A stretch of DNA of 64,000 bases from a virus (IMGVR_UViG_3300032050_010539); one strand, 5' to 3'; positions 1 through 64,000 are shown, counted from the stretch's first letter. Numbers and translations: made by a program. The notes: generated from the sequence alone by a model not told the origin.

Positions 1-98
1 GAAACCATTACAGCACCATTAGGAAACAGGGTGCCACTAAATTGATATTCAGTATTGTCAAAGTCTTTAGCGAGAAAAGTGACTTGTTGAATGATCAT
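1..98 (-). CDS. 5' part of hypothetical protein (runs off window); duplicate of the 745..1035 gene
   Basis: nt 1-127 are identical to 938-1064; ATG of MIIQQVTF at 98. Confidence 0.7.
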   Translation of the reverse strand, partial: MIIQQVTFLAKDFDNTEYQFSGTLFPNGAVMV

Positions 99-128
99 TG
101 TTTTTACTGCTGATAATTGACTAATTGA

Positions 129-689
129 TTAATTGTCACAGACTACTCGAAAACCACCATTGTTGCCGCAGAAGTCGCGGCGGAAGAAGAAGGTGCGAAT
201 TACGGAACGGCAGTCATAAGGAGTGTCCCACCAGGAACCGCCCCGCAGACAACTGACATCTTCACACCATTCCCAGACGTTGCCACTCATGTCATAGAGT
301 CCCCAAGCATTAGGTAATTTTTGCCCTACAGGATGGGTTGTCTTCTGAGAATTATCACAATACCAAGCGTAATCTCTTAATTGATGATAATTATCTCCAA
401 AATAATAGTTAGTAGTAGTCCCTGCACGACAGGCATATTCCCATTCCACTTCTGTCGGTAAGCGATAAGTTTTGCCGATTATTTCACTCAATTTCTGACA
501 AAAAACTTGGGCATCGTTCCAACTAACAGTTTCTACTGGATTTTGAGGATTACCTTGAAAATAAGATGGATTAACTCCCATTACTACTTCATATTGTTCC
601 TGAGTTACTGGATATTTACCAATTTTAAAACTACTAATTTCTTGATCTTGACTTGATGGTACCTCTACCATTTCAATTTTAATCATCAT
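129..689 (-). CDS. FGE-sulfatase (SUMF1/C-type lectin fold) protein, DGR target type
   Basis: [49 protein letters not shown]...GFRVVC motifs; C-terminal region rich in NNC codons. Confidence 0.92.
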   Translation of the reverse strand: MMIKIEMVEVPSSQDQEISSFKIGKYPVTQEQYEVVMGVNPSYFQGNPQNPVETVSWNDAQVFCQKLSEIIGKTYRLPTEVEWEYACRAGTTTNYYFGDNYHQLRDYAWYCDNSQKTTHPVGQKLPNAWGLYDMSGNVWEWCEDVSCLRGGSWWDTPYDCRSVIRTFFFRRDFCGNNGGFRVVCDN

Positions 690-744
690 TTTTACTCCTA
701 GTTATGTTTTTACTGACTAATAACTAACTGACGCTAAAAGATAA

Positions 745-1035
745 TCAAAGCAACTTAAATCCTTTTTTTGTACCTCTGTCTGATCCAAATTCTCGCACAG
801 CACCTTTTAGGGATTCTCTTACAGAAGCCCTTGACATTCGAGACTTTTTCCCTAGTTCCCAATTGATTACACTTGCATTTCCACAAGCGTCAACACTTTC
901 AAGACTCTCAAACCAACCGTCGTTGGTATGGGCGTAAGAAACCATTACAGCACCATTAGGAAACAGGGTGCCACTAAATTGATATTCAGTATTGTCAAAG
1001 TCTTTAGCGAGAAAAGTGACTTGTTGAATGATCAT
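745..1035 (-). CDS. hypothetical protein with GTLFPNGAVMVSY motif
   Basis: ORF 745..1068; likely start MIIQQ at 1035; duplicated at window start. Confidence 0.7.
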   Translation of the reverse strand: MIIQQVTFLAKDFDNTEYQFSGTLFPNGAVMVSYAHTNDGWFESLESVDACGNASVINWELGKKSRMSRASVRESLKGAVREFGSDRGTKKGFKLL

Positions 1036-1057
1036 TGTTTTTACTGCTGATAATTGA

Positions 1058-2116
1058 CTAATTGTCACAGACTACCCGAAAACCGTAATCGCTGATGCGT
1101 TCGTAGAGGCTGTAGTTATCGTAGTAGCAGTAAGTGGAACGGCAGAGATCAGGATTGCTGTACCAAGAACCGCCCCGATTCACGCCGTCTTCGCACCACT
1201 CCCAGACATTGCCACTCATATCATACAGTCCCCAAGCATTGGGCTTTTTCTGGCCCACAGGATGAGTTGTCTGCTGAGAATTGTCGTAATACCAAGCGTA
1301 ATCTCCTAACTGATTAGCATCATCACCAAAATAATAGCGAGTGGTTGTCCCTGCACGACAAGCATATTCCCACTCCGCTTCCGTTGGTAGACGATAGGTT
1401 TTGCCAGTTATTTGACTTAATTTCTGACAAAAGGCTTGAGCGTCATCCCAACTAACCTTTTCTACCGGATTTTGTGGATTATTTTTAAACCGAGAGGGAT
1501 TGGTTTCCATTACTGTTTCATATTGCGCCTGAGTAATTGGATATTTCCCAATCGCAAAACTACTGATTTTTTGATCCTGACTTGATGGTATTTTTACCAT
1601 TTCAATTTTAATCATCACTTTTACTCCTAACTCTAATTGATTTTTTAGTCGCTTATTTTCCTGTTGCAGTAGCCAAACTGAGGATTCTAAATCGTGAACC
1701 TTTTGTTTTAAGTTGTCAATCCATGCTTCGTTGTATTCTTTGCTCTGTTCTAATTCTTGATTTTTTTTCTCCAGAATTTCATTTTTTGTTTCTAGTTCCT
1801 CAACTAATTTGCTTAAGTTGTCAGAGTTTTGATCTTCTGGCGTGTACTTGCAATAATCTAAATAGTCCCATAGGTCATAAGGAGAACTAAGAAGCTCCCG
1901 AACTTCTTCAATAAAATCTTCTAGAGCGTCAAAAAGCTTTTGAGTGTCATAATCTGCTAAGTAAACACCTTGTTTTTTGACAGTGAGGTAATCACCGTTA
2001 TCAGTCACTGATAATATCACGTGGCCTCCCTCAAAATATCTTTGGTTAATTTTATTGAGATTGTTTTCGATACGCTTGATAAGCGCCGTTCTTTCGTAAA
2101 AATTAATAGAAGTCAT
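1058..2116 (-). CDS. N-terminal domain + coiled coil + FGE-sulfatase/C-lectin domain, DGR target type
   Basis: heptad-rich residues ~100-165; [38 protein letters not shown]; RBS GAGG upstream. Confidence 0.9.
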
Positions 2117-2182
2117 GTTTTGTTACCTCTTGTGTGTTTGTTTACTTGATCCTGTCTTACGATATTCTCCCAGAAATATCAA

Positions 2183-2383
2183 CTATTTGAGAGAATTATT
2201 TCTGTTAATCCCTTGCTTTTTGATTATCTTAGGATGCTTATCACAGATTAAAGCTATTCTTGTCAGCGGTATGCCTGATAGAGAGTAATCTTGTAACTTA
2301 ACAAGATTTAAGACAGAAGATTTTAAAGTTTTAAAATCTTCTGTTCTAAGAGAGATAATTAAGATCATAAGGTTACAAATCAC
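2183..2383 (-). CDS. hypothetical protein
   Basis: 66-aa ORF with a 4-nt overlap onto the previous stop. Confidence 0.5.
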   Translation of the reverse strand: MICNLMILIISLRTEDFKTLKSSVLNLVKLQDYSLSGIPLTRIALICDKHPKIIKKQGINRNNSLK

Positions 2384-3142
2384 TCTTGAGGTAAATAGAA
2401 AAATCCTTTAATTGCTGGAAGACAATTAAAACTAACAGGCAAAAAAACAACTTTTATACCATCGCAATACCAGCCATCATCATGTAAAAAAGTAAATCTT
2501 TTATCAAGATTAGCACCTTTGGTATAAATACACTTACTTTTGATGTACTCAAGTACATCTTGCGCTTTTTTTATGCAGTCATCAAAAGCTTTTTCTATTT
2601 GATGTGGTTGATATGGTCCGATAATAATTTCTTGACTATCGACCCGGCAACATTCAGCGTAAAACTCCCCTAAGATACCGCTAAGACTAGGATGCAAGTA
2701 GATCGTTTCTTCATTTCTAGTAGCTGTAGCAGGAACGACAGCGACAACAGAATCCGTCCAGGCATCTTTTAAATAACAGCAAGAATCAAACTTAATATTA
2801 TCTGTATCGACAAAACCTTGTTTGTTTAATGCCCATTTTACAGTTTCTTCACAGGGATTACCGTCTTCCCCGATAAACGGAGGTTTTGCGTTCCACATAT
2901 TAACCAAAGATACCGTTTTTGCGCCCAATCTTTTGTATATGTTCATAATCTTTGTTAATGCTAGTGTTAACATAAAACGGGAATAATTTCCCGTTTTGAC
3001 TTAATTGCTTGTTACCAAATGCTGTAAAAGTGATAGCCACCTTTATAACCTCTACGCTGAAATGGGCGTTATTGTTTTTGTAAACATTGCATATCTCTTT
3101 CGTTGTCGGCAACTCTAGAGACAAATCAACTAAAGCCGTCAC
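2380..3142 (-). pseudogene. possibly split hypothetical gene (overlapping ORFs 2900..3142 and 2380..2973)
   Basis: two same-strand ORFs overlap by 74 nt; the upstream frame continues without a start codon to ~3200. Confidence 0.35.
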
Positions 3143-3358
3143 GCTGTAGAGTGTGTCGTGGATGCCACAAGATAAACCTTCCGCAGGAATTATAACTAGC
3201 TATGAAACATAGATAGTGATGTAATCTAGAACGTCAGCCATATTATGACTGTGTTTTGTGTGAATAGCCTTTGCTATAAAACTAGCCACGCATAGTTTTA
3301 GTTAGTGCATGCCTGCCTAGTGCCTGCCTAATCCTGTATGTGTAAATTATAATCAACG

Positions 3359-3835
3359 ATGTCTCTCATGAGCCCACCAATTACTCTAGTAATCCCGGAT
3401 TCGGGTCAGACCAGTTTAATAATAACGGATACGCCCAGCGACCTCATCACCATAGGTGGAGGTAATCTATCAGAGGCTGCCAGTGCTATTGGTATACGCG
3501 ACAAGATAGGTAGTCTTCAGGGAGAACAGCGTCTAAGTGCGTTAGTGCTTAAAGATATTCCTCCTGGATTTCCTGGCCCGCCTGGTCCGCCTCTATTAAT
3601 TAAAGGTAATCTTAATTCTATAGGCGATCTGCCTACTAACCCCTCTATAGGACATGGTTATTTAATTCAAGGTATTCTTTACACTTGGTCGGGTATAGCG
3701 TGGATTAATGGCGGACAACTGCAAGGCCCTATTGGGCTATCCGCTTATCAAGTAGCCCTGGACAATAGTTTTATTGGCACGGAGCAAGAATGGCTCGATA
3801 GCCTAAAACAACAATGGATTGTTACAGACTGGTAA
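3359..3835 (+). CDS. collagen-repeat tail fibre/virion accessory protein
   Basis: PPGFPGPPGPP repeat; GxSAYQVAL...GTEQEWLDSLK motif typical of phage fibre proteins. Confidence 0.7.
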   Translation: MSLMSPPITLVIPDSGQTSLIITDTPSDLITIGGGNLSEAASAIGIRDKIGSLQGEQRLSALVLKDIPPGFPGPPGPPLLIKGNLNSIGDLPTNPSIGHGYLIQGILYTWSGIAWINGGQLQGPIGLSAYQVALDNSFIGTEQEWLDSLKQQWIVTDW

Positions 3836-3839
3836 AAAT

Positions 3840-4418
3840 ATGAGTACAACTTTTAAGCCCTCTAAATTAACTGCAGTCCCATCGCTACCCTGCGAGGGTA
3901 ACGCTGTGTTTTTTGTTGCGCCTCAGGGCAAACCGAACTATATTGAAATATATGTAAGCAATACTTCTGGGACTGCTCTAAAGCGACTACTGACAGACAC
4001 CGATATTCAGTCTTTAATCGATGCTTCAATTTCTGGATTAGCTGGCGAAATGCCGATTGTAGCTAATATAGCAGCTAGAAATGCCCTATCTCCAACTGAG
4101 AATACTCAGGTTCTGGTACTAGACGCAACTGGCGATGCCACTGTGGCAAGCGGCGCAGCCACTTATATCTATCGATTTTCTACAACTTCTTGGATTAAAA
4201 TAAGTGAAGCGGAATCACTCGATCTAATTCTTCAGTGGGCTAATATTCAGGGAAGGCCTATTAGCTCTCCTAGTGCTATCGATACGGCAGTATCTAATAG
4301 CCACGTTCACAATGGGAATTTGAGCCAACTTAATAAAATAGGAGAAAATGCTGACGGACTTTTTACCTATAATAATGCCTTGCCTAAGACTGCATGGGAG
4401 GGAACGATTGCATGGTAG
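3840..4418 (+). CDS. virion/tail-fibre associated protein
   Basis: IVANIAARNAL...VLDATGDATVASGAATYIY and LQWANIQGRP..SHVHN motifs common in phage fibre modules. Confidence 0.65.
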   Translation: MSTTFKPSKLTAVPSLPCEGNAVFFVAPQGKPNYIEIYVSNTSGTALKRLLTDTDIQSLIDASISGLAGEMPIVANIAARNALSPTENTQVLVLDATGDATVASGAATYIYRFSTTSWIKISEAESLDLILQWANIQGRPISSPSAIDTAVSNSHVHNGNLSQLNKIGENADGLFTYNNALPKTAWEGTIAW

Positions 4419-4633
4419 TTTTTCACTCTGAAAAAGTATTAGGAGGCCTCCCCCTTACTTTAACGCCTAATGCCGTTTATTTTGTCAGAGTAGGGAGTGG
4501 AATCATGATTTATGTCGCCGATGCTACGGGAAGCGTGGCTTATCCTATAAATCAGGAGGGTGGGGGCGGCAGCGGCTCTGAAATTACCTCTCTGGCTACT
4601 TACGAGTACCTCCTAGCTATAGGATTAGGATAA
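4412..4633 (+). CDS. small fibre-module protein
   Basis: LPLTLTPNAVYFVRVG resembles the N-terminus of the preceding gene. Confidence 0.55.
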   Translation: MVVFHSEKVLGGLPLTLTPNAVYFVRVGSGIMIYVADATGSVAYPINQEGGGGSGSEITSLATYEYLLAIGLG

Positions 4634-4636
4634 TAA

Positions 4637-4963
4637 ATGGCACTAAATAACGCTACTTTTTCAGGACTGACGACATCCTTTCAGGATGTGTACGTCCCTC
4701 CTAGCGGCGTATCAGTCGTATCTGTCTTCTCAATTCTTTGTTGTAATAGGGCGTCGACGGCAACCGACTTAAATCTGGTTTTAACTAATAGCGAAAACGT
4801 GACTTTGTGCTTCATTAGCTTTACGATACCTATCCCAGTTGGGTCCAGTTTTGTTCCTATTTCTAGCCCTATTATCATCAAGCCGAATCAGAAGTTAAGG
4901 GCTTCAGCTTCTGCCCCTAATGTAATAGATATGTTAATAGGTTGTTCGGAGTTTATGCCATGA
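4637..4963 (+). CDS. small beta-rich virion/fibre-module protein
   Basis: YVPPSG..SILCCN..IPVGSSF..IIIKPNQKLRA pattern of small phage beta-sandwich proteins. Confidence 0.6.
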   Translation: MALNNATFSGLTTSFQDVYVPPSGVSVVSVFSILCCNRASTATDLNLVLTNSENVTLCFISFTIPIPVGSSFVPISSPIIIKPNQKLRASASAPNVIDMLIGCSEFMP

Positions 4964-5709
4964 CACGTGAAGGTGGCTTCATGGGCTCTCAACCCCTTTG
5001 GGATGGAGCCAATAGACCGGGGAATTGGAGTGTTCTTGACGTTTACAATCGACAAAGACGGAATCTTTGGATTCAATCCAGTGATCCTTTTATTAATAAT
5101 GTTGTTTGCGATCTTAGGTTTGAGGGACTAAATAATGGAACCGTGTTTGCTGACAGTGGTCCACTGTTACTACCAGTTTCGCGACTGGGAACCACGGGTG
5201 TAGTAACGAGTACCACTCAATCTAAATATGGGTCTGCTTCTGGCTTATTTCCTGGCACAAACGGGTATTTAAGTGTCACCCATCCCAACCTAGCATTGGG
5301 AACTGGGAATTTTACTATTGAGATGTGGTTATTTGCCGCTACATCTCGCTCTAATAATGGAATTATATCGCTTGGGACAAGTGATAGCATTTTTACTGTT
5401 ATTTTATCTGCTATTAGTAATTACTTAAGAGTGGCGGGTAGTTCCAATATAGCTTCAGTCCCCCTTAATAGTTGGTTCCACCTTGCTTATGTTCGCGAGG
5501 GTACTGGAACTAGTCAAGCAAAATTATATTTAAATGGAACCTTAATCAATCAAGCCATTAATAGCACTAACTATCTTCAAACCTTTTATAATATTGGAGT
5601 ATATTCATCCAGTCTTTGCTGGGGCGGCAATATCGACAATTTTAGAGTGACTAAAGTTGCTAGGTATCTAACAAACTTTAATCCTGAAACCGACACTTAT
5701 ATGGAGTAA
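4960..5709 (+). CDS. LamG/concanavalin-A-like lectin domain receptor-binding (tail fibre) protein
   Basis: QSKYGSASG, GTGNFTIEMW, WFHLAYVR, LYLNG, GNIDNFRVTKVARY. Confidence 0.85.
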   Translation: MTREGGFMGSQPLWDGANRPGNWSVLDVYNRQRRNLWIQSSDPFINNVVCDLRFEGLNNGTVFADSGPLLLPVSRLGTTGVVTSTTQSKYGSASGLFPGTNGYLSVTHPNLALGTGNFTIEMWLFAATSRSNNGIISLGTSDSIFTVILSAISNYLRVAGSSNIASVPLNSWFHLAYVREGTGTSQAKLYLNGTLINQAINSTNYLQTFYNIGVYSSSLCWGGNIDNFRVTKVARYLTNFNPETDTYME

Positions 5710-5711
5710 TT

Positions 5712-6197
5712 ATGATTCTTTATTCTTTACGAGGGCAATACCCTCAACAACTACCAGATAGAATTATTCTCAGTAACGGGTTCACTCGTACTGGGGGAAA
5801 TTACACCGCTGAAGAGATAGCCGATGCTGGCTACCTTCCAGTTGAAGTGCCAGACTATGATCCAACTATCTATCAATTGGGCTGGAATGGGGCCGAGTTT
5901 GTATTAGAACTAATCCCTCCTTCCCTTCCTATTCCTGATTGGGTAGAATTTGCCCGGCTAATGTTAGTAGATGTCGAGTTCAACCAATTCTATCAACAAT
6001 TGGTTCCTTTAAATCCACTACTTGCAGGGAGTCTACAAGTAGCTCTATCTCAAGCAAGTCTGGGACGGCCAGAATCTTTTGCAATGGTTTGGGGCCTGGT
6101 CGCTCCTAACATCGCGCTGGAGCATAAAAGTCAATGGGCTGGGTATGCTCAGATCTGTAATCTACCTAGTGACTTTATTGCTATTCTACTCTCTTAA
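5712..6197 (+). CDS. putative tail-fibre assembly chaperone
   Basis: follows the fibre gene; LPDRI.LSNGFTRT..YTAEEIADAGY..VEVPDYDP..QLGW pattern. Confidence 0.6.
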   Translation: MILYSLRGQYPQQLPDRIILSNGFTRTGGNYTAEEIADAGYLPVEVPDYDPTIYQLGWNGAEFVLELIPPSLPIPDWVEFARLMLVDVEFNQFYQQLVPLNPLLAGSLQVALSQASLGRPESFAMVWGLVAPNIALEHKSQWAGYAQICNLPSDFIAILLS

Positions 6198-6286
6198 GAG
6201 AGTGGTAAAATCTTGCCACTGATTAATTGACTTAGCGTATGGTCCCTCTCTTGAGTATCAGCGAATTATTCTAGAGAGGGATTATA

Positions 6287-6436
6287 TTATTTATTTTTTC
6301 GAGTATTGACAAAATCTTCAAGAGCTTCAATAAACCCATCAAAAAAACTAATTGTATAAACCATAATAAAAGCAACAATTAGTACAAGTATTGTGAGTAC
6401 TACAATAGATAAAATAACATTAAGAATGATGTTCAT
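6287..6436 (-). CDS. small membrane protein (49 aa, MNIILNVILSIVVLTILVLIVAF...)
   Basis: translated by hand; one long hydrophobic segment. Confidence 0.5.
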   Translation of the reverse strand: MNIILNVILSIVVLTILVLIVAFIMVYTISFFDGFIEALEDFVNTRKNK

Positions 6437-6616
6437 AATTAATCAGCGCAACTAGGGTGGTTATTTTTAAAGTTGTCCTTTTTTTAAAAGAACAGTACAT
6501 TTGTATGGCGCTGTCTTGATTTTCTTTAGTTTGTAGTAAAGAAAATAATAGATGCTCACTATTGTAGTTAAAACTAATTTAAATTTGATAGAATATAGTA
6601 AAGCCAAGAGGTAATT

Positions 6617-6769
6617 ATGTCGCTAAAAGCTTATGTTGTTTCTGATTCTAATGGCAGTGTCGTAGTCGCCAATATGACTGAAGTGGAGAGAATTAAAGCT
6701 TTAGAAGATGAAGTGTATGAGTTAAAGTCTCATATTAAATTATTAACTGATGAGCTTGATAAAGCATAA
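6617..6769 (+). CDS. small coiled-coil protein (50 aa)
   Basis: RBS GAGG + ATG; IKALEDEVYELKSHIKLLTDELDK heptads. Confidence 0.55.
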   Translation: MSLKAYVVSDSNGSVVVANMTEVERIKALEDEVYELKSHIKLLTDELDKA

Positions 6770-6827
6770 AGAGAAGCGTACACTGGATTAGGAGACTAGT
6801 AGCGCATTGATACTAACAGCGATATAC

Positions 6828-7209
6828 TAATAGCACACAAGTTAGCTTGTGTGCTATTATAATTATTTGTAGATTATTAATTGATTTAATCTTTGGAGAT
6901 TATTTGTGCTCAGAGAAAAACTTGCAGAATATGCCCACGAAGCTTGGTCAAGGTAGATGCGCTATCTCTTTTCAAAATCTATAGTAAATAGTGACGGCTC
7001 TGTAACGATACCTGCATCACTGGTAAAGAGGTGGGCCAGACAGATGAATACTAATTATCACATGCTTCCAAACAGTGAGCAGCAGAGTGATATTCTAGAA
7101 GCAGATAAAATGCTTAGTATAATAAATGCCAATCATACAGCCGCATAGAAAGATCGTAGAGTAACTATTTGTTTAATTAATAGCGCACAAGTCAATTTGT
7201 GTGCTATTA
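6828..7209. repeat. two copies of a 13-6-13 palindrome (6828-6859, 7178-7209) flanking one gene
   Basis: TAATAGCACACAA-GTTAGC-TTGTGTGCTATTA and TAATAGCGCACAA-GTCAAT-TTGTGTGCTATTA. Confidence 0.85.
6906..7148 (+). pseudogene. conserved small phage protein interrupted by in-frame TAG (6954-6956)
   Basis: GGAG RBS + GTG; reads LREKLAEYAHEAWSR*MRYLFSK...RWARQMNT; the stop sits where a Trp (TGG) is expected. Confidence 0.6.
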
Positions 7210-7253
7210 ATGGTTGTATGCTATTATTAGAATAATTACTTTAGGATTCAAAT

Positions 7254-8195
7254 ATGCCAGCTGCACTACCAGATTTATCTACGGCCATTCTTAAGGAGTA
7301 CCCTAATTGCGCGGGCCCCATACTAGACCAATTAGTTCATTGGGTTGATGAATACCAACTCACCTGGGTACCTGATAGAGACGGTAAAGATGCTTACTTC
7401 TTAATGCCTGAAATAGCGCAAAGACTCAAGATGTCGACTAGCAATGTCAGGAACTTATTTAACCCTATTGTACGCACCTGGGCAGATAGACCTGGCCTAC
7501 CTAAACCACGTTTGATTAAATTAGATGCCTTAGCTATTAAACCATTTCAAAGAGCACTATGTACTTATTACGATGTCAATTACTATAATAATCACTTATG
7601 GGTATGTAATTGGACAGCGGCTTATGGGCGTATAGCCCTCCATAATAATATTAGGTTGGGCCCCGCTCTCTCTCGTGTAGAGGGAACTAAGACAGCACCT
7701 GCACCACAAGCTGCACCTATACGTAACGTAGAGACATTGAGCCCCACCTATAACTCTGAGCTTGAGTTACAGATGGATCTAGTATTATTAGCTAGTTATA
7801 CTACTAACCCTTTCACTAGAGAGTTAACAATAATCAACACACTAGAGAGTCGGGCCCGCACTCGCCGCTTTGACTTATGCCGTTCTAGCAATGGTAAGAC
7901 ACAGGTCATTGAGATTAAGATTAACCCTATTGGCGTAGAGGACGTAGTATCTACTATAGCTGATAAGGGTTATATAGAACTAGCCAATAATCATTTTGAT
8001 ACACCAGTTGAGTTCATATTTGTGGGGCCCAGCATTACCCCTCAAGCACAACGTTTATTGCACGAGCCTGTTTCATTTATGACTGTACAAGGGGTGCGCG
8101 ATATGTTATTCCAGGAAGCATTAGATAACACTCCTCCTGAAGGCCACTGGTATATACATAAGTGCAAGGAGATGCTACCTCGCTTATGGAGCTGA
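7254..8195 (+). CDS. putative DNA-binding protein with C-terminal PD-(D/E)XK nuclease domain
   Basis: SELELQ..RRFDL..QVIEIK motif; N-terminal HTH-like MPEIAQRLKMSTSNVR. Confidence 0.6.
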   Translation: MPAALPDLSTAILKEYPNCAGPILDQLVHWVDEYQLTWVPDRDGKDAYFLMPEIAQRLKMSTSNVRNLFNPIVRTWADRPGLPKPRLIKLDALAIKPFQRALCTYYDVNYYNNHLWVCNWTAAYGRIALHNNIRLGPALSRVEGTKTAPAPQAAPIRNVETLSPTYNSELELQMDLVLLASYTTNPFTRELTIINTLESRARTRRFDLCRSSNGKTQVIEIKINPIGVEDVVSTIADKGYIELANNHFDTPVEFIFVGPSITPQAQRLLHEPVSFMTVQGVRDMLFQEALDNTPPEGHWYIHKCKEMLPRLWS

Positions 8196-8341
8196 TTAGC
8201 TATTTATATACCTCCCTGTTAGCGGGGAGGTAATTGATAATAGATGTAGTCTATTAGAGCTGTATGTAGATGAGAGTGAGGCGGGCCCCTTGTGATATAC
8301 TACACTATGCTGATTACGCTACGCTGTATACACGCCTCTGA

Positions 8342-8546
8342 TTAACGTAGTAGTTTATCTGTATATGCCGTTGGCACTATTAGTACCGTAGAGCCATCAG
8401 TATATACTAACTTATGCAACCTGATCATAAACCCATCCTCGTGTTCTGTATACTGTAGCTTCAGTGTGTCGAATAGGTATCTCATCAGCTGGACACTGCG
8501 GGCCCCATTATTGGGCCACATCACCGTATCAATCTCTACGCTGATT
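8342..8546 (-). pseudogene. 5'-truncated paralogue of 9389..9679
   Basis: ISVEID...VPT.YT.KLL shared; homology stops at ~8546 where the AT-rich gene 8550..8933 begins. Confidence 0.6.
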
Positions 8547-8549
8547 AAA

Positions 8550-8933
8550 TTAAGAATCACGATCAAATAATTCTACAGATATATCGCACATACAATAGTC
8601 CTCCTTATGTGTTACGACAATATCTTCAGAATTAGTCAAAGGGTGATCCCACCCTTTGGGAGTGATTACTTGTAAAGCAATATACTCTTCTATTTCATCC
8701 CAATTAACATCTAAAAACAAGTTTTCTTTAGATATTAATTGACGACCACATCCGTGGTGTTTTACTAAATTAATCACTAAGTCGCATAATTTAGTTGCTC
8801 CTTCTGCATTCTCAGCGTAAGATGCAATGGGAACATTTATACGCATCTTATCGTAATAATTATCGGTTTTTTGCCCTTCACTTAGCCAATAAGCTCGCTG
8901 AATATCTGGGCGATCATTGTCGATGCCGTACAT
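8550..8933 (-). CDS. hypothetical protein (AT-rich insert)
   Basis: 127-aa ORF. Confidence 0.65.
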   Translation of the reverse strand: MYGIDNDRPDIQRAYWLSEGQKTDNYYDKMRINVPIASYAENAEGATKLCDLVINLVKHHGCGRQLISKENLFLDVNWDEIEEYIALQVITPKGWDHPLTNSEDIVVTHKEDYCMCDISVELFDRDS

Positions 8934-9018
8934 ATTGATTGCTTTTCCCCTACTTAAGCTTCAGGGTATCCCTAATAAGGATTAGATAAAGCGCACGCGA
9001 CTACGACTATAGTACATA

Positions 9019-9040
9019 GTTTCAATTCCTAATAGGAGTT
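9019..9040 (-). CRISPR. solitary CRISPR-repeat-like unit (type I-D-like 3' half)
   Basis: minus strand AACTCCT-ATT-AGGA-ATTGAAAC: 4-bp stem followed by the canonical ATTGAAAC handle. Confidence 0.5.
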
Positions 9041-9088
9041 CTTTGTGCGATTAACTCTAATATATCCTGCATTCCTAACCCGTGAGAG

Positions 9089-9310
9089 TTAGATTATGCA
9101 ACTATCCCAATTGTCCCAAATCCAATCATCGAATTTTTTATAAAGCCTCGATTCTGATTCTTGATCAGTTGTATCTAGAAAAGAGCATGAGTATTTTTCC
9201 CAAAATCCAAAGTTTTGATCTTTCATAAAACTTAATGCTTGTTTAAAAGCTTCTTCTTTAGTTTTATGCTTCGAGATGAATTTGTTGTTCCAAAAAAACT
9301 GAATTGTCAT
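9089..9310 (-). CDS. hypothetical protein
   Basis: 73-aa ORF with AGGAG RBS. Confidence 0.65.
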   Translation of the reverse strand: MTIQFFWNNKFISKHKTKEEAFKQALSFMKDQNFGFWEKYSCSFLDTTDQESESRLYKKFDDWIWDNWDSCII

Positions 9311-9388
9311 GATTTCTCCTGTTTTTCTTCTACTTAAGCTTTAGGGTATCTCTAATAGGGGGGCCCCTCGTGATATACTACGCCCTAA

Positions 9389-9679
9389 TTACTGTAGTAG
9401 TTTATTCGTATACTTTGTTGGCACTATTAGTGTTGTGGGGCCATTGGTAAACGTTAACTTATGTACTTTGATGTCAAATCCATTATCGTGTTCTGTATAT
9501 TGTAGCTTCAGACCTTTAAACAGGCGTCTCATCCGCTGAATACTGCGGGCCTCATTATTAGGCCACGTTACTATATCAATCTCTACGCTGATGATGTGCT
9601 TCGTGAAGCACGCGTACCTATTAATGTTGATATGCTCGTCTGGCGATGGATATAAAACGTAAGAGGTTAATACTTTCAT
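9389..9679 (-). CDS. hypothetical protein
   Basis: 96-aa ORF, AAGGAG RBS, paralogue at 8342. Confidence 0.7.
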   Translation of the reverse strand: MKVLTSYVLYPSPDEHININRYACFTKHIISVEIDIVTWPNNEARSIQRMRRLFKGLKLQYTEHDNGFDIKVHKLTFTNGPTTLIVPTKYTNKLLQ

Positions 9680-9733
9680 AGCTCTCCTTAGTATTATGGT
9701 ATTCCTAATAGGGGGGCCTATATTAGTTCTGAA

Positions 9734-9806
9734 TGCAGGATAGCGGAATCGAACCGCTCTAAGCCGTCTTATGAGGACGGTGCCTCCACCTATCGGCCAA
9801 TCCTGC
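9734..9806 (-). tRNA. tRNA with CAT anticodon (elongator Met or Ile2)
   Basis: GCAGGAT acceptor stem; CCGTC-CTCATAA-GACGG anticodon arm; GGTTCGATTCC T-arm; no encoded CCA. Confidence 0.92.
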
Positions 9807-10045
9807 TTGGGGTGCAGCCCCGGGGGCCACGTTATCGGCCCTAACTGAGGGGGCCGCGTTATATCTAGTATGCCGTTACTTACCCTTTCTTATCAATCTA
9901 TCTGTATTCTTGTCCCACGCCGCTACATAGAAGTGATGTAACAGCCTGTGAAGCAGAATTACAAAGAAGATTAATCCACCAATCCGCGAAAGCAATAAAA
10001 TCACTATCTTCCTCCTGAGCTTAATTCTTGATAAGGTTTACTGTA

Positions 10046-10064
10046 TGCAGGATAGTGGAGTCGG
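10046..10064 (-). pseudogene. 3' remnant of the CAT tRNA
   Basis: TGCAGGATAGTGGAGTCG resembles the tRNA 3' ends at 9734 and 10860, and shares CTGTAT context with the 10860 copy. Confidence 0.5.
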
Positions 10065-10106
10065 TTACACTATTCCACTTATCCTTATTATGGCGCGGGC
10101 CTTGTG

Positions 10107-10310
10107 TTATAGCCTGGATGTAGAGTAGTGTAACATTCTACTACATGTATCACTGGCGGGCCCTCCATTAGACATGATCGATATCCATACCAACGCTATG
10201 ACGCATATTAACGCGACAAGGCCCCACTTAACGCGGGGCCCTACTCTAGGAATTAGATACATCAGGAATACTATGTACACGATAAAGAACGCTATTACTG
10301 TTATTGACAT
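10107..10310 (-). CDS. small two-TM membrane protein
   Basis: two hydrophobic helices; AAGGA RBS. Confidence 0.65.
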   Translation of the reverse strand: MSITVIAFFIVYIVFLMYLIPRVGPRVKWGLVALICVIALVWISIMSNGGPASDTCSRMLHYSTSRL

Positions 10311-10859
10311 GCTTGTATATCCTTAATAATTGAGTGGCTACACACTCTACTACATGTATCGCTGGCGGCCCCTCCAGCAGGTATGATTGATATCATTAGA
10401 TACATTAGAATCACTATGAACACGGTAAGGGTCACATATAAAGCTAATACTGTTTTTGACATGCCTATATCTCCTTAATAATTGAGTGGCTACACACTCT
10501 TGTCTATCCCTCTGCCTAGGTTTCGCTCGCATTTGATAGCTTAATATATGTTTAAATATAGCTAGAATATGGCGATATTTGCCGTATTTTCAACGCTGTA
10601 TTAAAAACCCCATTTTTATTGTTTAAATTGTTACATATTCTAACTGTATGTTATGGGCATATTTATTTGAGGTGAGAGAAGCTGTGGTTAATTGATAAGT
10701 ATAACTTATCGATATACAATACTATACTCTATACTAAGTAGCGCTAGCATAGACTACAATCAATAGTTAATAGGTTTGCCTCAGGGAGTAGAATGGCACT
10801 TTGATAGTGACTCATAGGTTTAACTTATATAACGTTGTGGGTTTTGCTCTAACGCTGTA

Positions 10860-10932
10860 TGCAGAATAGCGGAATCGAACCACTTTGAGCCGTCTTATGA
10901 GGACGGTGCCTATACCAATCGGCCAATTCTGC
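10860..10932 (-). tRNA. second tRNA with CAT anticodon
   Basis: GCAGAAT acceptor stem, identical anticodon arm CCGTCCTCATAAGACGG, GGTTCGATTCC. Confidence 0.92.
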
Positions 10933-11391
10933 TTATTGGGAAACCGTAGCTATGGTCTCATAGTCTATTATTCAGTAGGTGCTTCTATGGGGGGCCCCGC
11001 TCGTGCTAAGGCCACTACTACGGGTTAGGGGCCCGCGGGTTTATCGCCCCTCATGTTGAGTTATTACTTGCTCGAGGGCCATGGATAGTGCGGGCCCGCA
11101 GTCTAACTCTATACGGTAGCTTATCACGCTATTGACCTTAATCTTATCGTTCTCGAACCAATCACAACTGCGCTAGGCTCGAACTCACCGTATGCTTCTA
11201 CACTGGTATCCATTACGTAGCTCAGCGCTACGCTTCCACAGTGAAATCAGTCTGGCCCGCGCATAGCAGCTGTGCGTCTTCTACACGATAGTAGAAGGCC
11301 CTGTTACTGTAATTAGCTGGGCCCACAGTAAGTCCTACACAGTACTGAGTTAATGTGGCGCGCCTTGATATCTATGTTGTTTATGCTCAGG

Positions 11392-11613
11392 TTAATCATT
11401 ACTTAGAAGCTCTACTAGATAATCAATGGAACGGATACTATATTCTTTATTCGAGCCCTTGGCCCGCCAGCGGTTACGCGTCGGATAGTAGTAGTAGAAG
11501 CGGCCCTTAACGTTAATCAGTAGGGACCCATTACCAACAGAGGACCATTTAATGCCGTGTTTATCTAGGCACTCCTTAGCGTGATCAAACTCAGGGAAGT
11601 TTTCATTATTCAT
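11392..11613 (-). CDS. hypothetical protein, paralogue of 12205..12426
   Basis: MNNE..AK..LD.H.I.W...YYYY..R.RWRA.GSN.EY...SID.L shared. Confidence 0.75.
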   Translation of the reverse strand: MNNENFPEFDHAKECLDKHGIKWSSVGNGSLLINVKGRFYYYYPTRNRWRAKGSNKEYSIRSIDYLVELLSND

Positions 11614-11641
11614 GGGCTCATCCACTTTAATTAATAGGGTA

Positions 11642-11670
11642 TTGACAGGGCGGGGGCCCTGTGCTATAAT
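11642..11670 (+). promoter_or_regulatory. consensus sigma70/SigA promoter
   Basis: TTGACA-17nt-TATAAT with extended TG. Confidence 0.85.
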
Positions 11671-11676
11671 ACACGC

Positions 11677-12100
11677 ATGTGTATAACACATCTGCAGACG
11701 TAAGGCGAAGCTTTATACTGCGTACGCCGTGCCCCTAACTCACGAGAGCACGAAGGGAATGAGGCCAGGACTGCCTCACTACCACCTGGGTACCCGACAC
11801 CCACCTGCCATCGATAAGGTGATGATGGTAGGTAAGTCAAACGGCATACCGATAGGTATGTAGCCCCACACGGGGCGGAGGGGATGACCCCTTGCAGGCG
11901 GGAGGGGGCAGCGCACGCAGGTAATGAGAGCCACGGAGCAGCGACCGACTGGGGGGAGGGACTCCCGTAAGGGAGTTAGGCCTATCCTCTCCTCAGGATG
12001 ACATATAAACCGCCCTTGGCGATTCCCCCAATCGGGTGAAGCTATTTATTAGACGCTGTAACCAATAAATTATTGGCCCCCTTACGTTATCGGGGGGGCC
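11677..12100 (+). ncRNA. candidate large structured non-coding RNA
   Basis: no ORF; directly downstream of the consensus promoter; many stems, e.g. ACCTGCCATC/GATGGTAGGT, CATACC-GATA-GGTATG, GACTCCC-GTAA-GGGAGTT, GCCCC-ACAC-GGGGC. Confidence 0.55.
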
Positions 12101-12195
12101 CACCACAGGCCCACAACAGCTAACTTAATCCCTACTAGGGATTGAAACTCTAGGATGGGTCCCTCTGATTAGCTGTTGTGGGCCTGTGGTGGGCC
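12097..12195 (+). CRISPR. solitary type I-D-like CRISPR repeat enclosed in a 27-bp inverted repeat
   Basis: CTTAATCCCTACTAGGGATTGAAAC (12124-12148) between GGCCCACCACAGGCCCACAACAGCTAA and its reverse complement. Confidence 0.7.
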
Positions 12196-12204
12196 GTTAG
12201 TTAA

Positions 12205-12426
12205 TTAAGGGATCCTGGAGAGGAACTTTATTAGGTGGTCGATAGAGTGTGTATTATACTCCCTATTGCTTCCTCTGGCCCGCCACCTCCCCCGGCGCAG
12301 GTAGTAGTAGTAGGAGCGCTCTCCTACTGTGATACGAAGGCACTCATCGCTGATAGGCGCCCAGGGTATGCTGTGTGCATCTAGTCGCGCCTTAGCGTAA
12401 TTTATATCATTACTCTCATTATTCAT
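12205..12426 (-). CDS. hypothetical protein, paralogue of 11392..11613
   Basis: shared motifs with its paralogue. Confidence 0.75.
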   Translation of the reverse strand: MNNESNDINYAKARLDAHSIPWAPISDECLRITVGERSYYYYLRRGRWRARGSNREYNTHSIDHLIKFLSRIP

Positions 12427-12926
12427 TGGCTGTTCTATTATATTGGCACTATTATACTATCATTTGGCCGCCTAGACTATCGTATGGCACTATTGTGTCC
12501 ATTATTCTAATTGGGGCTCGCGGATAGTCCCTGTTCTATACCTGCTCTGCCCCTCGCCCTTATGAGAGTGGTTATAAGGGGGCTGTTATAAGGAGGGGGC
12601 CACCACGGAAGGGGTGGCGGTAATACCTACACGATCAACATAGTTCAGTCGTCATGTCCTTGTCTTCCTTATATTGATAGTCCACGAGGAGGGAAGGGGC
12701 CGCCTGATTATAGAGCGGGCCCCCCTCTACCGCAGGGCCCACTGTGTTATAACATCGCGGGCCCCATATGCATTGGTATATAACAGTAGCTGAGCTTATA
12801 CACTGGTTCCTTATACCGTAGTAGAGCCCACCATCGTGACAGTATGGCCTCAATACTGAGCTACACCGGCCGCGTACCGTTATACCGCGGGCCTTATGTT
12901 AGTTGACTGTATCCTCAATGTTGGGG

Positions 12927-12955
12927 TTGACACCACTGCAGGGGCGTGGTATAAT
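12927..12955 (+). promoter_or_regulatory. consensus sigma70 promoter
   Basis: TTGACA-17nt-TATAAT, extended TG. Confidence 0.8.
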
Positions 12956-13143
12956 GGATGTATTGGATTATAGAGGTGCGGCCGCTAGACTATTTAGGCC
13001 CATCTTGCTAGCATATCCACAAAATTAGCCTAATACATCACCCCCCTTCACAGAGATGCGGCCGGCGCCCAGATAGCACCACCTATGGCCATCGAGGGTT
13101 CCTAGAGCCCGGGCCTTCCTCGCTAATTAGTACATCGGCATTA

Positions 13144-13172
13144 TTGCCACGACGATAATTTCGATGTATAAT
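13144..13172 (+). promoter_or_regulatory. sigma70-like promoter
   Basis: TTGCCA-17nt-TATAAT followed by hairpin GCTCACTGA..TCAGTGAGC. Confidence 0.6.
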
Positions 13173-13269
13173 ATAGATATGCTAGTGCTCACTGAATATC
13201 TGGTCAGTGAGCATGATCTAGACCTACTGAATATCTGGCCAGTAGGTTGAACCTATCCCTAGATTGCGA

Positions 13270-13417
13270 CCCCGGCCTCCGATGGAGGGGGGGACCCGCG
13301 ATCAACGGATAATCAAATGCCCTATAGATGGCGTCCCGGCCTCCGATGGAGGGGGGATATGCATCTGTAGGGCATTTTCTTATCTCTCGATCCCGGCCTC
13401 CGATGGAGGGGGGACCC
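13270..13417. repeat. three direct repeats CCCGGCCTCCGATGGAGGGGGG
   Basis: copies at ~13270, ~13335, ~13392; internal palindrome CCTCC-GAT-GGAGG. Confidence 0.9.
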
Positions 13418-13502
13418 AGAGATAAGAAAATGCCGGGGGCCCATCGTGGGGGCTCCCGGCAACACAGTAGTAAAAAAGGAAGGAATACCCCCAGTATAAC
13501 AT

Positions 13503-14192
13503 ATGGAAACAAAATATTCAAGTAGCGGATTCGAACCTCGTCCATCTTATCACGCCATGTATATTATGCTAGGCGGGGCCCGCCGTTATCTCGCGGCTGC
13601 CACTATTCGTACCAATGCCAGTGGCTACCAGTACGTTCTCGCTAAGGAGAATAAGCGGCTATTCGACTATCTCGAGCAGTGTCGCTTCTTCGCGTTCCAC
13701 TGCACTAACGTCCGTAAGGAGTTGGTATATGTTCACCAGATAGTGCTCTACATTGATAGGCGGCCCGCCGCTGGTTGGAGACGAGAACGCCGCGGTGAGG
13801 TCTGCCGCGCGGGCCTCATGGAGGTACATCACCTCGATGGTGATACCTCTAATAACGACTATAGTAATCTCTGGTACGTGAGCCCCATCGAGAATAAGCT
13901 CCTGGCCCACGCTACTCAGAATCCTGAGGTTATCGCTGACCCCTCTCAGTGGGTAGCACACTACGGTACCGATAGTGGTGATATACGCCCCCTCGCTCAG
14001 TTCACCCGCCTGCTTGAGCGCACACTACAGTGCACTATGACGCGGTTGGGCCTCGATTGGGCTCAGGAGAAGGTGCAGCGCTGGTGGCGGGGCCTACCTA
14101 CTAATGCAGCTCGTCATCTCATGGCTGGCCTTAGATCTACTATCGATCCCCTACTTGATATCTTCAGGAGGGAGCAGGCTGCTTACGTGTGA
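13503..14192 (+). CDS. HNH endonuclease
   Basis: YVHQIV...EVHHLDGDTSNNDYSNLWYVSPIEN (HNH_3-type motif). Confidence 0.85.
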   Translation: METKYSSSGFEPRPSYHAMYIMLGGARRYLAAATIRTNASGYQYVLAKENKRLFDYLEQCRFFAFHCTNVRKELVYVHQIVLYIDRRPAAGWRRERRGEVCRAGLMEVHHLDGDTSNNDYSNLWYVSPIENKLLAHATQNPEVIADPSQWVAHYGTDSGDIRPLAQFTRLLERTLQCTMTRLGLDWAQEKVQRWWRGLPTNAARHLMAGLRSTIDPLLDIFRREQAAYV

Positions 14193-14272
14193 CGCTGTTG
14201 CTATGAGGCTGTACTCACAATTACGACGGGCCCCTCTACCTCTCGGCTCTATCCCTTATAGGGGCTGTTTAC

Positions 14273-14518
14273 TTATAAGGAGCGGGGCTGTTCGGCGGTA
14301 GCTGTTGTCTTATTATTATTTATTAAATCATCACATAAGTGCTGGCAATCATATATCACGTATTGACTGACGGCAAACGCGCTGTCTGCTACCATTATGT
14401 ACCCGTCCTCGCTATCCTTCTTAATTAGACCGCTCTTTAGTAACTCCTCTGCTTCCTCTCTAGTAATGGGAGAGAGGTACCTACCATCCTTTGCTCGTAT
14501 TGTGTATTTAATTTGCAT
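14273..14518 (-). CDS. hypothetical protein
   Basis: 81-aa ORF coupled to the upstream gene. Confidence 0.6.
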   Translation of the reverse strand: MQIKYTIRAKDGRYLSPITREEAEELLKSGLIKKDSEDGYIMVADSAFAVSQYVIYDCQHLCDDLINNNKTTATAEQPRSL

Positions 14519-14915
14519 ATGATTTGTTTAGTCTAGTACTGCTTGCCCGCGTGGCTCTCTCTCTAGCCGCATTTATTATCTTATTGTCTAGTTCTCTGTA
14601 AAACTCGTGGTCTCCTAGGGCCATGAAGTAGCCCATCGCTTCTACTAACTCGGGCCTCTCTCGGAAGTATTCTACTCTTCCTCCTCCCTCTAGATACCTC
14701 CCCAGTAATATCGCGATCTGCACCTCCTCATCATTGGCCTCTATCCATAGGCTCTTGAACGCTGTTGTACATATATTAATATCGTGGCCCATCTCTCGGG
14801 CCTTCGTTAATGTGTATCTCTCTAGTAAGGCGTATCGCATTAGAATGGGGAGATGGGCCGGGCCATACTCCTCTAACCATTCTGCTATTACCTCTAGTGC
14901 TGTATTTAGTTTCAA
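14508..14915 (-). CDS. hypothetical protein
   Basis: 135-aa ORF. Confidence 0.65.
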   Translation of the reverse strand: MKLNTALEVIAEWLEEYGPAHLPILMRYALLERYTLTKAREMGHDINICTTAFKSLWIEANDEEVQIAILLGRYLEGGGRVEYFRERPELVEAMGYFMALGDHEFYRELDNKIINAARERATRASSTRLNKSYAN

Positions 14916-15017
14916 TGTATTACGCGCCCTCTGGTATGAGCGGGGTTGGCCCGCTAGTAGCCGCGGGCCGTGTAATTTATAGCTAGGCTACTCTAGCTCT
15001 CTATTAACACTGGTGAG

Positions 15018-15452
15018 TTACATGGTCACCTTTTGGAAGAGCACATTTATATCTCCCTCGTGAATGAGGGTGTCATCACTACTACAGGCCTCATAATAAA
15101 CGGAGTCAATGTCGTCCTCCATGATTATGATATTATCCTCAGCCGTGGGTTCTTTGATTTTACATTCAATCACCATCGTGATGAATGGGTTATCATTTCC
15201 ATACATCTTGTAGCCATCAGCTACGCTCTTGGCTATATAATTGCTATGCGGGAACACTAGGTTGACAATCATACCAATGGCCAGCTCACTGATATCAATA
15301 GAACGGCCGTCTGCTAACTCCAAGTAATAGTCTTGTGCTCCAACGCAAGTTCCAGTTAATACGGCGTTGCCGCTGCGGTTAGTCGTAAATGTAACTTGTT
15401 TGGTTTCACTCGAACGGGTTAATTTGATTCTTAGTTTCATTCTTGGTTTCAT
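15018..15452 (-). CDS. hypothetical protein (possible OB-fold), tandem paralogue
   Basis: KQVTFT..GNAVLTGTCVGA.DY.L.LA.G.S shared with 15550..16071. Confidence 0.75.
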   Translation of the reverse strand: MKPRMKLRIKLTRSSETKQVTFTTNRSGNAVLTGTCVGAQDYYLELADGRSIDISELAIGMIVNLVFPHSNYIAKSVADGYKMYGNDNPFITMVIECKIKEPTAEDNIIIMEDDIDSVYYEACSSDDTLIHEGDINVLFQKVTM

Positions 15453-15549
15453 GGCAGTCCTGCTTAATTATTTGATGGGGTGACCCTCTACCTAGTAGAG
15501 GGTCACTCTTCCCCTCGGCGAGCCGTGTAATTTATACTCTAGCTCTCTA

Positions 15550-16071
15550 TTAGTGTCTCTCTTGGAGAGTTACCTTACGGTTGAAACAGTTGGGAGCACC
15601 TGAAGTAGGAACACTTGCTTCACGCGCTGCTCCACTTGCTCCCTTAGTTCCTGCCCCCTTCTGGAAGAGCATATCTAACTCATCCTCGGTCACGAGGGTA
15701 TCATCATTCATCGCCTCATAATTAACTGATGTGATGTCTGCCATCATGATTATGAGGTTACCTTCAGCCGTAGGCTTCTTGGTCTTACATTCAATCACCA
15801 TCGTGATAAATGGGCTACCGTTTCCATATTCCTCATAGGCCGAGGCTATACTCTCGACTGCACTCTGAGCATCGCGCGAAGAGAATACTACATTGACAGT
15901 TAGCCCGACGGCTAGATCACTAGCGTCGACAGAACCACCGTTTGCTAGCTTCAAATGATAGTCAGAGGCCCCCACACAGGTGCCGGTTAGCACCGCGTTG
16001 CCCTTTTCGGTGAAGGTAAAGGTGACCTGCTTGTTTGATGTTTTACGAGTTAATTTGATCTTGAGTTTCAT
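15550..16071 (-). CDS. hypothetical protein (possible OB-fold), tandem paralogue
   Basis: GAGG RBS; paralogue of the previous gene. Confidence 0.75.
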   Translation of the reverse strand: MKLKIKLTRKTSNKQVTFTFTEKGNAVLTGTCVGASDYHLKLANGGSVDASDLAVGLTVNVVFSSRDAQSAVESIASAYEEYGNGSPFITMVIECKTKKPTAEGNLIIMMADITSVNYEAMNDDTLVTEDELDMLFQKGAGTKGASGAAREASVPTSGAPNCFNRKVTLQERH

Positions 16072-16290
16072 AATACACCTCGGTTAGTTGGTTAATTGAT
16101 AAGGCGGGACCTGGGGTCTCTTAATGATGCGGCCACTCTTCCCCGCGGCGGGCTCCGTAGTATGGCCATACTTGACGGCTGGTCCCCCCCTGCGGGGGCC
16201 TTCTTCATCTCTAGACATGCCTTGGATACGAGAACTACTAGTCCTCTATATCGCGGCTTAATGGCTAGACTATATAGATGAATGGGGTAG

Positions 16291-16533
16291 CTAGACATTT
16301 CCTACCTCCCCTATCTTCCAGTAGCTCTTCCCGCCTACTCGACTCTCTACACCATTAGGTGATAGTATGATACGCGCATTGCTCCGCTTGGAGCTCGATA
16401 GATAGAGCGCGCGGGCCAGGAATGCTACGATTACTAGTATTGCTACACTATGTGTGATGACCAGCACTGCCATCATGAACATGAACAGTGATAGATACGC
16501 TACGTGACGCGCATCTAACTCTATAGGCTTCAT
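16291..16533 (-). CDS. small membrane protein
   Basis: hydrophobic helical hairpin; GGAG RBS. Confidence 0.6.
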   Translation of the reverse strand: MKPIELDARHVAYLSLFMFMMAVLVITHSVAILVIVAFLARALYLSSSKRSNARIILSPNGVESRVGGKSYWKIGEVGNV

Positions 16534-16634
16534 ATAGCTCTCCGGCGTATGTAGTTAATGGATGGGTACACCCAGTGCCGCCGATTAGGCCGCAGTCGAT
16601 GTCCCCTAGTGCCCCACTGGGGCCTAGTACCACA

Positions 16635-17678
16635 CTAGGAGACCCATTGGCTTATATAACTGACGACTATTAGTATGGGGAAGGGTAGCATCTTATCTAT
16701 CCCTGATATCTCCTCTACCATATACATCAGTCCTAGACATACGGCCCCCGGTAGGAATAGAATACTAACGTGAGTCGATGCCATCAACACGACCAGCGCG
16801 GCCGCCGTTACACCTAGATTGATAAGGCGAGTGGGGCCGGCGTGTAACCAGCGTTGCCACATAGGGCTCCTTATCATCCAGATGGTCAGCCAATAGGCTG
16901 ATAAGAATAGGGGTGTCAGTAACACTACTACGCCGACGAAGGCGGGCCAATTCAACTGATCTACATCCGTTAGGGCCAGATAGGAACTCATGGCATCTCG
17001 CCCACTACTATTACCTAACATGACTAGTCCCAATGATATGCCCCGCACAACGGCCTCGAGGTAGGATTCAGTCTTACCATCAGGGGCGGCTGCAGCTACA
17101 GGTAACCCAATAGCGAAGAATGGTCCTAGTGACATAGCGATTCCCAGCGCATTGCTGGTCTCACAGTCCTCAGTCTTACGTCTAGCGGGGCGTATTAGGC
17201 TGGCCATAACGTAGCCCCCCATACCTAGGATGGTAGTAGCGTGGGGCTGACTATGTAGCAGCCATAGGAAGATAGCCGTTATAACGGCTAGACCTATTAG
17301 CCTAGGCCGGCCCCAACACTGCACTAATATGAAGATGGCCATCATTAATGGCGTTATCCACATATGAGATACACCGAGGTATTGGTCCATCACTATTATG
17401 CCTAGACTGGCTACTATACCACCAATTAGGCTGGTGATGCGTATTAACAGCGAAGCCGATGCGTCGTACCCGCTAGTGGCGGTAACTACCCTCATACCAG
17501 TAAAGGCCGGGCTACTCATGCGGGCCTCACTGGTTATAGTTCCAATTATCACTATAGCTAATACGCCCATTGCGTTATCGCCGCTAATAAGCGGCATAAG
17601 CGCCATCAACAGAATCTCGATACTCAGATATGGTATCAGAGATACTATGAGGGCCAGTGCCCCCAATACGATTGTCAT
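16635..17678 (-). CDS. polytopic integral membrane protein
   Basis: about 10 hydrophobic segments in 347 aa. Confidence 0.8.
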   Translation of the reverse strand: MTIVLGALALIVSLIPYLSIEILLMALMPLISGDNAMGVLAIVIIGTITSEARMSSPAFTGMRVVTATSGYDASASLLIRITSLIGGIVASLGIIVMDQYLGVSHMWITPLMMAIFILVQCWGRPRLIGLAVITAIFLWLLHSQPHATTILGMGGYVMASLIRPARRKTEDCETSNALGIAMSLGPFFAIGLPVAAAAPDGKTESYLEAVVRGISLGLVMLGNSSGRDAMSSYLALTDVDQLNWPAFVGVVVLLTPLFLSAYWLTIWMIRSPMWQRWLHAGPTRLINLGVTAAALVVLMASTHVSILFLPGAVCLGLMYMVEEISGIDKMLPFPILIVVSYISQWVS

Positions 17679-17688
17679 GTGACTTACC

Positions 17689-17991
17689 CTAAGGTAATGT
17701 TTTAAAGGTAACGTTAATTAACGTGCCGTTACTAACGTTACCCGTTACTTCTATAAACCTACCGCTGCGTATTCTCCTAGCCAGGATAAGTAAACTGCAC
17801 CTGCTAGTGCCCGCATCCTCGTATAGGAGGACGTAGGCATGATTGGGTAGGGTAGGGTTAGAGTATGTAGTGCTCTTAACCCAGGCTCTGGTTGTCACGT
17901 GGGCGCCATTATAGCGCCTTATATCACATAGCTCCACTGGTATGGGCGGGGGCCTTCTCCCTAGTATAAGGGCGAGTAGTGTATCTAGCAC
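17689..17991 (-). CDS. hypothetical protein (OB-fold-like)
   Basis: YNGAHVTTRAWV...GRFIEVTGNV. Confidence 0.55.
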   Translation of the reverse strand: MLDTLLALILGRRPPPIPVELCDIRRYNGAHVTTRAWVKSTTYSNPTLPNHAYVLLYEDAGTSRCSLLILARRIRSGRFIEVTGNVSNGTLINVTFKTLP

Positions 17992-18550
17992 GTTTTATGG
18001 CCTCATTGAACTCGGTCTCGTTAACGAAGGTCATACTATACACTACACCTTGGTCCCATTCGATGATGGCGTATACGACACCGCCGTGTCGTAACGCATA
18101 ATTGATGGCCCGCACGTCGAGCGCATCGACGCGTAGGCTGAGGTTACCTAACAGATAGTAACCAGAATCAGGTTCGGTCTCTTGTAAGGGCTCCTCTATT
18201 CTGAGGAACCGCTTCTTAAGCCTAGGGTTGCTATCACTATCATAGTCTAGATAAGTACGGTTATAGGTGCCCTTAAACTCACCATTCACTACTCTCCCTT
18301 GTATATTTAACCGCTCGCCTATCTCAGGCGGGGGCCCATCTAAGGGTATATATACATAACAGCCTCTCCTATTAGAGGCAAGTAGGGGATCGGTGGATGT
18401 GATTACCTTAACTCTATCTACTACCTTGTCATTATTAGCGCTACATATGGAAGGCGAGGCCTTCGATAAGTTAGATCCTACGCCAGCGAATGCAGCTACG
18501 CCGAGTGCCATTATTGCACATATTATTAAGGCACTTAAGGGTTTTCTTCC
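17924..18550 (-). CDS. secreted/membrane-anchored hypothetical protein
   Basis: N-terminal signal-like hydrophobic segment. Confidence 0.6.
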   Translation of the reverse strand, partial: GRKPLSALIICAIMALGVAAFAGVGSNLSKASPSICSANNDKVVDRVKVITSTDPLLASNRRGCYVYIPLDGPPPEIGERLNIQGRVVNGEFKGTYNRTYLDYDSDSNPRLKKRFLRIEEPLQETEPDSGYYLLGNLSLRVDALDVRAINYALRHGGVVYAIIEWDQGVVYSMTFVNETEFNEAIKRARYTTRPYTREKAPAHTSGAM

Positions 18551-18720
18551 CATCTGCTGCACTCCTTAACAGAATATACTTCTTTATCCCATACCCAAGG
18601 AGGTACCTTCTCCAATTCGGACCGAACTACTGGAGTTCCCCAATAGTAATGCCCGTCAGAGAATTGACCCATACATGGATCTTGGTCATTACGACGGGCG
18701 CATGATAGGCAGAGGCTCAT
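18535..18720 (-). CDS. small Cys-rich protein
   Basis: CLSC...C...C; GGAG RBS. Confidence 0.55.
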   Translation of the reverse strand: MSLCLSCARRNDQDPCMGQFSDGHYYWGTPVVRSELEKVPPWVWDKEVYSVKECSRWEENP

Positions 18721-18734
18721 TTTTTACTCCCTAA

Positions 18735-19052
18735 TTACTTCTTTAATTGGTTAAAAACAGCAATTTCTTCTTTTATACTTTCCTCTGTTCTTTGTGCAAG
18801 AACTTCTATTGCTTGAGGCAATAACTCAGTAATACACTTACAGGCCTTGTCATATCTTTTAACACAAATCCAGTGGCCATAGTAACAGTTTTCAGGGTCT
18901 GTTACATATTTGACTGCAAAAAATAACCACTGGCAATTAGTGTAACTAATTTCTGCAACGAAACCGTACGAGAAATTATAAAAATCACACTCTCTTTTAG
19001 AGGCACCGAATACTTTTAAGACCTGGTTCTGAAACTCTTCAAATGATAGCAT
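18735..19052 (-). CDS. hypothetical protein, tandem paralogue
   Basis: MLSFEEFQNQVLKVF and upstream DNA identical to the next gene. Confidence 0.8.
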   Translation of the reverse strand: MLSFEEFQNQVLKVFGASKRECDFYNFSYGFVAEISYTNCQWLFFAVKYVTDPENCYYGHWICVKRYDKACKCITELLPQAIEVLAQRTEESIKEEIAVFNQLKK

Positions 19053-19103
19053 AACATCTCCTGTTGATAGATTAAATCTTGATTACTGATAGCTGATAAC
19101 CAA

Positions 19104-19421
19104 TTACTCTTCTATTTTTTTAAAGATAGCATTTTCTTCCTTGATGCTTTCTTCTGTTTTTTGTGCAACAACTTTTATTGCTTGCATCAAAGAATCTGAA
19201 ATGTTTCTGTAAGCTTTGTCGTATTCTTTTATAACGATCCAACGACCATAATTACAGTTTTCAGGGTTTGTTACATATCTGACTCTAAAGAATAAATAAT
19301 GGCCATTGGTGTAATTAATTAATGCCGAGAAATAATAAGAAGAATCCCAAAACTCACATTCTTCTTTGGTGCATTTAAATACTTTTAAGACCTGGTTCTG
19401 AAACTCTTCAAATGATAGCAT
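19104..19421 (-). CDS. hypothetical protein, tandem paralogue
   Basis: duplicate of the previous gene. Confidence 0.8.
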   Translation of the reverse strand: MLSFEEFQNQVLKVFKCTKEECEFWDSSYYFSALINYTNGHYLFFRVRYVTNPENCNYGRWIVIKEYDKAYRNISDSLMQAIKVVAQKTEESIKEENAIFKKIEE

Positions 19422-19487
19422 AACATCTCCTGTTGATAGATTAAATCTTGATTACTGATAACTGATTACTGATTGATTAATCACAAA

Positions 19488-19766
19488 CTATTCGAAAACC
19501 AATGCACCCAGAACCTCTGTCTCGGTCTTGGTTAAATTTATACAGACAATACTCTGGACCGGTGGCCCAATAACCGCACCGTAAACTCCCGCAATTGATC
19601 CACCTAGGGCTGCACCTCCTACCGTCACCACCATCAAGCGATCAGCTTTATCCCAAAATCGAGGGGAATCAGCGCCCTCGCGATCAAGGGGGATCCCCCC
19701 GGTATGACAACTATTTCTAAGGTGATGGCTGAAGGATTGCTTCCGAAACTCTTTAAATGGCAGCAT
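19488..19766 (-). CDS. chimeric small protein with glycine-zipper TM segment
   Basis: MLPFKEFRKQ start resembles its neighbours; VGGAALGGSIAGVYGAVIG. Confidence 0.45.
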   Translation of the reverse strand: MLPFKEFRKQSFSHHLRNSCHTGGIPLDREGADSPRFWDKADRLMVVTVGGAALGGSIAGVYGAVIGPPVQSIVCINLTKTETEVLGALVFE

Positions 19767-19792
19767 GATCTCTATTTAATATTGAAACTAAT

Positions 19793-20167
19793 CTAGGATA
19801 CTTGTAAAAACAGACAACCTAGAATTACGCCTGTCTTTTTATCCCGAACTAGCGCGCCGGGGGCTAAACAGTCCACGCGACCTATCTTAGCGGCCGCGGC
19901 GGCCGCTAACCCAGATACAATGTAATAAACCCCTTCCTGGGGTTCTGGTAGTCCTTCGATCTCTCCGTAAGTGACGGACTCGATGGCAATACCATCGATC
20001 TCCCCCGCAGGGAAGTTGACCATTGAAACTCGTGCGAGAATCCCCGACGGAGGTATCTCTCTCAGAATTTCAACAGTTTCAGCAAGAAACTGTCTTCTAT
20101 TGTCCTGTTCGACGCCCTCTCTAGAGACGAGGGTGATAGAGTGAGGGGTTGCGTTGATTAATGTCAT
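19793..20167 (-). CDS. conserved phage protein with N-x-T-P-H motif; possible Crn4-like ring nuclease
   Basis: INATPH, IPPSG..ARV, YGEIEGLPEP..GVYYIVS, R.DCLAPG..VRD...ILGC; function is from recollection only. Confidence 0.5.
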   Translation of the reverse strand: MTLINATPHSITLVSREGVEQDNRRQFLAETVEILREIPPSGILARVSMVNFPAGEIDGIAIESVTYGEIEGLPEPQEGVYYIVSGLAAAAAAKIGRVDCLAPGALVRDKKTGVILGCLFLQVS

Positions 20168-20268
20168 TTGTTCTCTCTGTAGTACGGTATATACGTCCTC
20201 TACTAGTAGAAGGGCTCAGCCGGCCTTATCAAAGGTCGGCTGATTACTATTCCATCAAGGAAAAAGGG

Positions 20269-21129
20269 TTAGGGAGTTCTTCTGAATACGCAGACCACCC
20301 GAAAACCGCCATCGTTGCCGCAGACGTCGCGGCGGTTGCTGCTGCCGCGAATCGCGGAACGGCAGCTATCAGGATTGAAGCCCCAGGAACCGCCCCGCAG
20401 AGAAGAATGATTATCATCCTCATTTTCTATCCAAGCACTGCCATCCGTCGGCGCACCATCATAATTATCATGCCAAGTATCGGCGCACCATTTCCAGACA
20501 TTGCCATGCATATCGCACAGTCCGAAGGCATTGGGGGGAAATTGTCCCACGGGAGTCGTTTCTTCTCGATATTCTCCCTTCGGTTCTCCAGCGTAGGTAT
20601 AGCTGGCACGGTAGTTAGCCAATTCCCCCGTAATGGTTTCCCCAAAGTGAAATGGGGGGGTGGTTCCAGCACGACAAGCGTATTCCCATTCCGCTTCACT
20701 CGGTAGTCGGTATTCCCTTCCCGTCAGTTTCGATAATCTCGCACAAAATTCAACGGCATCGTACCAGTTGACTTGTTCTACGGGGCGGCGATCACTATCG
20801 GGACGGTCTTTAAAATGGGCCGGGTTGAGATTAAGGTCTTGTTTAACTTTTAAATCTGTGCGAGAGGCAACCTCTTTCCACTGAGCCTGGGTGATGGGGT
20901 ATTTACCCATGAAAAAGGTGGAGACAGTAACCTCATGTTGAGGGCGTTCATCATCGTAACTATCTTTCTCATTTGGCGATGAACCCATCAGGAAAGTTCC
21001 CCCCGGGATGGCAACCATTTCTAAGGTGATGCCATTGCCCAAATCTTCCCCGAAGGGTTGTTCTTTAAACTGTCTTCTATTCTGTTCGACGCCCTGTCTA
21101 GATATTATTGTGTGTGGTATAGCGTTCAT
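20269..21129 (-). CDS. FGE-sulfatase/C-lectin-fold protein, DGR target type
   Basis: [57 protein letters not shown]; likely start MNAIPH at 21129 with AAGGA RBS. Confidence 0.92.
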   Translation of the reverse strand: MNAIPHTIISRQGVEQNRRQFKEQPFGEDLGNGITLEMVAIPGGTFLMGSSPNEKDSYDDERPQHEVTVSTFFMGKYPITQAQWKEVASRTDLKVKQDLNLNPAHFKDRPDSDRRPVEQVNWYDAVEFCARLSKLTGREYRLPSEAEWEYACRAGTTPPFHFGETITGELANYRASYTYAGEPKGEYREETTPVGQFPPNAFGLCDMHGNVWKWCADTWHDNYDGAPTDGSAWIENEDDNHSSLRGGSWGFNPDSCRSAIRGSSNRRDVCGNDGGFRVVCVFRRTP

Positions 21130-21218
21130 TTCCTTCTCTCTGTAGTAGAACGATATATACGCCTCTCTATTAATAGAGAGGCGTATATCAGCCGACCTCC
21201 GATAAGGTCGGCTAATTA

Positions 21219-21917
21219 CTAGTCCATAGGATTGGTGCTTGCGGCAGGGGTCGTCGCCGCCCACTCTGCATCGTTATTTGCAGCAGCGACAACAGCTTGT
21301 GCAGCTTGTGTTGCTTGTAGCCGAGCAGTGCGCTCTACTTGCCGGCGCTTCTGCCGAGCATTATTCTGAGACCGCGCCTTTGAGAACCAGTTATCCATCT
21401 CATTCTTTGAATCAAAGCCTCGGCCGCTAATGGAAGTATGATTGACCTCCATGCCTACCAAGGCCATAGCGTAAAAGACAATGCTATTGACTTCCTCACC
21501 GTTTACGGTGAGTTCGGATAAGATGGGCTCCCCGACCTCGAAGAGAACGGATAAGCCCGCTCCTACCATGCCTTCAGCGCCATCAGAGATAATCTCAAAT
21601 TGGTCCGGTGTTACCCGGACTTCAACTGTCATATCAACAAGCTGGTCGTTAGCAATTGGGAAACCCTGGCGGGTAATATTGTTAGTCCGCGTGACTGTGC
21701 CTACTAGCCGGACGGTTCCGTCGGAGCATTCTTTGTTCCAAAAGCGTTCTGGAAGGAACTTAGTTGTAAACGCTATTGAGAAAAGCAGTTGCGCTTTGGA
21801 TTCCTGTGGTTTAGGTTCTGCTACCGCTGCTTTGAATGCTTCTATAGGGGATAGAGTAGTAGTGGTTTTGGCGGTGGTTCCTGCGGTGGTTTTGGCGGTG
21901 CGTTGTGTTGTTCTCAT
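21219..21917 (-). CDS. hypothetical protein (possible ssDNA-binding, low-complexity termini)
   Basis: 232-aa ORF with beta-rich core and Thr/Ala-rich ends. Confidence 0.7.
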   Translation of the reverse strand: MRTTQRTAKTTAGTTAKTTTTLSPIEAFKAAVAEPKPQESKAQLLFSIAFTTKFLPERFWNKECSDGTVRLVGTVTRTNNITRQGFPIANDQLVDMTVEVRVTPDQFEIISDGAEGMVGAGLSVLFEVGEPILSELTVNGEEVNSIVFYAMALVGMEVNHTSISGRGFDSKNEMDNWFSKARSQNNARQKRRQVERTARLQATQAAQAVVAAANNDAEWAATTPAASTNPMD

Positions 21918-21954
21918 GGCTAGCTAATAGGTAATAATGAGTAATTAGAGGTTA

Positions 21955-22205
21955 TATCCCTCCGTTGGGGAGTGGTATCGACTACTTTCGCAGCTCGAGT
22001 ACCATAGGCCCTCCCCAACGGAGTGGCTAGAGCAGCTAGTGCAGCTATAGTAGTTATCACGACTAGTGCGACACAAGCCCCTCTGTTGGGGAGTGGCACT
22101 GGCTACTTTCGCAGCTCGAGTACCATAAGCTCCTCCGTTGGGGAGTGGCTAGTATAGCTATGGTAGCTATCGCGACAATAGCTCTTCTGAAAGGGAGTGG
22201 CTAAT
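21955..22205. repeat. array of five CCTCCGTTGGGGAGTGG(CTA)-like repeats separated by hairpin spacers
   Basis: GAGTGG at ~21970, 22021, 22091, 22143, 22195. Confidence 0.8.
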
Positions 22206-22421
22206 GAAACTAACGCAGCTCTTGCTGGGTGCTTAGGGAGTACGCATAACAGATAGTTTATTGCCACCGCTAATAGAGTTCGCCGTCACGGGCATAAGCC
22301 GCCGCTAGTAACATTCGCTGTCATGAGCAATATTAGATACTACCTATCATATGGAGGGAAGAGCTCCACTAAAAGAAAAAGGGGCCAGGTGGCCCCCAGG
22401 GGTCATATGACCCCATTGTAA

Positions 22422-25400
22422 TTAGAAATCAGGATGATCTTCAGCTTCAGCGAGTTCTAGTTTATAGTCGCCGAGGTCGAGATGTACAACAGTTGCGATT
22501 TCCAACAGCTGCTTAAGTTGAGGGTTCCTGACATAGTTAGAGAGTTGGAACTCACTTACCATGTCGAACACACTAACGGGGACGATATCATCAGCGCCAT
22601 AACTGGCTGCGTCATCCTGGGTCATAGGAACCACAGGATCATGGCCCTGGCCAGTACGACGGAAGGCTCCGTATATGGCAGATGACATGATAAGGCTCTC
22701 GCGAGCGAAGTTGCCCCGTTCGAGAGCACCGTATGTGAGAGTACGGGCGCGGGCCTTTATAAGCTGGTAGATTACCGCGGGCTCCTTAGCCAGCTTAGCG
22801 GGCATAAGGTCAGCCATAGCCCGAGCAGGAGGTACACCACCTCCTTGGCGATCCGTATCCAAAAGCTTAGTGGAATTGGCAGAGTAGTATAACCCGTCCT
22901 GCGACGACTTATACATAGGTACGCCAGCAGCCCAGGCGCGGGCTGCTTGCACTAAAGTAGCCATGAAGATCTTAGCCTCAGGGGTATAGCCCCCGAGACC
23001 CATGCTTTCATAGACGAAACGCCAGGCGATAACACACGCTTTAAGTGCGTCGGTATCGACGCCGCTAGCACGGTACATACTATCCCAGGTTTGGAAGGCA
23101 AGTGCAGAACAGATACCATAGCCAACACCTACGGCTACTTTATAATGCGTGTGCACCTCAGCAGCGTCGCTGACGTACTTATCGACAGCGATAGCAGTAG
23201 CTACAGGCTTATCCCACTTAGTGAGGGATTTCTTGCCTATCTTATCTTCATAGCTCATGAAGGCGAAGAACGGCAGGTCATCTGCTTCGTAGCAGTAGAA
23301 GTAGCCGCCTATGCCCATGAGACTAGCATTGATAGTGAGGGCACTCTCAGCGTCGATACCGTATTTGTGAGCATTAATGCCGCCGCACTGGTCACCATCA
23401 GCATCGCCTTCGTTAACGGCGTGCCATAGGAGAGGGTTGACTGTGTAGTGTGCGACGAAGGCATCGGTAGTAGATAACTTAACGCGGCCGCATAGGACGA
23501 AGCCCATAGGAGTCCGTTGTATCCCAATAACCTGACCTTCTTCGATGCCAAGCATACGTACCATAGGGCAATTGGGGTGCATGAGAATTACAGGCACGCC
23601 ATCAGCGCTATGGAGCAAGGGGCTATAGCTGGTCTTGACCTTACCAACGACCACATCGCCAGCGCGGGCCATACTCTTCATAATGCCTTTGGATTTAACC
23701 ATGGTGTTACACCATGTGCGTAAACCGCGGCTGACCTTAGCGGTCATGGAGTAGATTTTACTATCCAAACCGCTTTGGTCTTCAATTCCTACATCAGTAA
23801 CGTAGGCCAACAGTGTCAAGAGGTCTAGCATAATACCAGTAGCGGAGGCGCCAGAGAAGGTACCGAACGCGCTTAGGGCCTTACCATTGATATGAAGAGA
23901 GACTTCATTACCGTTATTCTGAGCAACGATATCCACTCCATCGGGGTAGACGGTAGCAAAACGATCTAGCAGATTGCGGTCACTGCCAGGGGTGCTATCA
24001 GAAACATAGTTGTTAACTACGCCGATAATGTCCCGTAGATGGTCACGCCCCTCAGTAGTGCTGATGTTAATACAAGCATCACATTCCTTAGATGTGATCA
24101 TACTAACTATGGACATGACGTTATCGTATTTAACCTCCTCCATGAGCGCTTCGCCCCAACCGCGGTTCTGTAGAGCCACAATACCTATCTGCTCCATAGT
24201 CATTTTGGAGAATGCTACGGACTCACGAGGAGTGGCTATCTCGATATCGTATGGCAGATAGCCGTATATAACCTCTACTGTTTCTTCGATACGGACGCTG
24301 GTATCGTCGATGTCGATTACCTTGATGTCATCGTTAGTTACTACGGAGGAGATGGAATCCCACAGGTCGCGGGCCATATCAAAGGAGATGACCTCTTTAA
24401 CACTGGCTCCAGTATCATCAGTAGCCAGTTTGGCTTGAGCCCACTCAGTAAAGGTATTACTCTTAGTCATAAGATCAATAACTTCACCAGTATCATCGAT
24501 GGTGAGAAGCGCACCTTCGGGAGTATAGGTGCAGCCCCCCTTCTCAATGGCGAACATCTCTATGAGCGCGGGCCATCCCTTGGTGGTCTCGTTATTTAGG
24601 ATGATATCCCAGGGTTGAGATAGTCCCTCAACGTCATAGGGAAGAGTGGTAAGCTTCTTACCTAGACCGCGGAGTTTGAGGGCTTGGTCGCGCCCCACCA
24701 TCTCGGTCTCAAGTCGAATAGTGACGCTATCAGCGCGGCCCTCGACGCCATTACGCGTGACAGTCCCGCCTATTACGCGGATGTCCTGCGCGAATGTCTC
24801 GTTCTTCACTATGCAGTACTTGCCCTGCATAATGCTAATGATAGAGTTACCAGGAGCATAAACCTGGCCCTTCGCTTTCTCTATCTTGCCTTCGATGACT
24901 TCCATGAGTTTACTCGTGGGGTCATCTAGATCAGCAGCCATAAGAGCGCGAACTGAGCTAGGAATACGGAGTACGTGAAACTCCTTAGTAATGGTCTTCG
25001 GTACGGTGTATTCGAACTCAAGGTCGCGGCGTATAGCAGCAACACCACTGCCAAAGCCAAAGCGGCTATTGGTGAATGCGGTGCGTAGATAGAGGCCACC
25101 ACCACAACTATAGTTACCATCACCTAAATCAACGCGAAGTAGACTATCACGACGATCTATAATCTCAGCACGAGTGTATTTACCCGAGCTAGGCGGACGG
25201 TTGTACACCTTAGTGGGCTTGCTAAAATCATGGATGGAGTATATCTTACTATCCTTAAGTCCGAGGAACATGGCCTTGGCACCCTTACCTACAGCGATCC
25301 ATTTTGCATTGTATTTATCAGGTGCTGCTATGACATTGGCTTTGAGCGACAATTCAAGATCGCTGGGTGCGAGGCCAACGTTCTCCACTTGCAGGAAGGG

Positions 25401-27518
25401 GAAGGCCTTATCCCAAGGCTTGAACGCTACAGGACGGGACATACAGCGATTAATCTCAAATAGAGATTGACCCTCTTTAGGCTGAGCGCCGTAGTTGATG
25501 TCCTCGCGCCACAGGTTAGTTACCTCATTGAGGATAGCACGCGCACCAGTGGCGTTATACGCTACCTTCATACAGAGCGCCACAAGGGCTACACGACCAC
25601 TGTAGTCTTTGCCTCCGACTTTAACGAGTTCATTAGCGATGCGACTCTGACGACCATCATTGACGCTACCTGTACTAAAGTTGAAAGTAGTGCTGCGGTT
25701 ATTACCTTTGATAACCACACAGGGGCCCTCAACACTAACAGTACGATGCTGCTTGACACATAGACAGCCTACAAGAGCGGCTAAATCGTCACCAGACCAC
25801 GTGGCTAACTTAGTGAGGAAGTGCTCACTATACATGCTAACTAAGCATTCGGTCTTAGTAGTATAGGTATGCTTGTCGTCTTCATAGGGAATAGACTTAG
25901 TTACACCTAAGTTAATGACCTTAGGATTCATTTTAGAATCCGTGGTGTAAACAACCCGATGGTCTAGAAGCGCAAGGAACTTCTTACACATACGGTTGTA
26001 ACCAGATACGACATAGAGAATCGGACCTTCAGGCAGAAGGTCGAAGTTATTAGCCCCAAACAAGCGGGTTAACTCTTTACGAGCTGCTGTGATGCGCGCC
26101 TCCTGCTTAGGAGACACGACTCCACCGAGAGTACTAGGGTCAGGAATTAACATCTCGATAATGCTCTTCATGGTAGTGCTAGTGTTGGTGGTATTGTTAG
26201 AGGAGCTATCACTCTCTAACCCCTTAGTAGGGGCTCCTATGTTAGAGAGCGGGTGGGTAGGAGTTACTGCTGCGGGCGCCGCACCAATAAGACCATCAAT
26301 TGCTTGAATGGTTAGCGCAACAGCATTATCGTTGTTGACACTATTGTTAAAGACAAATTCCCAGTCTAATAACGTATTAGTGTCATCATATCCAACGGCT
26401 TCAGCATATTCGCCATAGGTTTTATAATCGAGTACGCGATCATCGAGACCTACGACTTCACGACAAATCGCAGGATCTAAACTATCTACTACATCCATCC
26501 ATATATCATCAGGACCAGGTGCCCCGCTTTCTACAAACGCGGTCATGAGGTAGTGAGTGCATAAGAGGCGGGCCACTAATGCCGGGTCGTACATAAGCAG
26601 AGCTGCTTCGTATTCGTCGTTCTCGTGTTCAGTACCTTCGTAGTAAGATTTAGTGTCATGCCATTGAGCCGAGCCCGCGCCAATAGCGGCCTCAGACACC
26701 AGAGCTATATCTAGGTCTTCAGTAAGACCTAGAGCTTGGCAGTGGTGGACAAGCTCGTGAGTTATCGCGTATATATCTTCGAATGAAGGTACAGTAACGA
26801 CATTGTCACAATAAGACGCTATGTCCCCTTGTACAAAGGTCACACCGCATAGTTTGCCTACGATTCTCATGCGGCAAGCCAGTACATCACTTGGTAATTC
26901 TGGTACTACAACGCTCATACAGCGTTTAACGCGTGCTGCTTTATCAGTAGCTTTAGCAGCTTTAGTTATCGCTAAAACGGCTTTAGCGTTTTTAGTTTTG
27001 TACTTCTTGCCTACACACGTGCGGCCGTTGCCGCGGTAGTTTACGCGGCCTTGGTCGAGGGCAGCGATAATACTATCAGCAGCATTATTTACGGTAGCAA
27101 CGGCTTTAGCGCCGGTGCTAATAGAACGCGAGGGACGCGCAAATACTGCGCTGACAGCGCGCAGTATAGGTTTGGCCTTACGTTGTCGTAAGACAAGTTT
27201 GTCTACGACGTTACGGTTACGTAATACGGGTTTGCGGGCGGCTGAAGCTGCGGCAGCTGCGGCACGACGTAGCGCACGTCGTGCTGATTTTACAACGCAG
27301 GGACGTTGACTTTGAGGTAGAGAGCGGATGGGGCGGCCGGCTGACGCTATACGACGAGAGCGACGGCGTACTACGCGATTAGCGCGACGGCTCGCTATCT
27401 GCTGAGCGCGGCGACCAGGGCCTACACGTCGTGTAGTAGGAGCACCTGCGATGATAGCGACGCTGATAGAGGCTACGAGAATATTGGATTGAAAGACGAT
27501 AGAGTTGATGGTACTCAT
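22422..27518 (-). CDS. single-chain double-psi beta-barrel DNA-dependent RNA polymerase with N-terminal basic region and HExxH zincin-like domain
   Basis: catalytic-like NEGDADGDQ (23391-23405) preceded by VIGIQRTP; beta-like KLRGLGKK...WDIILNN (~24590-24680); HELVH (26745-26759). Confidence 0.78.
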   Translation of the reverse strand: MSTINSIVFQSNILVASISVAIIAGAPTTRRVGPGRRAQQIASRRANRVVRRRSRRIASAGRPIRSLPQSQRPCVVKSARRALRRAAAAAASAARKPVLRNRNVVDKLVLRQRKAKPILRAVSAVFARPSRSISTGAKAVATVNNAADSIIAALDQGRVNYRGNGRTCVGKKYKTKNAKAVLAITKAAKATDKAARVKRCMSVVVPELPSDVLACRMRIVGKLCGVTFVQGDIASYCDNVVTVPSFEDIYAITHELVHHCQALGLTEDLDIALVSEAAIGAGSAQWHDTKSYYEGTEHENDEYEAALLMYDPALVARLLCTHYLMTAFVESGAPGPDDIWMDVVDSLDPAICREVVGLDDRVLDYKTYGEYAEAVGYDDTNTLLDWEFVFNNSVNNDNAVALTIQAIDGLIGAAPAAVTPTHPLSNIGAPTKGLESDSSSNNTTNTSTTMKSIIEMLIPDPSTLGGVVSPKQEARITAARKELTRLFGANNFDLLPEGPILYVVSGYNRMCKKFLALLDHRVVYTTDSKMNPKVINLGVTKSIPYEDDKHTYTTKTECLVSMYSEHFLTKLATWSGDDLAALVGCLCVKQHRTVSVEGPCVVIKGNNRSTTFNFSTGSVNDGRQSRIANELVKVGGKDYSGRVALVALCMKVAYNATGARAILNEVTNLWREDINYGAQPKEGQSLFEINRCMSRPVAFKPWDKAFPFLQVENVGLAPSDLELSLKANVIAAPDKYNAKWIAVGKGAKAMFLGLKDSKIYSIHDFSKPTKVYNRPPSSGKYTRAEIIDRRDSLLRVDLGDGNYSCGGGLYLRTAFTNSRFGFGSGVAAIRRDLEFEYTVPKTITKEFHVLRIPSSVRALMAADLDDPTSKLMEVIEGKIEKAKGQVYAPGNSIISIMQGKYCIVKNETFAQDIRVIGGTVTRNGVEGRADSVTIRLETEMVGRDQALKLRGLGKKLTTLPYDVEGLSQPWDIILNNETTKGWPALIEMFAIEKGGCTYTPEGALLTIDDTGEVIDLMTKSNTFTEWAQAKLATDDTGASVKEVISFDMARDLWDSISSVVTNDDIKVIDIDDTSVRIEETVEVIYGYLPYDIEIATPRESVAFSKMTMEQIGIVALQNRGWGEALMEEVKYDNVMSIVSMITSKECDACINISTTEGRDHLRDIIGVVNNYVSDSTPGSDRNLLDRFATVYPDGVDIVAQNNGNEVSLHINGKALSAFGTFSGASATGIMLDLLTLLAYVTDVGIEDQSGLDSKIYSMTAKVSRGLRTWCNTMVKSKGIMKSMARAGDVVVGKVKTSYSPLLHSADGVPVILMHPNCPMVRMLGIEEGQVIGIQRTPMGFVLCGRVKLSTTDAFVAHYTVNPLLWHAVNEGDADGDQCGGINAHKYGIDAESALTINASLMGIGGYFYCYEADDLPFFAFMSYEDKIGKKSLTKWDKPVATAIAVDKYVSDAAEVHTHYKVAVGVGYGICSALAFQTWDSMYRASGVDTDALKACVIAWRFVYESMGLGGYTPEAKIFMATLVQAARAWAAGVPMYKSSQDGLYYSANSTKLLDTDRQGGGVPPARAMADLMPAKLAKEPAVIYQLIKARARTLTYGALERGNFARESLIMSSAIYGAFRRTGQGHDPVVPMTQDDAASYGADDIVPVSVFDMVSEFQLSNYVRNPQLKQLLEIATVVHLDLGDYKLELAEAEDHPDF

Positions 27519-27577
27519 GGTTAGTGGTAATATAGGGCCACTAAAGGAAAAAGGGGCCCTGCTTGGGCCCCTTTTTA

Positions 27578-28318
27578 TTAGTCAAGTAGATCGTTGATGT
27601 CGATGTCGACTGATAGGTCAGCCGGCACTTCCCAATCAGTAGCAGTATCATCAGATGCTACTACTGACTTAGCAACAGTACCTGGCTTAGATACTATTGC
27701 TGCAGTATCTCGTGCAGCCTTAGCAGCCTCCCGTTTGCGTTTGCGGGCGGCCGCTTTACTATGTAACTGTTCCGTAGTTACCACGTTAGATTTTGCCGTT
27801 CCCTCAAACCCGTCTAGTATAGACGGGTCTATTTTCGGACGGACAACTTCCCGATGAAGTTGGATTTCCGCACCTTCAAGGTGAAAGTACTGGGTTATTG
27901 TGCCCTTGTATTCCGTTTCGCGTCCAACGCGGAGGTCTTCCGCGCTGAAGCTAACTTTTACACACCCCCACGAGCTGTCCCACCCGTCTTCAAAATCTGT
28001 AGATAACTCTACAGACATTATCACGTCATCGCTGGCGTCTCCGGAGAGAAGCTTTACAAACTCGGCTGTAGATAAGCTACGGCCATCGGAGGTAGTGAGA
28101 GGTACCTCTCCGTTTTTACTGGATATCAGCCGGAACTCCAGCCAGTAGCTAGACCCATCCAGGCGGCGCTTGATAGCGCCATTGTGCACGTAAGTAACAA
28201 CGCCAGGCTTAGTGCTGGCAGAGCGACTTACGTTAAGGGTAAATACGTAGTTTTTGGAGTTGGTGGGTTGGTTAGAGGCTTGATTAGAGGCCTGGTTGTC
28301 GTTGTTGTTGTTTCTCAT
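27578..28318 (-). CDS. hypothetical protein with acidic C-terminal tail (SSB-like architecture)
   Basis: start MRNNNND follows the motif; ends VDIDINDLLD. Confidence 0.7.
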   Translation of the reverse strand: MRNNNNDNQASNQASNQPTNSKNYVFTLNVSRSASTKPGVVTYVHNGAIKRRLDGSSYWLEFRLISSKNGEVPLTTSDGRSLSTAEFVKLLSGDASDDVIMSVELSTDFEDGWDSSWGCVKVSFSAEDLRVGRETEYKGTITQYFHLEGAEIQLHREVVRPKIDPSILDGFEGTAKSNVVTTEQLHSKAAARKRKREAAKAARDTAAIVSKPGTVAKSVVASDDTATDWEVPADLSVDIDINDLLD

Positions 28319-28485
28319 TGTGTATACTTGGGTGTATAGGACTACTAAAAGAAAAGGGGCCAATTGCTGGCGTACTTAACGAACTCAGGTGCTGAACTTC
28401 ATTCCTCTTCTTTTTAAGGCGCTATCATTTAAAGACGAGGGGCCCGCCTCTATCTTGAATAAGAAGTAGAGACGGGCCCATAGTA

Positions 28486-28593
28486 TTACCCTATTAGAGT
28501 AATAATCTCCAAATCACCATCTGGTGCAACATACCAGCGATGACCATTGAGGTCTAGATGACATGCCGGCCCATTTACAGACCGACGCTGAAT
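28486..28593 (-). pseudogene. start-less paralogue of the 49-aa gene at 29439..29588
   Basis: RBS AGGAGG directly followed by IQRRSVNGPACHLDLNGHRWYVAPDGDLEIITLIG*. Confidence 0.6.
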
Positions 28594-28617
28594 TTACCTC
28601 CTAGAATAAATGTTTAA

Positions 28618-29376
28618 TTATTCAGGTAAATCTACAGCGGGAGCCCAACCTGCTTCTAACATCGACACGTAATCGATGTCGGGATGGTAGTCCCGTCCAA
28701 CATAAACTCCTTTACCCCGCTGGTAGCGGCAGAGGGGTAATGGCACGTACTTAAGAGGCCGAATGAAGGCATAGTTACCCTCATTCCAGGTAGCCACCTC
28801 CCAGTAAGTAGCCCACTCAGGAACTACCTCCGTTGTGGGTACCTCTACTTCCCACACGGTCGTGAAGGCACGACCAGGATTGAGCTTGACCAGATCCTTT
28901 TCACAGATAATTAGCTCTCTTTTATTTTTCTCGTAGAAGACCTCTATACCTACCTTCTTGGCCAGAGAAGATATTGCACTCGCTAGACGAGGCGAACAGG
29001 GTAGCTTTAGGAAATAAGAGTTGGGATTGAAGTTCCACGTGTCACGACACTCCACCTTAATCGTGTCGGGACCTACCGCCAAAATGCGGTAGTTGAAGTT
29101 ACCGATGGCCCCCTTTAAAGAAGACCACCAACCGTTTTCTATATTTATGTCCACGAAAGTAACTAGAGAGCGGCGGCTTACCCCTTCGTCCTTAAGACGA
29201 GCCTTGAGGTTTCGTATTACCGCATCGCGTGTCTCAGCGATGTCGGCTTCAGATAGAGTCGGGGGCTGGGAACCTCCCATGAAATAGTACGAGATGAACG
29301 CCCACGTCGTTGGGTGGACGTAGACGCCCGCTGCCTGTAATGCGGCGTAGATTGACGCTGCTAGGATTTTATACAT
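28618..29376 (-). CDS. hypothetical early protein
   Basis: 252 aa; motif + AGGAGG. Confidence 0.8.
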   Translation of the reverse strand: MYKILAASIYAALQAAGVYVHPTTWAFISYYFMGGSQPPTLSEADIAETRDAVIRNLKARLKDEGVSRRSLVTFVDINIENGWWSSLKGAIGNFNYRILAVGPDTIKVECRDTWNFNPNSYFLKLPCSPRLASAISSLAKKVGIEVFYEKNKRELIICEKDLVKLNPGRAFTTVWEVEVPTTEVVPEWATYWEVATWNEGNYAFIRPLKYVPLPLCRYQRGKGVYVGRDYHPDIDYVSMLEAGWAPAVDLPE

Positions 29377-29438
29377 GTGTCCTCCTGGGACTAAAATTCA
29401 CCAGAAGGAAAAAGGGGAGCTATATACTCCCCATAGTG

Positions 29439-29588
29439 TTAGTCTATTAGAGTGATGACCTCGAAGTCACCATCTGGTAGAACATACCAGCGGTGACCAT
29501 CCAGGTCTAGATGACATGCTGGCCCATCTACGGACCGGAGTTGAATCGTTTGATGATTTAATTGAAGATAAGTGTGATAAGGGGACAT
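29439..29588 (-). CDS. small early protein (49 aa, MSPYHTYLQLNHQTIQLRSVDGPACHLDLDGHRWYVLPDGDFEVITLID)
   Basis: translated by hand; motif + AGGAGG; has a paralogue. Confidence 0.7.
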   Translation of the reverse strand: MSPYHTYLQLNHQTIQLRSVDGPACHLDLDGHRWYVLPDGDFEVITLID

Positions 29589-29797
29589 GGATTTACCTCC
29601 TAGAGTAAATATTCACTAGAAAGAAAAGGGGAGTGGGCCCTCCTGAGTATTAATTGATTACATAGATGCACTTAGCGTCTATGTAATCGAGTGAGTGGAA
29701 CCACAGCCGTGACTCCACTCAGGTAGCGTAGGCATCCCATTTACTCTGAGGAGTATTCGATTAATAGACTCCTCAGTAACTAGGACTTTATACCCTA

Positions 29798-30313
29798 TTA
29801 CTTTAACCAGCTTAGATCTAGCTGGTAGTGAAAGAGCTTGTCACTCTTCTCTATTGTCTCAAACATCTCATAGAGGCACTCCTCGAGATGATCTCGGTCC
29901 ACCCGGCTAGTCAGGCCGAGCCCCTCCCAGGTAGGCTGAGGGGGTTTAATCTCCACCAAGCAGGTCTTGGCGATGCCAACAGCCAGACGAAGACTATCGG
30001 TACTATAAAGCTGGCCCAGCTTCTTATATACCGCCTCGGCATCGGTAGTAAGCTGAAGAGCCCATAATTCCCCAGTATACTGGCAGACTATTACGTCCAC
30101 CTTGTATACCCGGTCTAGGACTCCCCAATCATCAGTGGGGACGAGACGACGAAGGACACCGCCTCGGGAGTTGAGCTCTAGATGCTTATTCGCGAGCTCA
30201 TGGGCGGCGTTATACAAGTAACCCTCCCCCCATACCTCACGGGGCTTGGGACATTTAAAACCTAATTCTTCAATCACACGCAACACTACTTTCTCCATTT
30301 GTAGACCATTCAT
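29798..30313 (-). CDS. hypothetical protein, possible PD-(D/E)XK-like nuclease
   Basis: LDRVYKVDVIV...WALQLT; motif + AGGAG. Confidence 0.6.
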   Translation of the reverse strand: MNGLQMEKVVLRVIEELGFKCPKPREVWGEGYLYNAAHELANKHLELNSRGGVLRRLVPTDDWGVLDRVYKVDVIVCQYTGELWALQLTTDAEAVYKKLGQLYSTDSLRLAVGIAKTCLVEIKPPQPTWEGLGLTSRVDRDHLEECLYEMFETIEKSDKLFHYQLDLSWLK

Positions 30314-30379
30314 GATGTACTCCTAGGATTATAAACTACTAGAAGGAAAAAGGGGCCTGCCCAGGCCCCTTAACTACTA

Positions 30380-30511
30380 CTATTTGTCTACCTTACATAG
30401 TGAGGTAGGTAGAGGCCCATAACAGGCCTCATGGTATACTCCACCAATGATGGCACCGCATGTGCCAAGAATTACCGCAATAGCTGCTATGTAAGATAAT
30501 GTGTATTTCAT
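30380..30511 (-). CDS. small membrane peptide (43 aa, MKYTLSYIAAIAVILGTCGAIIGGVYHEACYGPLPTSLCKVDK)
   Basis: translated by hand; own motif and AGGAGG; paralogue adjacent. Confidence 0.75.
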   Translation of the reverse strand: MKYTLSYIAAIAVILGTCGAIIGGVYHEACYGPLPTSLCKVDK

Positions 30512-30573
30512 AATCCCTCCTAGGGTTATAGATCACTAGAAGGAAAAAGGGGCCTGGGCAGGCCCCTTAACTA

Positions 30574-30708
30574 CTACTCTTTGTCTACCTCGCACGCCGT
30601 CACGGGGTAGTTACTGTGACAAATGCCTACGTATACTCCACCAATGATGGCAGAGCATGTTAGTAAAACGGCACTGACAGCAATAACAATTGATAGTTTA
30701 GTATTCAT
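30574..30708 (-). CDS. small membrane peptide (44 aa, MNTKLSIVIAVSAVLLTCSAIIGGVYVGICHSNYPVTACEVDKE)
   Basis: translated by hand; own motif and AGGAGG. Confidence 0.75.
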   Translation of the reverse strand: MNTKLSIVIAVSAVLLTCSAIIGGVYVGICHSNYPVTACEVDKE

Positions 30709-30789
30709 AATACCCTCCTTGGGTATAAAGATCACTAAAAGAAAAGGGGCTACGAGGCCCCTTTTCTTTTATTTCATGTCCAGATACTC

Positions 30790-30927
30790 CTAACGTACAG
30801 ATGGTATGTTTTGACCGTCTCCACGGCTAGGTAATTGATTAGTTATTACCGGATTAGTTATTACCGTTATGAAGATGACGGGAATTATAACTATGGATAC
30901 TACTAATGTTAATGCTAATGATTTCAT
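30790..30927 (-). CDS. small membrane peptide (45 aa, MKSLALTLVVSIVIIPVIF...)
   Basis: translated by hand; own motif and GGGAGG. Confidence 0.65.
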   Translation of the reverse strand: MKSLALTLVVSIVIIPVIFITVITNPVITNQLPSRGDGQNIPSVR

Positions 30928-30987
30928 AATCCCTCCCGGGTTAATAGTTCAATGAAAGAAAAAGGGGCACTGTGCCCCTTCTATCAA

Positions 30988-31311
30988 CTACTTAACAAGG
31001 ATGTAGTTGATGTCGAACTGGAGTATATCCTCCTCCGTCCATCGTTCTCCTTCTGCCAACCGCCGAGGGCTGACAAATAAACATACAATATACTCGGCCC
31101 CTGGGGGCACCTGTACCCGATTCACGGGTACGGTTACTCCGAGACGGGCGGAGAGTAGCTCCGCCGTAGAGAGGTGCCCTATAGCACTTGTCCAGTCAGT
31201 AATGGAGAGGAGAGCGCGGGCCTCTTCCTCTGAAATACAAGTGCTGGTTATAACCCCACCTGGTGTGGTGGGGTACAAAGAATTGGGAAAAGAGTTCAAA
31301 ACGTAAAGCAT
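30988..31311 (-). CDS. acrIII-1: AcrIII-1 (DUF1874/STIV B116-like) cyclic-oligoadenylate ring nuclease
   Basis: LYVLNSF, SAIGHLSTA, VPVNRVQV, RRLAEG match the family's N-x-F, GH, NR and RL-x-EG motifs; 107 aa from ATG 31311 with GAGGAG RBS. Confidence 0.88.
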   Translation of the reverse strand: MLYVLNSFPNSLYPTTPGGVITSTCISEEEARALLSITDWTSAIGHLSTAELLSARLGVTVPVNRVQVPPGAEYIVCLFVSPRRLAEGERWTEEDILQFDINYILVK

Positions 31312-31492
31312 AATCTCCTCCTTAGAGATAAGGTTCACTACGAGGAAAAAGGGACCCGAGGCCCCTCCTTATCTACTCTACTTATTTAGCTCCGCTCACT
31401 CACGGTGGAGCTTCGCTATTTCCTGCTTTATCTGTTCCATCTCGCGGCGTAAAGCCACGAGATTAATAACAGGAGCGGGGAGGCGTTGTTGA

Positions 31493-33463
31493 TCAGTTAT
31501 GACTGATCACATAGACGCGCTTAGCATCCGTATACCCTTTGTAATCTTGTGGTAGAAGAGACCCTCCTACTTTAAGTACCTTGCCCCATGCGGCGAGGGC
31601 ACCATAAAGATCCCCGTTTGCTCCGAGGAGCACCCGGTTGACGAAGGCACTATAGAGATCCCCACTTTCTCCCATGATCACCCCTTCGATGAACCACATC
31701 TTAAGAATCTTCTGGGCTATCTCTTCGTAGAGAAGAATAACCGTGGGCTCTCGTTGCTCTAGCCCAAGTGCTTCGCAATTGTCGAAGCACAAATCCCCGG
31801 ACTTGTTAATCCAGGTCCAGGACTGGGCTATTATGGTTCCTATATCATCTTCAAATACGAGGAATCCAGAATTGGGCTTTTCTTGCCCATACCAAGCGCA
31901 GGCCCCCCCATCTCCGTCTGGGTGCTGACAACAGTTGGTATATTCACCGAGGAAGAGCCCTCGCGTATCCTCCCGGGGGAGGAAGTACGCCCGTATTCCA
32001 TCCCGGGTTGCACTAATCCCCGGGAGGAAGTTGGGTTGTTGTAGGGAACGTATAAAACGCCCCTCGTAGTACTCGAAATCCCGGGTAGATACGCCCCAAT
32101 TGGCGCACTCAAAAGCAAACTCTTGGTGCTTAATATTTGTGTACTTACGTACTTTACATGCCGTCACTAGTTGACGGAATGGCAGAGAGCGCTCCTCTGT
32201 ATTTAGTTTGTGCCAGACTCGGCATATTAAGCCGAGTTCAGAAACTGAGGTAGAGCGCTGGCGTAGGCGCTCCCCCTGTGCGAATAGAAACTCGCTCAAT
32301 CCCTGCCCGCCGAGGGGTAACCAGTAGGTGGCGTCATGCTCGCTGTAGCCGAGCTTGGCCATCTTACTGAGCCACTCCTCAGAGCGGCCTCCAAAAGTAA
32401 CCACCAATGGGACAATGTACTCTAGAGGATTCTCACGTAGCAATAGCTTATTAGCTGCTGTTACCTTCAAGGTAGGTATATGCCCGCCCTCCCCAAATAT
32501 AGTTTCTTCGTTTTCTTTAAAGGCCTTGAGCAGAGGGCGCTCAATAGCACAACTAAGTTCCCCGTACAATTTACGGAGGGCTAGGCGCTTGTGCCCATTA
32601 AGCCACAGGTACTGAGCTATGGCCGTGCGCCCCAAGTGGCACACCTCATTAAAGCGCTGCCAGAACGCATTAACGCGTTCGGTACGGGAACGGCGGCGTG
32701 CCCGATCCCATTGTTTCCCCTCCTCTTTCCAGATGACCCCAGCAAGGGCTCGGAGGTCTGGGCGGGACTTGTACAGAGTTCCCAGCCGTACAGCCAGAGA
32801 CTTAGGAATCTCTGTATTGTACTTCCACACGCTCGCAGCTGGGATTAGATCCCAGACGTTACCAATGCGGGTGGAAACAGGCATACGAACTAGTACACGC
32901 TTAACCCAAATGGGTAAGCGGTTATAGTTCGGGGTGCATGCTACTGCCAATACCGTACTGTGGTCTGGTTGGTAACCAGAGTTCCATACCCGCCCAGGGG
33001 CGCGGACACCCTCCCATAGAGGGAGAAAGCGCTTTACTTCCCACCAGTGTTTAACACCTAGATCTACTAGGCGTTCAGCTAACTGAGGAGTTCTTAGCTC
33101 CTCGAACCAAATTCCCTCTTTCTCGTAGGGGAGTTTAATACCTTCGTTTAAATGAAGGTATCGGATAAGGCGGAGGCGCACTTTATTTGCTTCCTTTGCC
33201 TCCTCCAAGGCTACTTCTCGGGTGATGACCCGAGAGATAATCCAGCGCTGGGAGCTAGATAGACTATTCCACTCCTCCCATTCACTCCAGGGAGTGAATG
33301 GATTGAGTTCCAGCCACTCCCGGAACTCAAGTAAAACGTTATAAAGAGAGAAGTAGTAGGGAGCGGGGTCAGCTCCCAACTCAGCTCCCAACTCCCACTC
33401 AAAGGAGTAGGCAAGCTGAATACGGCCCGCTTTGGTTTTGGCAGATTTGATAAACTTAGACAT
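31493..33463 (-). CDS. large hypothetical early protein with C-terminal PcfJ-like/GNAT-like domain
   Basis: LFLGEYTNCCQH..G.GGAC...SGFLVF...IIAQSWTW...LCFDNCE pattern. Confidence 0.65.
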   Translation of the reverse strand: MSKFIKSAKTKAGRIQLAYSFEWELGAELGADPAPYYFSLYNVLLEFREWLELNPFTPWSEWEEWNSLSSSQRWIISRVITREVALEEAKEANKVRLRLIRYLHLNEGIKLPYEKEGIWFEELRTPQLAERLVDLGVKHWWEVKRFLPLWEGVRAPGRVWNSGYQPDHSTVLAVACTPNYNRLPIWVKRVLVRMPVSTRIGNVWDLIPAASVWKYNTEIPKSLAVRLGTLYKSRPDLRALAGVIWKEEGKQWDRARRRSRTERVNAFWQRFNEVCHLGRTAIAQYLWLNGHKRLALRKLYGELSCAIERPLLKAFKENEETIFGEGGHIPTLKVTAANKLLLRENPLEYIVPLVVTFGGRSEEWLSKMAKLGYSEHDATYWLPLGGQGLSEFLFAQGERLRQRSTSVSELGLICRVWHKLNTEERSLPFRQLVTACKVRKYTNIKHQEFAFECANWGVSTRDFEYYEGRFIRSLQQPNFLPGISATRDGIRAYFLPREDTRGLFLGEYTNCCQHPDGDGGACAWYGQEKPNSGFLVFEDDIGTIIAQSWTWINKSGDLCFDNCEALGLEQREPTVILLYEEIAQKILKMWFIEGVIMGESGDLYSAFVNRVLLGANGDLYGALAAWGKVLKVGGSLLPQDYKGYTDAKRVYVISHN

Positions 33464-33614
33464 AGAATTGTCCTCCTGGGACTAAAATTCACCAGAAGGA
33501 AAAAGGGGCCCGCAGGCCCTATTATTAATGCTATACCATCATCTACTTGAAGCAAATGATATCAATACCCAAGAGGATCGAGCATCCCTATATTAGTTGG
33601 AATGGATAACCTCT

Positions 33615-33794
33615 GGGTGGGGGAGGGGGTATACCCTATAATACACCAAAATACCGCCAGCAAATATCGAGAATCTAAGAGCTCTAGGTATTAATACGTA
33701 TATAGTTTAATACCGCCAGCAGGAGGGTGGGGGAGGGGGTATACCCTATAATACACCAAAATACCGCCAGCAAATATCGAGAATCTAAGAGCTC
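33615..33794. repeat. 70-bp perfect direct repeat x2 at the strand-switch point
   Basis: 33615-33684 = 33725-33794 (GGGTGGGGGAGGGGGTATACCC...AAGAGCTC). Confidence 0.95.
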
Positions 33795-33849
33795 AGTAAT
33801 AAGCTGTAGAGGTATGGCAGTATGGAGCAGTTATATAGGAGGTAATGAT

Positions 33850-34476
33850 ATGTTAAAGGACATCAAAGGAACAGTGAAGATAGAGGACCTAAGTGAAGAG
33901 CAAATAAGAGAATTACAGAGGAGGCTAGGGATACAGCAGACAGGAATAATGGGGCCAATGACGAGGAAGGCCTGGGAGGACTGGAAGAGGAGTAAGGGTA
34001 TGGGGGAACCGGGGTTAATAGGGCCGGGTTCTATAGGTCTATTACTAGAGGAGATAGACTGGACGGATATGACGAGTAAGGTAAGCAAGTACTTTACTGT
34101 GGGAGAGGTAACGAAGCGGCAGGCGGCGCGCATACCAACGAGTAAGGTCATCCAGGACAATATAGTGAGACTAGCTAAGGAGTTAGATAAGGTAAGGGAG
34201 GAGTGGGGTAAGCCCATTATAGTAACGAGTTGGTATAGGCCCCTCGCGATTAACAGGGCAGTAGGAGGAGTGGATAATAGTCAGCATATAGAGGGGTTAG
34301 CGGTAGACATAGTGCCCATAGACCCCGTCGAACTAATCGAGTTCGAGAGGTGGTTAGACGAACATTGGTACGGTCCGCTGGGGTGGGGGGCCCAGAGTGG
34401 GAGGGGCTTCACGCACCTAGGGTTAACGAAAGGGTGGAGAGCAGGAGGAAAGAAGGGGCCCCGCTGGAGATACTAA
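33850..34476 (+). CDS. endolysin: peptidoglycan-binding domain + peptidase M15A
   Basis: SKYFTVGE, PIIVTSWYR..NRAVGG..SQH..GLAVDI, FTHL; AGGAGG before ATG 33850. Confidence 0.9.
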   Translation: MLKDIKGTVKIEDLSEEQIRELQRRLGIQQTGIMGPMTRKAWEDWKRSKGMGEPGLIGPGSIGLLLEEIDWTDMTSKVSKYFTVGEVTKRQAARIPTSKVIQDNIVRLAKELDKVREEWGKPIIVTSWYRPLAINRAVGGVDNSQHIEGLAVDIVPIDPVELIEFERWLDEHWYGPLGWGAQSGRGFTHLGLTKGWRAGGKKGPRWRY

Positions 34477-34533
34477 TGCCTACCCCTCCCCACACAAGAC
34501 AAGGAGCATTAGCATACTGATACAAATAGAAGT

Positions 34534-35289
34534 ATGCTAAGAAACATTGATAGAGCAATGCGGCTGCAAGAGTTAAATAGTCAGCAGGTGCGGGAGCTAC
34601 AACAGGAGCTAGGTGGTTTAGTAGTAGATGGAGTAATGGGGCCGAGGACAGAGGCTAGGTGGAAGGAGTGGAAGAAGGCAAATAATCAAGCAGAGCCCAA
34701 CCTAATAGGACCAGGCTCTGTGCGTCTATTACTATCAGATGAGGAAGTAATGACGAGAGGAGAGTACGATCTAGCGTTAGCCCCCGCCTCTAAGAAAGAT
34801 AGGGATCGATACTACAGGCCTCTAATGGCAGCGATGGAGGAGTGTAATATAAAGGGGCCCGCGCGTATGGGGATGTTCTTAGCTCAGCTGATGCACGAGT
34901 CGGGGAACCTACGTTACGATGAGGAGATATGGGGGCCCACACCAATACAGAGGGGATACGAGGGCAGGAGAGACCTCGGTAATATAAAGGTAGGAGATGG
35001 GCGAAGATTCAGGGGTAGAGGTTTATTTCAGTTAACGGGCCGGGCCAATTACCAAAACATGGGGAATATGCTAGGGCTACCGCTAGTAGATAACCCAGAA
35101 CTAGCAAGGGAGCCCGTCAACTCAGCACGCATAGCGGCGCACTACTGGAGAACACGGGGGCTAAATGAAATAGCAGACAAGAATGATATAAACGCATTCA
35201 GGCAGGTAACACGACGTATCAATGGCGGGCTGATAGGGTTATCAGATAGACTAGAGCATTGGAAAAGAATACAGGCGGTGCTGACATGA
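34534..35289 (+). CDS. endolysin: peptidoglycan-binding domain + GH19 (chitinase/lysozyme) domain
   Basis: FLAQLMHESG, YEGRRDLGN, DGRRFRGRGLFQLTGRANY, TRRINGG. Confidence 0.92.
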   Translation: MLRNIDRAMRLQELNSQQVRELQQELGGLVVDGVMGPRTEARWKEWKKANNQAEPNLIGPGSVRLLLSDEEVMTRGEYDLALAPASKKDRDRYYRPLMAAMEECNIKGPARMGMFLAQLMHESGNLRYDEEIWGPTPIQRGYEGRRDLGNIKVGDGRRFRGRGLFQLTGRANYQNMGNMLGLPLVDNPELAREPVNSARIAAHYWRTRGLNEIADKNDINAFRQVTRRINGGLIGLSDRLEHWKRIQAVLT

Positions 35290-35696
35290 TAACAGGAAGG
35301 TTCCGTATATATCCGAGTAGAGACAACTATATGTTAGAGGAAGACGGTCACTACTATGAGGCCCGCATTCACGACACTGTGGGATCTCTACTATTATGGG
35401 GGCACCAGAAGAGAGAGGGGCATACAGTAGACTATAAGGCCATAGTAATACCAGACGATAATATAAATGAGGACGGCCATATACATAGTAGAGTGGGATG
35501 GGTAGGGTTATGTCTTCCCTACCTAGATGCCGGTATAATAGCGCACGAGGCCCTACACATAGCCACATCATATCTGAGACTGAAGGGTCTACTTAAACTA
35601 GGAGAAGATATAGATGATGATGAAGAGACATTAGCGTATACGTTAGGTACGGTAATGAGCCAGATAGGGGCGTATATACACAAGAGATACAGATAG
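35286..35696 (+). CDS. HExxH-motif putative metallopeptidase
   Basis: IIAHEALHI...DEETLAY; ATGA coupling to the endolysin. Confidence 0.65.
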   Translation: MITGRFRIYPSRDNYMLEEDGHYYEARIHDTVGSLLLWGHQKREGHTVDYKAIVIPDDNINEDGHIHSRVGWVGLCLPYLDAGIIAHEALHIATSYLRLKGLLKLGEDIDDDEETLAYTLGTVMSQIGAYIHKRYR

Positions 35697-35767
35697 TATT
35701 GGCAGAGGCGGCCCCGCAAATTTATTGTAGTTCCTCTGTAATTTAATTATTTAATTAGGAGTAATTT

Positions 35768-36694
35768 ATGACGTTACCTATTGTCGGCTCGAGATACGGA
35801 TTTGCCACTTATGGTTGGCGTACATCTGAGGTTGGCGGAGCATATTTTAATATGCCTGATTTTCTTTTATTCCTGGATGCTATTGGTATCACCTCGACGC
35901 ATCGATTTGTCAGTGCAGATGGGACGCTAATTAATCTTCGATTCCCAGAGGTTGATACTGACTTAATCCAGTTGGGAAATGTAACTGAAAGTTCTAGCGA
36001 TGGGAGGTATCGGGTGTCGATGGTACGTGCTAATAATAATGTTGGAACTAACCCATTTTTCTGGTCGCTTTTGGCGCATACCTATGCCACAAGAACCCAG
36101 CTTAATGACACAAGATCTACAGTAGTAGGTACGTTTGGCGCAGTCTCAGGATACTTATACGCCTGTGCCGATGATATGGGGATTGCTATGTTCGCGGCGA
36201 CTAATACCGGATTATCTACATATAGTGGCCAAACATCTTTTCACTATTTTGGACACTGCGGGGATCCAGCATCCGTAGCTTATTTTGGCAATAATGACCG
36301 CTATCCACTGGACTATGTTGCAGTTGGATCTGGCGGTGATTTTAGAAGAATTAAGGAGATAGCATTACCTGGAACACCAGGGGGCATACAATCCCCTCAA
36401 CCTGTGGTAGTTATTGGATCTATTAATTGCGTCAATCCTACTCCTGGTGCCAATAGTACTGATCTTATGTTTAGGGACAACGGTCCCTCAGACTATGGGA
36501 CTAATTATCCCCTAGGAAGAGCCAGACCCTTTTTATTATTTATTAACCAAAATCTAGCAGTGAATAGTCTAGTAAGGGTTCTAAACGAAGAAGAACCGAC
36601 ACCAGAAGATCACTTTCACATAGTAGTTAGTAGTGTTACTGGTGGCGGCAGCATATTAATGCCAATTATTACTGAAAATTACACCTTGCCATAG
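35768..36694 (+). CDS. hypothetical beta-rich protein (possible virion/receptor-binding)
   Basis: 308 aa, G/S/T/N-rich; AGGAG RBS; composition differs from neighbours. Confidence 0.6.
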   Translation: MTLPIVGSRYGFATYGWRTSEVGGAYFNMPDFLLFLDAIGITSTHRFVSADGTLINLRFPEVDTDLIQLGNVTESSSDGRYRVSMVRANNNVGTNPFFWSLLAHTYATRTQLNDTRSTVVGTFGAVSGYLYACADDMGIAMFAATNTGLSTYSGQTSFHYFGHCGDPASVAYFGNNDRYPLDYVAVGSGGDFRRIKEIALPGTPGGIQSPQPVVVIGSINCVNPTPGANSTDLMFRDNGPSDYGTNYPLGRARPFLLFINQNLAVNSLVRVLNEEEPTPEDHFHIVVSSVTGGGSILMPIITENYTLP

Positions 36695-36746
36695 CAGATT
36701 GATTGAGGGCGCAACACTTAACCTTCTCAAAGTCAATCAATACTAA

Positions 36747-37466
36747 TTAGTCTTGAGTTAGGTATGGCTTTGAAACAAGTGTCTTAAGTTTGTTGAATAC
36801 CTGTATTTTATGGGCTACGCCGTGTACCGGTATGACTATGTTCTTACCTGTATTACCATTACATTTAAGGCACGCGCTACACTGAGTCTCGTTAACTGAA
36901 TAGAGACAAGCCTGCTCTCCCCTAATAGGTAGCTCACCATCTATAGCAACCCGATAGGTAGCCCAACCCATAGAGTGGGCCAGCTTTAAATCCTCATATG
37001 ACTCTACACTAGCATGGAGATAGTTGCGCCACTCAGGGTCACAATCACGCCATCGATGAGTATAACCAGTCCATCCCGGTGCCTTATTAATTAGAGGTAG
37101 CCAAGCAGAGAGGGGCACCATAGCTGGATCGCCATAGGCTCCCAAGCGCAGGGGGAATGGTAGTGTAGTGTTCTTCCAGGTATCGAGATCACCACGTTCC
37201 CACATACGCCATAGGTTATTAGAGGCCCGCGGATCCACATAACACACCCGTTTCCGCAGAGGACAATCACCGCATATACTACTATCAGCACCAGACTGTA
37301 TATTAGATATAGGCGAGCCCTCCTGACGCAGGATATATGTCTGTATCATAAAGCCCGTCTTACGGTTCATACTGGGGCGCTGGAATCCACTGGCGAGAAC
37401 TACTATAGGTTGACTGTCCCAGAGAGAAGGACCACTCCATATAACGAGGGTACTACTTTTATACAT
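36747..37466 (-). CDS. Cys-rich putative Fe-S (radical-SAM-like/Gp88-like) phage protein
   Basis: NRKTG.MIQTYI, ICGDCPL..CYV, LRLGAYGDP, GYTHRW, ASVES, C..C.KC. Confidence 0.6.
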   Translation of the reverse strand: MYKSSTLVIWSGPSLWDSQPIVVLASGFQRPSMNRKTGFMIQTYILRQEGSPISNIQSGADSSICGDCPLRKRVCYVDPRASNNLWRMWERGDLDTWKNTTLPFPLRLGAYGDPAMVPLSAWLPLINKAPGWTGYTHRWRDCDPEWRNYLHASVESYEDLKLAHSMGWATYRVAIDGELPIRGEQACLYSVNETQCSACLKCNGNTGKNIVIPVHGVAHKIQVFNKLKTLVSKPYLTQD

Positions 37467-37493
37467 AGAATATAGTCTAGAATGGATTGAGGT

Positions 37494-37856
37494 ATGGTAT
37501 TATCATTGAAAAATATGCACACACAACTCGAAGATTGTGCTAGTCAACTACTAGTAGCAGCAGTAATCAAGAGAGATGAGGAGGCCACTGAGGCTATTCT
37601 AGATGTCATCGCCCTATTATTCAGCGAGGCCGAGCAGGTAGAAGCAGCTCATATGGCTTACAATAGCCTAGATGAGAGTGGATGTGACTGGCTTCAGGAG
37701 CAGATAGAATTGCTAGACTGCCCCTCAGCCGAGGTTAATCAGAAGGACTTGATGCAAGCACTAGAAGACGAGGGTATCTTTGTAACAGAGCAGGCCCTAG
37801 AACACACGTACGGTAAGTCGGAGCATGATGATGAAACTAATACGATTCTTAAGTAG
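37494..37856 (+). CDS. hypothetical acidic protein
   Basis: 120-aa ORF, GAGG RBS. Confidence 0.65.
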   Translation: MVLSLKNMHTQLEDCASQLLVAAVIKRDEEATEAILDVIALLFSEAEQVEAAHMAYNSLDESGCDWLQEQIELLDCPSAEVNQKDLMQALEDEGIFVTEQALEHTYGKSEHDDETNTILK

Positions 37857-38106
37857 TTTACTAGCTCTAGTACGCCTACTGAGTCGAGCTCATCTTACAT
37901 GGGCCGGCCCGTATCTCACAGTAGACTATGAGGGAGTGATAATCCGCGTAGGTCAGGGGGAGTTGAGTATAGATACCAGTAATCATATGATGATTAACTG
38001 CAATCACAAGGAGGATAGTAGACCAGATGTTTCCAGCGTGCAGGATAGGAGATATGGTGAGGAGCATATGCCCCAGGATACCCGACGGGCCTTTCTACAC
38101 AGGTAG
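37825..38106 (+). CDS. hypothetical protein
   Basis: 93-aa ORF overlapping its neighbours. Confidence 0.4.
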   Translation: MMMKLIRFLSSLLALVRLLSRAHLTWAGPYLTVDYEGVIIRVGQGELSIDTSNHMMINCNHKEDSRPDVSSVQDRRYGEEHMPQDTRRAFLHR

Positions 38107-38284
38107 TCCTGATACTATGATTAATGGTAGACCCGCCATACGAATAGGGGACATGTCAGTGCCGGGCCCTGCTATCACTGGTAGCCCGCGCACATTTATT
38201 AATGGCATACCCGCCGTGAGTATTATAGATAACGTCTTCTGTGGCGTTATAATAACAGGTAGCGAGGACACCTTCATAGACTAA
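38027..38284 (+). CDS. PAAR-repeat baseplate spike tip protein
   Basis: PACRIGD, TGSPDTMINGRPAIRIGD, TGSPRTFINGIPA, ITGSEDTFI. Confidence 0.9.
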   Translation: MFPACRIGDMVRSICPRIPDGPFYTGSPDTMINGRPAIRIGDMSVPGPAITGSPRTFINGIPAVSIIDNVFCGVIITGSEDTFID

Positions 38285-39192
38285 TGCTTACATTTAATAG
38301 AGATCCACAACCTGCCACCATAAGCGCACCCCCCACTACTACTAATGCCGTCATACAACAGTTCAATAGTGAATTGGAGGAGGAATGGGTAGTAGGAGAG
38401 CAGCAGGTTACCACACAGGAGGCCCGCGTGTATAGTCGACGATATCACGAGATACGCTTCAACGAAACAGATCTCGTACGATTAGATATGGTCAGCCTGG
38501 GTCAATATTCTAGTATGTATGAGGCAGATCACTACTACAGACTCATACGCCCCTTCTACGAGGACGTATACTCTGGCTCAGTGTCTAATCCCTATAATAT
38601 GGGCCCGCCCAGTGATAGTGATTTCCTGCAGTGGCAGAAGCGTATTAATACGTATAGGCAGGAGAAGCACTATAAACCTAAGTGTGTGGATACGCTGGTA
38701 TGGCAGCGTCCCGCTGATTGGCCATCACTAGGAGAGGATCAAGAGCAGGGTACCCTTCCTACTACACCCTATGTACTACCTCTAATCAATGTAGGTAAGA
38801 GGGTGGCCGCCCGTGTAGTCGTAGATCCCCCTGTATCTCACACGGTAGAGATACTACAGACTCCTGATGGGCCGGCCCAGGTAGTCAGTGGTATATTCTT
38901 ATTGCACTGGCCTATTATACGTATTAAACTACTAGAATTATCACTAGAGGCTCCCTCTACCGTAACCGTGGAGTTCTGGGGAGAGTATCTATTCTCTCGC
39001 TTCAGTCCCGAGATAAATCACTCAGGAGAGAGCGATATACTACAGCACCCCGTAGGCTCTAGTCTAGAGACCAGATTATTACCCCCCAATAGGAGCGGTA
39101 TGCCGCAGAACTTCTGGAATAACGGTGGGGATACAGCCCCATTAGTAGATGATTACTGGGCTCGCCAGGGGAATGGATCATGGACAAGCTAA
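38284..39192 (+). CDS. hypothetical protein
   Basis: 302-aa ORF coupled to the PAAR gene. Confidence 0.7.
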   Translation: MLTFNRDPQPATISAPPTTTNAVIQQFNSELEEEWVVGEQQVTTQEARVYSRRYHEIRFNETDLVRLDMVSLGQYSSMYEADHYYRLIRPFYEDVYSGSVSNPYNMGPPSDSDFLQWQKRINTYRQEKHYKPKCVDTLVWQRPADWPSLGEDQEQGTLPTTPYVLPLINVGKRVAARVVVDPPVSHTVEILQTPDGPAQVVSGIFLLHWPIIRIKLLELSLEAPSTVTVEFWGEYLFSRFSPEINHSGESDILQHPVGSSLETRLLPPNRSGMPQNFWNNGGDTAPLVDDYWARQGNGSWTS

Positions 39193-39948
39193 TACTACTA
39201 GATAAGCTAGCGCCACTAGATAAGGTGAAGTTAGAGGAGTTGGAGCCAGAGGACATGTGCCAGCTCCTACATTTATATTACCTAGATACACCAACTGATA
39301 TAGATATCCTTAGGATTAGAATAAGTAAGAGATTACTACGTGGAGTTAACCGTACCTATCTTCAGCACCTTAAGCTACTATATGTTTACTTAGGACACTA
39401 CCTTAAGAAATCAGGAGTTATACGTTGATTTATATATCAATTACATTCTCACAGCATCAGTCCCTTGATTGGTCACATACAGTAGGAGAGGATGCCTTTG
39501 GCTGGCTACAGACAGCGGGGGAGGATAATATTATAGTAGAGAAGTTAGAACCATACGAGGCAGTACTAGCTATAGAAGATGATATAGCGGATAATATAGG
39601 ATATATATGCGCCATGCTAATAGAGTACGGCGTAGTAGAATTTAATGTTCACGTAAGTCCTACTCAATTAGCATGGTAACACTCTCAGACTACAAACTCA
39701 CATACGAGATAACATCACTACCGACTATAATATTCGCTGGGATGACCGCGGCGGATGAGCCATTTCACTTCACTCGCTTTGAGGTGCCCCCCATTAATGG
39801 TCCTATCGAGTGCCGCTTTTCACTATTCGATAAGTCAGGTAATTTAATAGAGTTATCTAATCAATATGTGCACAGTACTACGCTAGTGGCTACCTGCAAT
39901 ATAGTGCCACTGCGTATGATAGAGAAGCTAGTTAAACCAGATCCATAG
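39180..39948 (+). CDS. three coupled small hypothetical genes (39180..39428, 39425..39679, 39673..39948)
   Basis: overlapping stops and starts. Confidence 0.6.
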
Positions 39949-42900
39949 AGTAACTCTCACTCTCATCTCGATAGGCCATACTATTAGGACGATCTACTGT
40001 TAGGTCGCTCATGTAGAGGGCGTCATAGGTGTCGTATTCATCACCATTGAATATAGTTTGTACGAAGAACTCAACAGGGGAGCCCGTGTCATCTACGACC
40101 TCGGTTTCAGCATTATCCTCTCGTTCCATGCGAGCTCGATTCATACCTTCTTGAGTAGCGCGTATACCAGCACTAACAGCGTCTAGAGCCGCGGGGGCTA
40201 CACTACGCTGCATACTGACCTCTAACCCACGATGAAGTAACTTATTTACGAAGCCTGCTGATACGAGACTCAATGCCCCCGTGATGACGTTGCTAGCTAC
40301 ATTACGCAGGCCCGCGAATGGGTCAGAGTCTATTGTGGGCGCCTTACCGAGTGTCTTCTCTACGAATGGGTTGATAATATAGCGGCCTGCGAGTTGAGCT
40401 GTTGCGCCAAAGGCTATCTCCTGTGCTAGTAGCATACCGACACCAATTGTATAGTCCTCGTGTAGTTGACCTGCTAGGCGGCCCTTGAATCCCATACTCA
40501 TCAGAGTACCTGCAGCGAAACGTCCCATCTGGTTACCTGCTGGGGCGCTTACGTAGGCCATAGCGCCTAGCATATTACCCATAGTCTGCTGCATTGCCTC
40601 GGGGCGGGCTCCGCCACTACTAATCATATCTCCTGCCAGTGCCATTAGGGGGAATAGAAGTACATCCATTAGATTACCGGCAGTATTGTTAAGAATAGGT
40701 AGATCATCTGCTACGCGTAAGAGGGGGCGGTCTGGTCGCGGGCGAGGGTCTAGTGGGTCTACATCAGGGGGTGAGCCGGCCAGTAGATAGTCGCGCCGAC
40801 GAGCTGATAACTCCTTAGCTCTATCTGGGGCGACCCCCATATCCTGTAGCAGTTTTATATAGCGCGTATCGACGTCACGGCTCTCATAATCTCGTAGCTC
40901 CTCTACTAGTCTATCGGCTGTATCTACCTGCTGACCTAGTGCTGTAGCGCGAACATAAGTAACTAATCGACTAGTGGCTGTCTCATCTGTGAGAACTGTC
41001 TTCTGAATAAATTCTGCTATCTCCTTATCAGCTGGGCTAGGGGTACCGCTATTGAGTAACACACTAAAGATATCTGCTATTTCATAGCGCTTACCATCAG
41101 CGTGAGTGAAGGTATCCATAAGAGACTCGAGGGCCCGTGTTACCTGCTCAGGCTCGTTTATCTTCCCGGCTGATACAGCCTGTAACAGTGATCTAACTAG
41201 CGGACTAGCTCCTGAGCCAGTAAGGTCACCAGCGGTAGTAATCAGATCCTGACCGAGTACATCCTCTAGTTGTCCTCCGTATAGTGTGGAGCGGGTACTA
41301 TCATTAATAGCGAAGCGCAGTAGTTTACTGCCATCAGTATTAGCCCAGAGTGATGCACTCTCCCTACTACGTAGGAAGTTCATAGCTAATATACGCTTAG
41401 TATCCGTACCCATATCCTGGAAGCGCTTATCTCCTATTACATCACGAGTGAAGTTCTGGAACTCTTCTACTTCTATCTCCATCTCGGTGAGGCCATTAGT
41501 GATGCCGCCTGCTATGAGAGTATCTATCTGAGCGGCCCGCGCGGGCTCACTATTTATGTAGGTCTCTACACTCTCTGCTAGGCCTCTACCAGAGCTAATG
41601 GGGTTACCTGCCTTATCGGTTGGCATAGCCCGCTCGAAGGCGAATACAGCCGTCATACCTACTAGGTCCTGACGTAGTTGATAACTGGCTATGAGGGCGC
41701 GGCTATGAGTACCTATTTCATCTCCTCGCAGTACGCTCAATCGACGAGATAAATCTAACTGCTCAGTTTCTCCAATGGATAGCTTAGTCAGCAGATCATT
41801 AATCTTAGAGTCCTGGGCATCATTAGTAGCTGATGCCAGTAATTCTTTATGAGCCCCTATATACGCATCTAACTTGAATAGAGGAGTTATAGATGGTAGT
41901 AGTCTACTCATATCATCTACTACACGCTGGCGCTCCACATCATCGACAGCATCTACAAAGCGCTTATGGTACTGCGATAAGTTCTCTAGGAACTCAGCAC
42001 CCCCCATCTTAGGCTTAATAGCGTCCCGCAGCATTTGCTGTATCTCTTGTAGGAATGTGCCTACCTCGCCTACCTCTGTTCTACTCTGGCGGGCCAGTCT
42101 CTGTATATCCACTATCTTACTATCGGCCTCTAGGTTAACATCACTCGCGCTCATGCCTCCTGCCATACCCTGATCGATTAGTATACGACGCATGTCATCC
42201 TGTAGGGCCGAGCTATTCTCTAGTGCGTGAGACACAGCCATGATGGGGGAGCGCTCGTATAGCATACCCACGGTAGTGTTATACGTCTTACCGAGGATTA
42301 CACTACCTGCCTGGCCCAGTACCTTCTGCATCATATCGAATTGGCCGCCGCTCATGACACTACCATCAGCGCGCTTCATGTACTTGCTGAGATTATCGCG
42401 GGCATTAACAGCAGTTAGTTTATGCAGGAAGTCATAGGCCTTCTCTTCCTGATCATTACCTGTAGCGCTCAGGATATCATGTAGACTAGCCCGCACGAAT
42501 GGCCCCGTATCAGGGTTATTAACAAGATCGGTTAGTATGTTCTGATCCGTAGAGGTAGATAATCTATTGACTATATCAACTGCACTATCAGTTCTGCTCT
42601 GCTGTATTAATTCTAATAAGGGCTCATGGGCCGGCTGTATACGCGCGTATACGTCCTCCATCATACCGAAGAGACCGCGGGACTGTTCTACTAATACCAG
42701 GGCATGTTCTATACCTCGCTGTTCCAGCATACCCTTATCTAATTTCATATAGCCCGCTACCCAGCTATACACTGAGTCGGTATACTCATTCCAATTAGCA
42801 TTAGTGGCTACCTGCTGTATAGTATCCAGTAGAGCACTGGCACGCATATCTAGGTCATTAGCTTGCTTCTCTAGAATGGTGCGCTTAGCGGGATCAGCAG

Positions 42901-45900
42901 CCTGAGATGCCATCTCCCGCCGCTCCTTAGCGCGTTCCAGCATATCATCACGCTGCAACTTCATCTGAGAGTAATTGAAGAATATAGCGCTGAAGGTATC
43001 CCCGTCGAAGTCCCCTAGGTTACTAGTTATAAAGCTGATGGGATTAAGTAGAGTCAACGACTTATTACGAGTATCATCAAAGAAGTTAAAGCCACTGCCA
43101 GTTAGGTCCCGGTATATGTTATTGATACTATTGAGCGTATCTAAGCCGAACACCAGCTTATCGAGATGGGTGTTCCCAGGAGGCGGGCTACGTTGAATCC
43201 AGGCTCTTGTTAACTCTAGCTCAGTGAAGAACATACTCATATCAGCCTGTAGAGTACTATTCATTATGAGTAATGAATCGCGCGCCGCACGATTAGCCAT
43301 TACTGTATCTAGTTCCACTGCATAGGCAGCGTTTGCATCACTTACCAGCTTCCTATACTGAGCTATGAGAGCTACACCTCTATTATGTAAATCAGTGCCC
43401 CGCGGGCTCTTACCTTCTAAATACGTATCTACAGCAGAGGTCACGGCATTAATAGTTCTCTCTAGACTATCTAGTCTAGTAGAGAATGTATTCAGCATCT
43501 CAGCACCATCCTTACCACGCGTATCGCTGAAGAAGGATAGGTCTATGGGATTCTTACGTATACGGCCCTGTAGTAGATCCAGGTTATCAAACCTATTACC
43601 TAATGCATTAGTGTCAATGTAGATCCGCATATTATCAGGTATGATAGAGCGGGACGGGCCCTGACTACCTATCATGAGCCCAGAGATAATAACAGGTAAG
43701 TGACCCAGATCTCTATACTTATGAGTTTTAGCTCCAGGCAGAGATTCTAATATTGTTCCCATCTCGGCTTCACCTAGAGTAGATATTAGAGAATCCCCGC
43801 TACCGCTGAATTTCATGCTACTGAATCTATCCATCTCAACTTTAATTTCTATCTCTAGTTGAGCGTATTCAGCTGCCTGTGAATCAGGAGCCAGTTTTCT
43901 TATACCGGCTGCTTTGCTCTGGAAGTTCTTACTTTTATCTACTACTGTCTCTAGCCCATACATACCCGCTATACTGAGACCCTCAGTTATAGCGTATATC
44001 TGCTGTTGTATTAACCTGCGACCAATTCTCTTATCACCTGACTGGCTAATAACAGACAGGTTATTCTTAAGATGGTCCCCTAATCTACTAAGTATCTCCT
44101 CTCGTGTCTGACTACCTCGCGTACCAAAGCGCTCCATAGTGGCCTCTGCTAGTACGGCGCCGCGCACAGGTACATACCAGCTAGCGGCCCCTACACCAGT
44201 AGTACCTGTCACACCTATCTTATTACCAGTGATAGACTGCAGATATGCACTCGCCAGGTCATTATAAACGCGGGCCTCATAAGTGTTATTGAGTTCCTGG
44301 AACCGAGTCAACTCCTGTATCTGGAAGTCACTGAGGCCCTCTAGTTCAACAGTAGTCCTCGAGCCAGACTCAATGGCCACCTTCTCGAAGATATCGCGTA
44401 CTGCACTACCGGGGGCCAGCATAATCCACTTATCTACCGTAGCAGCGGCTATCTCATTCTCGTGGCTACCGAACTGGATACCTGCTATCCTCACGTCCTC
44501 AGGACTCAAGATAAATCCCCTATCCTTAATAGTTGTATTGAATACAACGTTATTCCCCTCTATACGGAAGGAGGGGAACTCATAGGCTATACGACGAAGA
44601 CCCTTCTGGCCCATTGACTGCACGGTAGCTTCAGTAGCCTCTACACCCAGTACCTTATCCCCTGCTAGACGCCAGCGAGACGCATGGGCATATACATCAT
44701 TCTTCAGGACACGAAGTGACTGGCGCACTACATTACGCAGAGTATCTCTATCGGTCCCAGCAGGTTGCCCCATCCATGTAGCTATCTCATCAAGTATAGT
44801 ATGAGTAACATTAGTAGTATCGAGGCCCGACCCTCTAGTATATGACACCATGTCAGTATCACTGGCACTCTCGAGTAGAGACAATGCAGTGTGGAACTGC
44901 CTGTATCGTTCGCGTAGATTAGTTATATCACTTAATGGGGCCCGCGCATCGTTATATGCTCCTAGTAGTATCTCTCCCAACGTAGAGTTAGCGTGGAAGT
45001 CCAGACTAGCCAGGTCATACATAGGGATATCATCCACCGCTATTTTATTGGGGTCTGCCCCTATGGCCATCTTCATGACGCCAAGGATAGCCCTACGCAT
45101 ACTATCAACACTACCATCACGCTTGAATTTATCCACGTTAGCCATGAAGGGACTAGATACTATATGCTGCATTTCTAGTTGCGCAGTGTCCTTACTACTC
45201 AATGGCACCTTAGAGCTACTACCCATCACGGCATTATATAGCACTACATAGCGAGAGTAATTACTCAATCTATCGAGCATAACGGCCACGTTCTCCTGGC
45301 CTACGCTTATCTCATCTGCCTGCGTAACACCTGCTATAGCGCTCATAGCCGCATACGCATGACGAGATATACTATCGCTACCAGTCACTGGCGTAGTCTT
45401 GAGCTCTAGGGTATTATTAAGTGACATGAGCTGCATCATAATCTCTAGATTACCGGCTATAGCAGCACGCTCAAAGCCGCGACCCATAGCCCCAGTATCT
45501 ACATAACCCCTGCGCGCTGCATCTGCTGCATCTACTATCAGACCTACCTTATTAGATAGTGCCCCGCTACTAGTTCCACTGCGCAGGGCCATCATTATCT
45601 CTGATATATCAATGGCCCCTAGAACAGGACTCTGTAGTCTATTAATAGCACCATCACCCCCGCGTACTAGCTTCTTACCTATTTCGAGATGAGGGGGGCC
45701 ATCTCCTAGTTTATCATTCCGCATAAGTTCCAGCATAGTAGACATATAGAGGTCACGATAGTAATTACCGAGCCGCCCCTGCGCTGCCAACTGCGCTATC
45801 TCTATATGGACACTGTCTATATTAATATTGCTGCTATTACTAAAGAGACGCGAATCAGTTATGGAAAGGAGAGCGGCCGCTATCTGCTGATCATTCCGTT

Positions 45901-48900
45901 CTAGTACCCCCCGACGGAATAGCTCCCCGCCATTATAGGTAAGTAGAGTAGCCCCGTGGTTGAATGCGTAGCTCTTCAGGTTAGTGGGGCTGATTATATA
46001 CTGGATGTCCTCTATCTCGAGGGCACTATGATAGCCCCCCTGCTGTATAGTGGGGAACACCTCACTACGCATAACGTCCTCGCTCAGGAACACAGGGACT
46101 ATCTTAGCCAGACCGCGCTCTGCCTCTACCCTTCGAGAGCCACCCTCAAGTAGAGTGCGTAGGAATTGTATCTGCACCTGCACCTCATTAGTAGCATCGC
46201 TACCAGTCAGCCTACTGACCTGTAGTAGCTGCTCAATAGCGTACTCGCCTCGTATACCAGCTGCGGCACTAGTAGCCATAGCGGCCCCCATATTAGGATT
46301 ACGGGATGTACTCTCTATCTGGTCTAGGAATACACGCATCTCACTACGACTAGTGATAGCCTGCTTACGGCGCCCCTCTCTATCTAGTAGATAGTAGCGC
46401 TGCTCTCTCTCATCGAATACAATACGGTCATCGCTACTCACCAGTATATTATCGAATGTCCAATCCCGCCCTAGTAGACTAGCCTTACTACTCTTAGTAG
46501 CCTGATCTAGGAAGCCGCGTCTTACCCTATGTAGAGGGTTAGCATACGCGTAGTCACTATAGGCTCCCTCCAGTGCCATAATCATAACAGTAGGACGGGC
46601 CTGTCCAGAGCCTATCAATCCCCGCTCTCTACTAGCGAATAGCTGAGATTGCACTATAGTGGCGCGGAATAACTCGGCCAGTACGCTATCATCCTCAGTG
46701 GGTATATCCTCACTATCGATACCCAGGCGGTCGGCCAATTCATACCGTATAGCCTCTAATTCTACAGCTGCCTCACTACTCATAAAGCGAGATATTCTAC
46801 CACTGAATATAGCACCATAGCGATAGCTATCATCTACGATACTACTATCTAGTCCACGTGCCTCTAACCCGGCGCGCAGGTCAGCTAGGTATGCGTCCTG
46901 ATACATGCTGCCCTGCAGTACATCTACATCGCTACCTCCGTAACGGGCTTGATACCTAACGGGGGTCAACTCAGGTATGACCCTACCGGTATCAGTGGGA
47001 CTAACTAACTCCAGCACCCGGGTATAACCCTCGCTTATATCCATGAGCGGGCGCATACCAATCACGTTCTTGAGACGCTGAGGCACCTGATCCGGCTTAT
47101 TAGGATCAAAGAAGAACCGGAGTAGATTATCGCCGCGGGCATCGAACTCTGCTTCTAGCAGGGAGCGGTCTATGCCCAAATGGCTCACTGCCTTCATGTA
47201 TTCACTCAGCTCATCTCGTCGTATGATATCTCCCACACCAGTACTGCGTATGATGGATAGGTCGAAGACCTCACTGGCAGTGGCACGGCGAGATAGAGGT
47301 AGCACATTATTATAACCAGTAAAGTACTGGCTCTCATCAGTAGCCGTAGGGCCTGCATTACCTTCAGCAACTCGTACAAAGAGAAAGTCATCGCCTACAC
47401 CAAGATCAGATACCGGACCTACAGGCAGTGGGCTGGCAGTATAAGCAAAGGCACTCAGGTTACTAAAGGTAGTCTCATTAGCCTTAATACGACGTAGTGC
47501 GGCATTAACTATAGATATACCAGCGGGCTGCCTATCCTGACCAAAACCGTAGGCTAGTAAGCGATTACTTGCTTGTGTAGAACCATAATTACGAGCCTGT
47601 GTAGGGGTAAGGAACGCGGCGAATGCACTATCATGTATCTCCTTTAACCTCTCGCGCGCATCAGTCTTATAGCGACTATCATTCTGGGATTCGATAAACT
47701 TGAATAACACATCAGCGAACATAGGGCCCTGATCCATAATCTCATATAGCTTATTAGCAGCAAGATTAAGGGCCCCTCTGCGGTGTGCCTCTAGGTCTAT
47801 TATGGGCTGGCCTCTTTCATCTGCAGACCGCGCATAGGTAAGAAATATGTTAGATAGTTCCTCGAAGGCCACTCTACGGCGGCTATCAATACGAGATATA
47901 CCCGCTAGGTCTCGTATACGATCTAGATCGGGGTCACTAGAGTAAAACAAGGAGGTCAGGTTACTGAGGCCCTGCTGTACTCTACTAGTACCCTCGTCCG
48001 TGGTTAGGTCAAGACCACTCACGCCCAATAGCTTCTCGAAGAAGTTCATGGCACTCTGATACTGAGCGCCAGGGTCGCGCTGTACGGCTTGGGCAGCGCG
48101 TATATTATCAGGGCTATAGTACCTCTGGTACTCTATAAGTGGGGCCCGCACTAAACGAGTAGTCTCACTCTCTAACGCAATAGAGCTCATGAGACCCACT
48201 ACTACATCCAGTGGATTAAGGCGCAGGCGTCTACGGGGATCCAGACCCACACCAAGACCATCACGTTCTATAGCCAGCTCCATACGCATTGTGCCAGTAT
48301 TGAACAGCTCAGCTGACTCTATCTGACGACCCCCGCTTATATCTATGAAGGCGGCGGGCCCCTGTCCACTAGCGTTCTTATAGGCACCCCATCTATATAC
48401 ACGCTGAGTAGGTAGGCCCTTATTGAGCGTTAGAGTAGCGCCCTCTAGGTTAAGACCATCGTAGTCTCGCTGTACGCCTATGACCTCAGAGCCTACAGCC
48501 GCGTTAACTCTCTCTATTTCGTTGATTAGGTCCAGTATGGCTCCTCTATCTACTCTATTACCGTACATAGACCTACGGTCCCGTTCACTATAATGAGTCT
48601 CACCTATTCGTTGTATTCCCAGGGAGCTCTGTAATTTATAGAAGGCCCGCGCGTATTCTCTATTCTCCTCATTACGCTCCTCATTAGAGAGACTGAGAGG
48701 GCTTGTACCCCCCACCCTATCGTAAATTATATTGATCTCCTGGTTAACGAATTGGCGGCTCAGGGGATCATCATTATCTGCCAGAGAATTAAGACCATAG
48801 TTACTAGATCCCTGGCTACCACCCAGGATATCGAAGGCCTGGCGATTGTTTATATTCTGCATGTCAGGCCCGGCCCCTTGATTTATGGCGTCATTCTCGT

Positions 48901-50548
48901 AGGTCGCCAGATATGCCTTAACGTGGCTGCGCGGTACTGCAGTCGGCTCTATATTACCGCTAGCTATAGCTAATAGTTGTCGGGCCATACGCTGCTGGCC
49001 TTCGAGATCTCCACTATAGAAGCCATACGTGCTCAGCACGTTAGCCATATCACTAACATCAGTGCCCCGGCTCTCCTTAATCCAGCGGGCCACGTCATAA
49101 TTAGATTGAGATAACTCAGCAGCTAGTTTCTGGTTGCTTAGTAGTAAGCGGCTCATAGGGTCCTGCACATCCTCTCGATAGGTATGTACATCTACTCCTA
49201 TACGAGCGCGACCCTCTATAACCAAATCTAATACATTAGCCTGGAGCTTAGAGTATTCCTGCTCTCTGGCTTGCATGTATGCCTGGTAACCCGATAGTGT
49301 TCTCTCGTGCTCAGGATTCTCTCCCATCTCTCCCTTAAGCTGGCTTGCCATTAGGGTCTTATCGTGTTTGAGTAGGAACACCTGATTGAGTACCATATAG
49401 AGGCGGCCCGTCTTACCATCGATAGTAGGCCTATTAATGAGCTCACCTACATGGCGGCGTAGAGCAGTATTAATATCACCAGCACCGCCTATACTATCCT
49501 GCCCCGTGAATAGAACTCTATCGCCACCATCTAATCTATCCATAACATCACGAGCCTGTAGGTATAACTTATCGGCCCGCGTTATGGTGTCAGGCAGTAT
49601 ACCCCTATCGGCATCCTGTATTTGGCTATAGGTCAGGTTAGTGCGTATAGTCCGCGTGAACTCTACATTAGAGCCCGCCTGTTCTAGCGATTGTCCTAGT
49701 GGCCGCGTCACGTTCATCGTACCTATGAGAGCGGACCTATCACTAACGAAGAACTTAGGGTGATTACGTCTATCAGCCCATTGGATATCTATATCTACAT
49801 CAGTCCCGAAGCGGTCCCGTAGATAGGACAGCCGCTTATAAAACATAATGTTGGGGCCCAGGATATCATAATTCTTACGAGAGTCCCCATCAGTCTCAGA
49901 TGGGGCAGCCATACGAACTACCACACGACCACCCTGGCCACTACCAGCTATCCTCTCTACAGCTTCACCCACCATATCTATAGCGCGCTCATTCTGGAAC
50001 TGATAAATATCTATACGCAGTTCTCTCTCTGCTGTATCTACTAGCGCGGCAATAGGTAGTAAGCCGGGCCGTACATTATAACCATCATCAGATAGTAGAT
50101 CCAACATGCTAGAACGATTCTCTAGTAGTAGGCGGCGTTCATCGTCTATGCCCTCTAGGTTAGACCGCATAGTGAGCTGATCTCGCTGGGCCATCCAATT
50201 AAGCATATCATCAGTCTGGGTACGGGCAGGAGTAGCTGTACCCCCCATACCTGCTATGTATTCGAAGTACTCCTGACGAGCGGGGCCCTCTATACTATCC
50301 CATAGACTCGAGATAGCAGCTCGACTACTACTAGTATCAACTACCCTATCATAGAAGGCATCAGCTAGCACCATCTCCATAGAGGCGTCGGTACCAGGTG
50401 GTATAAAGTTAGGGTCCATTAATACTTCTAGAGGATTGTAGCCCTGTAATAATCTACTGCGCGTATCCTCAGGAATACGGTAGAGGGCATTCCAACGAGC
50501 ACTGTCATTAAATCGATTACTAGAGAATAGTGAGCTATTGATATCCAT
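39932..50548 (-). CDS. giant protein: two PLD (HxK) domains + single-chain two-barrel RNA polymerase + hydrophobic C-terminus; putative virion RNA polymerase
   Basis: HPKFFVSD..IGTMN (~49710-49762) and HVK..GSSN (~48800-48925); AWIQRSPP then SNLGDFDGDT (42998-43012); likely start MDINSS at 50548 (ORF open to 50620). Confidence 0.75.
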   Translation of the reverse strand: MDINSSLFSSNRFNDSARWNALYRIPEDTRSRLLQGYNPLEVLMDPNFIPPGTDASMEMVLADAFYDRVVDTSSSRAAISSLWDSIEGPARQEYFEYIAGMGGTATPARTQTDDMLNWMAQRDQLTMRSNLEGIDDERRLLLENRSSMLDLLSDDGYNVRPGLLPIAALVDTAERELRIDIYQFQNERAIDMVGEAVERIAGSGQGGRVVVRMAAPSETDGDSRKNYDILGPNIMFYKRLSYLRDRFGTDVDIDIQWADRRNHPKFFVSDRSALIGTMNVTRPLGQSLEQAGSNVEFTRTIRTNLTYSQIQDADRGILPDTITRADKLYLQARDVMDRLDGGDRVLFTGQDSIGGAGDINTALRRHVGELINRPTIDGKTGRLYMVLNQVFLLKHDKTLMASQLKGEMGENPEHERTLSGYQAYMQAREQEYSKLQANVLDLVIEGRARIGVDVHTYREDVQDPMSRLLLSNQKLAAELSQSNYDVARWIKESRGTDVSDMANVLSTYGFYSGDLEGQQRMARQLLAIASGNIEPTAVPRSHVKAYLATYENDAINQGAGPDMQNINNRQAFDILGGSQGSSNYGLNSLADNDDPLSRQFVNQEINIIYDRVGGTSPLSLSNEERNEENREYARAFYKLQSSLGIQRIGETHYSERDRRSMYGNRVDRGAILDLINEIERVNAAVGSEVIGVQRDYDGLNLEGATLTLNKGLPTQRVYRWGAYKNASGQGPAAFIDISGGRQIESAELFNTGTMRMELAIERDGLGVGLDPRRRLRLNPLDVVVGLMSSIALESETTRLVRAPLIEYQRYYSPDNIRAAQAVQRDPGAQYQSAMNFFEKLLGVSGLDLTTDEGTSRVQQGLSNLTSLFYSSDPDLDRIRDLAGISRIDSRRRVAFEELSNIFLTYARSADERGQPIIDLEAHRRGALNLAANKLYEIMDQGPMFADVLFKFIESQNDSRYKTDARERLKEIHDSAFAAFLTPTQARNYGSTQASNRLLAYGFGQDRQPAGISIVNAALRRIKANETTFSNLSAFAYTASPLPVGPVSDLGVGDDFLFVRVAEGNAGPTATDESQYFTGYNNVLPLSRRATASEVFDLSIIRSTGVGDIIRRDELSEYMKAVSHLGIDRSLLEAEFDARGDNLLRFFFDPNKPDQVPQRLKNVIGMRPLMDISEGYTRVLELVSPTDTGRVIPELTPVRYQARYGGSDVDVLQGSMYQDAYLADLRAGLEARGLDSSIVDDSYRYGAIFSGRISRFMSSEAAVELEAIRYELADRLGIDSEDIPTEDDSVLAELFRATIVQSQLFASRERGLIGSGQARPTVMIMALEGAYSDYAYANPLHRVRRGFLDQATKSSKASLLGRDWTFDNILVSSDDRIVFDEREQRYYLLDREGRRKQAITSRSEMRVFLDQIESTSRNPNMGAAMATSAAAGIRGEYAIEQLLQVSRLTGSDATNEVQVQIQFLRTLLEGGSRRVEAERGLAKIVPVFLSEDVMRSEVFPTIQQGGYHSALEIEDIQYIISPTNLKSYAFNHGATLLTYNGGELFRRGVLERNDQQIAAALLSITDSRLFSNSSNINIDSVHIEIAQLAAQGRLGNYYRDLYMSTMLELMRNDKLGDGPPHLEIGKKLVRGGDGAINRLQSPVLGAIDISEIMMALRSGTSSGALSNKVGLIVDAADAARRGYVDTGAMGRGFERAAIAGNLEIMMQLMSLNNTLELKTTPVTGSDSISRHAYAAMSAIAGVTQADEISVGQENVAVMLDRLSNYSRYVVLYNAVMGSSSKVPLSSKDTAQLEMQHIVSSPFMANVDKFKRDGSVDSMRRAILGVMKMAIGADPNKIAVDDIPMYDLASLDFHANSTLGEILLGAYNDARAPLSDITNLRERYRQFHTALSLLESASDTDMVSYTRGSGLDTTNVTHTILDEIATWMGQPAGTDRDTLRNVVRQSLRVLKNDVYAHASRWRLAGDKVLGVEATEATVQSMGQKGLRRIAYEFPSFRIEGNNVVFNTTIKDRGFILSPEDVRIAGIQFGSHENEIAAATVDKWIMLAPGSAVRDIFEKVAIESGSRTTVELEGLSDFQIQELTRFQELNNTYEARVYNDLASAYLQSITGNKIGVTGTTGVGAASWYVPVRGAVLAEATMERFGTRGSQTREEILSRLGDHLKNNLSVISQSGDKRIGRRLIQQQIYAITEGLSIAGMYGLETVVDKSKNFQSKAAGIRKLAPDSQAAEYAQLEIEIKVEMDRFSSMKFSGSGDSLISTLGEAEMGTILESLPGAKTHKYRDLGHLPVIISGLMIGSQGPSRSIIPDNMRIYIDTNALGNRFDNLDLLQGRIRKNPIDLSFFSDTRGKDGAEMLNTFSTRLDSLERTINAVTSAVDTYLEGKSPRGTDLHNRGVALIAQYRKLVSDANAAYAVELDTVMANRAARDSLLIMNSTLQADMSMFFTELELTRAWIQRSPPPGNTHLDKLVFGLDTLNSINNIYRDLTGSGFNFFDDTRNKSLTLLNPISFITSNLGDFDGDTFSAIFFNYSQMKLQRDDMLERAKERREMASQAADPAKRTILEKQANDLDMRASALLDTIQQVATNANWNEYTDSVYSWVAGYMKLDKGMLEQRGIEHALVLVEQSRGLFGMMEDVYARIQPAHEPLLELIQQSRTDSAVDIVNRLSTSTDQNILTDLVNNPDTGPFVRASLHDILSATGNDQEEKAYDFLHKLTAVNARDNLSKYMKRADGSVMSGGQFDMMQKVLGQAGSVILGKTYNTTVGMLYERSPIMAVSHALENSSALQDDMRRILIDQGMAGGMSASDVNLEADSKIVDIQRLARQSRTEVGEVGTFLQEIQQMLRDAIKPKMGGAEFLENLSQYHKRFVDAVDDVERQRVVDDMSRLLPSITPLFKLDAYIGAHKELLASATNDAQDSKINDLLTKLSIGETEQLDLSRRLSVLRGDEIGTHSRALIASYQLRQDLVGMTAVFAFERAMPTDKAGNPISSGRGLAESVETYINSEPARAAQIDTLIAGGITNGLTEMEIEVEEFQNFTRDVIGDKRFQDMGTDTKRILAMNFLRSRESASLWANTDGSKLLRFAINDSTRSTLYGGQLEDVLGQDLITTAGDLTGSGASPLVRSLLQAVSAGKINEPEQVTRALESLMDTFTHADGKRYEIADIFSVLLNSGTPSPADKEIAEFIQKTVLTDETATSRLVTYVRATALGQQVDTADRLVEELRDYESRDVDTRYIKLLQDMGVAPDRAKELSARRRDYLLAGSPPDVDPLDPRPRPDRPLLRVADDLPILNNTAGNLMDVLLFPLMALAGDMISSGGARPEAMQQTMGNMLGAMAYVSAPAGNQMGRFAAGTLMSMGFKGRLAGQLHEDYTIGVGMLLAQEIAFGATAQLAGRYIINPFVEKTLGKAPTIDSDPFAGLRNVASNVITGALSLVSAGFVNKLLHRGLEVSMQRSVAPAALDAVSAGIRATQEGMNRARMEREDNAETEVVDDTGSPVEFFVQTIFNGDEYDTYDALYMSDLTVDRPNSMAYRDESESYSMDLV

Positions 50549-50676
50549 CAGTAGAGTACAAAACCTATTAAATAGAGCTATAGCTGAAAAACTGCCTACT
50601 TTAGCGGGCAGTGGCCTCATAGGATTATATCAATCAGCTTATCTGATATCTTATAGCACATACATGGAGAGACGTT

Positions 50677-51470
50677 ATGCACACTATCACATTACCGAAG
50701 GGCCAGTTTGAAGTTAGCTTTAAGCCGCCCCTGGTTTACGACCGCCGCGAGATGATCAAGCACTATAATAAGGAGTGCGGCCTATTACCTGAAGAAGTAC
50801 TAGCTATCCGTTGTATTGTTAACATCAATGGCCGGGTCCTGGATAGCGATGCCTACGACTACGAACCCGATGGTATCACCGACGACTGGTGTGTCGAGGA
50901 CCAACAATACTTCATGGAGTTATTCAGTACCCTATATCTCATTGACGATAAAGGGCGCGAGAAGGCCCAAGCGGAGGCAAAAAAGCTTATGGGTGTTTCC
51001 ACGCGAGCTACGACTACAAAATCGAAGCAAGTCACCTAAACCTTCATCTAACGTACTTCCACCTAATAAACACTGAGTTATTCTGTAAGAATGCTGCGCT
51101 CCAGCGTATAGCCGACCCTCTGCTACAAATTGCTGGCAGTATATTCCCTAGTGCTAGGTTTATAGTATCGCCGCCACCTGACCCCTATCTACCCGTTATT
51201 AAACATAACTATGTGGTTCGGGTGGCGCAGAACTATACCAAGTACTATCAACTAGAGAAGTGGGTTATAATAGCTAGCGTCACTGGTATAGGATTGCAGG
51301 AGTTCATTCAGCAAGACGAATATATGCAGGAGGCCGCTTATCAAGCGGCGTCTAACTATATTCAGAATCAGAATAAGAAACAACAGCAATCCCTAGAAGA
51401 AATGACTAAATCTTTAGAGAATATGAACTCTAACCCACTATCTGAAATTAAGAAACCCTCATTCTGGTGA
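50677..51470 (+). CDS. tail assembly chaperone pair: 50677..51039 plus a -1 frameshift product ending at 51470 (~264 aa)
   Basis: slippery A-AAA-AAG at 50979-50985; the -1 frame is stop-free from 50946 to 51467 with no ATG/GTG/TTG until 51213. Confidence 0.75.
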
Positions 51471-52807
51471 ATATGGAAGTACGTAATGCCACCACGCCAG
51501 CAATACGCCGGCGCACTATCTACGCTATGGAGCACCTAGGCCTAGCCACTAGTTATCTATCTGAGGATGGTGGCTATAAACGAGCAGGCAAGCCTACCTA
51601 CCAGCAGCTGAGTGCCTGGGATGAGGCAGCGCAGGCGGAGCCTATCATAGCGCAGGGCCTCGACTCTATAGCGCTAAGCGTGCTTAATAAAGTCGGGCCC
51701 TATCAACACGGGGATAAACGCATTAAGAAATTCATAGATGACCAACTACGCAATAGAGCCAAGACATGGATATCTCATTGCGTGAAGTCTATCATGACGT
51801 ATGGTTTCAGCCTAAGCGAGCAGATATACGCCCACGGCGAGCGTGATAGTATGCCGGCTACGGTATTAGACGACATAGTTAATTATCACCCACTACAGGT
51901 CATGCTCATCACTAACGACAATGGCCGTATAGTAGATGGTGATACAGTAACAGCTAGTCAATACAAGTCGGGCTACTGGGTGCCTCTGCCTCCCTATAGA
52001 ATAGGAGACCCCCCTAAGAGAGTAGATGTGGTAGGTAGTCATGTACGGCTCCCTAGTCACAAACGGCTATTCATTAACTACAACACTAAGGGTAATAATC
52101 CCTGGGGTACCAGTTGCCTCACTAGCGTGCTAGACTACTCTATCTTTAAGCGAGCCTTTCGAGATATGATGCTCATAGCTCTAGACCGCTATGGTACCCC
52201 TCTCATATACGTAATAGTGCCACCCGGTAATACGGGCGTAGTAGAGGAGGCCCCCGATGGTACAGAGATAACCACTACTATAGCAGAGCAGGCAGAGGAC
52301 GCACTCCGTCGTTTAAGCACCGACTCTGGTTTAGTATTAACACAGCTCAGTAAGGAGCAGCCGGTACAGGTGGGGGCCCTAACTACAGGTAATAACTTCA
52401 GCGACTCATTCGAAAGAGCCGTATCACTCTGCGATAACAATATGCTAATGGGTATGGGTATCCCCAACCTACTGGTGCAAAATAGAGAGGCTACCTTTGG
52501 TACAGGCCGGGCCAGTGAGATTCAACTAGAGCTCTTCGATGGTAAGATCAACAGTATATTCGATACAGTGATACACGCCTTCACTGAGCAGGTCATAGGC
52601 AACCTAATCAGGTTGAACTTCGACCCCACACTATACCCACTGGCCAGCAACACAGGCTATATAACTCGTTTACCAGGGAGGGCCACTGATCTAGCAGCAT
52701 TGATAGATGCCATTAAGCAGATGCACGACATGGGCTTCCTAGTAGATGGAGATAAGGATCACATACGTTCCATTACTGGATTACCCGATGCCATTAGCTC
52801 TACCTAG
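51467..52807 (+). CDS. portal protein (DUF935/Mu gp29-like)
   Basis: IMTYGFSLSEQIY, NNPWGTSCL, ALDRYGTPL, EQVIGNLIRLNF; position before protease and capsid. Confidence 0.85.
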   Translation: MNMEVRNATTPAIRRRTIYAMEHLGLATSYLSEDGGYKRAGKPTYQQLSAWDEAAQAEPIIAQGLDSIALSVLNKVGPYQHGDKRIKKFIDDQLRNRAKTWISHCVKSIMTYGFSLSEQIYAHGERDSMPATVLDDIVNYHPLQVMLITNDNGRIVDGDTVTASQYKSGYWVPLPPYRIGDPPKRVDVVGSHVRLPSHKRLFINYNTKGNNPWGTSCLTSVLDYSIFKRAFRDMMLIALDRYGTPLIYVIVPPGNTGVVEEAPDGTEITTTIAEQAEDALRRLSTDSGLVLTQLSKEQPVQVGALTTGNNFSDSFERAVSLCDNNMLMGMGIPNLLVQNREATFGTGRASEIQLELFDGKINSIFDTVIHAFTEQVIGNLIRLNFDPTLYPLASNTGYITRLPGRATDLAALIDAIKQMHDMGFLVDGDKDHIRSITGLPDAISST

Positions 52808-53198
52808 GCTTTACGCGATGACGTAGTTCGTTCTGCCGCGCTCGGTATGCTAGGTGCCAGTCTCGCAGTATGAGATGTTTACAGTAACCTCGCTGAGGGC
52901 AACTACAGTCTGTGCCATGTATTTGATAAATATTACCACGAGGTGACTCTACTATCTCACCTCCCTCAACTGCAGTATAAGTATAGCCCTCAGTTAGCAT
53001 ACGGCCGGCCAGGTAATTATAGTATGTAGACTCGAGCGTACCTTGTAGTAGGGAAGTTATATCTATCTTATAGGGCTTGGTACTCAACCCCTCATCGAGG
53101 TTGAAGACCAGAGAGGTATCCTTAATAGTCGCATTACGAATACGGCGAACGAGAAGTCGCTCTAGAGCTTCTAAAGCCAATAATCTTTCTAATTGCAT
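52800..53198 (-). CDS. SWIM zinc-finger protein
   Basis: YQI..DCSCPQRGYCKH; likely start MQLERL. Confidence 0.7.
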   Translation of the reverse strand: MQLERLLALEALERLLVRRIRNATIKDTSLVFNLDEGLSTKPYKIDITSLLQGTLESTYYNYLAGRMLTEGYTYTAVEGGEIVESPRGNIYQIHGTDCSCPQRGYCKHLILRDWHLAYRARQNELRHRVKPR

Positions 53199-53235
53199 AT
53201 TTCCTACCTTTAGTGATGTTAGTTGATACAGGCTA

Positions 53236-54609
53236 ATGGAGCCACCAGCAATTACGCTTATGCCCGAGACTATTGATACCTCTATTGTAGAGGATAATTT
53301 AAGTATAGATAGCTCTACCTTTGAGATATCAGGACCCCCGCCTAGCGCAGCCGAAGCCCCATTGGTTGAGACTACGCTTATCGAGATTGAAGCGGCCAAA
53401 GAGTGCACTGATGACTTCTGTCCAGTCAACATAGAGCATAACGGACCCAGATTATTCAGCTCAGCTGCCGTAGGAGACGCCAGTATAGAGTTACTAAAGG
53501 GTAAACTAAGAGTACCGCAGGCCAAGATAGGCACCTGGAAGCATAACATCTACGGTGAGGTAACCTTCACCATGGAGAAATTCACAGAAGCCATTACTAA
53601 CTTCGAGAATGATGTACTAGGCTTTGAGCCATACCTTACATTCGGCCACCCTATTGAGAGCTCCGACGTTAATAGCTACGATGAGTTCATAGAGACTGCA
53701 GAAGCACTTGATGGTCAGCGTAAGCGTGGGGACCTCGAGCAGTTACGCATTGAGGGCGACATGCTGGTGGGATACTACACACCTAAGTCAGAAGCCTACG
53801 ATGCAGTTAGCAAGGGAGAGTACGAATACAGCTCAGGTGAATTTCTGACTAATTTCACTGATAAGAAAACAGGAGTTAATCGAGGAACTGTATTAGTTAG
53901 AACTGCGTTAACTAATGCCCCATTTATTCCTCATAGAGAGAAGGTAGTGGCACTTAGCCAGAGCCCACAAACAATAGCCGGAGCAGTGTTTAAATTAAGC
54001 GCAGTTATACCTGAACAAACAATTTCTAATCAAACAACTATGTCGGATGAGACTATTATGGAAACTCCCGAGACCGAGATCGAGACCGTCCCGGCAATGG
54101 AGCCCTCACTAGCAGTGGCTAAAGATACCCTTGAGAGCATGCGCCTTAGTCTAGAGGCAGTATACGAAGAGAAGCTAGCAGCTATGACTAAGGCTCAGTC
54201 TGATGTAATAGCTACCCTCACTAGACAGTTAGAGACTATCGAGGAGAAGCTATCGATGACCCAATCTGTAGCTCAGGCCTATTCTACTGAGGTGAGTGTT
54301 AGGGAGAAGGCCACCCGTGCTAAGCGCTTACAAAACAGAGGCGTACCCCCTGCGTTAATTGAGCGTTTCAGTTTATTAGCCGATGCACTCCACGGTGGTT
54401 CTCGTGTTATCAAGCTCTCTACAGAGGCTGGCGGCGAGCGCGATGTAACCGATGAATTAGAAGAGCTATTAAATATTGCTGTTAACAGTAAGCCCGTAGA
54501 AGTACAACAGTATGGCCAGAGTGCAGCCACCCGCCCATCTGGTCTAGAAGCCCAGCTCCGCGAGCTAGCCCAGAAGAACTGGGATTCAGCTAAGAAATCC
54601 AAGGTCTAG
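53236..54609 (+). CDS. prohead protease/scaffold (Mu I-like)
   Basis: IGTWKH..YGEVTFT, LTFGH, GEYEYSSGEF, TALTNAPF; helical scaffold C-terminus. Confidence 0.85.
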   Translation: MEPPAITLMPETIDTSIVEDNLSIDSSTFEISGPPPSAAEAPLVETTLIEIEAAKECTDDFCPVNIEHNGPRLFSSAAVGDASIELLKGKLRVPQAKIGTWKHNIYGEVTFTMEKFTEAITNFENDVLGFEPYLTFGHPIESSDVNSYDEFIETAEALDGQRKRGDLEQLRIEGDMLVGYYTPKSEAYDAVSKGEYEYSSGEFLTNFTDKKTGVNRGTVLVRTALTNAPFIPHREKVVALSQSPQTIAGAVFKLSAVIPEQTISNQTTMSDETIMETPETEIETVPAMEPSLAVAKDTLESMRLSLEAVYEEKLAAMTKAQSDVIATLTRQLETIEEKLSMTQSVAQAYSTEVSVREKATRAKRLQNRGVPPALIERFSLLADALHGGSRVIKLSTEAGGERDVTDELEELLNIAVNSKPVEVQQYGQSAATRPSGLEAQLRELAQKNWDSAKKSKV

Positions 54610-54635
54610 TCCTAATTTACTAACTTCCCACTAAT

Positions 54636-55949
54636 ATGGCAGATATTCCGAGCCCCAACTTTCAAGCGCTTATCAGCAGCCCCTACTTAGTAGATAACAC
54701 TACGTTCCCTCGGGAGCCTGTATACACTGAGTTAGCCCGCTCTATTCTCGCTAAGTTACCTGCGACCCCTCTCAGCACTGTATTCCCCGATGAGACTATT
54801 GCTGAGCGCATTGTCATTGCTGAACACGTCATCGAAGGCGTCGATACTATTTTCCCTGTGGTTGAATGGGGTGCACCTGACCTATTCGTTGATGACGATG
54901 GCTATACAGTGTATCGCCAATCCTACCAACCCCTTCCTATCCGTCAATCGATGTACATGAGTTATGCCCAACTCAATAACACTGTGAGAGAGGGTACTAC
55001 TAATGAACGCGCTACTGCTGCTGAACAGATTGAGAAAAAACTCACCCGTCAAATGCAGAAGCATCAATTAACCTGGAACGTGTTCCAGGCTGCTATGATG
55101 CTCGGCGGCATCAATTACACTGATCCTCGTTCTGGAGTTCGTGTTAAGGCCCCTGCGTACATCCCCGCGCGTAACTTCTTTAACTTCAACACTACCCAAG
55201 GTTACCGTGGCCGTAATGAGGCCCGTTTATTCCGTAACCTCGTTGATTTAAACGCAGGCGGTACTCCCAGTTCAGGCATCCCTATCACTGATCCTCAGTT
55301 TGCTCTCTCTAACTTTGCACGTCGACTAAACCGTTGGTTTAGGGATACCAATAAATCGGATATCACCGATATGTATATGGGTCCCGAGATGCGCGACGTT
55401 ATCCTCATGTGTGAAGAAGCTCGTCTCGCACAAGGCGGTATTATCCCTAGGCTCGGCGCAGTGTTTGGAGACAGCACAATTGACTCCAGCGGTAGTGGTG
55501 GGTCCTTTGGCCCTCTCCCTCCTGGTGGATTAGGAACTGGCATGGGCCTAGTATTAGGTACCCGCGGCGAGATCCTCTCTATTGCGGGAATCAACGTTCA
55601 CGTAGTAGATACTATCTACAAGGACCCAGTTGATGGCGTTGAGAAGCGCGTATGGCCTAAGAACAAAATTGTAGCTGTCAGCTTCCGCGATAGCAATGGT
55701 AACGTAGAAGCACCGGGTAGAACTCAGTATTGCTCTAGTGAAAACAGCATTGATAGCCCCGGCTTATGGACTCGTACTGTTACTGATGTTCCTCCTCCGG
55801 CAGCACCTGGTATCGCGGTTCAGATGGGTAATGCAGGTCTTCCCTACTTCAAGTTCCCCTATCGCGTCTGCCATGTAACTCCCTGTACCGTACAGCAAAT
55901 CAATGAGCGTCTAGGTATCCAAGGAGACCTATTCTTCCCTGGTTTATAA
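54636..55949 (+). CDS. major capsid protein
   Basis: 437 aa after the protease/scaffold; highly expressed-type codon usage; capsid-E-like layout. Confidence 0.85.
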   Translation: MADIPSPNFQALISSPYLVDNTTFPREPVYTELARSILAKLPATPLSTVFPDETIAERIVIAEHVIEGVDTIFPVVEWGAPDLFVDDDGYTVYRQSYQPLPIRQSMYMSYAQLNNTVREGTTNERATAAEQIEKKLTRQMQKHQLTWNVFQAAMMLGGINYTDPRSGVRVKAPAYIPARNFFNFNTTQGYRGRNEARLFRNLVDLNAGGTPSSGIPITDPQFALSNFARRLNRWFRDTNKSDITDMYMGPEMRDVILMCEEARLAQGGIIPRLGAVFGDSTIDSSGSGGSFGPLPPGGLGTGMGLVLGTRGEILSIAGINVHVVDTIYKDPVDGVEKRVWPKNKIVAVSFRDSNGNVEAPGRTQYCSSENSIDSPGLWTRTVTDVPPPAAPGIAVQMGNAGLPYFKFPYRVCHVTPCTVQQINERLGIQGDLFFPGL

Positions 55950-55977
55950 TTCCTCACCCCCCACATATCTTTAAACT

Positions 55978-57084
55978 ATGTCTATCCACAACGTTTGGCA
56001 GGCTCTCCCTGGAGCGCGTAAGCCGATCTACGATACGCTGTATGTGTTGGGTGGGGTAACTACCACCCCCACCGCAGCTGTACAGGCCTCTCCTAACGAG
56101 GACACGATTAACTTCACTGGTGGAACCATCGAGTTCGATGGTATCCCTATTTCTCTCAATGGCTTATCTCTTGATTTCGGCGCTCTTGGTTCTCTTGTAG
56201 CAGAGGGACAGCGCTTTGTAATTAGCGCAGTACCTAGTTACTTAGAGCCGGCTGATAAAACTGCTGCTGTCACCGCTGGCGTCAATTACTTCGTTAACTA
56301 CGATGCTAATCTTGAGGCCTACGCTGAGGTATTCATCAGCCCCGCTGCCGAGGCTGCTGTAGCTGCTCTTGGTGGTATCGATAATGTGCGTAACCGCGTA
56401 TTCAAGGGATCGGCTAGCGCAGCTGATATTGTAGCCTTCAACAATTACGAAGAAGAGCGCGCTAAGAGTACCAGCCGTCCTTATGCTCCTTATCCTCTCG
56501 TTCCTTCTGGCGTGCGCCTAGTTCTCAAGGAAGTAATTCCCCAGACCAATGCAGCATCCCAGAATCTCTTAGAGAACATCACCTCTACTGGATTTCTCGA
56601 GTTGAGCGCTCAGGTACCTGAGTTCCCTGCAGTCCGTAAGGTATTTACTAAGGCCGAGGCTGTAGCTCGCTACAACACTGTTGGTAAATCCTTCTTAATT
56701 AAGCCCGGCACTGCGTTCCATTATGCTAACGTTGGCAACGCTAACTCTGGTACCGCGGGCACCGCGGTTGCTGACATCAGTAACATCAACGCTGCCTCTG
56801 GTACTCACGTCTCTGTGTTTGAGTATTACATGCCCAGCACTACTGCGTCTGCTCAGACTGGTAGCGAACCAGCTATCCAGCGCGTATTAACTCGTTCTGA
56901 CTCTGCATTACTAGGCCGTATCAATCCTATCTACTTAGCAAATGAGGCTCCTATGCGTAAGGTCGGAAAACCAGGTGACTCTCGCCTGACTAAATGGGCT
57001 GATCCCACTGACCTAGTTGAAGTGACTGTAGGCCCATCTGATGCTCTCACTATCTCCCGCACTATCTACAGAAGCCTAGTCTAG
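55978..57084 (+). CDS. abundant head protein (decoration/cement)
   Basis: follows the capsid gene, same codon bias, Ala/Thr-rich, followed by a terminator. Confidence 0.7.
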   Translation: MSIHNVWQALPGARKPIYDTLYVLGGVTTTPTAAVQASPNEDTINFTGGTIEFDGIPISLNGLSLDFGALGSLVAEGQRFVISAVPSYLEPADKTAAVTAGVNYFVNYDANLEAYAEVFISPAAEAAVAALGGIDNVRNRVFKGSASAADIVAFNNYEEERAKSTSRPYAPYPLVPSGVRLVLKEVIPQTNAASQNLLENITSTGFLELSAQVPEFPAVRKVFTKAEAVARYNTVGKSFLIKPGTAFHYANVGNANSGTAGTAVADISNINAASGTHVSVFEYYMPSTTASAQTGSEPAIQRVLTRSDSALLGRINPIYLANEAPMRKVGKPGDSRLTKWADPTDLVEVTVGPSDALTISRTIYRSLV

Positions 57085-57100
57085 TAGTGCGATGCCTATA

Positions 57101-57132
57101 TAAAACGCTAGGAGAAATCCTAGCGTTTTATA
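57101..57132 (+). terminator. intrinsic (bidirectional-type) terminator
   Basis: TAAAACGCTAGGA-GAAA-TCCTAGCGTTTTA. Confidence 0.85.
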
Positions 57133-57177
57133 TTATGGAATGTGTTAAATTGTATATGATATCCATTTTCCAAATAT

Positions 57178-57810
57178 ATGACTACATTAGTACTGACCAT
57201 CCTAAGTCCTTTTGACTATGAGTTCGGGGGCAAAAGTCGCGCTTACTTCACAGGAGATAGACCTCACTTTGACCTTAATGATGTACAGGCGAAAGAGGAG
57301 CTCAAGTTTCTAGTTAGCCCGCAGTCTATTCATCTGGATTACTTCTATCTCGATGAGTATCAACAGGGCTATAAGGAATTAATGGATGAAGTAAACCGCG
57401 AGGGCGCTAACTACGATTACATTGAAGGCGAGGTTACCCACGGCGTCTCTACTCAAGAAGAGAGTGTTATCAGTTACGAAGTATATGATATCCCGGTGGG
57501 TTTACCGGGAGAGCCTCTAGTACCTATTGAAGAGAAGGCTCCTGAGTTAGGAGAGTCTGGTATGCCTCCCGTAGAGCCTGAGATTTACGATGAGGATGAT
57601 GACGAGACTACGGTATTCCTGACAGCAGATGGAAAGGAAATTGAGGTTAGCACCGTTAATAGCCCTACCTTCATTAATGCTGCTAATTTAGATAGACGAG
57701 CCCAATTAGAAAAACTGACATCTGACAAAATCAAGGATATAGCTGTAGAAAAGGGTATTCGTTTCATAGGTAAGGCGCGTACTATTGATGCTCTAATGAA
57801 CCTTGAGTAA
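57178..57810 (+). CDS. acidic head-module protein with C-terminal HeH/Rho-N-like motif
   Basis: LEKLTSDKIKDIA.EKGI....KARTIDAL. Confidence 0.65.
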   Translation: MTTLVLTILSPFDYEFGGKSRAYFTGDRPHFDLNDVQAKEELKFLVSPQSIHLDYFYLDEYQQGYKELMDEVNREGANYDYIEGEVTHGVSTQEESVISYEVYDIPVGLPGEPLVPIEEKAPELGESGMPPVEPEIYDEDDDETTVFLTADGKEIEVSTVNSPTFINAANLDRRAQLEKLTSDKIKDIAVEKGIRFIGKARTIDALMNLE

Positions 57811-57822
57811 CCGGAGGTTACA

Positions 57823-59700
57823 TTGAACAGTTTTGGCCAGAGTGGTCCCATCCGCACCTATATAGAGACTAACCGCGAGGCATTCCTTGATATGGTAGTC
57901 TCTCACAGTGTTCTATTATCAGCCTATAGACGACGGCAGGATGAGGTAGTGGCTGTAGCGCTGCAACAGGCCTATCCGCGCATGGGCTTGATACTGAGCG
58001 CAGCCCGCGCTCTGGATAACACGTATCTATTCGGCGATACATATCCCATAGTATTCCAGCGAGTAGTCGAGATACTCAGCGATTCTAGCGGCCCATTCCA
58101 AGAGGGTCTACTGGCCATAGCAGCTACTCTCACTGCTAGTCGTCTAATAGCCTCCATTCCTATTGATGCTAATGTTAAGAATATAACGCTAGCGGAGAAT
58201 TTAGAGAAGGCGGCTATAACCGATCTAGAGCGTATCATAACTCTCTATAAGGATGGTTTAGTATCAGGAGACGGGGCACGTGAGCTAGATACTGATAAGG
58301 AGCGTACTCTCTACTTTGCACTTAACCTCAACCTAGACTCACTATCCTATACTGACTTCACATCTATCAATCTAGATACGAGCCGGCCCAACTCACCAGT
58401 ACGACAGTTAGAGACACTACATATAGATAGCGATAACTATAGCTATGTATATCTCTACTTATCTAATAAAACGGGCCCCACCGATGGATACGTAGTAAGT
58501 AACTCTAGTGCAGTAGAAGTCATAGTGCCTATGGTAGATGGCTATACTATTCACGACGTCATATCTAGTGTTACTATGGCTATTAATAATGCTACGCTAG
58601 GCGCACTAGACTGCACCAACCTATTGGTGGGCCCTAATAGTAAGAGGCCCCGCTCTGTGCAACTAGACATAGATAGTAAGAGTTATTTCCCGAATGAATT
58701 ACCTAAGCGCACGAGGGCCTCTGTATGGTTCGAGACGGTAGGTATGAGCCTGGGAGTACGGCGCCACGATGCTACTATTGGTAAAGAGCTGGTGATAATG
58801 TCGGCCCATACTATAGCGCTAAGCGCTATATTACCAGGCTATCTAGGCGGGTGGACCGCAGGCTCTACATACGCTATTGGTAATGTAGTCAGATATAATG
58901 GCCTATTCTACCGAGCGCTAGTAGCAGGTCTAAATACAGCTCCTCCCAGTGCACAGTGGGAAGTTGTTACTATAACACCTGCCACGGCTATAACGGCCCG
59001 TACCTCTAGTGAGTATCACATCCCAGGGCTACTCCATAGTACGGGACCCGACTTTAGTTCTATGGGGGAATGGGGGAGTCGTTCTCTTATACTCGAGGTC
59101 AAGGAGGGCAATTATAAGGCTATGGAGCCCACACCGACTACCGATTATGAGCTCAATACGTTTTACTTCAGAACTACGGGCCCCTTAGAAGGAACCGTAC
59201 GGCTTCGTATTAGTAGTAGTCAGCCTACGGAAGAAAGTTATACATTCTTAGATACGGACGATACATTACTCATAGAGGTAAATGGTTTAACACCTATGGC
59301 ACTAGTAGAGTCTCTACTACAGGCTACATACTCTATAAGCCCTTACACTGGGGTACTAGGCGCTATACATATTGATAGAGATGGCGTGCCGGGCATAACC
59401 TTCACGTCTTTCAGAGAGTCAGCTCTTGAGATAAGAGAGATAATCGATCTACTAGCAGGAGATGATGGCTTCCCTAGCAAACTCGAGGTAGGAGTAGGGG
59501 ATGAGGTAGCCAATAGATCAGCTTATACAACAAACCCCCGCTCTCTAATTATAATGGCTAAGAAGCAGGATAACTTGAATGAGAATAGGGCCGCCATACT
59601 AGACCCTAATAAGAAGAGCGGTAAGGTAGTTAGAGTAACTACAGGAGATATGAGCCCGCGCCTCCAGGATGTATTTGACCGTCTCAGGAGACTAAAATGA
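57823..59700 (+). CDS. virion protein (head-tail connector-like N-terminus) with a CBM5/12-like module
   Basis: WTAGSTYAIGNVVRYNGLFYRAL...PPSAQW; position in the neck module. Confidence 0.65.
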   Translation: MNSFGQSGPIRTYIETNREAFLDMVVSHSVLLSAYRRRQDEVVAVALQQAYPRMGLILSAARALDNTYLFGDTYPIVFQRVVEILSDSSGPFQEGLLAIAATLTASRLIASIPIDANVKNITLAENLEKAAITDLERIITLYKDGLVSGDGARELDTDKERTLYFALNLNLDSLSYTDFTSINLDTSRPNSPVRQLETLHIDSDNYSYVYLYLSNKTGPTDGYVVSNSSAVEVIVPMVDGYTIHDVISSVTMAINNATLGALDCTNLLVGPNSKRPRSVQLDIDSKSYFPNELPKRTRASVWFETVGMSLGVRRHDATIGKELVIMSAHTIALSAILPGYLGGWTAGSTYAIGNVVRYNGLFYRALVAGLNTAPPSAQWEVVTITPATAITARTSSEYHIPGLLHSTGPDFSSMGEWGSRSLILEVKEGNYKAMEPTPTTDYELNTFYFRTTGPLEGTVRLRISSSQPTEESYTFLDTDDTLLIEVNGLTPMALVESLLQATYSISPYTGVLGAIHIDRDGVPGITFTSFRESALEIREIIDLLAGDDGFPSKLEVGVGDEVANRSAYTTNPRSLIIMAKKQDNLNENRAAILDPNKKSGKVVRVTTGDMSPRLQDVFDRLRRLK

Positions 59701-60395
59701 CAGATCTCAGGATAGAGAACTCACTATACGACATCAGCCGTCGTCTATTCACATATTTATCTAATCACCCTCTACTCTACTACCCATTAGTAAAGCACCC
59801 TGTCACTGGAGACGTAGTGAATATAGAGTACTGGAGACAGGCAGCGGGACTAGCTACACAGCCGGGCCTCATTTGTTCTATATTCCCTAATAACGAATCG
59901 GAGACTAGCACCCCTCATAGCTCTATAGGTTATGAGGTTAGTAGTGTATATAAACCCCATACTATGGGAGGAATGGGGGGCTATGAACAGGCCTGCTTTA
60001 ACTTCATAATACGGTTCTCTATGCAAGAGGTTAGCTTCGATGATCTTGATATAGAAGAGTGTCCTATACTTATAACTGATAATTTAGAGCCGCGCCTGCA
60101 AGAACCCATAGTATCTACTGCTAGGCTGGCTATTAGTCCTCCACTAGCTATTATCAGTAACTACATGGAGCTAACGCGCCTTGCATTATACGATAATGAA
60201 CACAGCGTAGCGCTACCAGGCGATAATATACAGGTATTGAGTAGTAATTACTCAACTAGTAAATGGGAGGACAGTGGTAACGTTTACTTTCATCAGGGTA
60301 GTCTATTAATAGCTCTAGATAGTTACGTCAGCAAGGGCTGGCGGGATAGATTAAGACAACCCCTAGAGAGATTTATCATATTAGGTCCTACTTGA
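59697..60395 (+). CDS. putative tail terminator/neck protein
   Basis: position directly before the sheath gene. Confidence 0.55.
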   Translation: MTDLRIENSLYDISRRLFTYLSNHPLLYYPLVKHPVTGDVVNIEYWRQAAGLATQPGLICSIFPNNESETSTPHSSIGYEVSSVYKPHTMGGMGGYEQACFNFIIRFSMQEVSFDDLDIEECPILITDNLEPRLQEPIVSTARLAISPPLAIISNYMELTRLALYDNEHSVALPGDNIQVLSSNYSTSKWEDSGNVYFHQGSLLIALDSYVSKGWRDRLRQPLERFIILGPT

Positions 60396-60446
60396 GTCTA
60401 TCTAATAACTGATAAGACTACTAAGTCCCTATGGATATATAGATAA

Positions 60447-62771
60447 ATGGCTCGCGCCCCCTTTATAGAATTTCAAGATAGCAATGTAGGTTTAGCCTTG
60501 CCGCGGCCGAACGTATTGAATCGGATTGCCATCATAGACCGATTTAATCGAGGGCCGGCTAACCTCCTGACCTACATTGGTAACTTCTCAGACTTTGCGA
60601 ATCGCTATGGCTCCGACACTAGTCCAGGTTCATTACAATACCAGGTTGTATATGATCAATTCACTAATCCAGATGATGCTAACATTGCCCTAGTACGAGT
60701 TACTGGTCGGGGCCGCCCTGCTTCTGCGTCCCTCACATTCTCTGGTGTAGCGGGAGTTAATAACACTCTCAATATCCACACCAATTTCGTGGGAGAGGTC
60801 ATTGCTCGCGAGGATGGAGCCGCTGATATAGTGTGGCCTATGCTCACTAATACTACCGTAGCGCCTGTAGTCAATAATAAAGAAACGGTAACTGCAGAGG
60901 GCCCGTATACTGGTTCTACCAGTGGCCGATACTTCCTTCGTGTTGATGATGTCGATGCTGGTGTAGCTACTATTAAATGGCAGTTTGTACCACTGGGTCA
61001 GAATCCACTTAACTGGGCGGCTGTCACTACGGATATTGATGTTAATATCGCTGCTGGTGTAGATAGTTCTAGTAACATTCTCATTTCACTAATTAGTAGT
61101 AACATCAGAGTTCGCTTCGGCACTGTAGCCGGTGCGGCCCTCAATCTAGTAGAAGGTAATAGCTGGAGTATTAGAGTTAATAAATATGTAGTCCCTGTGC
61201 CTATCTCTAGTGGCGACCTACCTAACCAGATTGTCACTAGTCTGATCAGTGCCTCTGTAGGTGTGGAGCCTTTTGGTGAGATTACTCGTAATGTTGAGGA
61301 CAACGGAGTAGTCATTCAATTAGAGCCCTCCCTCACTGGTTCTATCAGCAATCGCTTCTCGTTCTACGTAACGACAAACGATAACACTGCTAATAGAGGT
61401 TTTACCGCTAGTCCTGCATTAGTCACTACTATTCCGGATCCCGTTACTCATTTCACTTCGTTCCAGGGCGGATTGGATGGTCCTCGTAGTGCATTCCGTG
61501 ATTTCTATACCTTCAATGGTACCCCTCTCCTACGCCTCCAAGCAGTCAGTGAGGGTAGCTGGGGTAATCAAGTTACGGTTAGTATCTATCCTGTGAGTAA
61601 TAGCGAGTTTCGCCTTACTGTACGAGACCTAAGTGGTAGTGCCTTCGACCCACCTCTCGCTGATGAAGTTTACACTGTTAAGCTGGAGGATACAAACGAA
61701 TCAGGTGAATTAAATGCACTCCTCGATTCGAAGTTTATCCGAGGCTTCTTCTTACCTAAGTCCATCGACTCGATTAATTACGACGCCGCTCTAGTACGTC
61801 AGTCACCGCTGAGAGTAGCCCCGCCCGACGAGAGTGAGACTGATGTTGAGAACCCTACCCACGTGGATTTCTATGGTCCTAATGTGTTAGTGAATGTGAC
61901 ACTAGAGAATGGCTACGACGGGCCTCCTGTAACTAATGATGACTATGTCAGCATCATCCGTACTCTAGAGAACCAACCTGTGCATATTCTTCTAGTGGGC
62001 ACTACTAACGTAGGTGTTCAGCAGGCTCTTATTACTGAAGCCGAACGTGCTCGTGATAGTGATGGCCTTCGTATTGCAGTATTAGCTGCTCCTCCGCGCA
62101 CTACCCCTTCTCTGGCCGCCAATATTACACGTGGATTCAACTCCACCCGTGCGGTTATGGTGGCAGGCTGGTTTACGTACGCTGGCCAACCTAATAGTAG
62201 TCGCTATGGTGTGCCTGGTGCTGCTGTTTACGCAGGTAAATTAGCTGCTATTGACTTCTTCGTCAGTCCCGCAGCGCGGTCTCTTGTCGGGCCCCTCTTT
62301 AACATCATAGAGTCTGATACGGATAACTATGCTAGCCGCAGCAATCAGGACATTTATTCAGCTGCGCGGTTAGAGGTACTGACTCTGGATACAGTTGATC
62401 GTACCTACCGCTTTGCTAGTGGTGTTACACTATCTACTGATCCTGCATGGGAGCGTATATACTTACGCCGGGCTCACGACGTTGTTAGGCAAGGGGCGCA
62501 CGCTATCCTACGGAATTATGTGGCTATGCCTAATAGTCGTTTAGTCCGTAATCAGATAGCCGCCGCTCTTAATGCCTTTATGGGCGAGCTCAAGCGGAAT
62601 GGCAGCATTGTTAGCTTCCGGCCTGCCATTATCGATAGCAACAATAATAGCGCAGCGTCTTACTTTAGCCGCGAACTATACGTTAGTTTACAATTCCAGC
62701 CCCTTTATAGCGCGGATTATATCTACGTGACGATTAGCCGCGACACAGAATCCAGTCCCTTAGGCGAGTAA
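60447..62771 (+). CDS. contractile tail sheath protein (Ma-LMM01 gp091-like)
   Basis: RGPAN, FANRYG, EGSWGN, LENGYDG, IYLRRAHD, LYVSLQFQPLYSADYIYV; 774 aa. Confidence 0.95.
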   Translation: MARAPFIEFQDSNVGLALPRPNVLNRIAIIDRFNRGPANLLTYIGNFSDFANRYGSDTSPGSLQYQVVYDQFTNPDDANIALVRVTGRGRPASASLTFSGVAGVNNTLNIHTNFVGEVIAREDGAADIVWPMLTNTTVAPVVNNKETVTAEGPYTGSTSGRYFLRVDDVDAGVATIKWQFVPLGQNPLNWAAVTTDIDVNIAAGVDSSSNILISLISSNIRVRFGTVAGAALNLVEGNSWSIRVNKYVVPVPISSGDLPNQIVTSLISASVGVEPFGEITRNVEDNGVVIQLEPSLTGSISNRFSFYVTTNDNTANRGFTASPALVTTIPDPVTHFTSFQGGLDGPRSAFRDFYTFNGTPLLRLQAVSEGSWGNQVTVSIYPVSNSEFRLTVRDLSGSAFDPPLADEVYTVKLEDTNESGELNALLDSKFIRGFFLPKSIDSINYDAALVRQSPLRVAPPDESETDVENPTHVDFYGPNVLVNVTLENGYDGPPVTNDDYVSIIRTLENQPVHILLVGTTNVGVQQALITEAERARDSDGLRIAVLAAPPRTTPSLAANITRGFNSTRAVMVAGWFTYAGQPNSSRYGVPGAAVYAGKLAAIDFFVSPAARSLVGPLFNIIESDTDNYASRSNQDIYSAARLEVLTLDTVDRTYRFASGVTLSTDPAWERIYLRRAHDVVRQGAHAILRNYVAMPNSRLVRNQIAAALNAFMGELKRNGSIVSFRPAIIDSNNNSAASYFSRELYVSLQFQPLYSADYIYVTISRDTESSPLGE

Positions 62772-62775
62772 TATA

Positions 62776-63486
62776 ATGTCATCTAAAGATGCTCTTTTCC
62801 TCACTCCTGCTGTCAATAACTTTGGTCTCGATCCCTTTAGTGGGTTTGACTTCGAGGTCTGGGTTAATGACACTAGTAGCGGACAGATTGCCTGGTTCGG
62901 TAAGTTCCAGTCCCTGACGCTCAGTATTAGAAATTCAACTGAGACCTATTTAGAATTAGGCCAACGCGTACCTGTCTATCTAGACGGGGAATTTAACATC
63001 GCGTGGGTACTAGAACAAGGTTTAGTTGATGGTGAATTTATGGGCCGCACGTTCGGCACTAATGAAATTGGTCGTGATCAAGTACTAGGTCGGAGCCCCC
63101 GGTTCCAGATTACCTTCGATGCTAATGCAGCTGAGTTAGTATCTTCACCCCTAACTCGTAGTGGAACAGATAGCCGTAGATTAGGATCCCTTGACTTCTG
63201 GAATATCGATTCTAATGTCGATAACCAGAGTGGCATTGAGTTCCCTTCTAATAGTGCTGCTAGTCGTAATCGTAGGGCGAAATTCAGATATGAAATAACT
63301 AGATGCAAGGTAGATAACTACAGCGTCGGCTTCATGCCTGGTCGACGCGTACCTGCACAACGTTGGGAGGGTGTAGCTGAAGGTATTCGGTATATTCCTG
63401 AATCTGTTCAGCAGTTCAAAAACAATACTCGTCCTATATCTGTGGGAAGCTCTTCTTCATCGTTTGGGAATAGTATTACACAATAA
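62776..63486 (+). CDS. tail tube protein
   Basis: directly after the sheath; GKFQSLTLSI..ETYLELG, ITRCKVDNYS. Confidence 0.85.
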   Translation: MSSKDALFLTPAVNNFGLDPFSGFDFEVWVNDTSSGQIAWFGKFQSLTLSIRNSTETYLELGQRVPVYLDGEFNIAWVLEQGLVDGEFMGRTFGTNEIGRDQVLGRSPRFQITFDANAAELVSSPLTRSGTDSRRLGSLDFWNIDSNVDNQSGIEFPSNSAASRNRRAKFRYEITRCKVDNYSVGFMPGRRVPAQRWEGVAEGIRYIPESVQQFKNNTRPISVGSSSSSFGNSITQ

Positions 63487-63507
63487 TCCCACATTCTCTC
63501 CGCTCAT

Positions 63508-63537
63508 GGGACTCAGGATTTCCTGAGTCCCTTTTTT
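63508..63537 (+). terminator. intrinsic terminator
   Basis: GGGACTCAGG-ATTT-CCTGAGTCCC-TTTTTT. Confidence 0.9.
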
Positions 63538-63544
63538 ATTAATT

Positions 63545-64000
63545 ATGCGTCCTAAGACACCTGCTGCAGTAATAACGCTGGCCACAGCTGTTAGTGATAT
63601 ACAACCTATATTATTTGGCACTCAGATATGCGCTACTGATATAAACAAGAGTCGCTGGACTGTACGCGCCGTAGATGTTATAATCAATGCCGATAACTGG
63701 AATATAAATAGAGCTCGCGTAACGCTAACCGTACCAGATGCACCAGGATTACTACCAGCGCTACCTGATGTTAGTAAGTACAGGGGCGGGCGCTACCCCT
63801 ACCTCAGCGAGGAGGATGAGATTCGAATTTACATGGGGATGGTAGGGTCAGATAAGCAGGTACTGGATATCAGTAATCTATCTGATATACCATTTCCTAT
63901 ACCAGATACAGATATGAAACCGAAGGAGGGCGCTACTCTATTCCCTGTATTCTGGGGCTTCATTGAGAAGGTAGAGGTAACGGCTGATGCTAATACAGGT
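63545..64000 (+). CDS. 5' part of putative baseplate hub/tail protein
   Basis: ATG 63545 MRPKTPAAVIT..., later EIRIYMG and FWGFIEKVE; open to the window end. Confidence 0.6.
   Translation, partial: MRPKTPAAVITLATAVSDIQPILFGTQICATDINKSRWTVRAVDVIINADNWNINRARVTLTVPDAPGLLPALPDVSKYRGGRYPYLSEEDEIRIYMGMVGSDKQVLDISNLSDIPFPIPDTDMKPKEGATLFPVFWGFIEKVEVTADANTG

Follow-up and report, generated by a model that had tools for sequence, protein, structure and literature searches.

A predicted single-chain two-barrel RNA polymerase of a new family, fused to a clade-specific N-terminal module, in a Microcystis myophage

Results

The protein P0001 (1698 residues) is encoded by a single ORF on the minus strand, at positions 22422–27518 of the 64,000-nucleotide stretch of viral DNA that was analysed (the window). 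From its predicted structure and its motifs we conclude, with a probability of about 0.85, that it is an active single-chain two-barrel RNA polymerase (RNAP) belonging to a new family. The source of the window is a Ma-LMM01-type (Fukuivirus) Microcystis myophage. P0001 is the ortholog of Ma-LMM01 gp064 (YP_851078), and its gene shares 88–91% DNA identity with those of Ma-LMM01, MaMV-DC, MaMV-DH01 and others, where the product is annotated as 'hypothetical protein'. The protein matched phrog_30979, a group of unknown function, with 3554 bits, and found no match when queried against Pfam, NCBIfam and the PDB sequences (phmmer). In the literature searched, gp064 was nowhere linked to transcription.

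A preliminary description of the gene had noted a beta-type motif, a beta'-type motif about 400 residues further on, and an HELVH motif, all in one chain. Every one of these strings was located in the ORF: HELVH at residues 254–258, DQALKLRGLGKK at 943–954, WDIILNN at 969–975, VIGIQRTP at 1330–1337 and VNPLLWHAVNEGDADGDQ at 1360–1377. The measured spacing from K948 to D1372 was 424 residues. HELVH is the sole HExxH of the protein; an HExxH turned up in 1.7% of composition-preserving shuffles.

The part of the protein common to all relatives, residues 450–1698 (22425–26171, minus strand), is referred to as the core. An AlphaFold (AF2) model of residues 500–1698, built on a 38-sequence alignment of relatives 19–35% identical, had a pLDDT of 87.6 and a pTM of 0.86. 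When this model was run against the PDB with Foldseek, the best matches were RNAP beta/Rpb2 chains (probability 0.95–1.0) and there was almost nothing else; the crAss-like virion RNAP 6vr4 was also in the list. VIA-align of the model against 48,161 chains gave 13 matches at Z ≥ 8, and all 13 were two-barrel RNAPs. They included RDR2 (Z 11.3, 431 residues aligned), QDE-1 (Z 11.2, 438 residues), P74-26 gp62 (Z 11.1, 425 residues), P23-45 gp96 (Z 9.3), phiKZ (Z 9.1), plastid and cellular beta subunits (Z about 9) and AR9 (Z 8.5). The two-barrel fold expected from the preliminary description was thus borne out by every strong match of the predicted structure.

In a second-look structural alignment, 376 chains reached Z ≥ 8. 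The best of these was Rpb2 (7ozn_B, Z 12.2), with 405 residues aligned over positions 74–604 of the model, that is, over the beta/Rpb2-like half of the protein (residues 573–1103; 24210–25802, minus strand), which holds the first double-psi barrel. Isolated double-psi barrel domains superposed on model positions 786–905 (Z 7–8, rmsd about 2 Å), marking the beta'-type barrel (residues 1285–1384; 23367–23666, minus strand). The model contains two such barrel domains, and their order in the single chain is beta-type first, beta'-type second. After the second barrel comes a 36-residue helix (model positions 946–981), in which H1458-Y1459 are near-invariant, and then another two helices; in the model, this long helix would correspond to the bridge helix.

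Conservation of the motifs was counted in 111–124 divergent relatives, of 19–40% identity. In the DxDxD triad of the beta'-type barrel, D1372 was present in 115 of 115 relatives, and D1374, G1375 and D1376 in 111 of 111. R1335 and P1337, the R-x-P ahead of the triad, were found in all 124 relatives retrieved for these positions. The basic residues of the beta-type barrel were equally constant (K948, 115/115; K955, 116/116; K980, 117/117), and E1093 and E1504 were likewise invariant. The preliminary description had proposed conservation of DADGD and of both lysines as a check; the triad is invariant, and the invariant lysines number three. It is likely that the first barrel contributes K948, K955 and K980 to the active site of the enzyme, and the second barrel R1335-x-P together with D1372-x-D1374-G-D1376, the latter binding Mg. 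Fold searches and motif conservation therefore agree on a two-barrel RNAP in one chain. Since the metal triad and the basic residues are absolutely conserved across more than 110 relatives, we argue that the enzyme is active. Its template is most likely DNA, a point that is less certain than the fold because the RNA-dependent enzymes RDR2 and QDE-1 are among the best structural neighbours.

The assignment rests on predicted structure and motifs, since no characterised RNAP was reached from the family by any sequence method. The profile of the family (A2), searched against the PDB sequences, found no solved RNAP. We also compared this profile with YonO (L025:21359-23875) by hhalign; the probability was 0.15 and E was 0.39, in what is a weak test, the template being a single sequence. 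Membership of P0001 in the YonO family was rejected by sequence on this result. The ties of the core to the two-barrel superfamily are those of structure and motifs only and, as neither YonO nor a solved RNAP is linked to it by sequence, the core is placed as a new family inside a known superfamily.

An exhaustive HMMER search with residues 500–1698 yielded relatives in 155 clusters (50% identity). Of 50,697 phage records, only those of Fukuiviruses and a Microcoleus phage carried the core, so that the cultured members of the family are so far cyanophages only; in IMG/VR there were 20 loci. The plasmid collection gave no match to the family. A scan of 185,579 species genomes, made with the pattern NEGD[AS]DGD only and hence of low sensitivity, gave no confirmed relative. 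Across the family, several accessories were seen on the one core: a basic leader, a zincin-like domain, an NADAR domain and giant fusions. In ten further long members, the N-terminal extension had no Pfam domain.

Distant relatives start at about Met450 of P0001. The preliminary description had a Ser/Thr/Asn-rich linker ending at an internal Met near residue 440; the linker is there, and the Met is residue 450 (26171–26169). The coincidence of this position with the start of the relatives shows that the domain boundary is real, as is the basic leader. Ahead of the boundary, four parts were distinguished, all on the minus strand. Residues 1–27 (27438–27518) form an uncharged hydrophobic segment of low conservation; compared with LMM01, it shows indels and an omega of about 1.25. 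Residues 28–210 (26889–27437) are rich in arginine and lysine, 32 Arg and 15 Lys against five acidic residues (net +42), so that the very basic leader described earlier holds good; residues 31–130 are 92% identical to LMM01 with an omega of 0.18. This segment probably binds nucleic acid. Residues 211–400 (26319–26888; HELVH at 26745–26759) make up an acidic domain (net −27), a candidate minimal zincin, with an omega of 0.06 over residues 211–330. The linker, residues 401–449 (26172–26318), ends in the Ser/Thr/Asn-rich run before Met450.

In the Fukuivirus clade, the Arg-rich part had an omega of 0.18 and the HELVH part one of 0.06, against 0.16 in the core. As read from these sequence comparisons, the N-terminal 449 residues are a coding, clade-specific accessory module under purifying selection. 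A metagenomic relative, L002, has two tandem units, each of a gp065-like gene and a core, one of which is 92% identical to residues 452–1698. Both L002 cores lack the module and start with a Thr/Asn-rich leader, which the end of the P0001 linker matches. The module would have been inserted, in the Ma-LMM01 clade, between the start codon and this leader. Since a core 92% identical exists without it, the module is not needed for polymerase chemistry. Contigs from RNA libraries span the junction of module and core, in the fused form only and with no deleted form. It may be noted that the gp065-like gene, the upstream neighbour of the P0001 gene, is co-duplicated with the core in L002. As a conserved upstream partner it was rejected; the upstream gene in the distant L003 is dissimilar.

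The preliminary description also had a zincin domain in the leader. A model of residues 1–470, built on nine shallow orthologs, reached a pLDDT of only 34.9; no fold was thus obtained for the HELVH domain, and a zincin fold is putative. No family matched residues 195–460 in Pfam and NCBIfam up to E 10. Language-model neighbours of the region included SprT-like, Peptidase_M78 and LPD23, all with scores below 0.9, and a literature search on LPD23 brought nothing relevant. HELVH itself was invariant in the nine orthologs, down to 61% identity, and a conserved DEYEAA/EEQ block downstream of it is a candidate third metal ligand. Stand-alone homologs of 135–431 residues were not found, and among longer proteins the homologs were Fukuivirus-type fusions only.

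Support for the claim comes from giant relatives of more than 3000 residues, which carry the same RNAP core at the C-terminus and an HExxH about 1750 residues upstream of DxDGD. By hhalign, residues 229–358 of P0001 aligned with the HExxH regions of two such giants (E 4.6e-4 and 7.3e-4); all three share the pattern G-x-Y...V-T-V...HExxH (strand-helix) and a downstream acidic block. The HExxH region of the Microcoleus phage giant scored 17 bits against Peptidase_M78, below the cutoff of 22. On the strength of these alignments and this sub-threshold score, we regard the HELVH domain as somewhat more probably zincin-like than of another kind.

We looked for recurrent elements around the gene. Between 22367 and 33503, the minus strand holds nine units, one per gene, of the form GC hairpin, TTTTYCTTYTAGTG, A/T-rich hexamer, (AGGAGG) and ATG. 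Hairpin-TTTTCCTTCTAGTG units stand before the P0001 gene, before the gp065-like gene and after the P0001 stop codon. The first of these, a GC hairpin with a TTTTTCCTTTAGTG element (27539–27575, minus strand), lies about 20 nt before the P0001 start codon; the last, directly after the stop codon, has two GC hairpins and TTTTTCTTTTAGTG (22367–22414, minus strand) and is terminator-like. Terminator-like sites were enriched in the stretch of the units (32 vs 8.2 ± 3.5), and sigma70-like sites were at chance level. A different repeat, CCACTCCCCAACGGAGG, occurs four times (21959–22148) and only between the P0001 gene and the first early gene. The late genes in the window have no hairpin motif upstream of them, and no CCACTCCCC repeat.

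A second protein of the window, the giant P0165 (gp080-like; 39932–50620), lies beside the structural genes and carries AWIQRSPP...NLGDFDGD. P0165 had no match in Pfam or the PDB sequences. Paralogy with P0001 was unsupported by BLASTP, which gave nothing significant between the two, and the giants that do match P0001 (e.g. P0118) are unrelated to P0165.

The timing of expression was taken from published RNA-seq of Ma-LMM01, sampled coarsely at 0, 1, 3 and 6 h (PMC5780444). There gp064 is a middle gene of class B5, with log2 FPKM of 0, 1.6, 7.5 and 8.0 at these times (PMC5780444, Table S3); the giant gp080 is middle class too. The early class comprises gp054–gp063 (PMC5780444, Table S3), a cluster directly downstream of gp064 on the same strand, with log2 FPKM of 5.4–7.9 at 1 h (PMC5780444). 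Hence the proposal of a non-virion RNAP made early did not hold up, gp064 being placed in the middle class by this coarse sampling. Its plateau was reached by 3 h, and late genes climbed from log2 7–8 to 13–14 between 3 and 6 h (PMC5780444). Middle or late expression, not early, is what a virion-packaged RNAP would show, and class B5 fits this pattern.

The authors of that study reported sigma70-like promoters for all classes and unchanged host transcription, and could not explain why promoters so alike produce three temporal classes (PMC5780444). In our own reading of their Table S3, the −35 box is poor in each of the four early promoters that BPROM predicts; of the middle promoters, at least 14 begin with TTG, and several read TTGACA or TTGACT. 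This pattern fits transcription of the middle genes by the host RNAP and of the early genes by something else.

Discussion

Several characterised enzymes resemble P0001 in architecture. The non-virion RNAPs P23-45 gp64 and P74-26 gp62 (PDB 8f72, 8f5m) are also phage-encoded single polypeptides with both double-psi barrels, and as whole chains they rank with the best structural matches (Z 11.1–11.4, 390–425 residues aligned). However, they have about 590 residues against 1249 in the core and no detectable sequence similarity to it, and P23-45 gp64 is a pre-early gene without a basic or HExxH module, unlike the middle-class P0001. QDE-1 and RDR2, each a single chain with its barrels in the order seen in P0001, aligned with the model over the greatest length (up to 515 residues, Z 11.2–11.5). 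These are eukaryotic RNA-silencing enzymes, RNA-dependent or dual-template, and dissimilar to P0001 in sequence; besides them, P0001 matches cellular Rpb2/beta through about 400 residues of its beta-like half (Z 12.2). YonO of the Bacillus prophage SPbeta, a single-peptide two-barrel DNA-dependent RNAP with DxDGD, transcribes late phage genes (PMC5467207); it differs in its 839 residues and the lack of an N-terminal module. The virion and non-virion RNAPs of phiKZ and AR9 (Z 9.1 and 8.5) are two-barrel phage enzymes of a two-polymerase programme, split into four or five polypeptides where P0001 is one fused chain.

The crAss-like virion RNAP phi14:2 gp66 (PDB 6vr4) is, like P0001, a large single-chain two-barrel phage RNAP; it is associated with a zincin-like domain (gp65), as P0001 would be through its HELVH region, and in some relatives the crAss zincin-RNAP proteins are fused into giant polyproteins, as in the giants of the P0001 family. 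Its structural match had 506 residues aligned at Z 7.5, a lower Z than those of QDE-1 or gp64, and no sequence similarity was seen. The phages also differ, that of P0001 being a myovirus of cyanobacteria, and the virion location that is proven for phi14:2 gp66 is only proposed for P0001. The preliminary description had cited this precedent for the fusion of zincin and RNAP; it concerns virion-packaged proteins.

As to the role of the polymerase, the reading we favour, though we would put it a little short of even odds, is that of a virion-delivered enzyme serving as the early transcriptase of the next cell. P0001 would be made in mid-infection and packaged into the virion, perhaps with its HExxH domain cutting it at the linker; in the next cell it would transcribe the early cluster that adjoins its gene. 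Our slight lean to this role comes from the crAss zincin-RNAP proteins, which are virion components, and from the giant fusions of the core family, in which the same HExxH domain recurs in core-bearing proteins of more than 3000 residues. It is consistent with the BPROM predictions, in which the −35 boxes of the four early promoters are poor and many middle ones match TTGACA, and with the four CCACTCCCCAACGGAGG copies unique to the spot between the P0001 gene and the first early gene. Against it, the second giant DFDGD protein beside the structural genes appears to be the better virion candidate, the L002 cores do without the module, and middle expression would suit a late-gene enzyme equally well. 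For any phage RNAP reading, the published sigma70-like promoters in all classes and the unchanged host transcription (PMC5780444) are a difficulty.

A non-virion role, in the transcription of late genes, comes close to this in likelihood, since the giant beside the structural genes suggests itself as the enzyme of the virion. P0001 would then be a polymerase of the middle period, made from host-transcribed mRNA and serving the late (structural) genes or the block of genes with the hairpin motif, and the gp080-like giant would be the injected enzyme for the early genes; the cascade would run from an injected RNAP through the host RNAP to the P0001 RNAP. We regard this as a serious contender. 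The plateau of gp064 precedes the rise of the late genes, the stand-alone L002 cores resemble ordinary enzymes, and phiKZ, AR9 and P23-45 each use a virion and non-virion pair (PMC7598289, PMC10770324). The giant has its AWIQRSPP...NLGDFDGD and adjoins the structural module; it also showed a weak fold match to the core model (BFVD A0A7J4_2, probability 0.44), although as a polymerase it is putative only. On the other hand, the non-virion RNAPs of the known two-polymerase phages are early genes, unlike gp064. The basic and HExxH module and the giant fusions of the family look like delivered polyproteins, and upstream of the late genes in the window both the hairpin motif and the CCACTCCCC repeat are absent.

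The scheme of the preliminary description, in which an early non-virion polymerase is freed from its leader by autoproteolysis and drives middle and late transcription, appears improbable to us. A conserved HExxH domain and a boundary at Met450 where stand-alone relatives start are what it would predict. Yet gp064, weak at 1 h when the early genes are already high, clusters with the middle genes that it would have to transcribe; many of these have near-consensus sigma70 promoters, and the RNA-library contigs, all of the fused form, show no sign of processing. Least probable of all is that the two-barrel enzyme has a non-transcriptional job (RNA-dependent RNA polymerase, primer-making) or is a catalytically silent structural relic: its low expression and the rank of RDR2 and QDE-1 among its neighbours would suit this, but the invariant metal triad and basic residues in more than 110 relatives, the beta-like half that aligns over some 400 residues with cellular beta/Rpb2, and the fact that all characterised phage members (YonO, phi14:2 gp66, P23-45 gp64, gp96) are DNA-dependent transcriptases (PMC5467207, PMC10770324) speak against it.

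Returning to virion delivery, a fuller programme with three polymerases may be imagined, although as a whole we think it rather unlikely. An injected phage RNAP would transcribe the early genes, the host sigma70 RNAP the middle genes, among them both phage polymerase genes, and a second phage RNAP the late genes; P0001 would be delivered as a self-processing polyprotein of Arg-rich DNA-binding leader, zincin-like peptidase, linker and RNAP. If this were true, P0001 would be a compact cousin of the giants of more than 3000 residues that combine this zincin-like domain with this core.

Ma-LMM01 and its relatives serve as the reference for phages that infect bloom-forming, toxin-producing Microcystis, and they have been stated to lack an RNA polymerase and to use host sigma70 in every phase (PMC5780444, PMC9927357). 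A phage-encoded RNAP, possibly two, contradicts this host-only model, and would be a direct answer to the question of how three temporal classes come from similar promoters. The core adds to the two-barrel RNAPs a sizeable family that has been hidden from sequence searches, and bears on the kinship among such phage enzymes, the eukaryotic silencing polymerases and the cellular RNAPs.

The HELVH domain and the RNAP core in related loci

When the RNA polymerase (RNAP) gene was compared with that of Ma-LMM01, synonymous divergence was found to be saturated in aa 211-330 of the HELVH domain (window 26529-26888), with dS 3.4, whereas dS in the flanking parts is 0.07-0.5. The contrast indicates that this domain has a history different from that of the remainder of the gene, by mosaicism or recombination.

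In the related 156-kb metagenome contig L002 (518-9717), a gp065-like gene and an RNAP core are duplicated in tandem. The first unit encodes products of 246 aa (gp065-like) and 1268 aa (core), and the second, products of 219 aa and about 1267 aa; the latter core is P0011, shortened to 1238 aa by the gene caller. A leader of ~160 nt, apparently identical, is common to both core genes.

The core also occupies the C-terminus of giant proteins, namely that of Microcoleus phage My-WqHQDG (a 3411-aa CDS, L024:3-7412), that of contig L023 (L023:135-9914) and P0118. In the Microcoleus giant and P0118 the DxDGD barrel is directly followed by a NADAR domain (PF08719, E 3e-17 to 3e-20), and an HExxH domain lies ~1750 aa upstream of DxDGD in the Microcoleus and L023 giants.

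The gp080-like giant of the window

The 3562-aa gp080 ortholog (window 39932-50620, minus strand) contains AWIQRSPP...NLGDFDGD. No match was obtained for it in Pfam or PDB sequences, its BFVD label is PLD-domain protein, and pieces of it matched the fold of the RNAP model only weakly, with probabilities of 0.44 and 0.12. In Ma-LMM01, gp080 belongs to the middle expression class.

Genes and repeats around the RNAP gene

The products of the neighbouring gp065-like (window 27578-28318) and gp063-like (21219-21917) genes, both on the minus strand, have low-complexity N-terminal leaders rich in Asn, Thr and Gln, and their C-terminal tails are basic and rich in Ala. It may be noted that these leaders are similar to the Thr/Asn-rich stretch ahead of Met450 of the RNAP. 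The early-gene ortholog of gp062 (20269-21264, minus strand), annotated as 'kinase', carries an FGE-sulfatase (formylglycine-generating-enzyme-like) domain (PF03781, E 2.9e-62).

Between the RNAP stop codon and the first early-gene ortholog, CCACTCCCCAACGGAGG occurs four times (21959-22148; three minus-strand copies and an inverted one) and is absent from the rest of the 64 kb. Its Ma-LMM01 counterpart is the annotated 42-bp repeats.

Hairpin units upstream of genes

Nine units, each a GC hairpin followed by TTTTYCTTYTAGTG and an A/T-rich hexamer (with or without AGGAGG), were found on the minus strand at 22367-22380, 27539-27552, 28343-28356, 29399-29412, 29614-29627, 30337-30350, 30534-30547, 30733-30746 and 33490-33503. 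There is one per gene, the ATG lying about 20-26 nt further on. Seven matches to the motif were observed for 0.46 expected, and its conservation is confined to Fukuivirus loci. In appearance the units are cassettes that combine a terminator with a restart, and they may serve a phage polymerase as promoters.

Metatranscriptome contigs from three runs all end at the hairpin ahead of the RNAP start codon (27536-27585), and the same contigs span the module-core junction at 26171. As they come from contigs of a single study, the breaks hint only weakly that a transcript is bounded at the hairpin.
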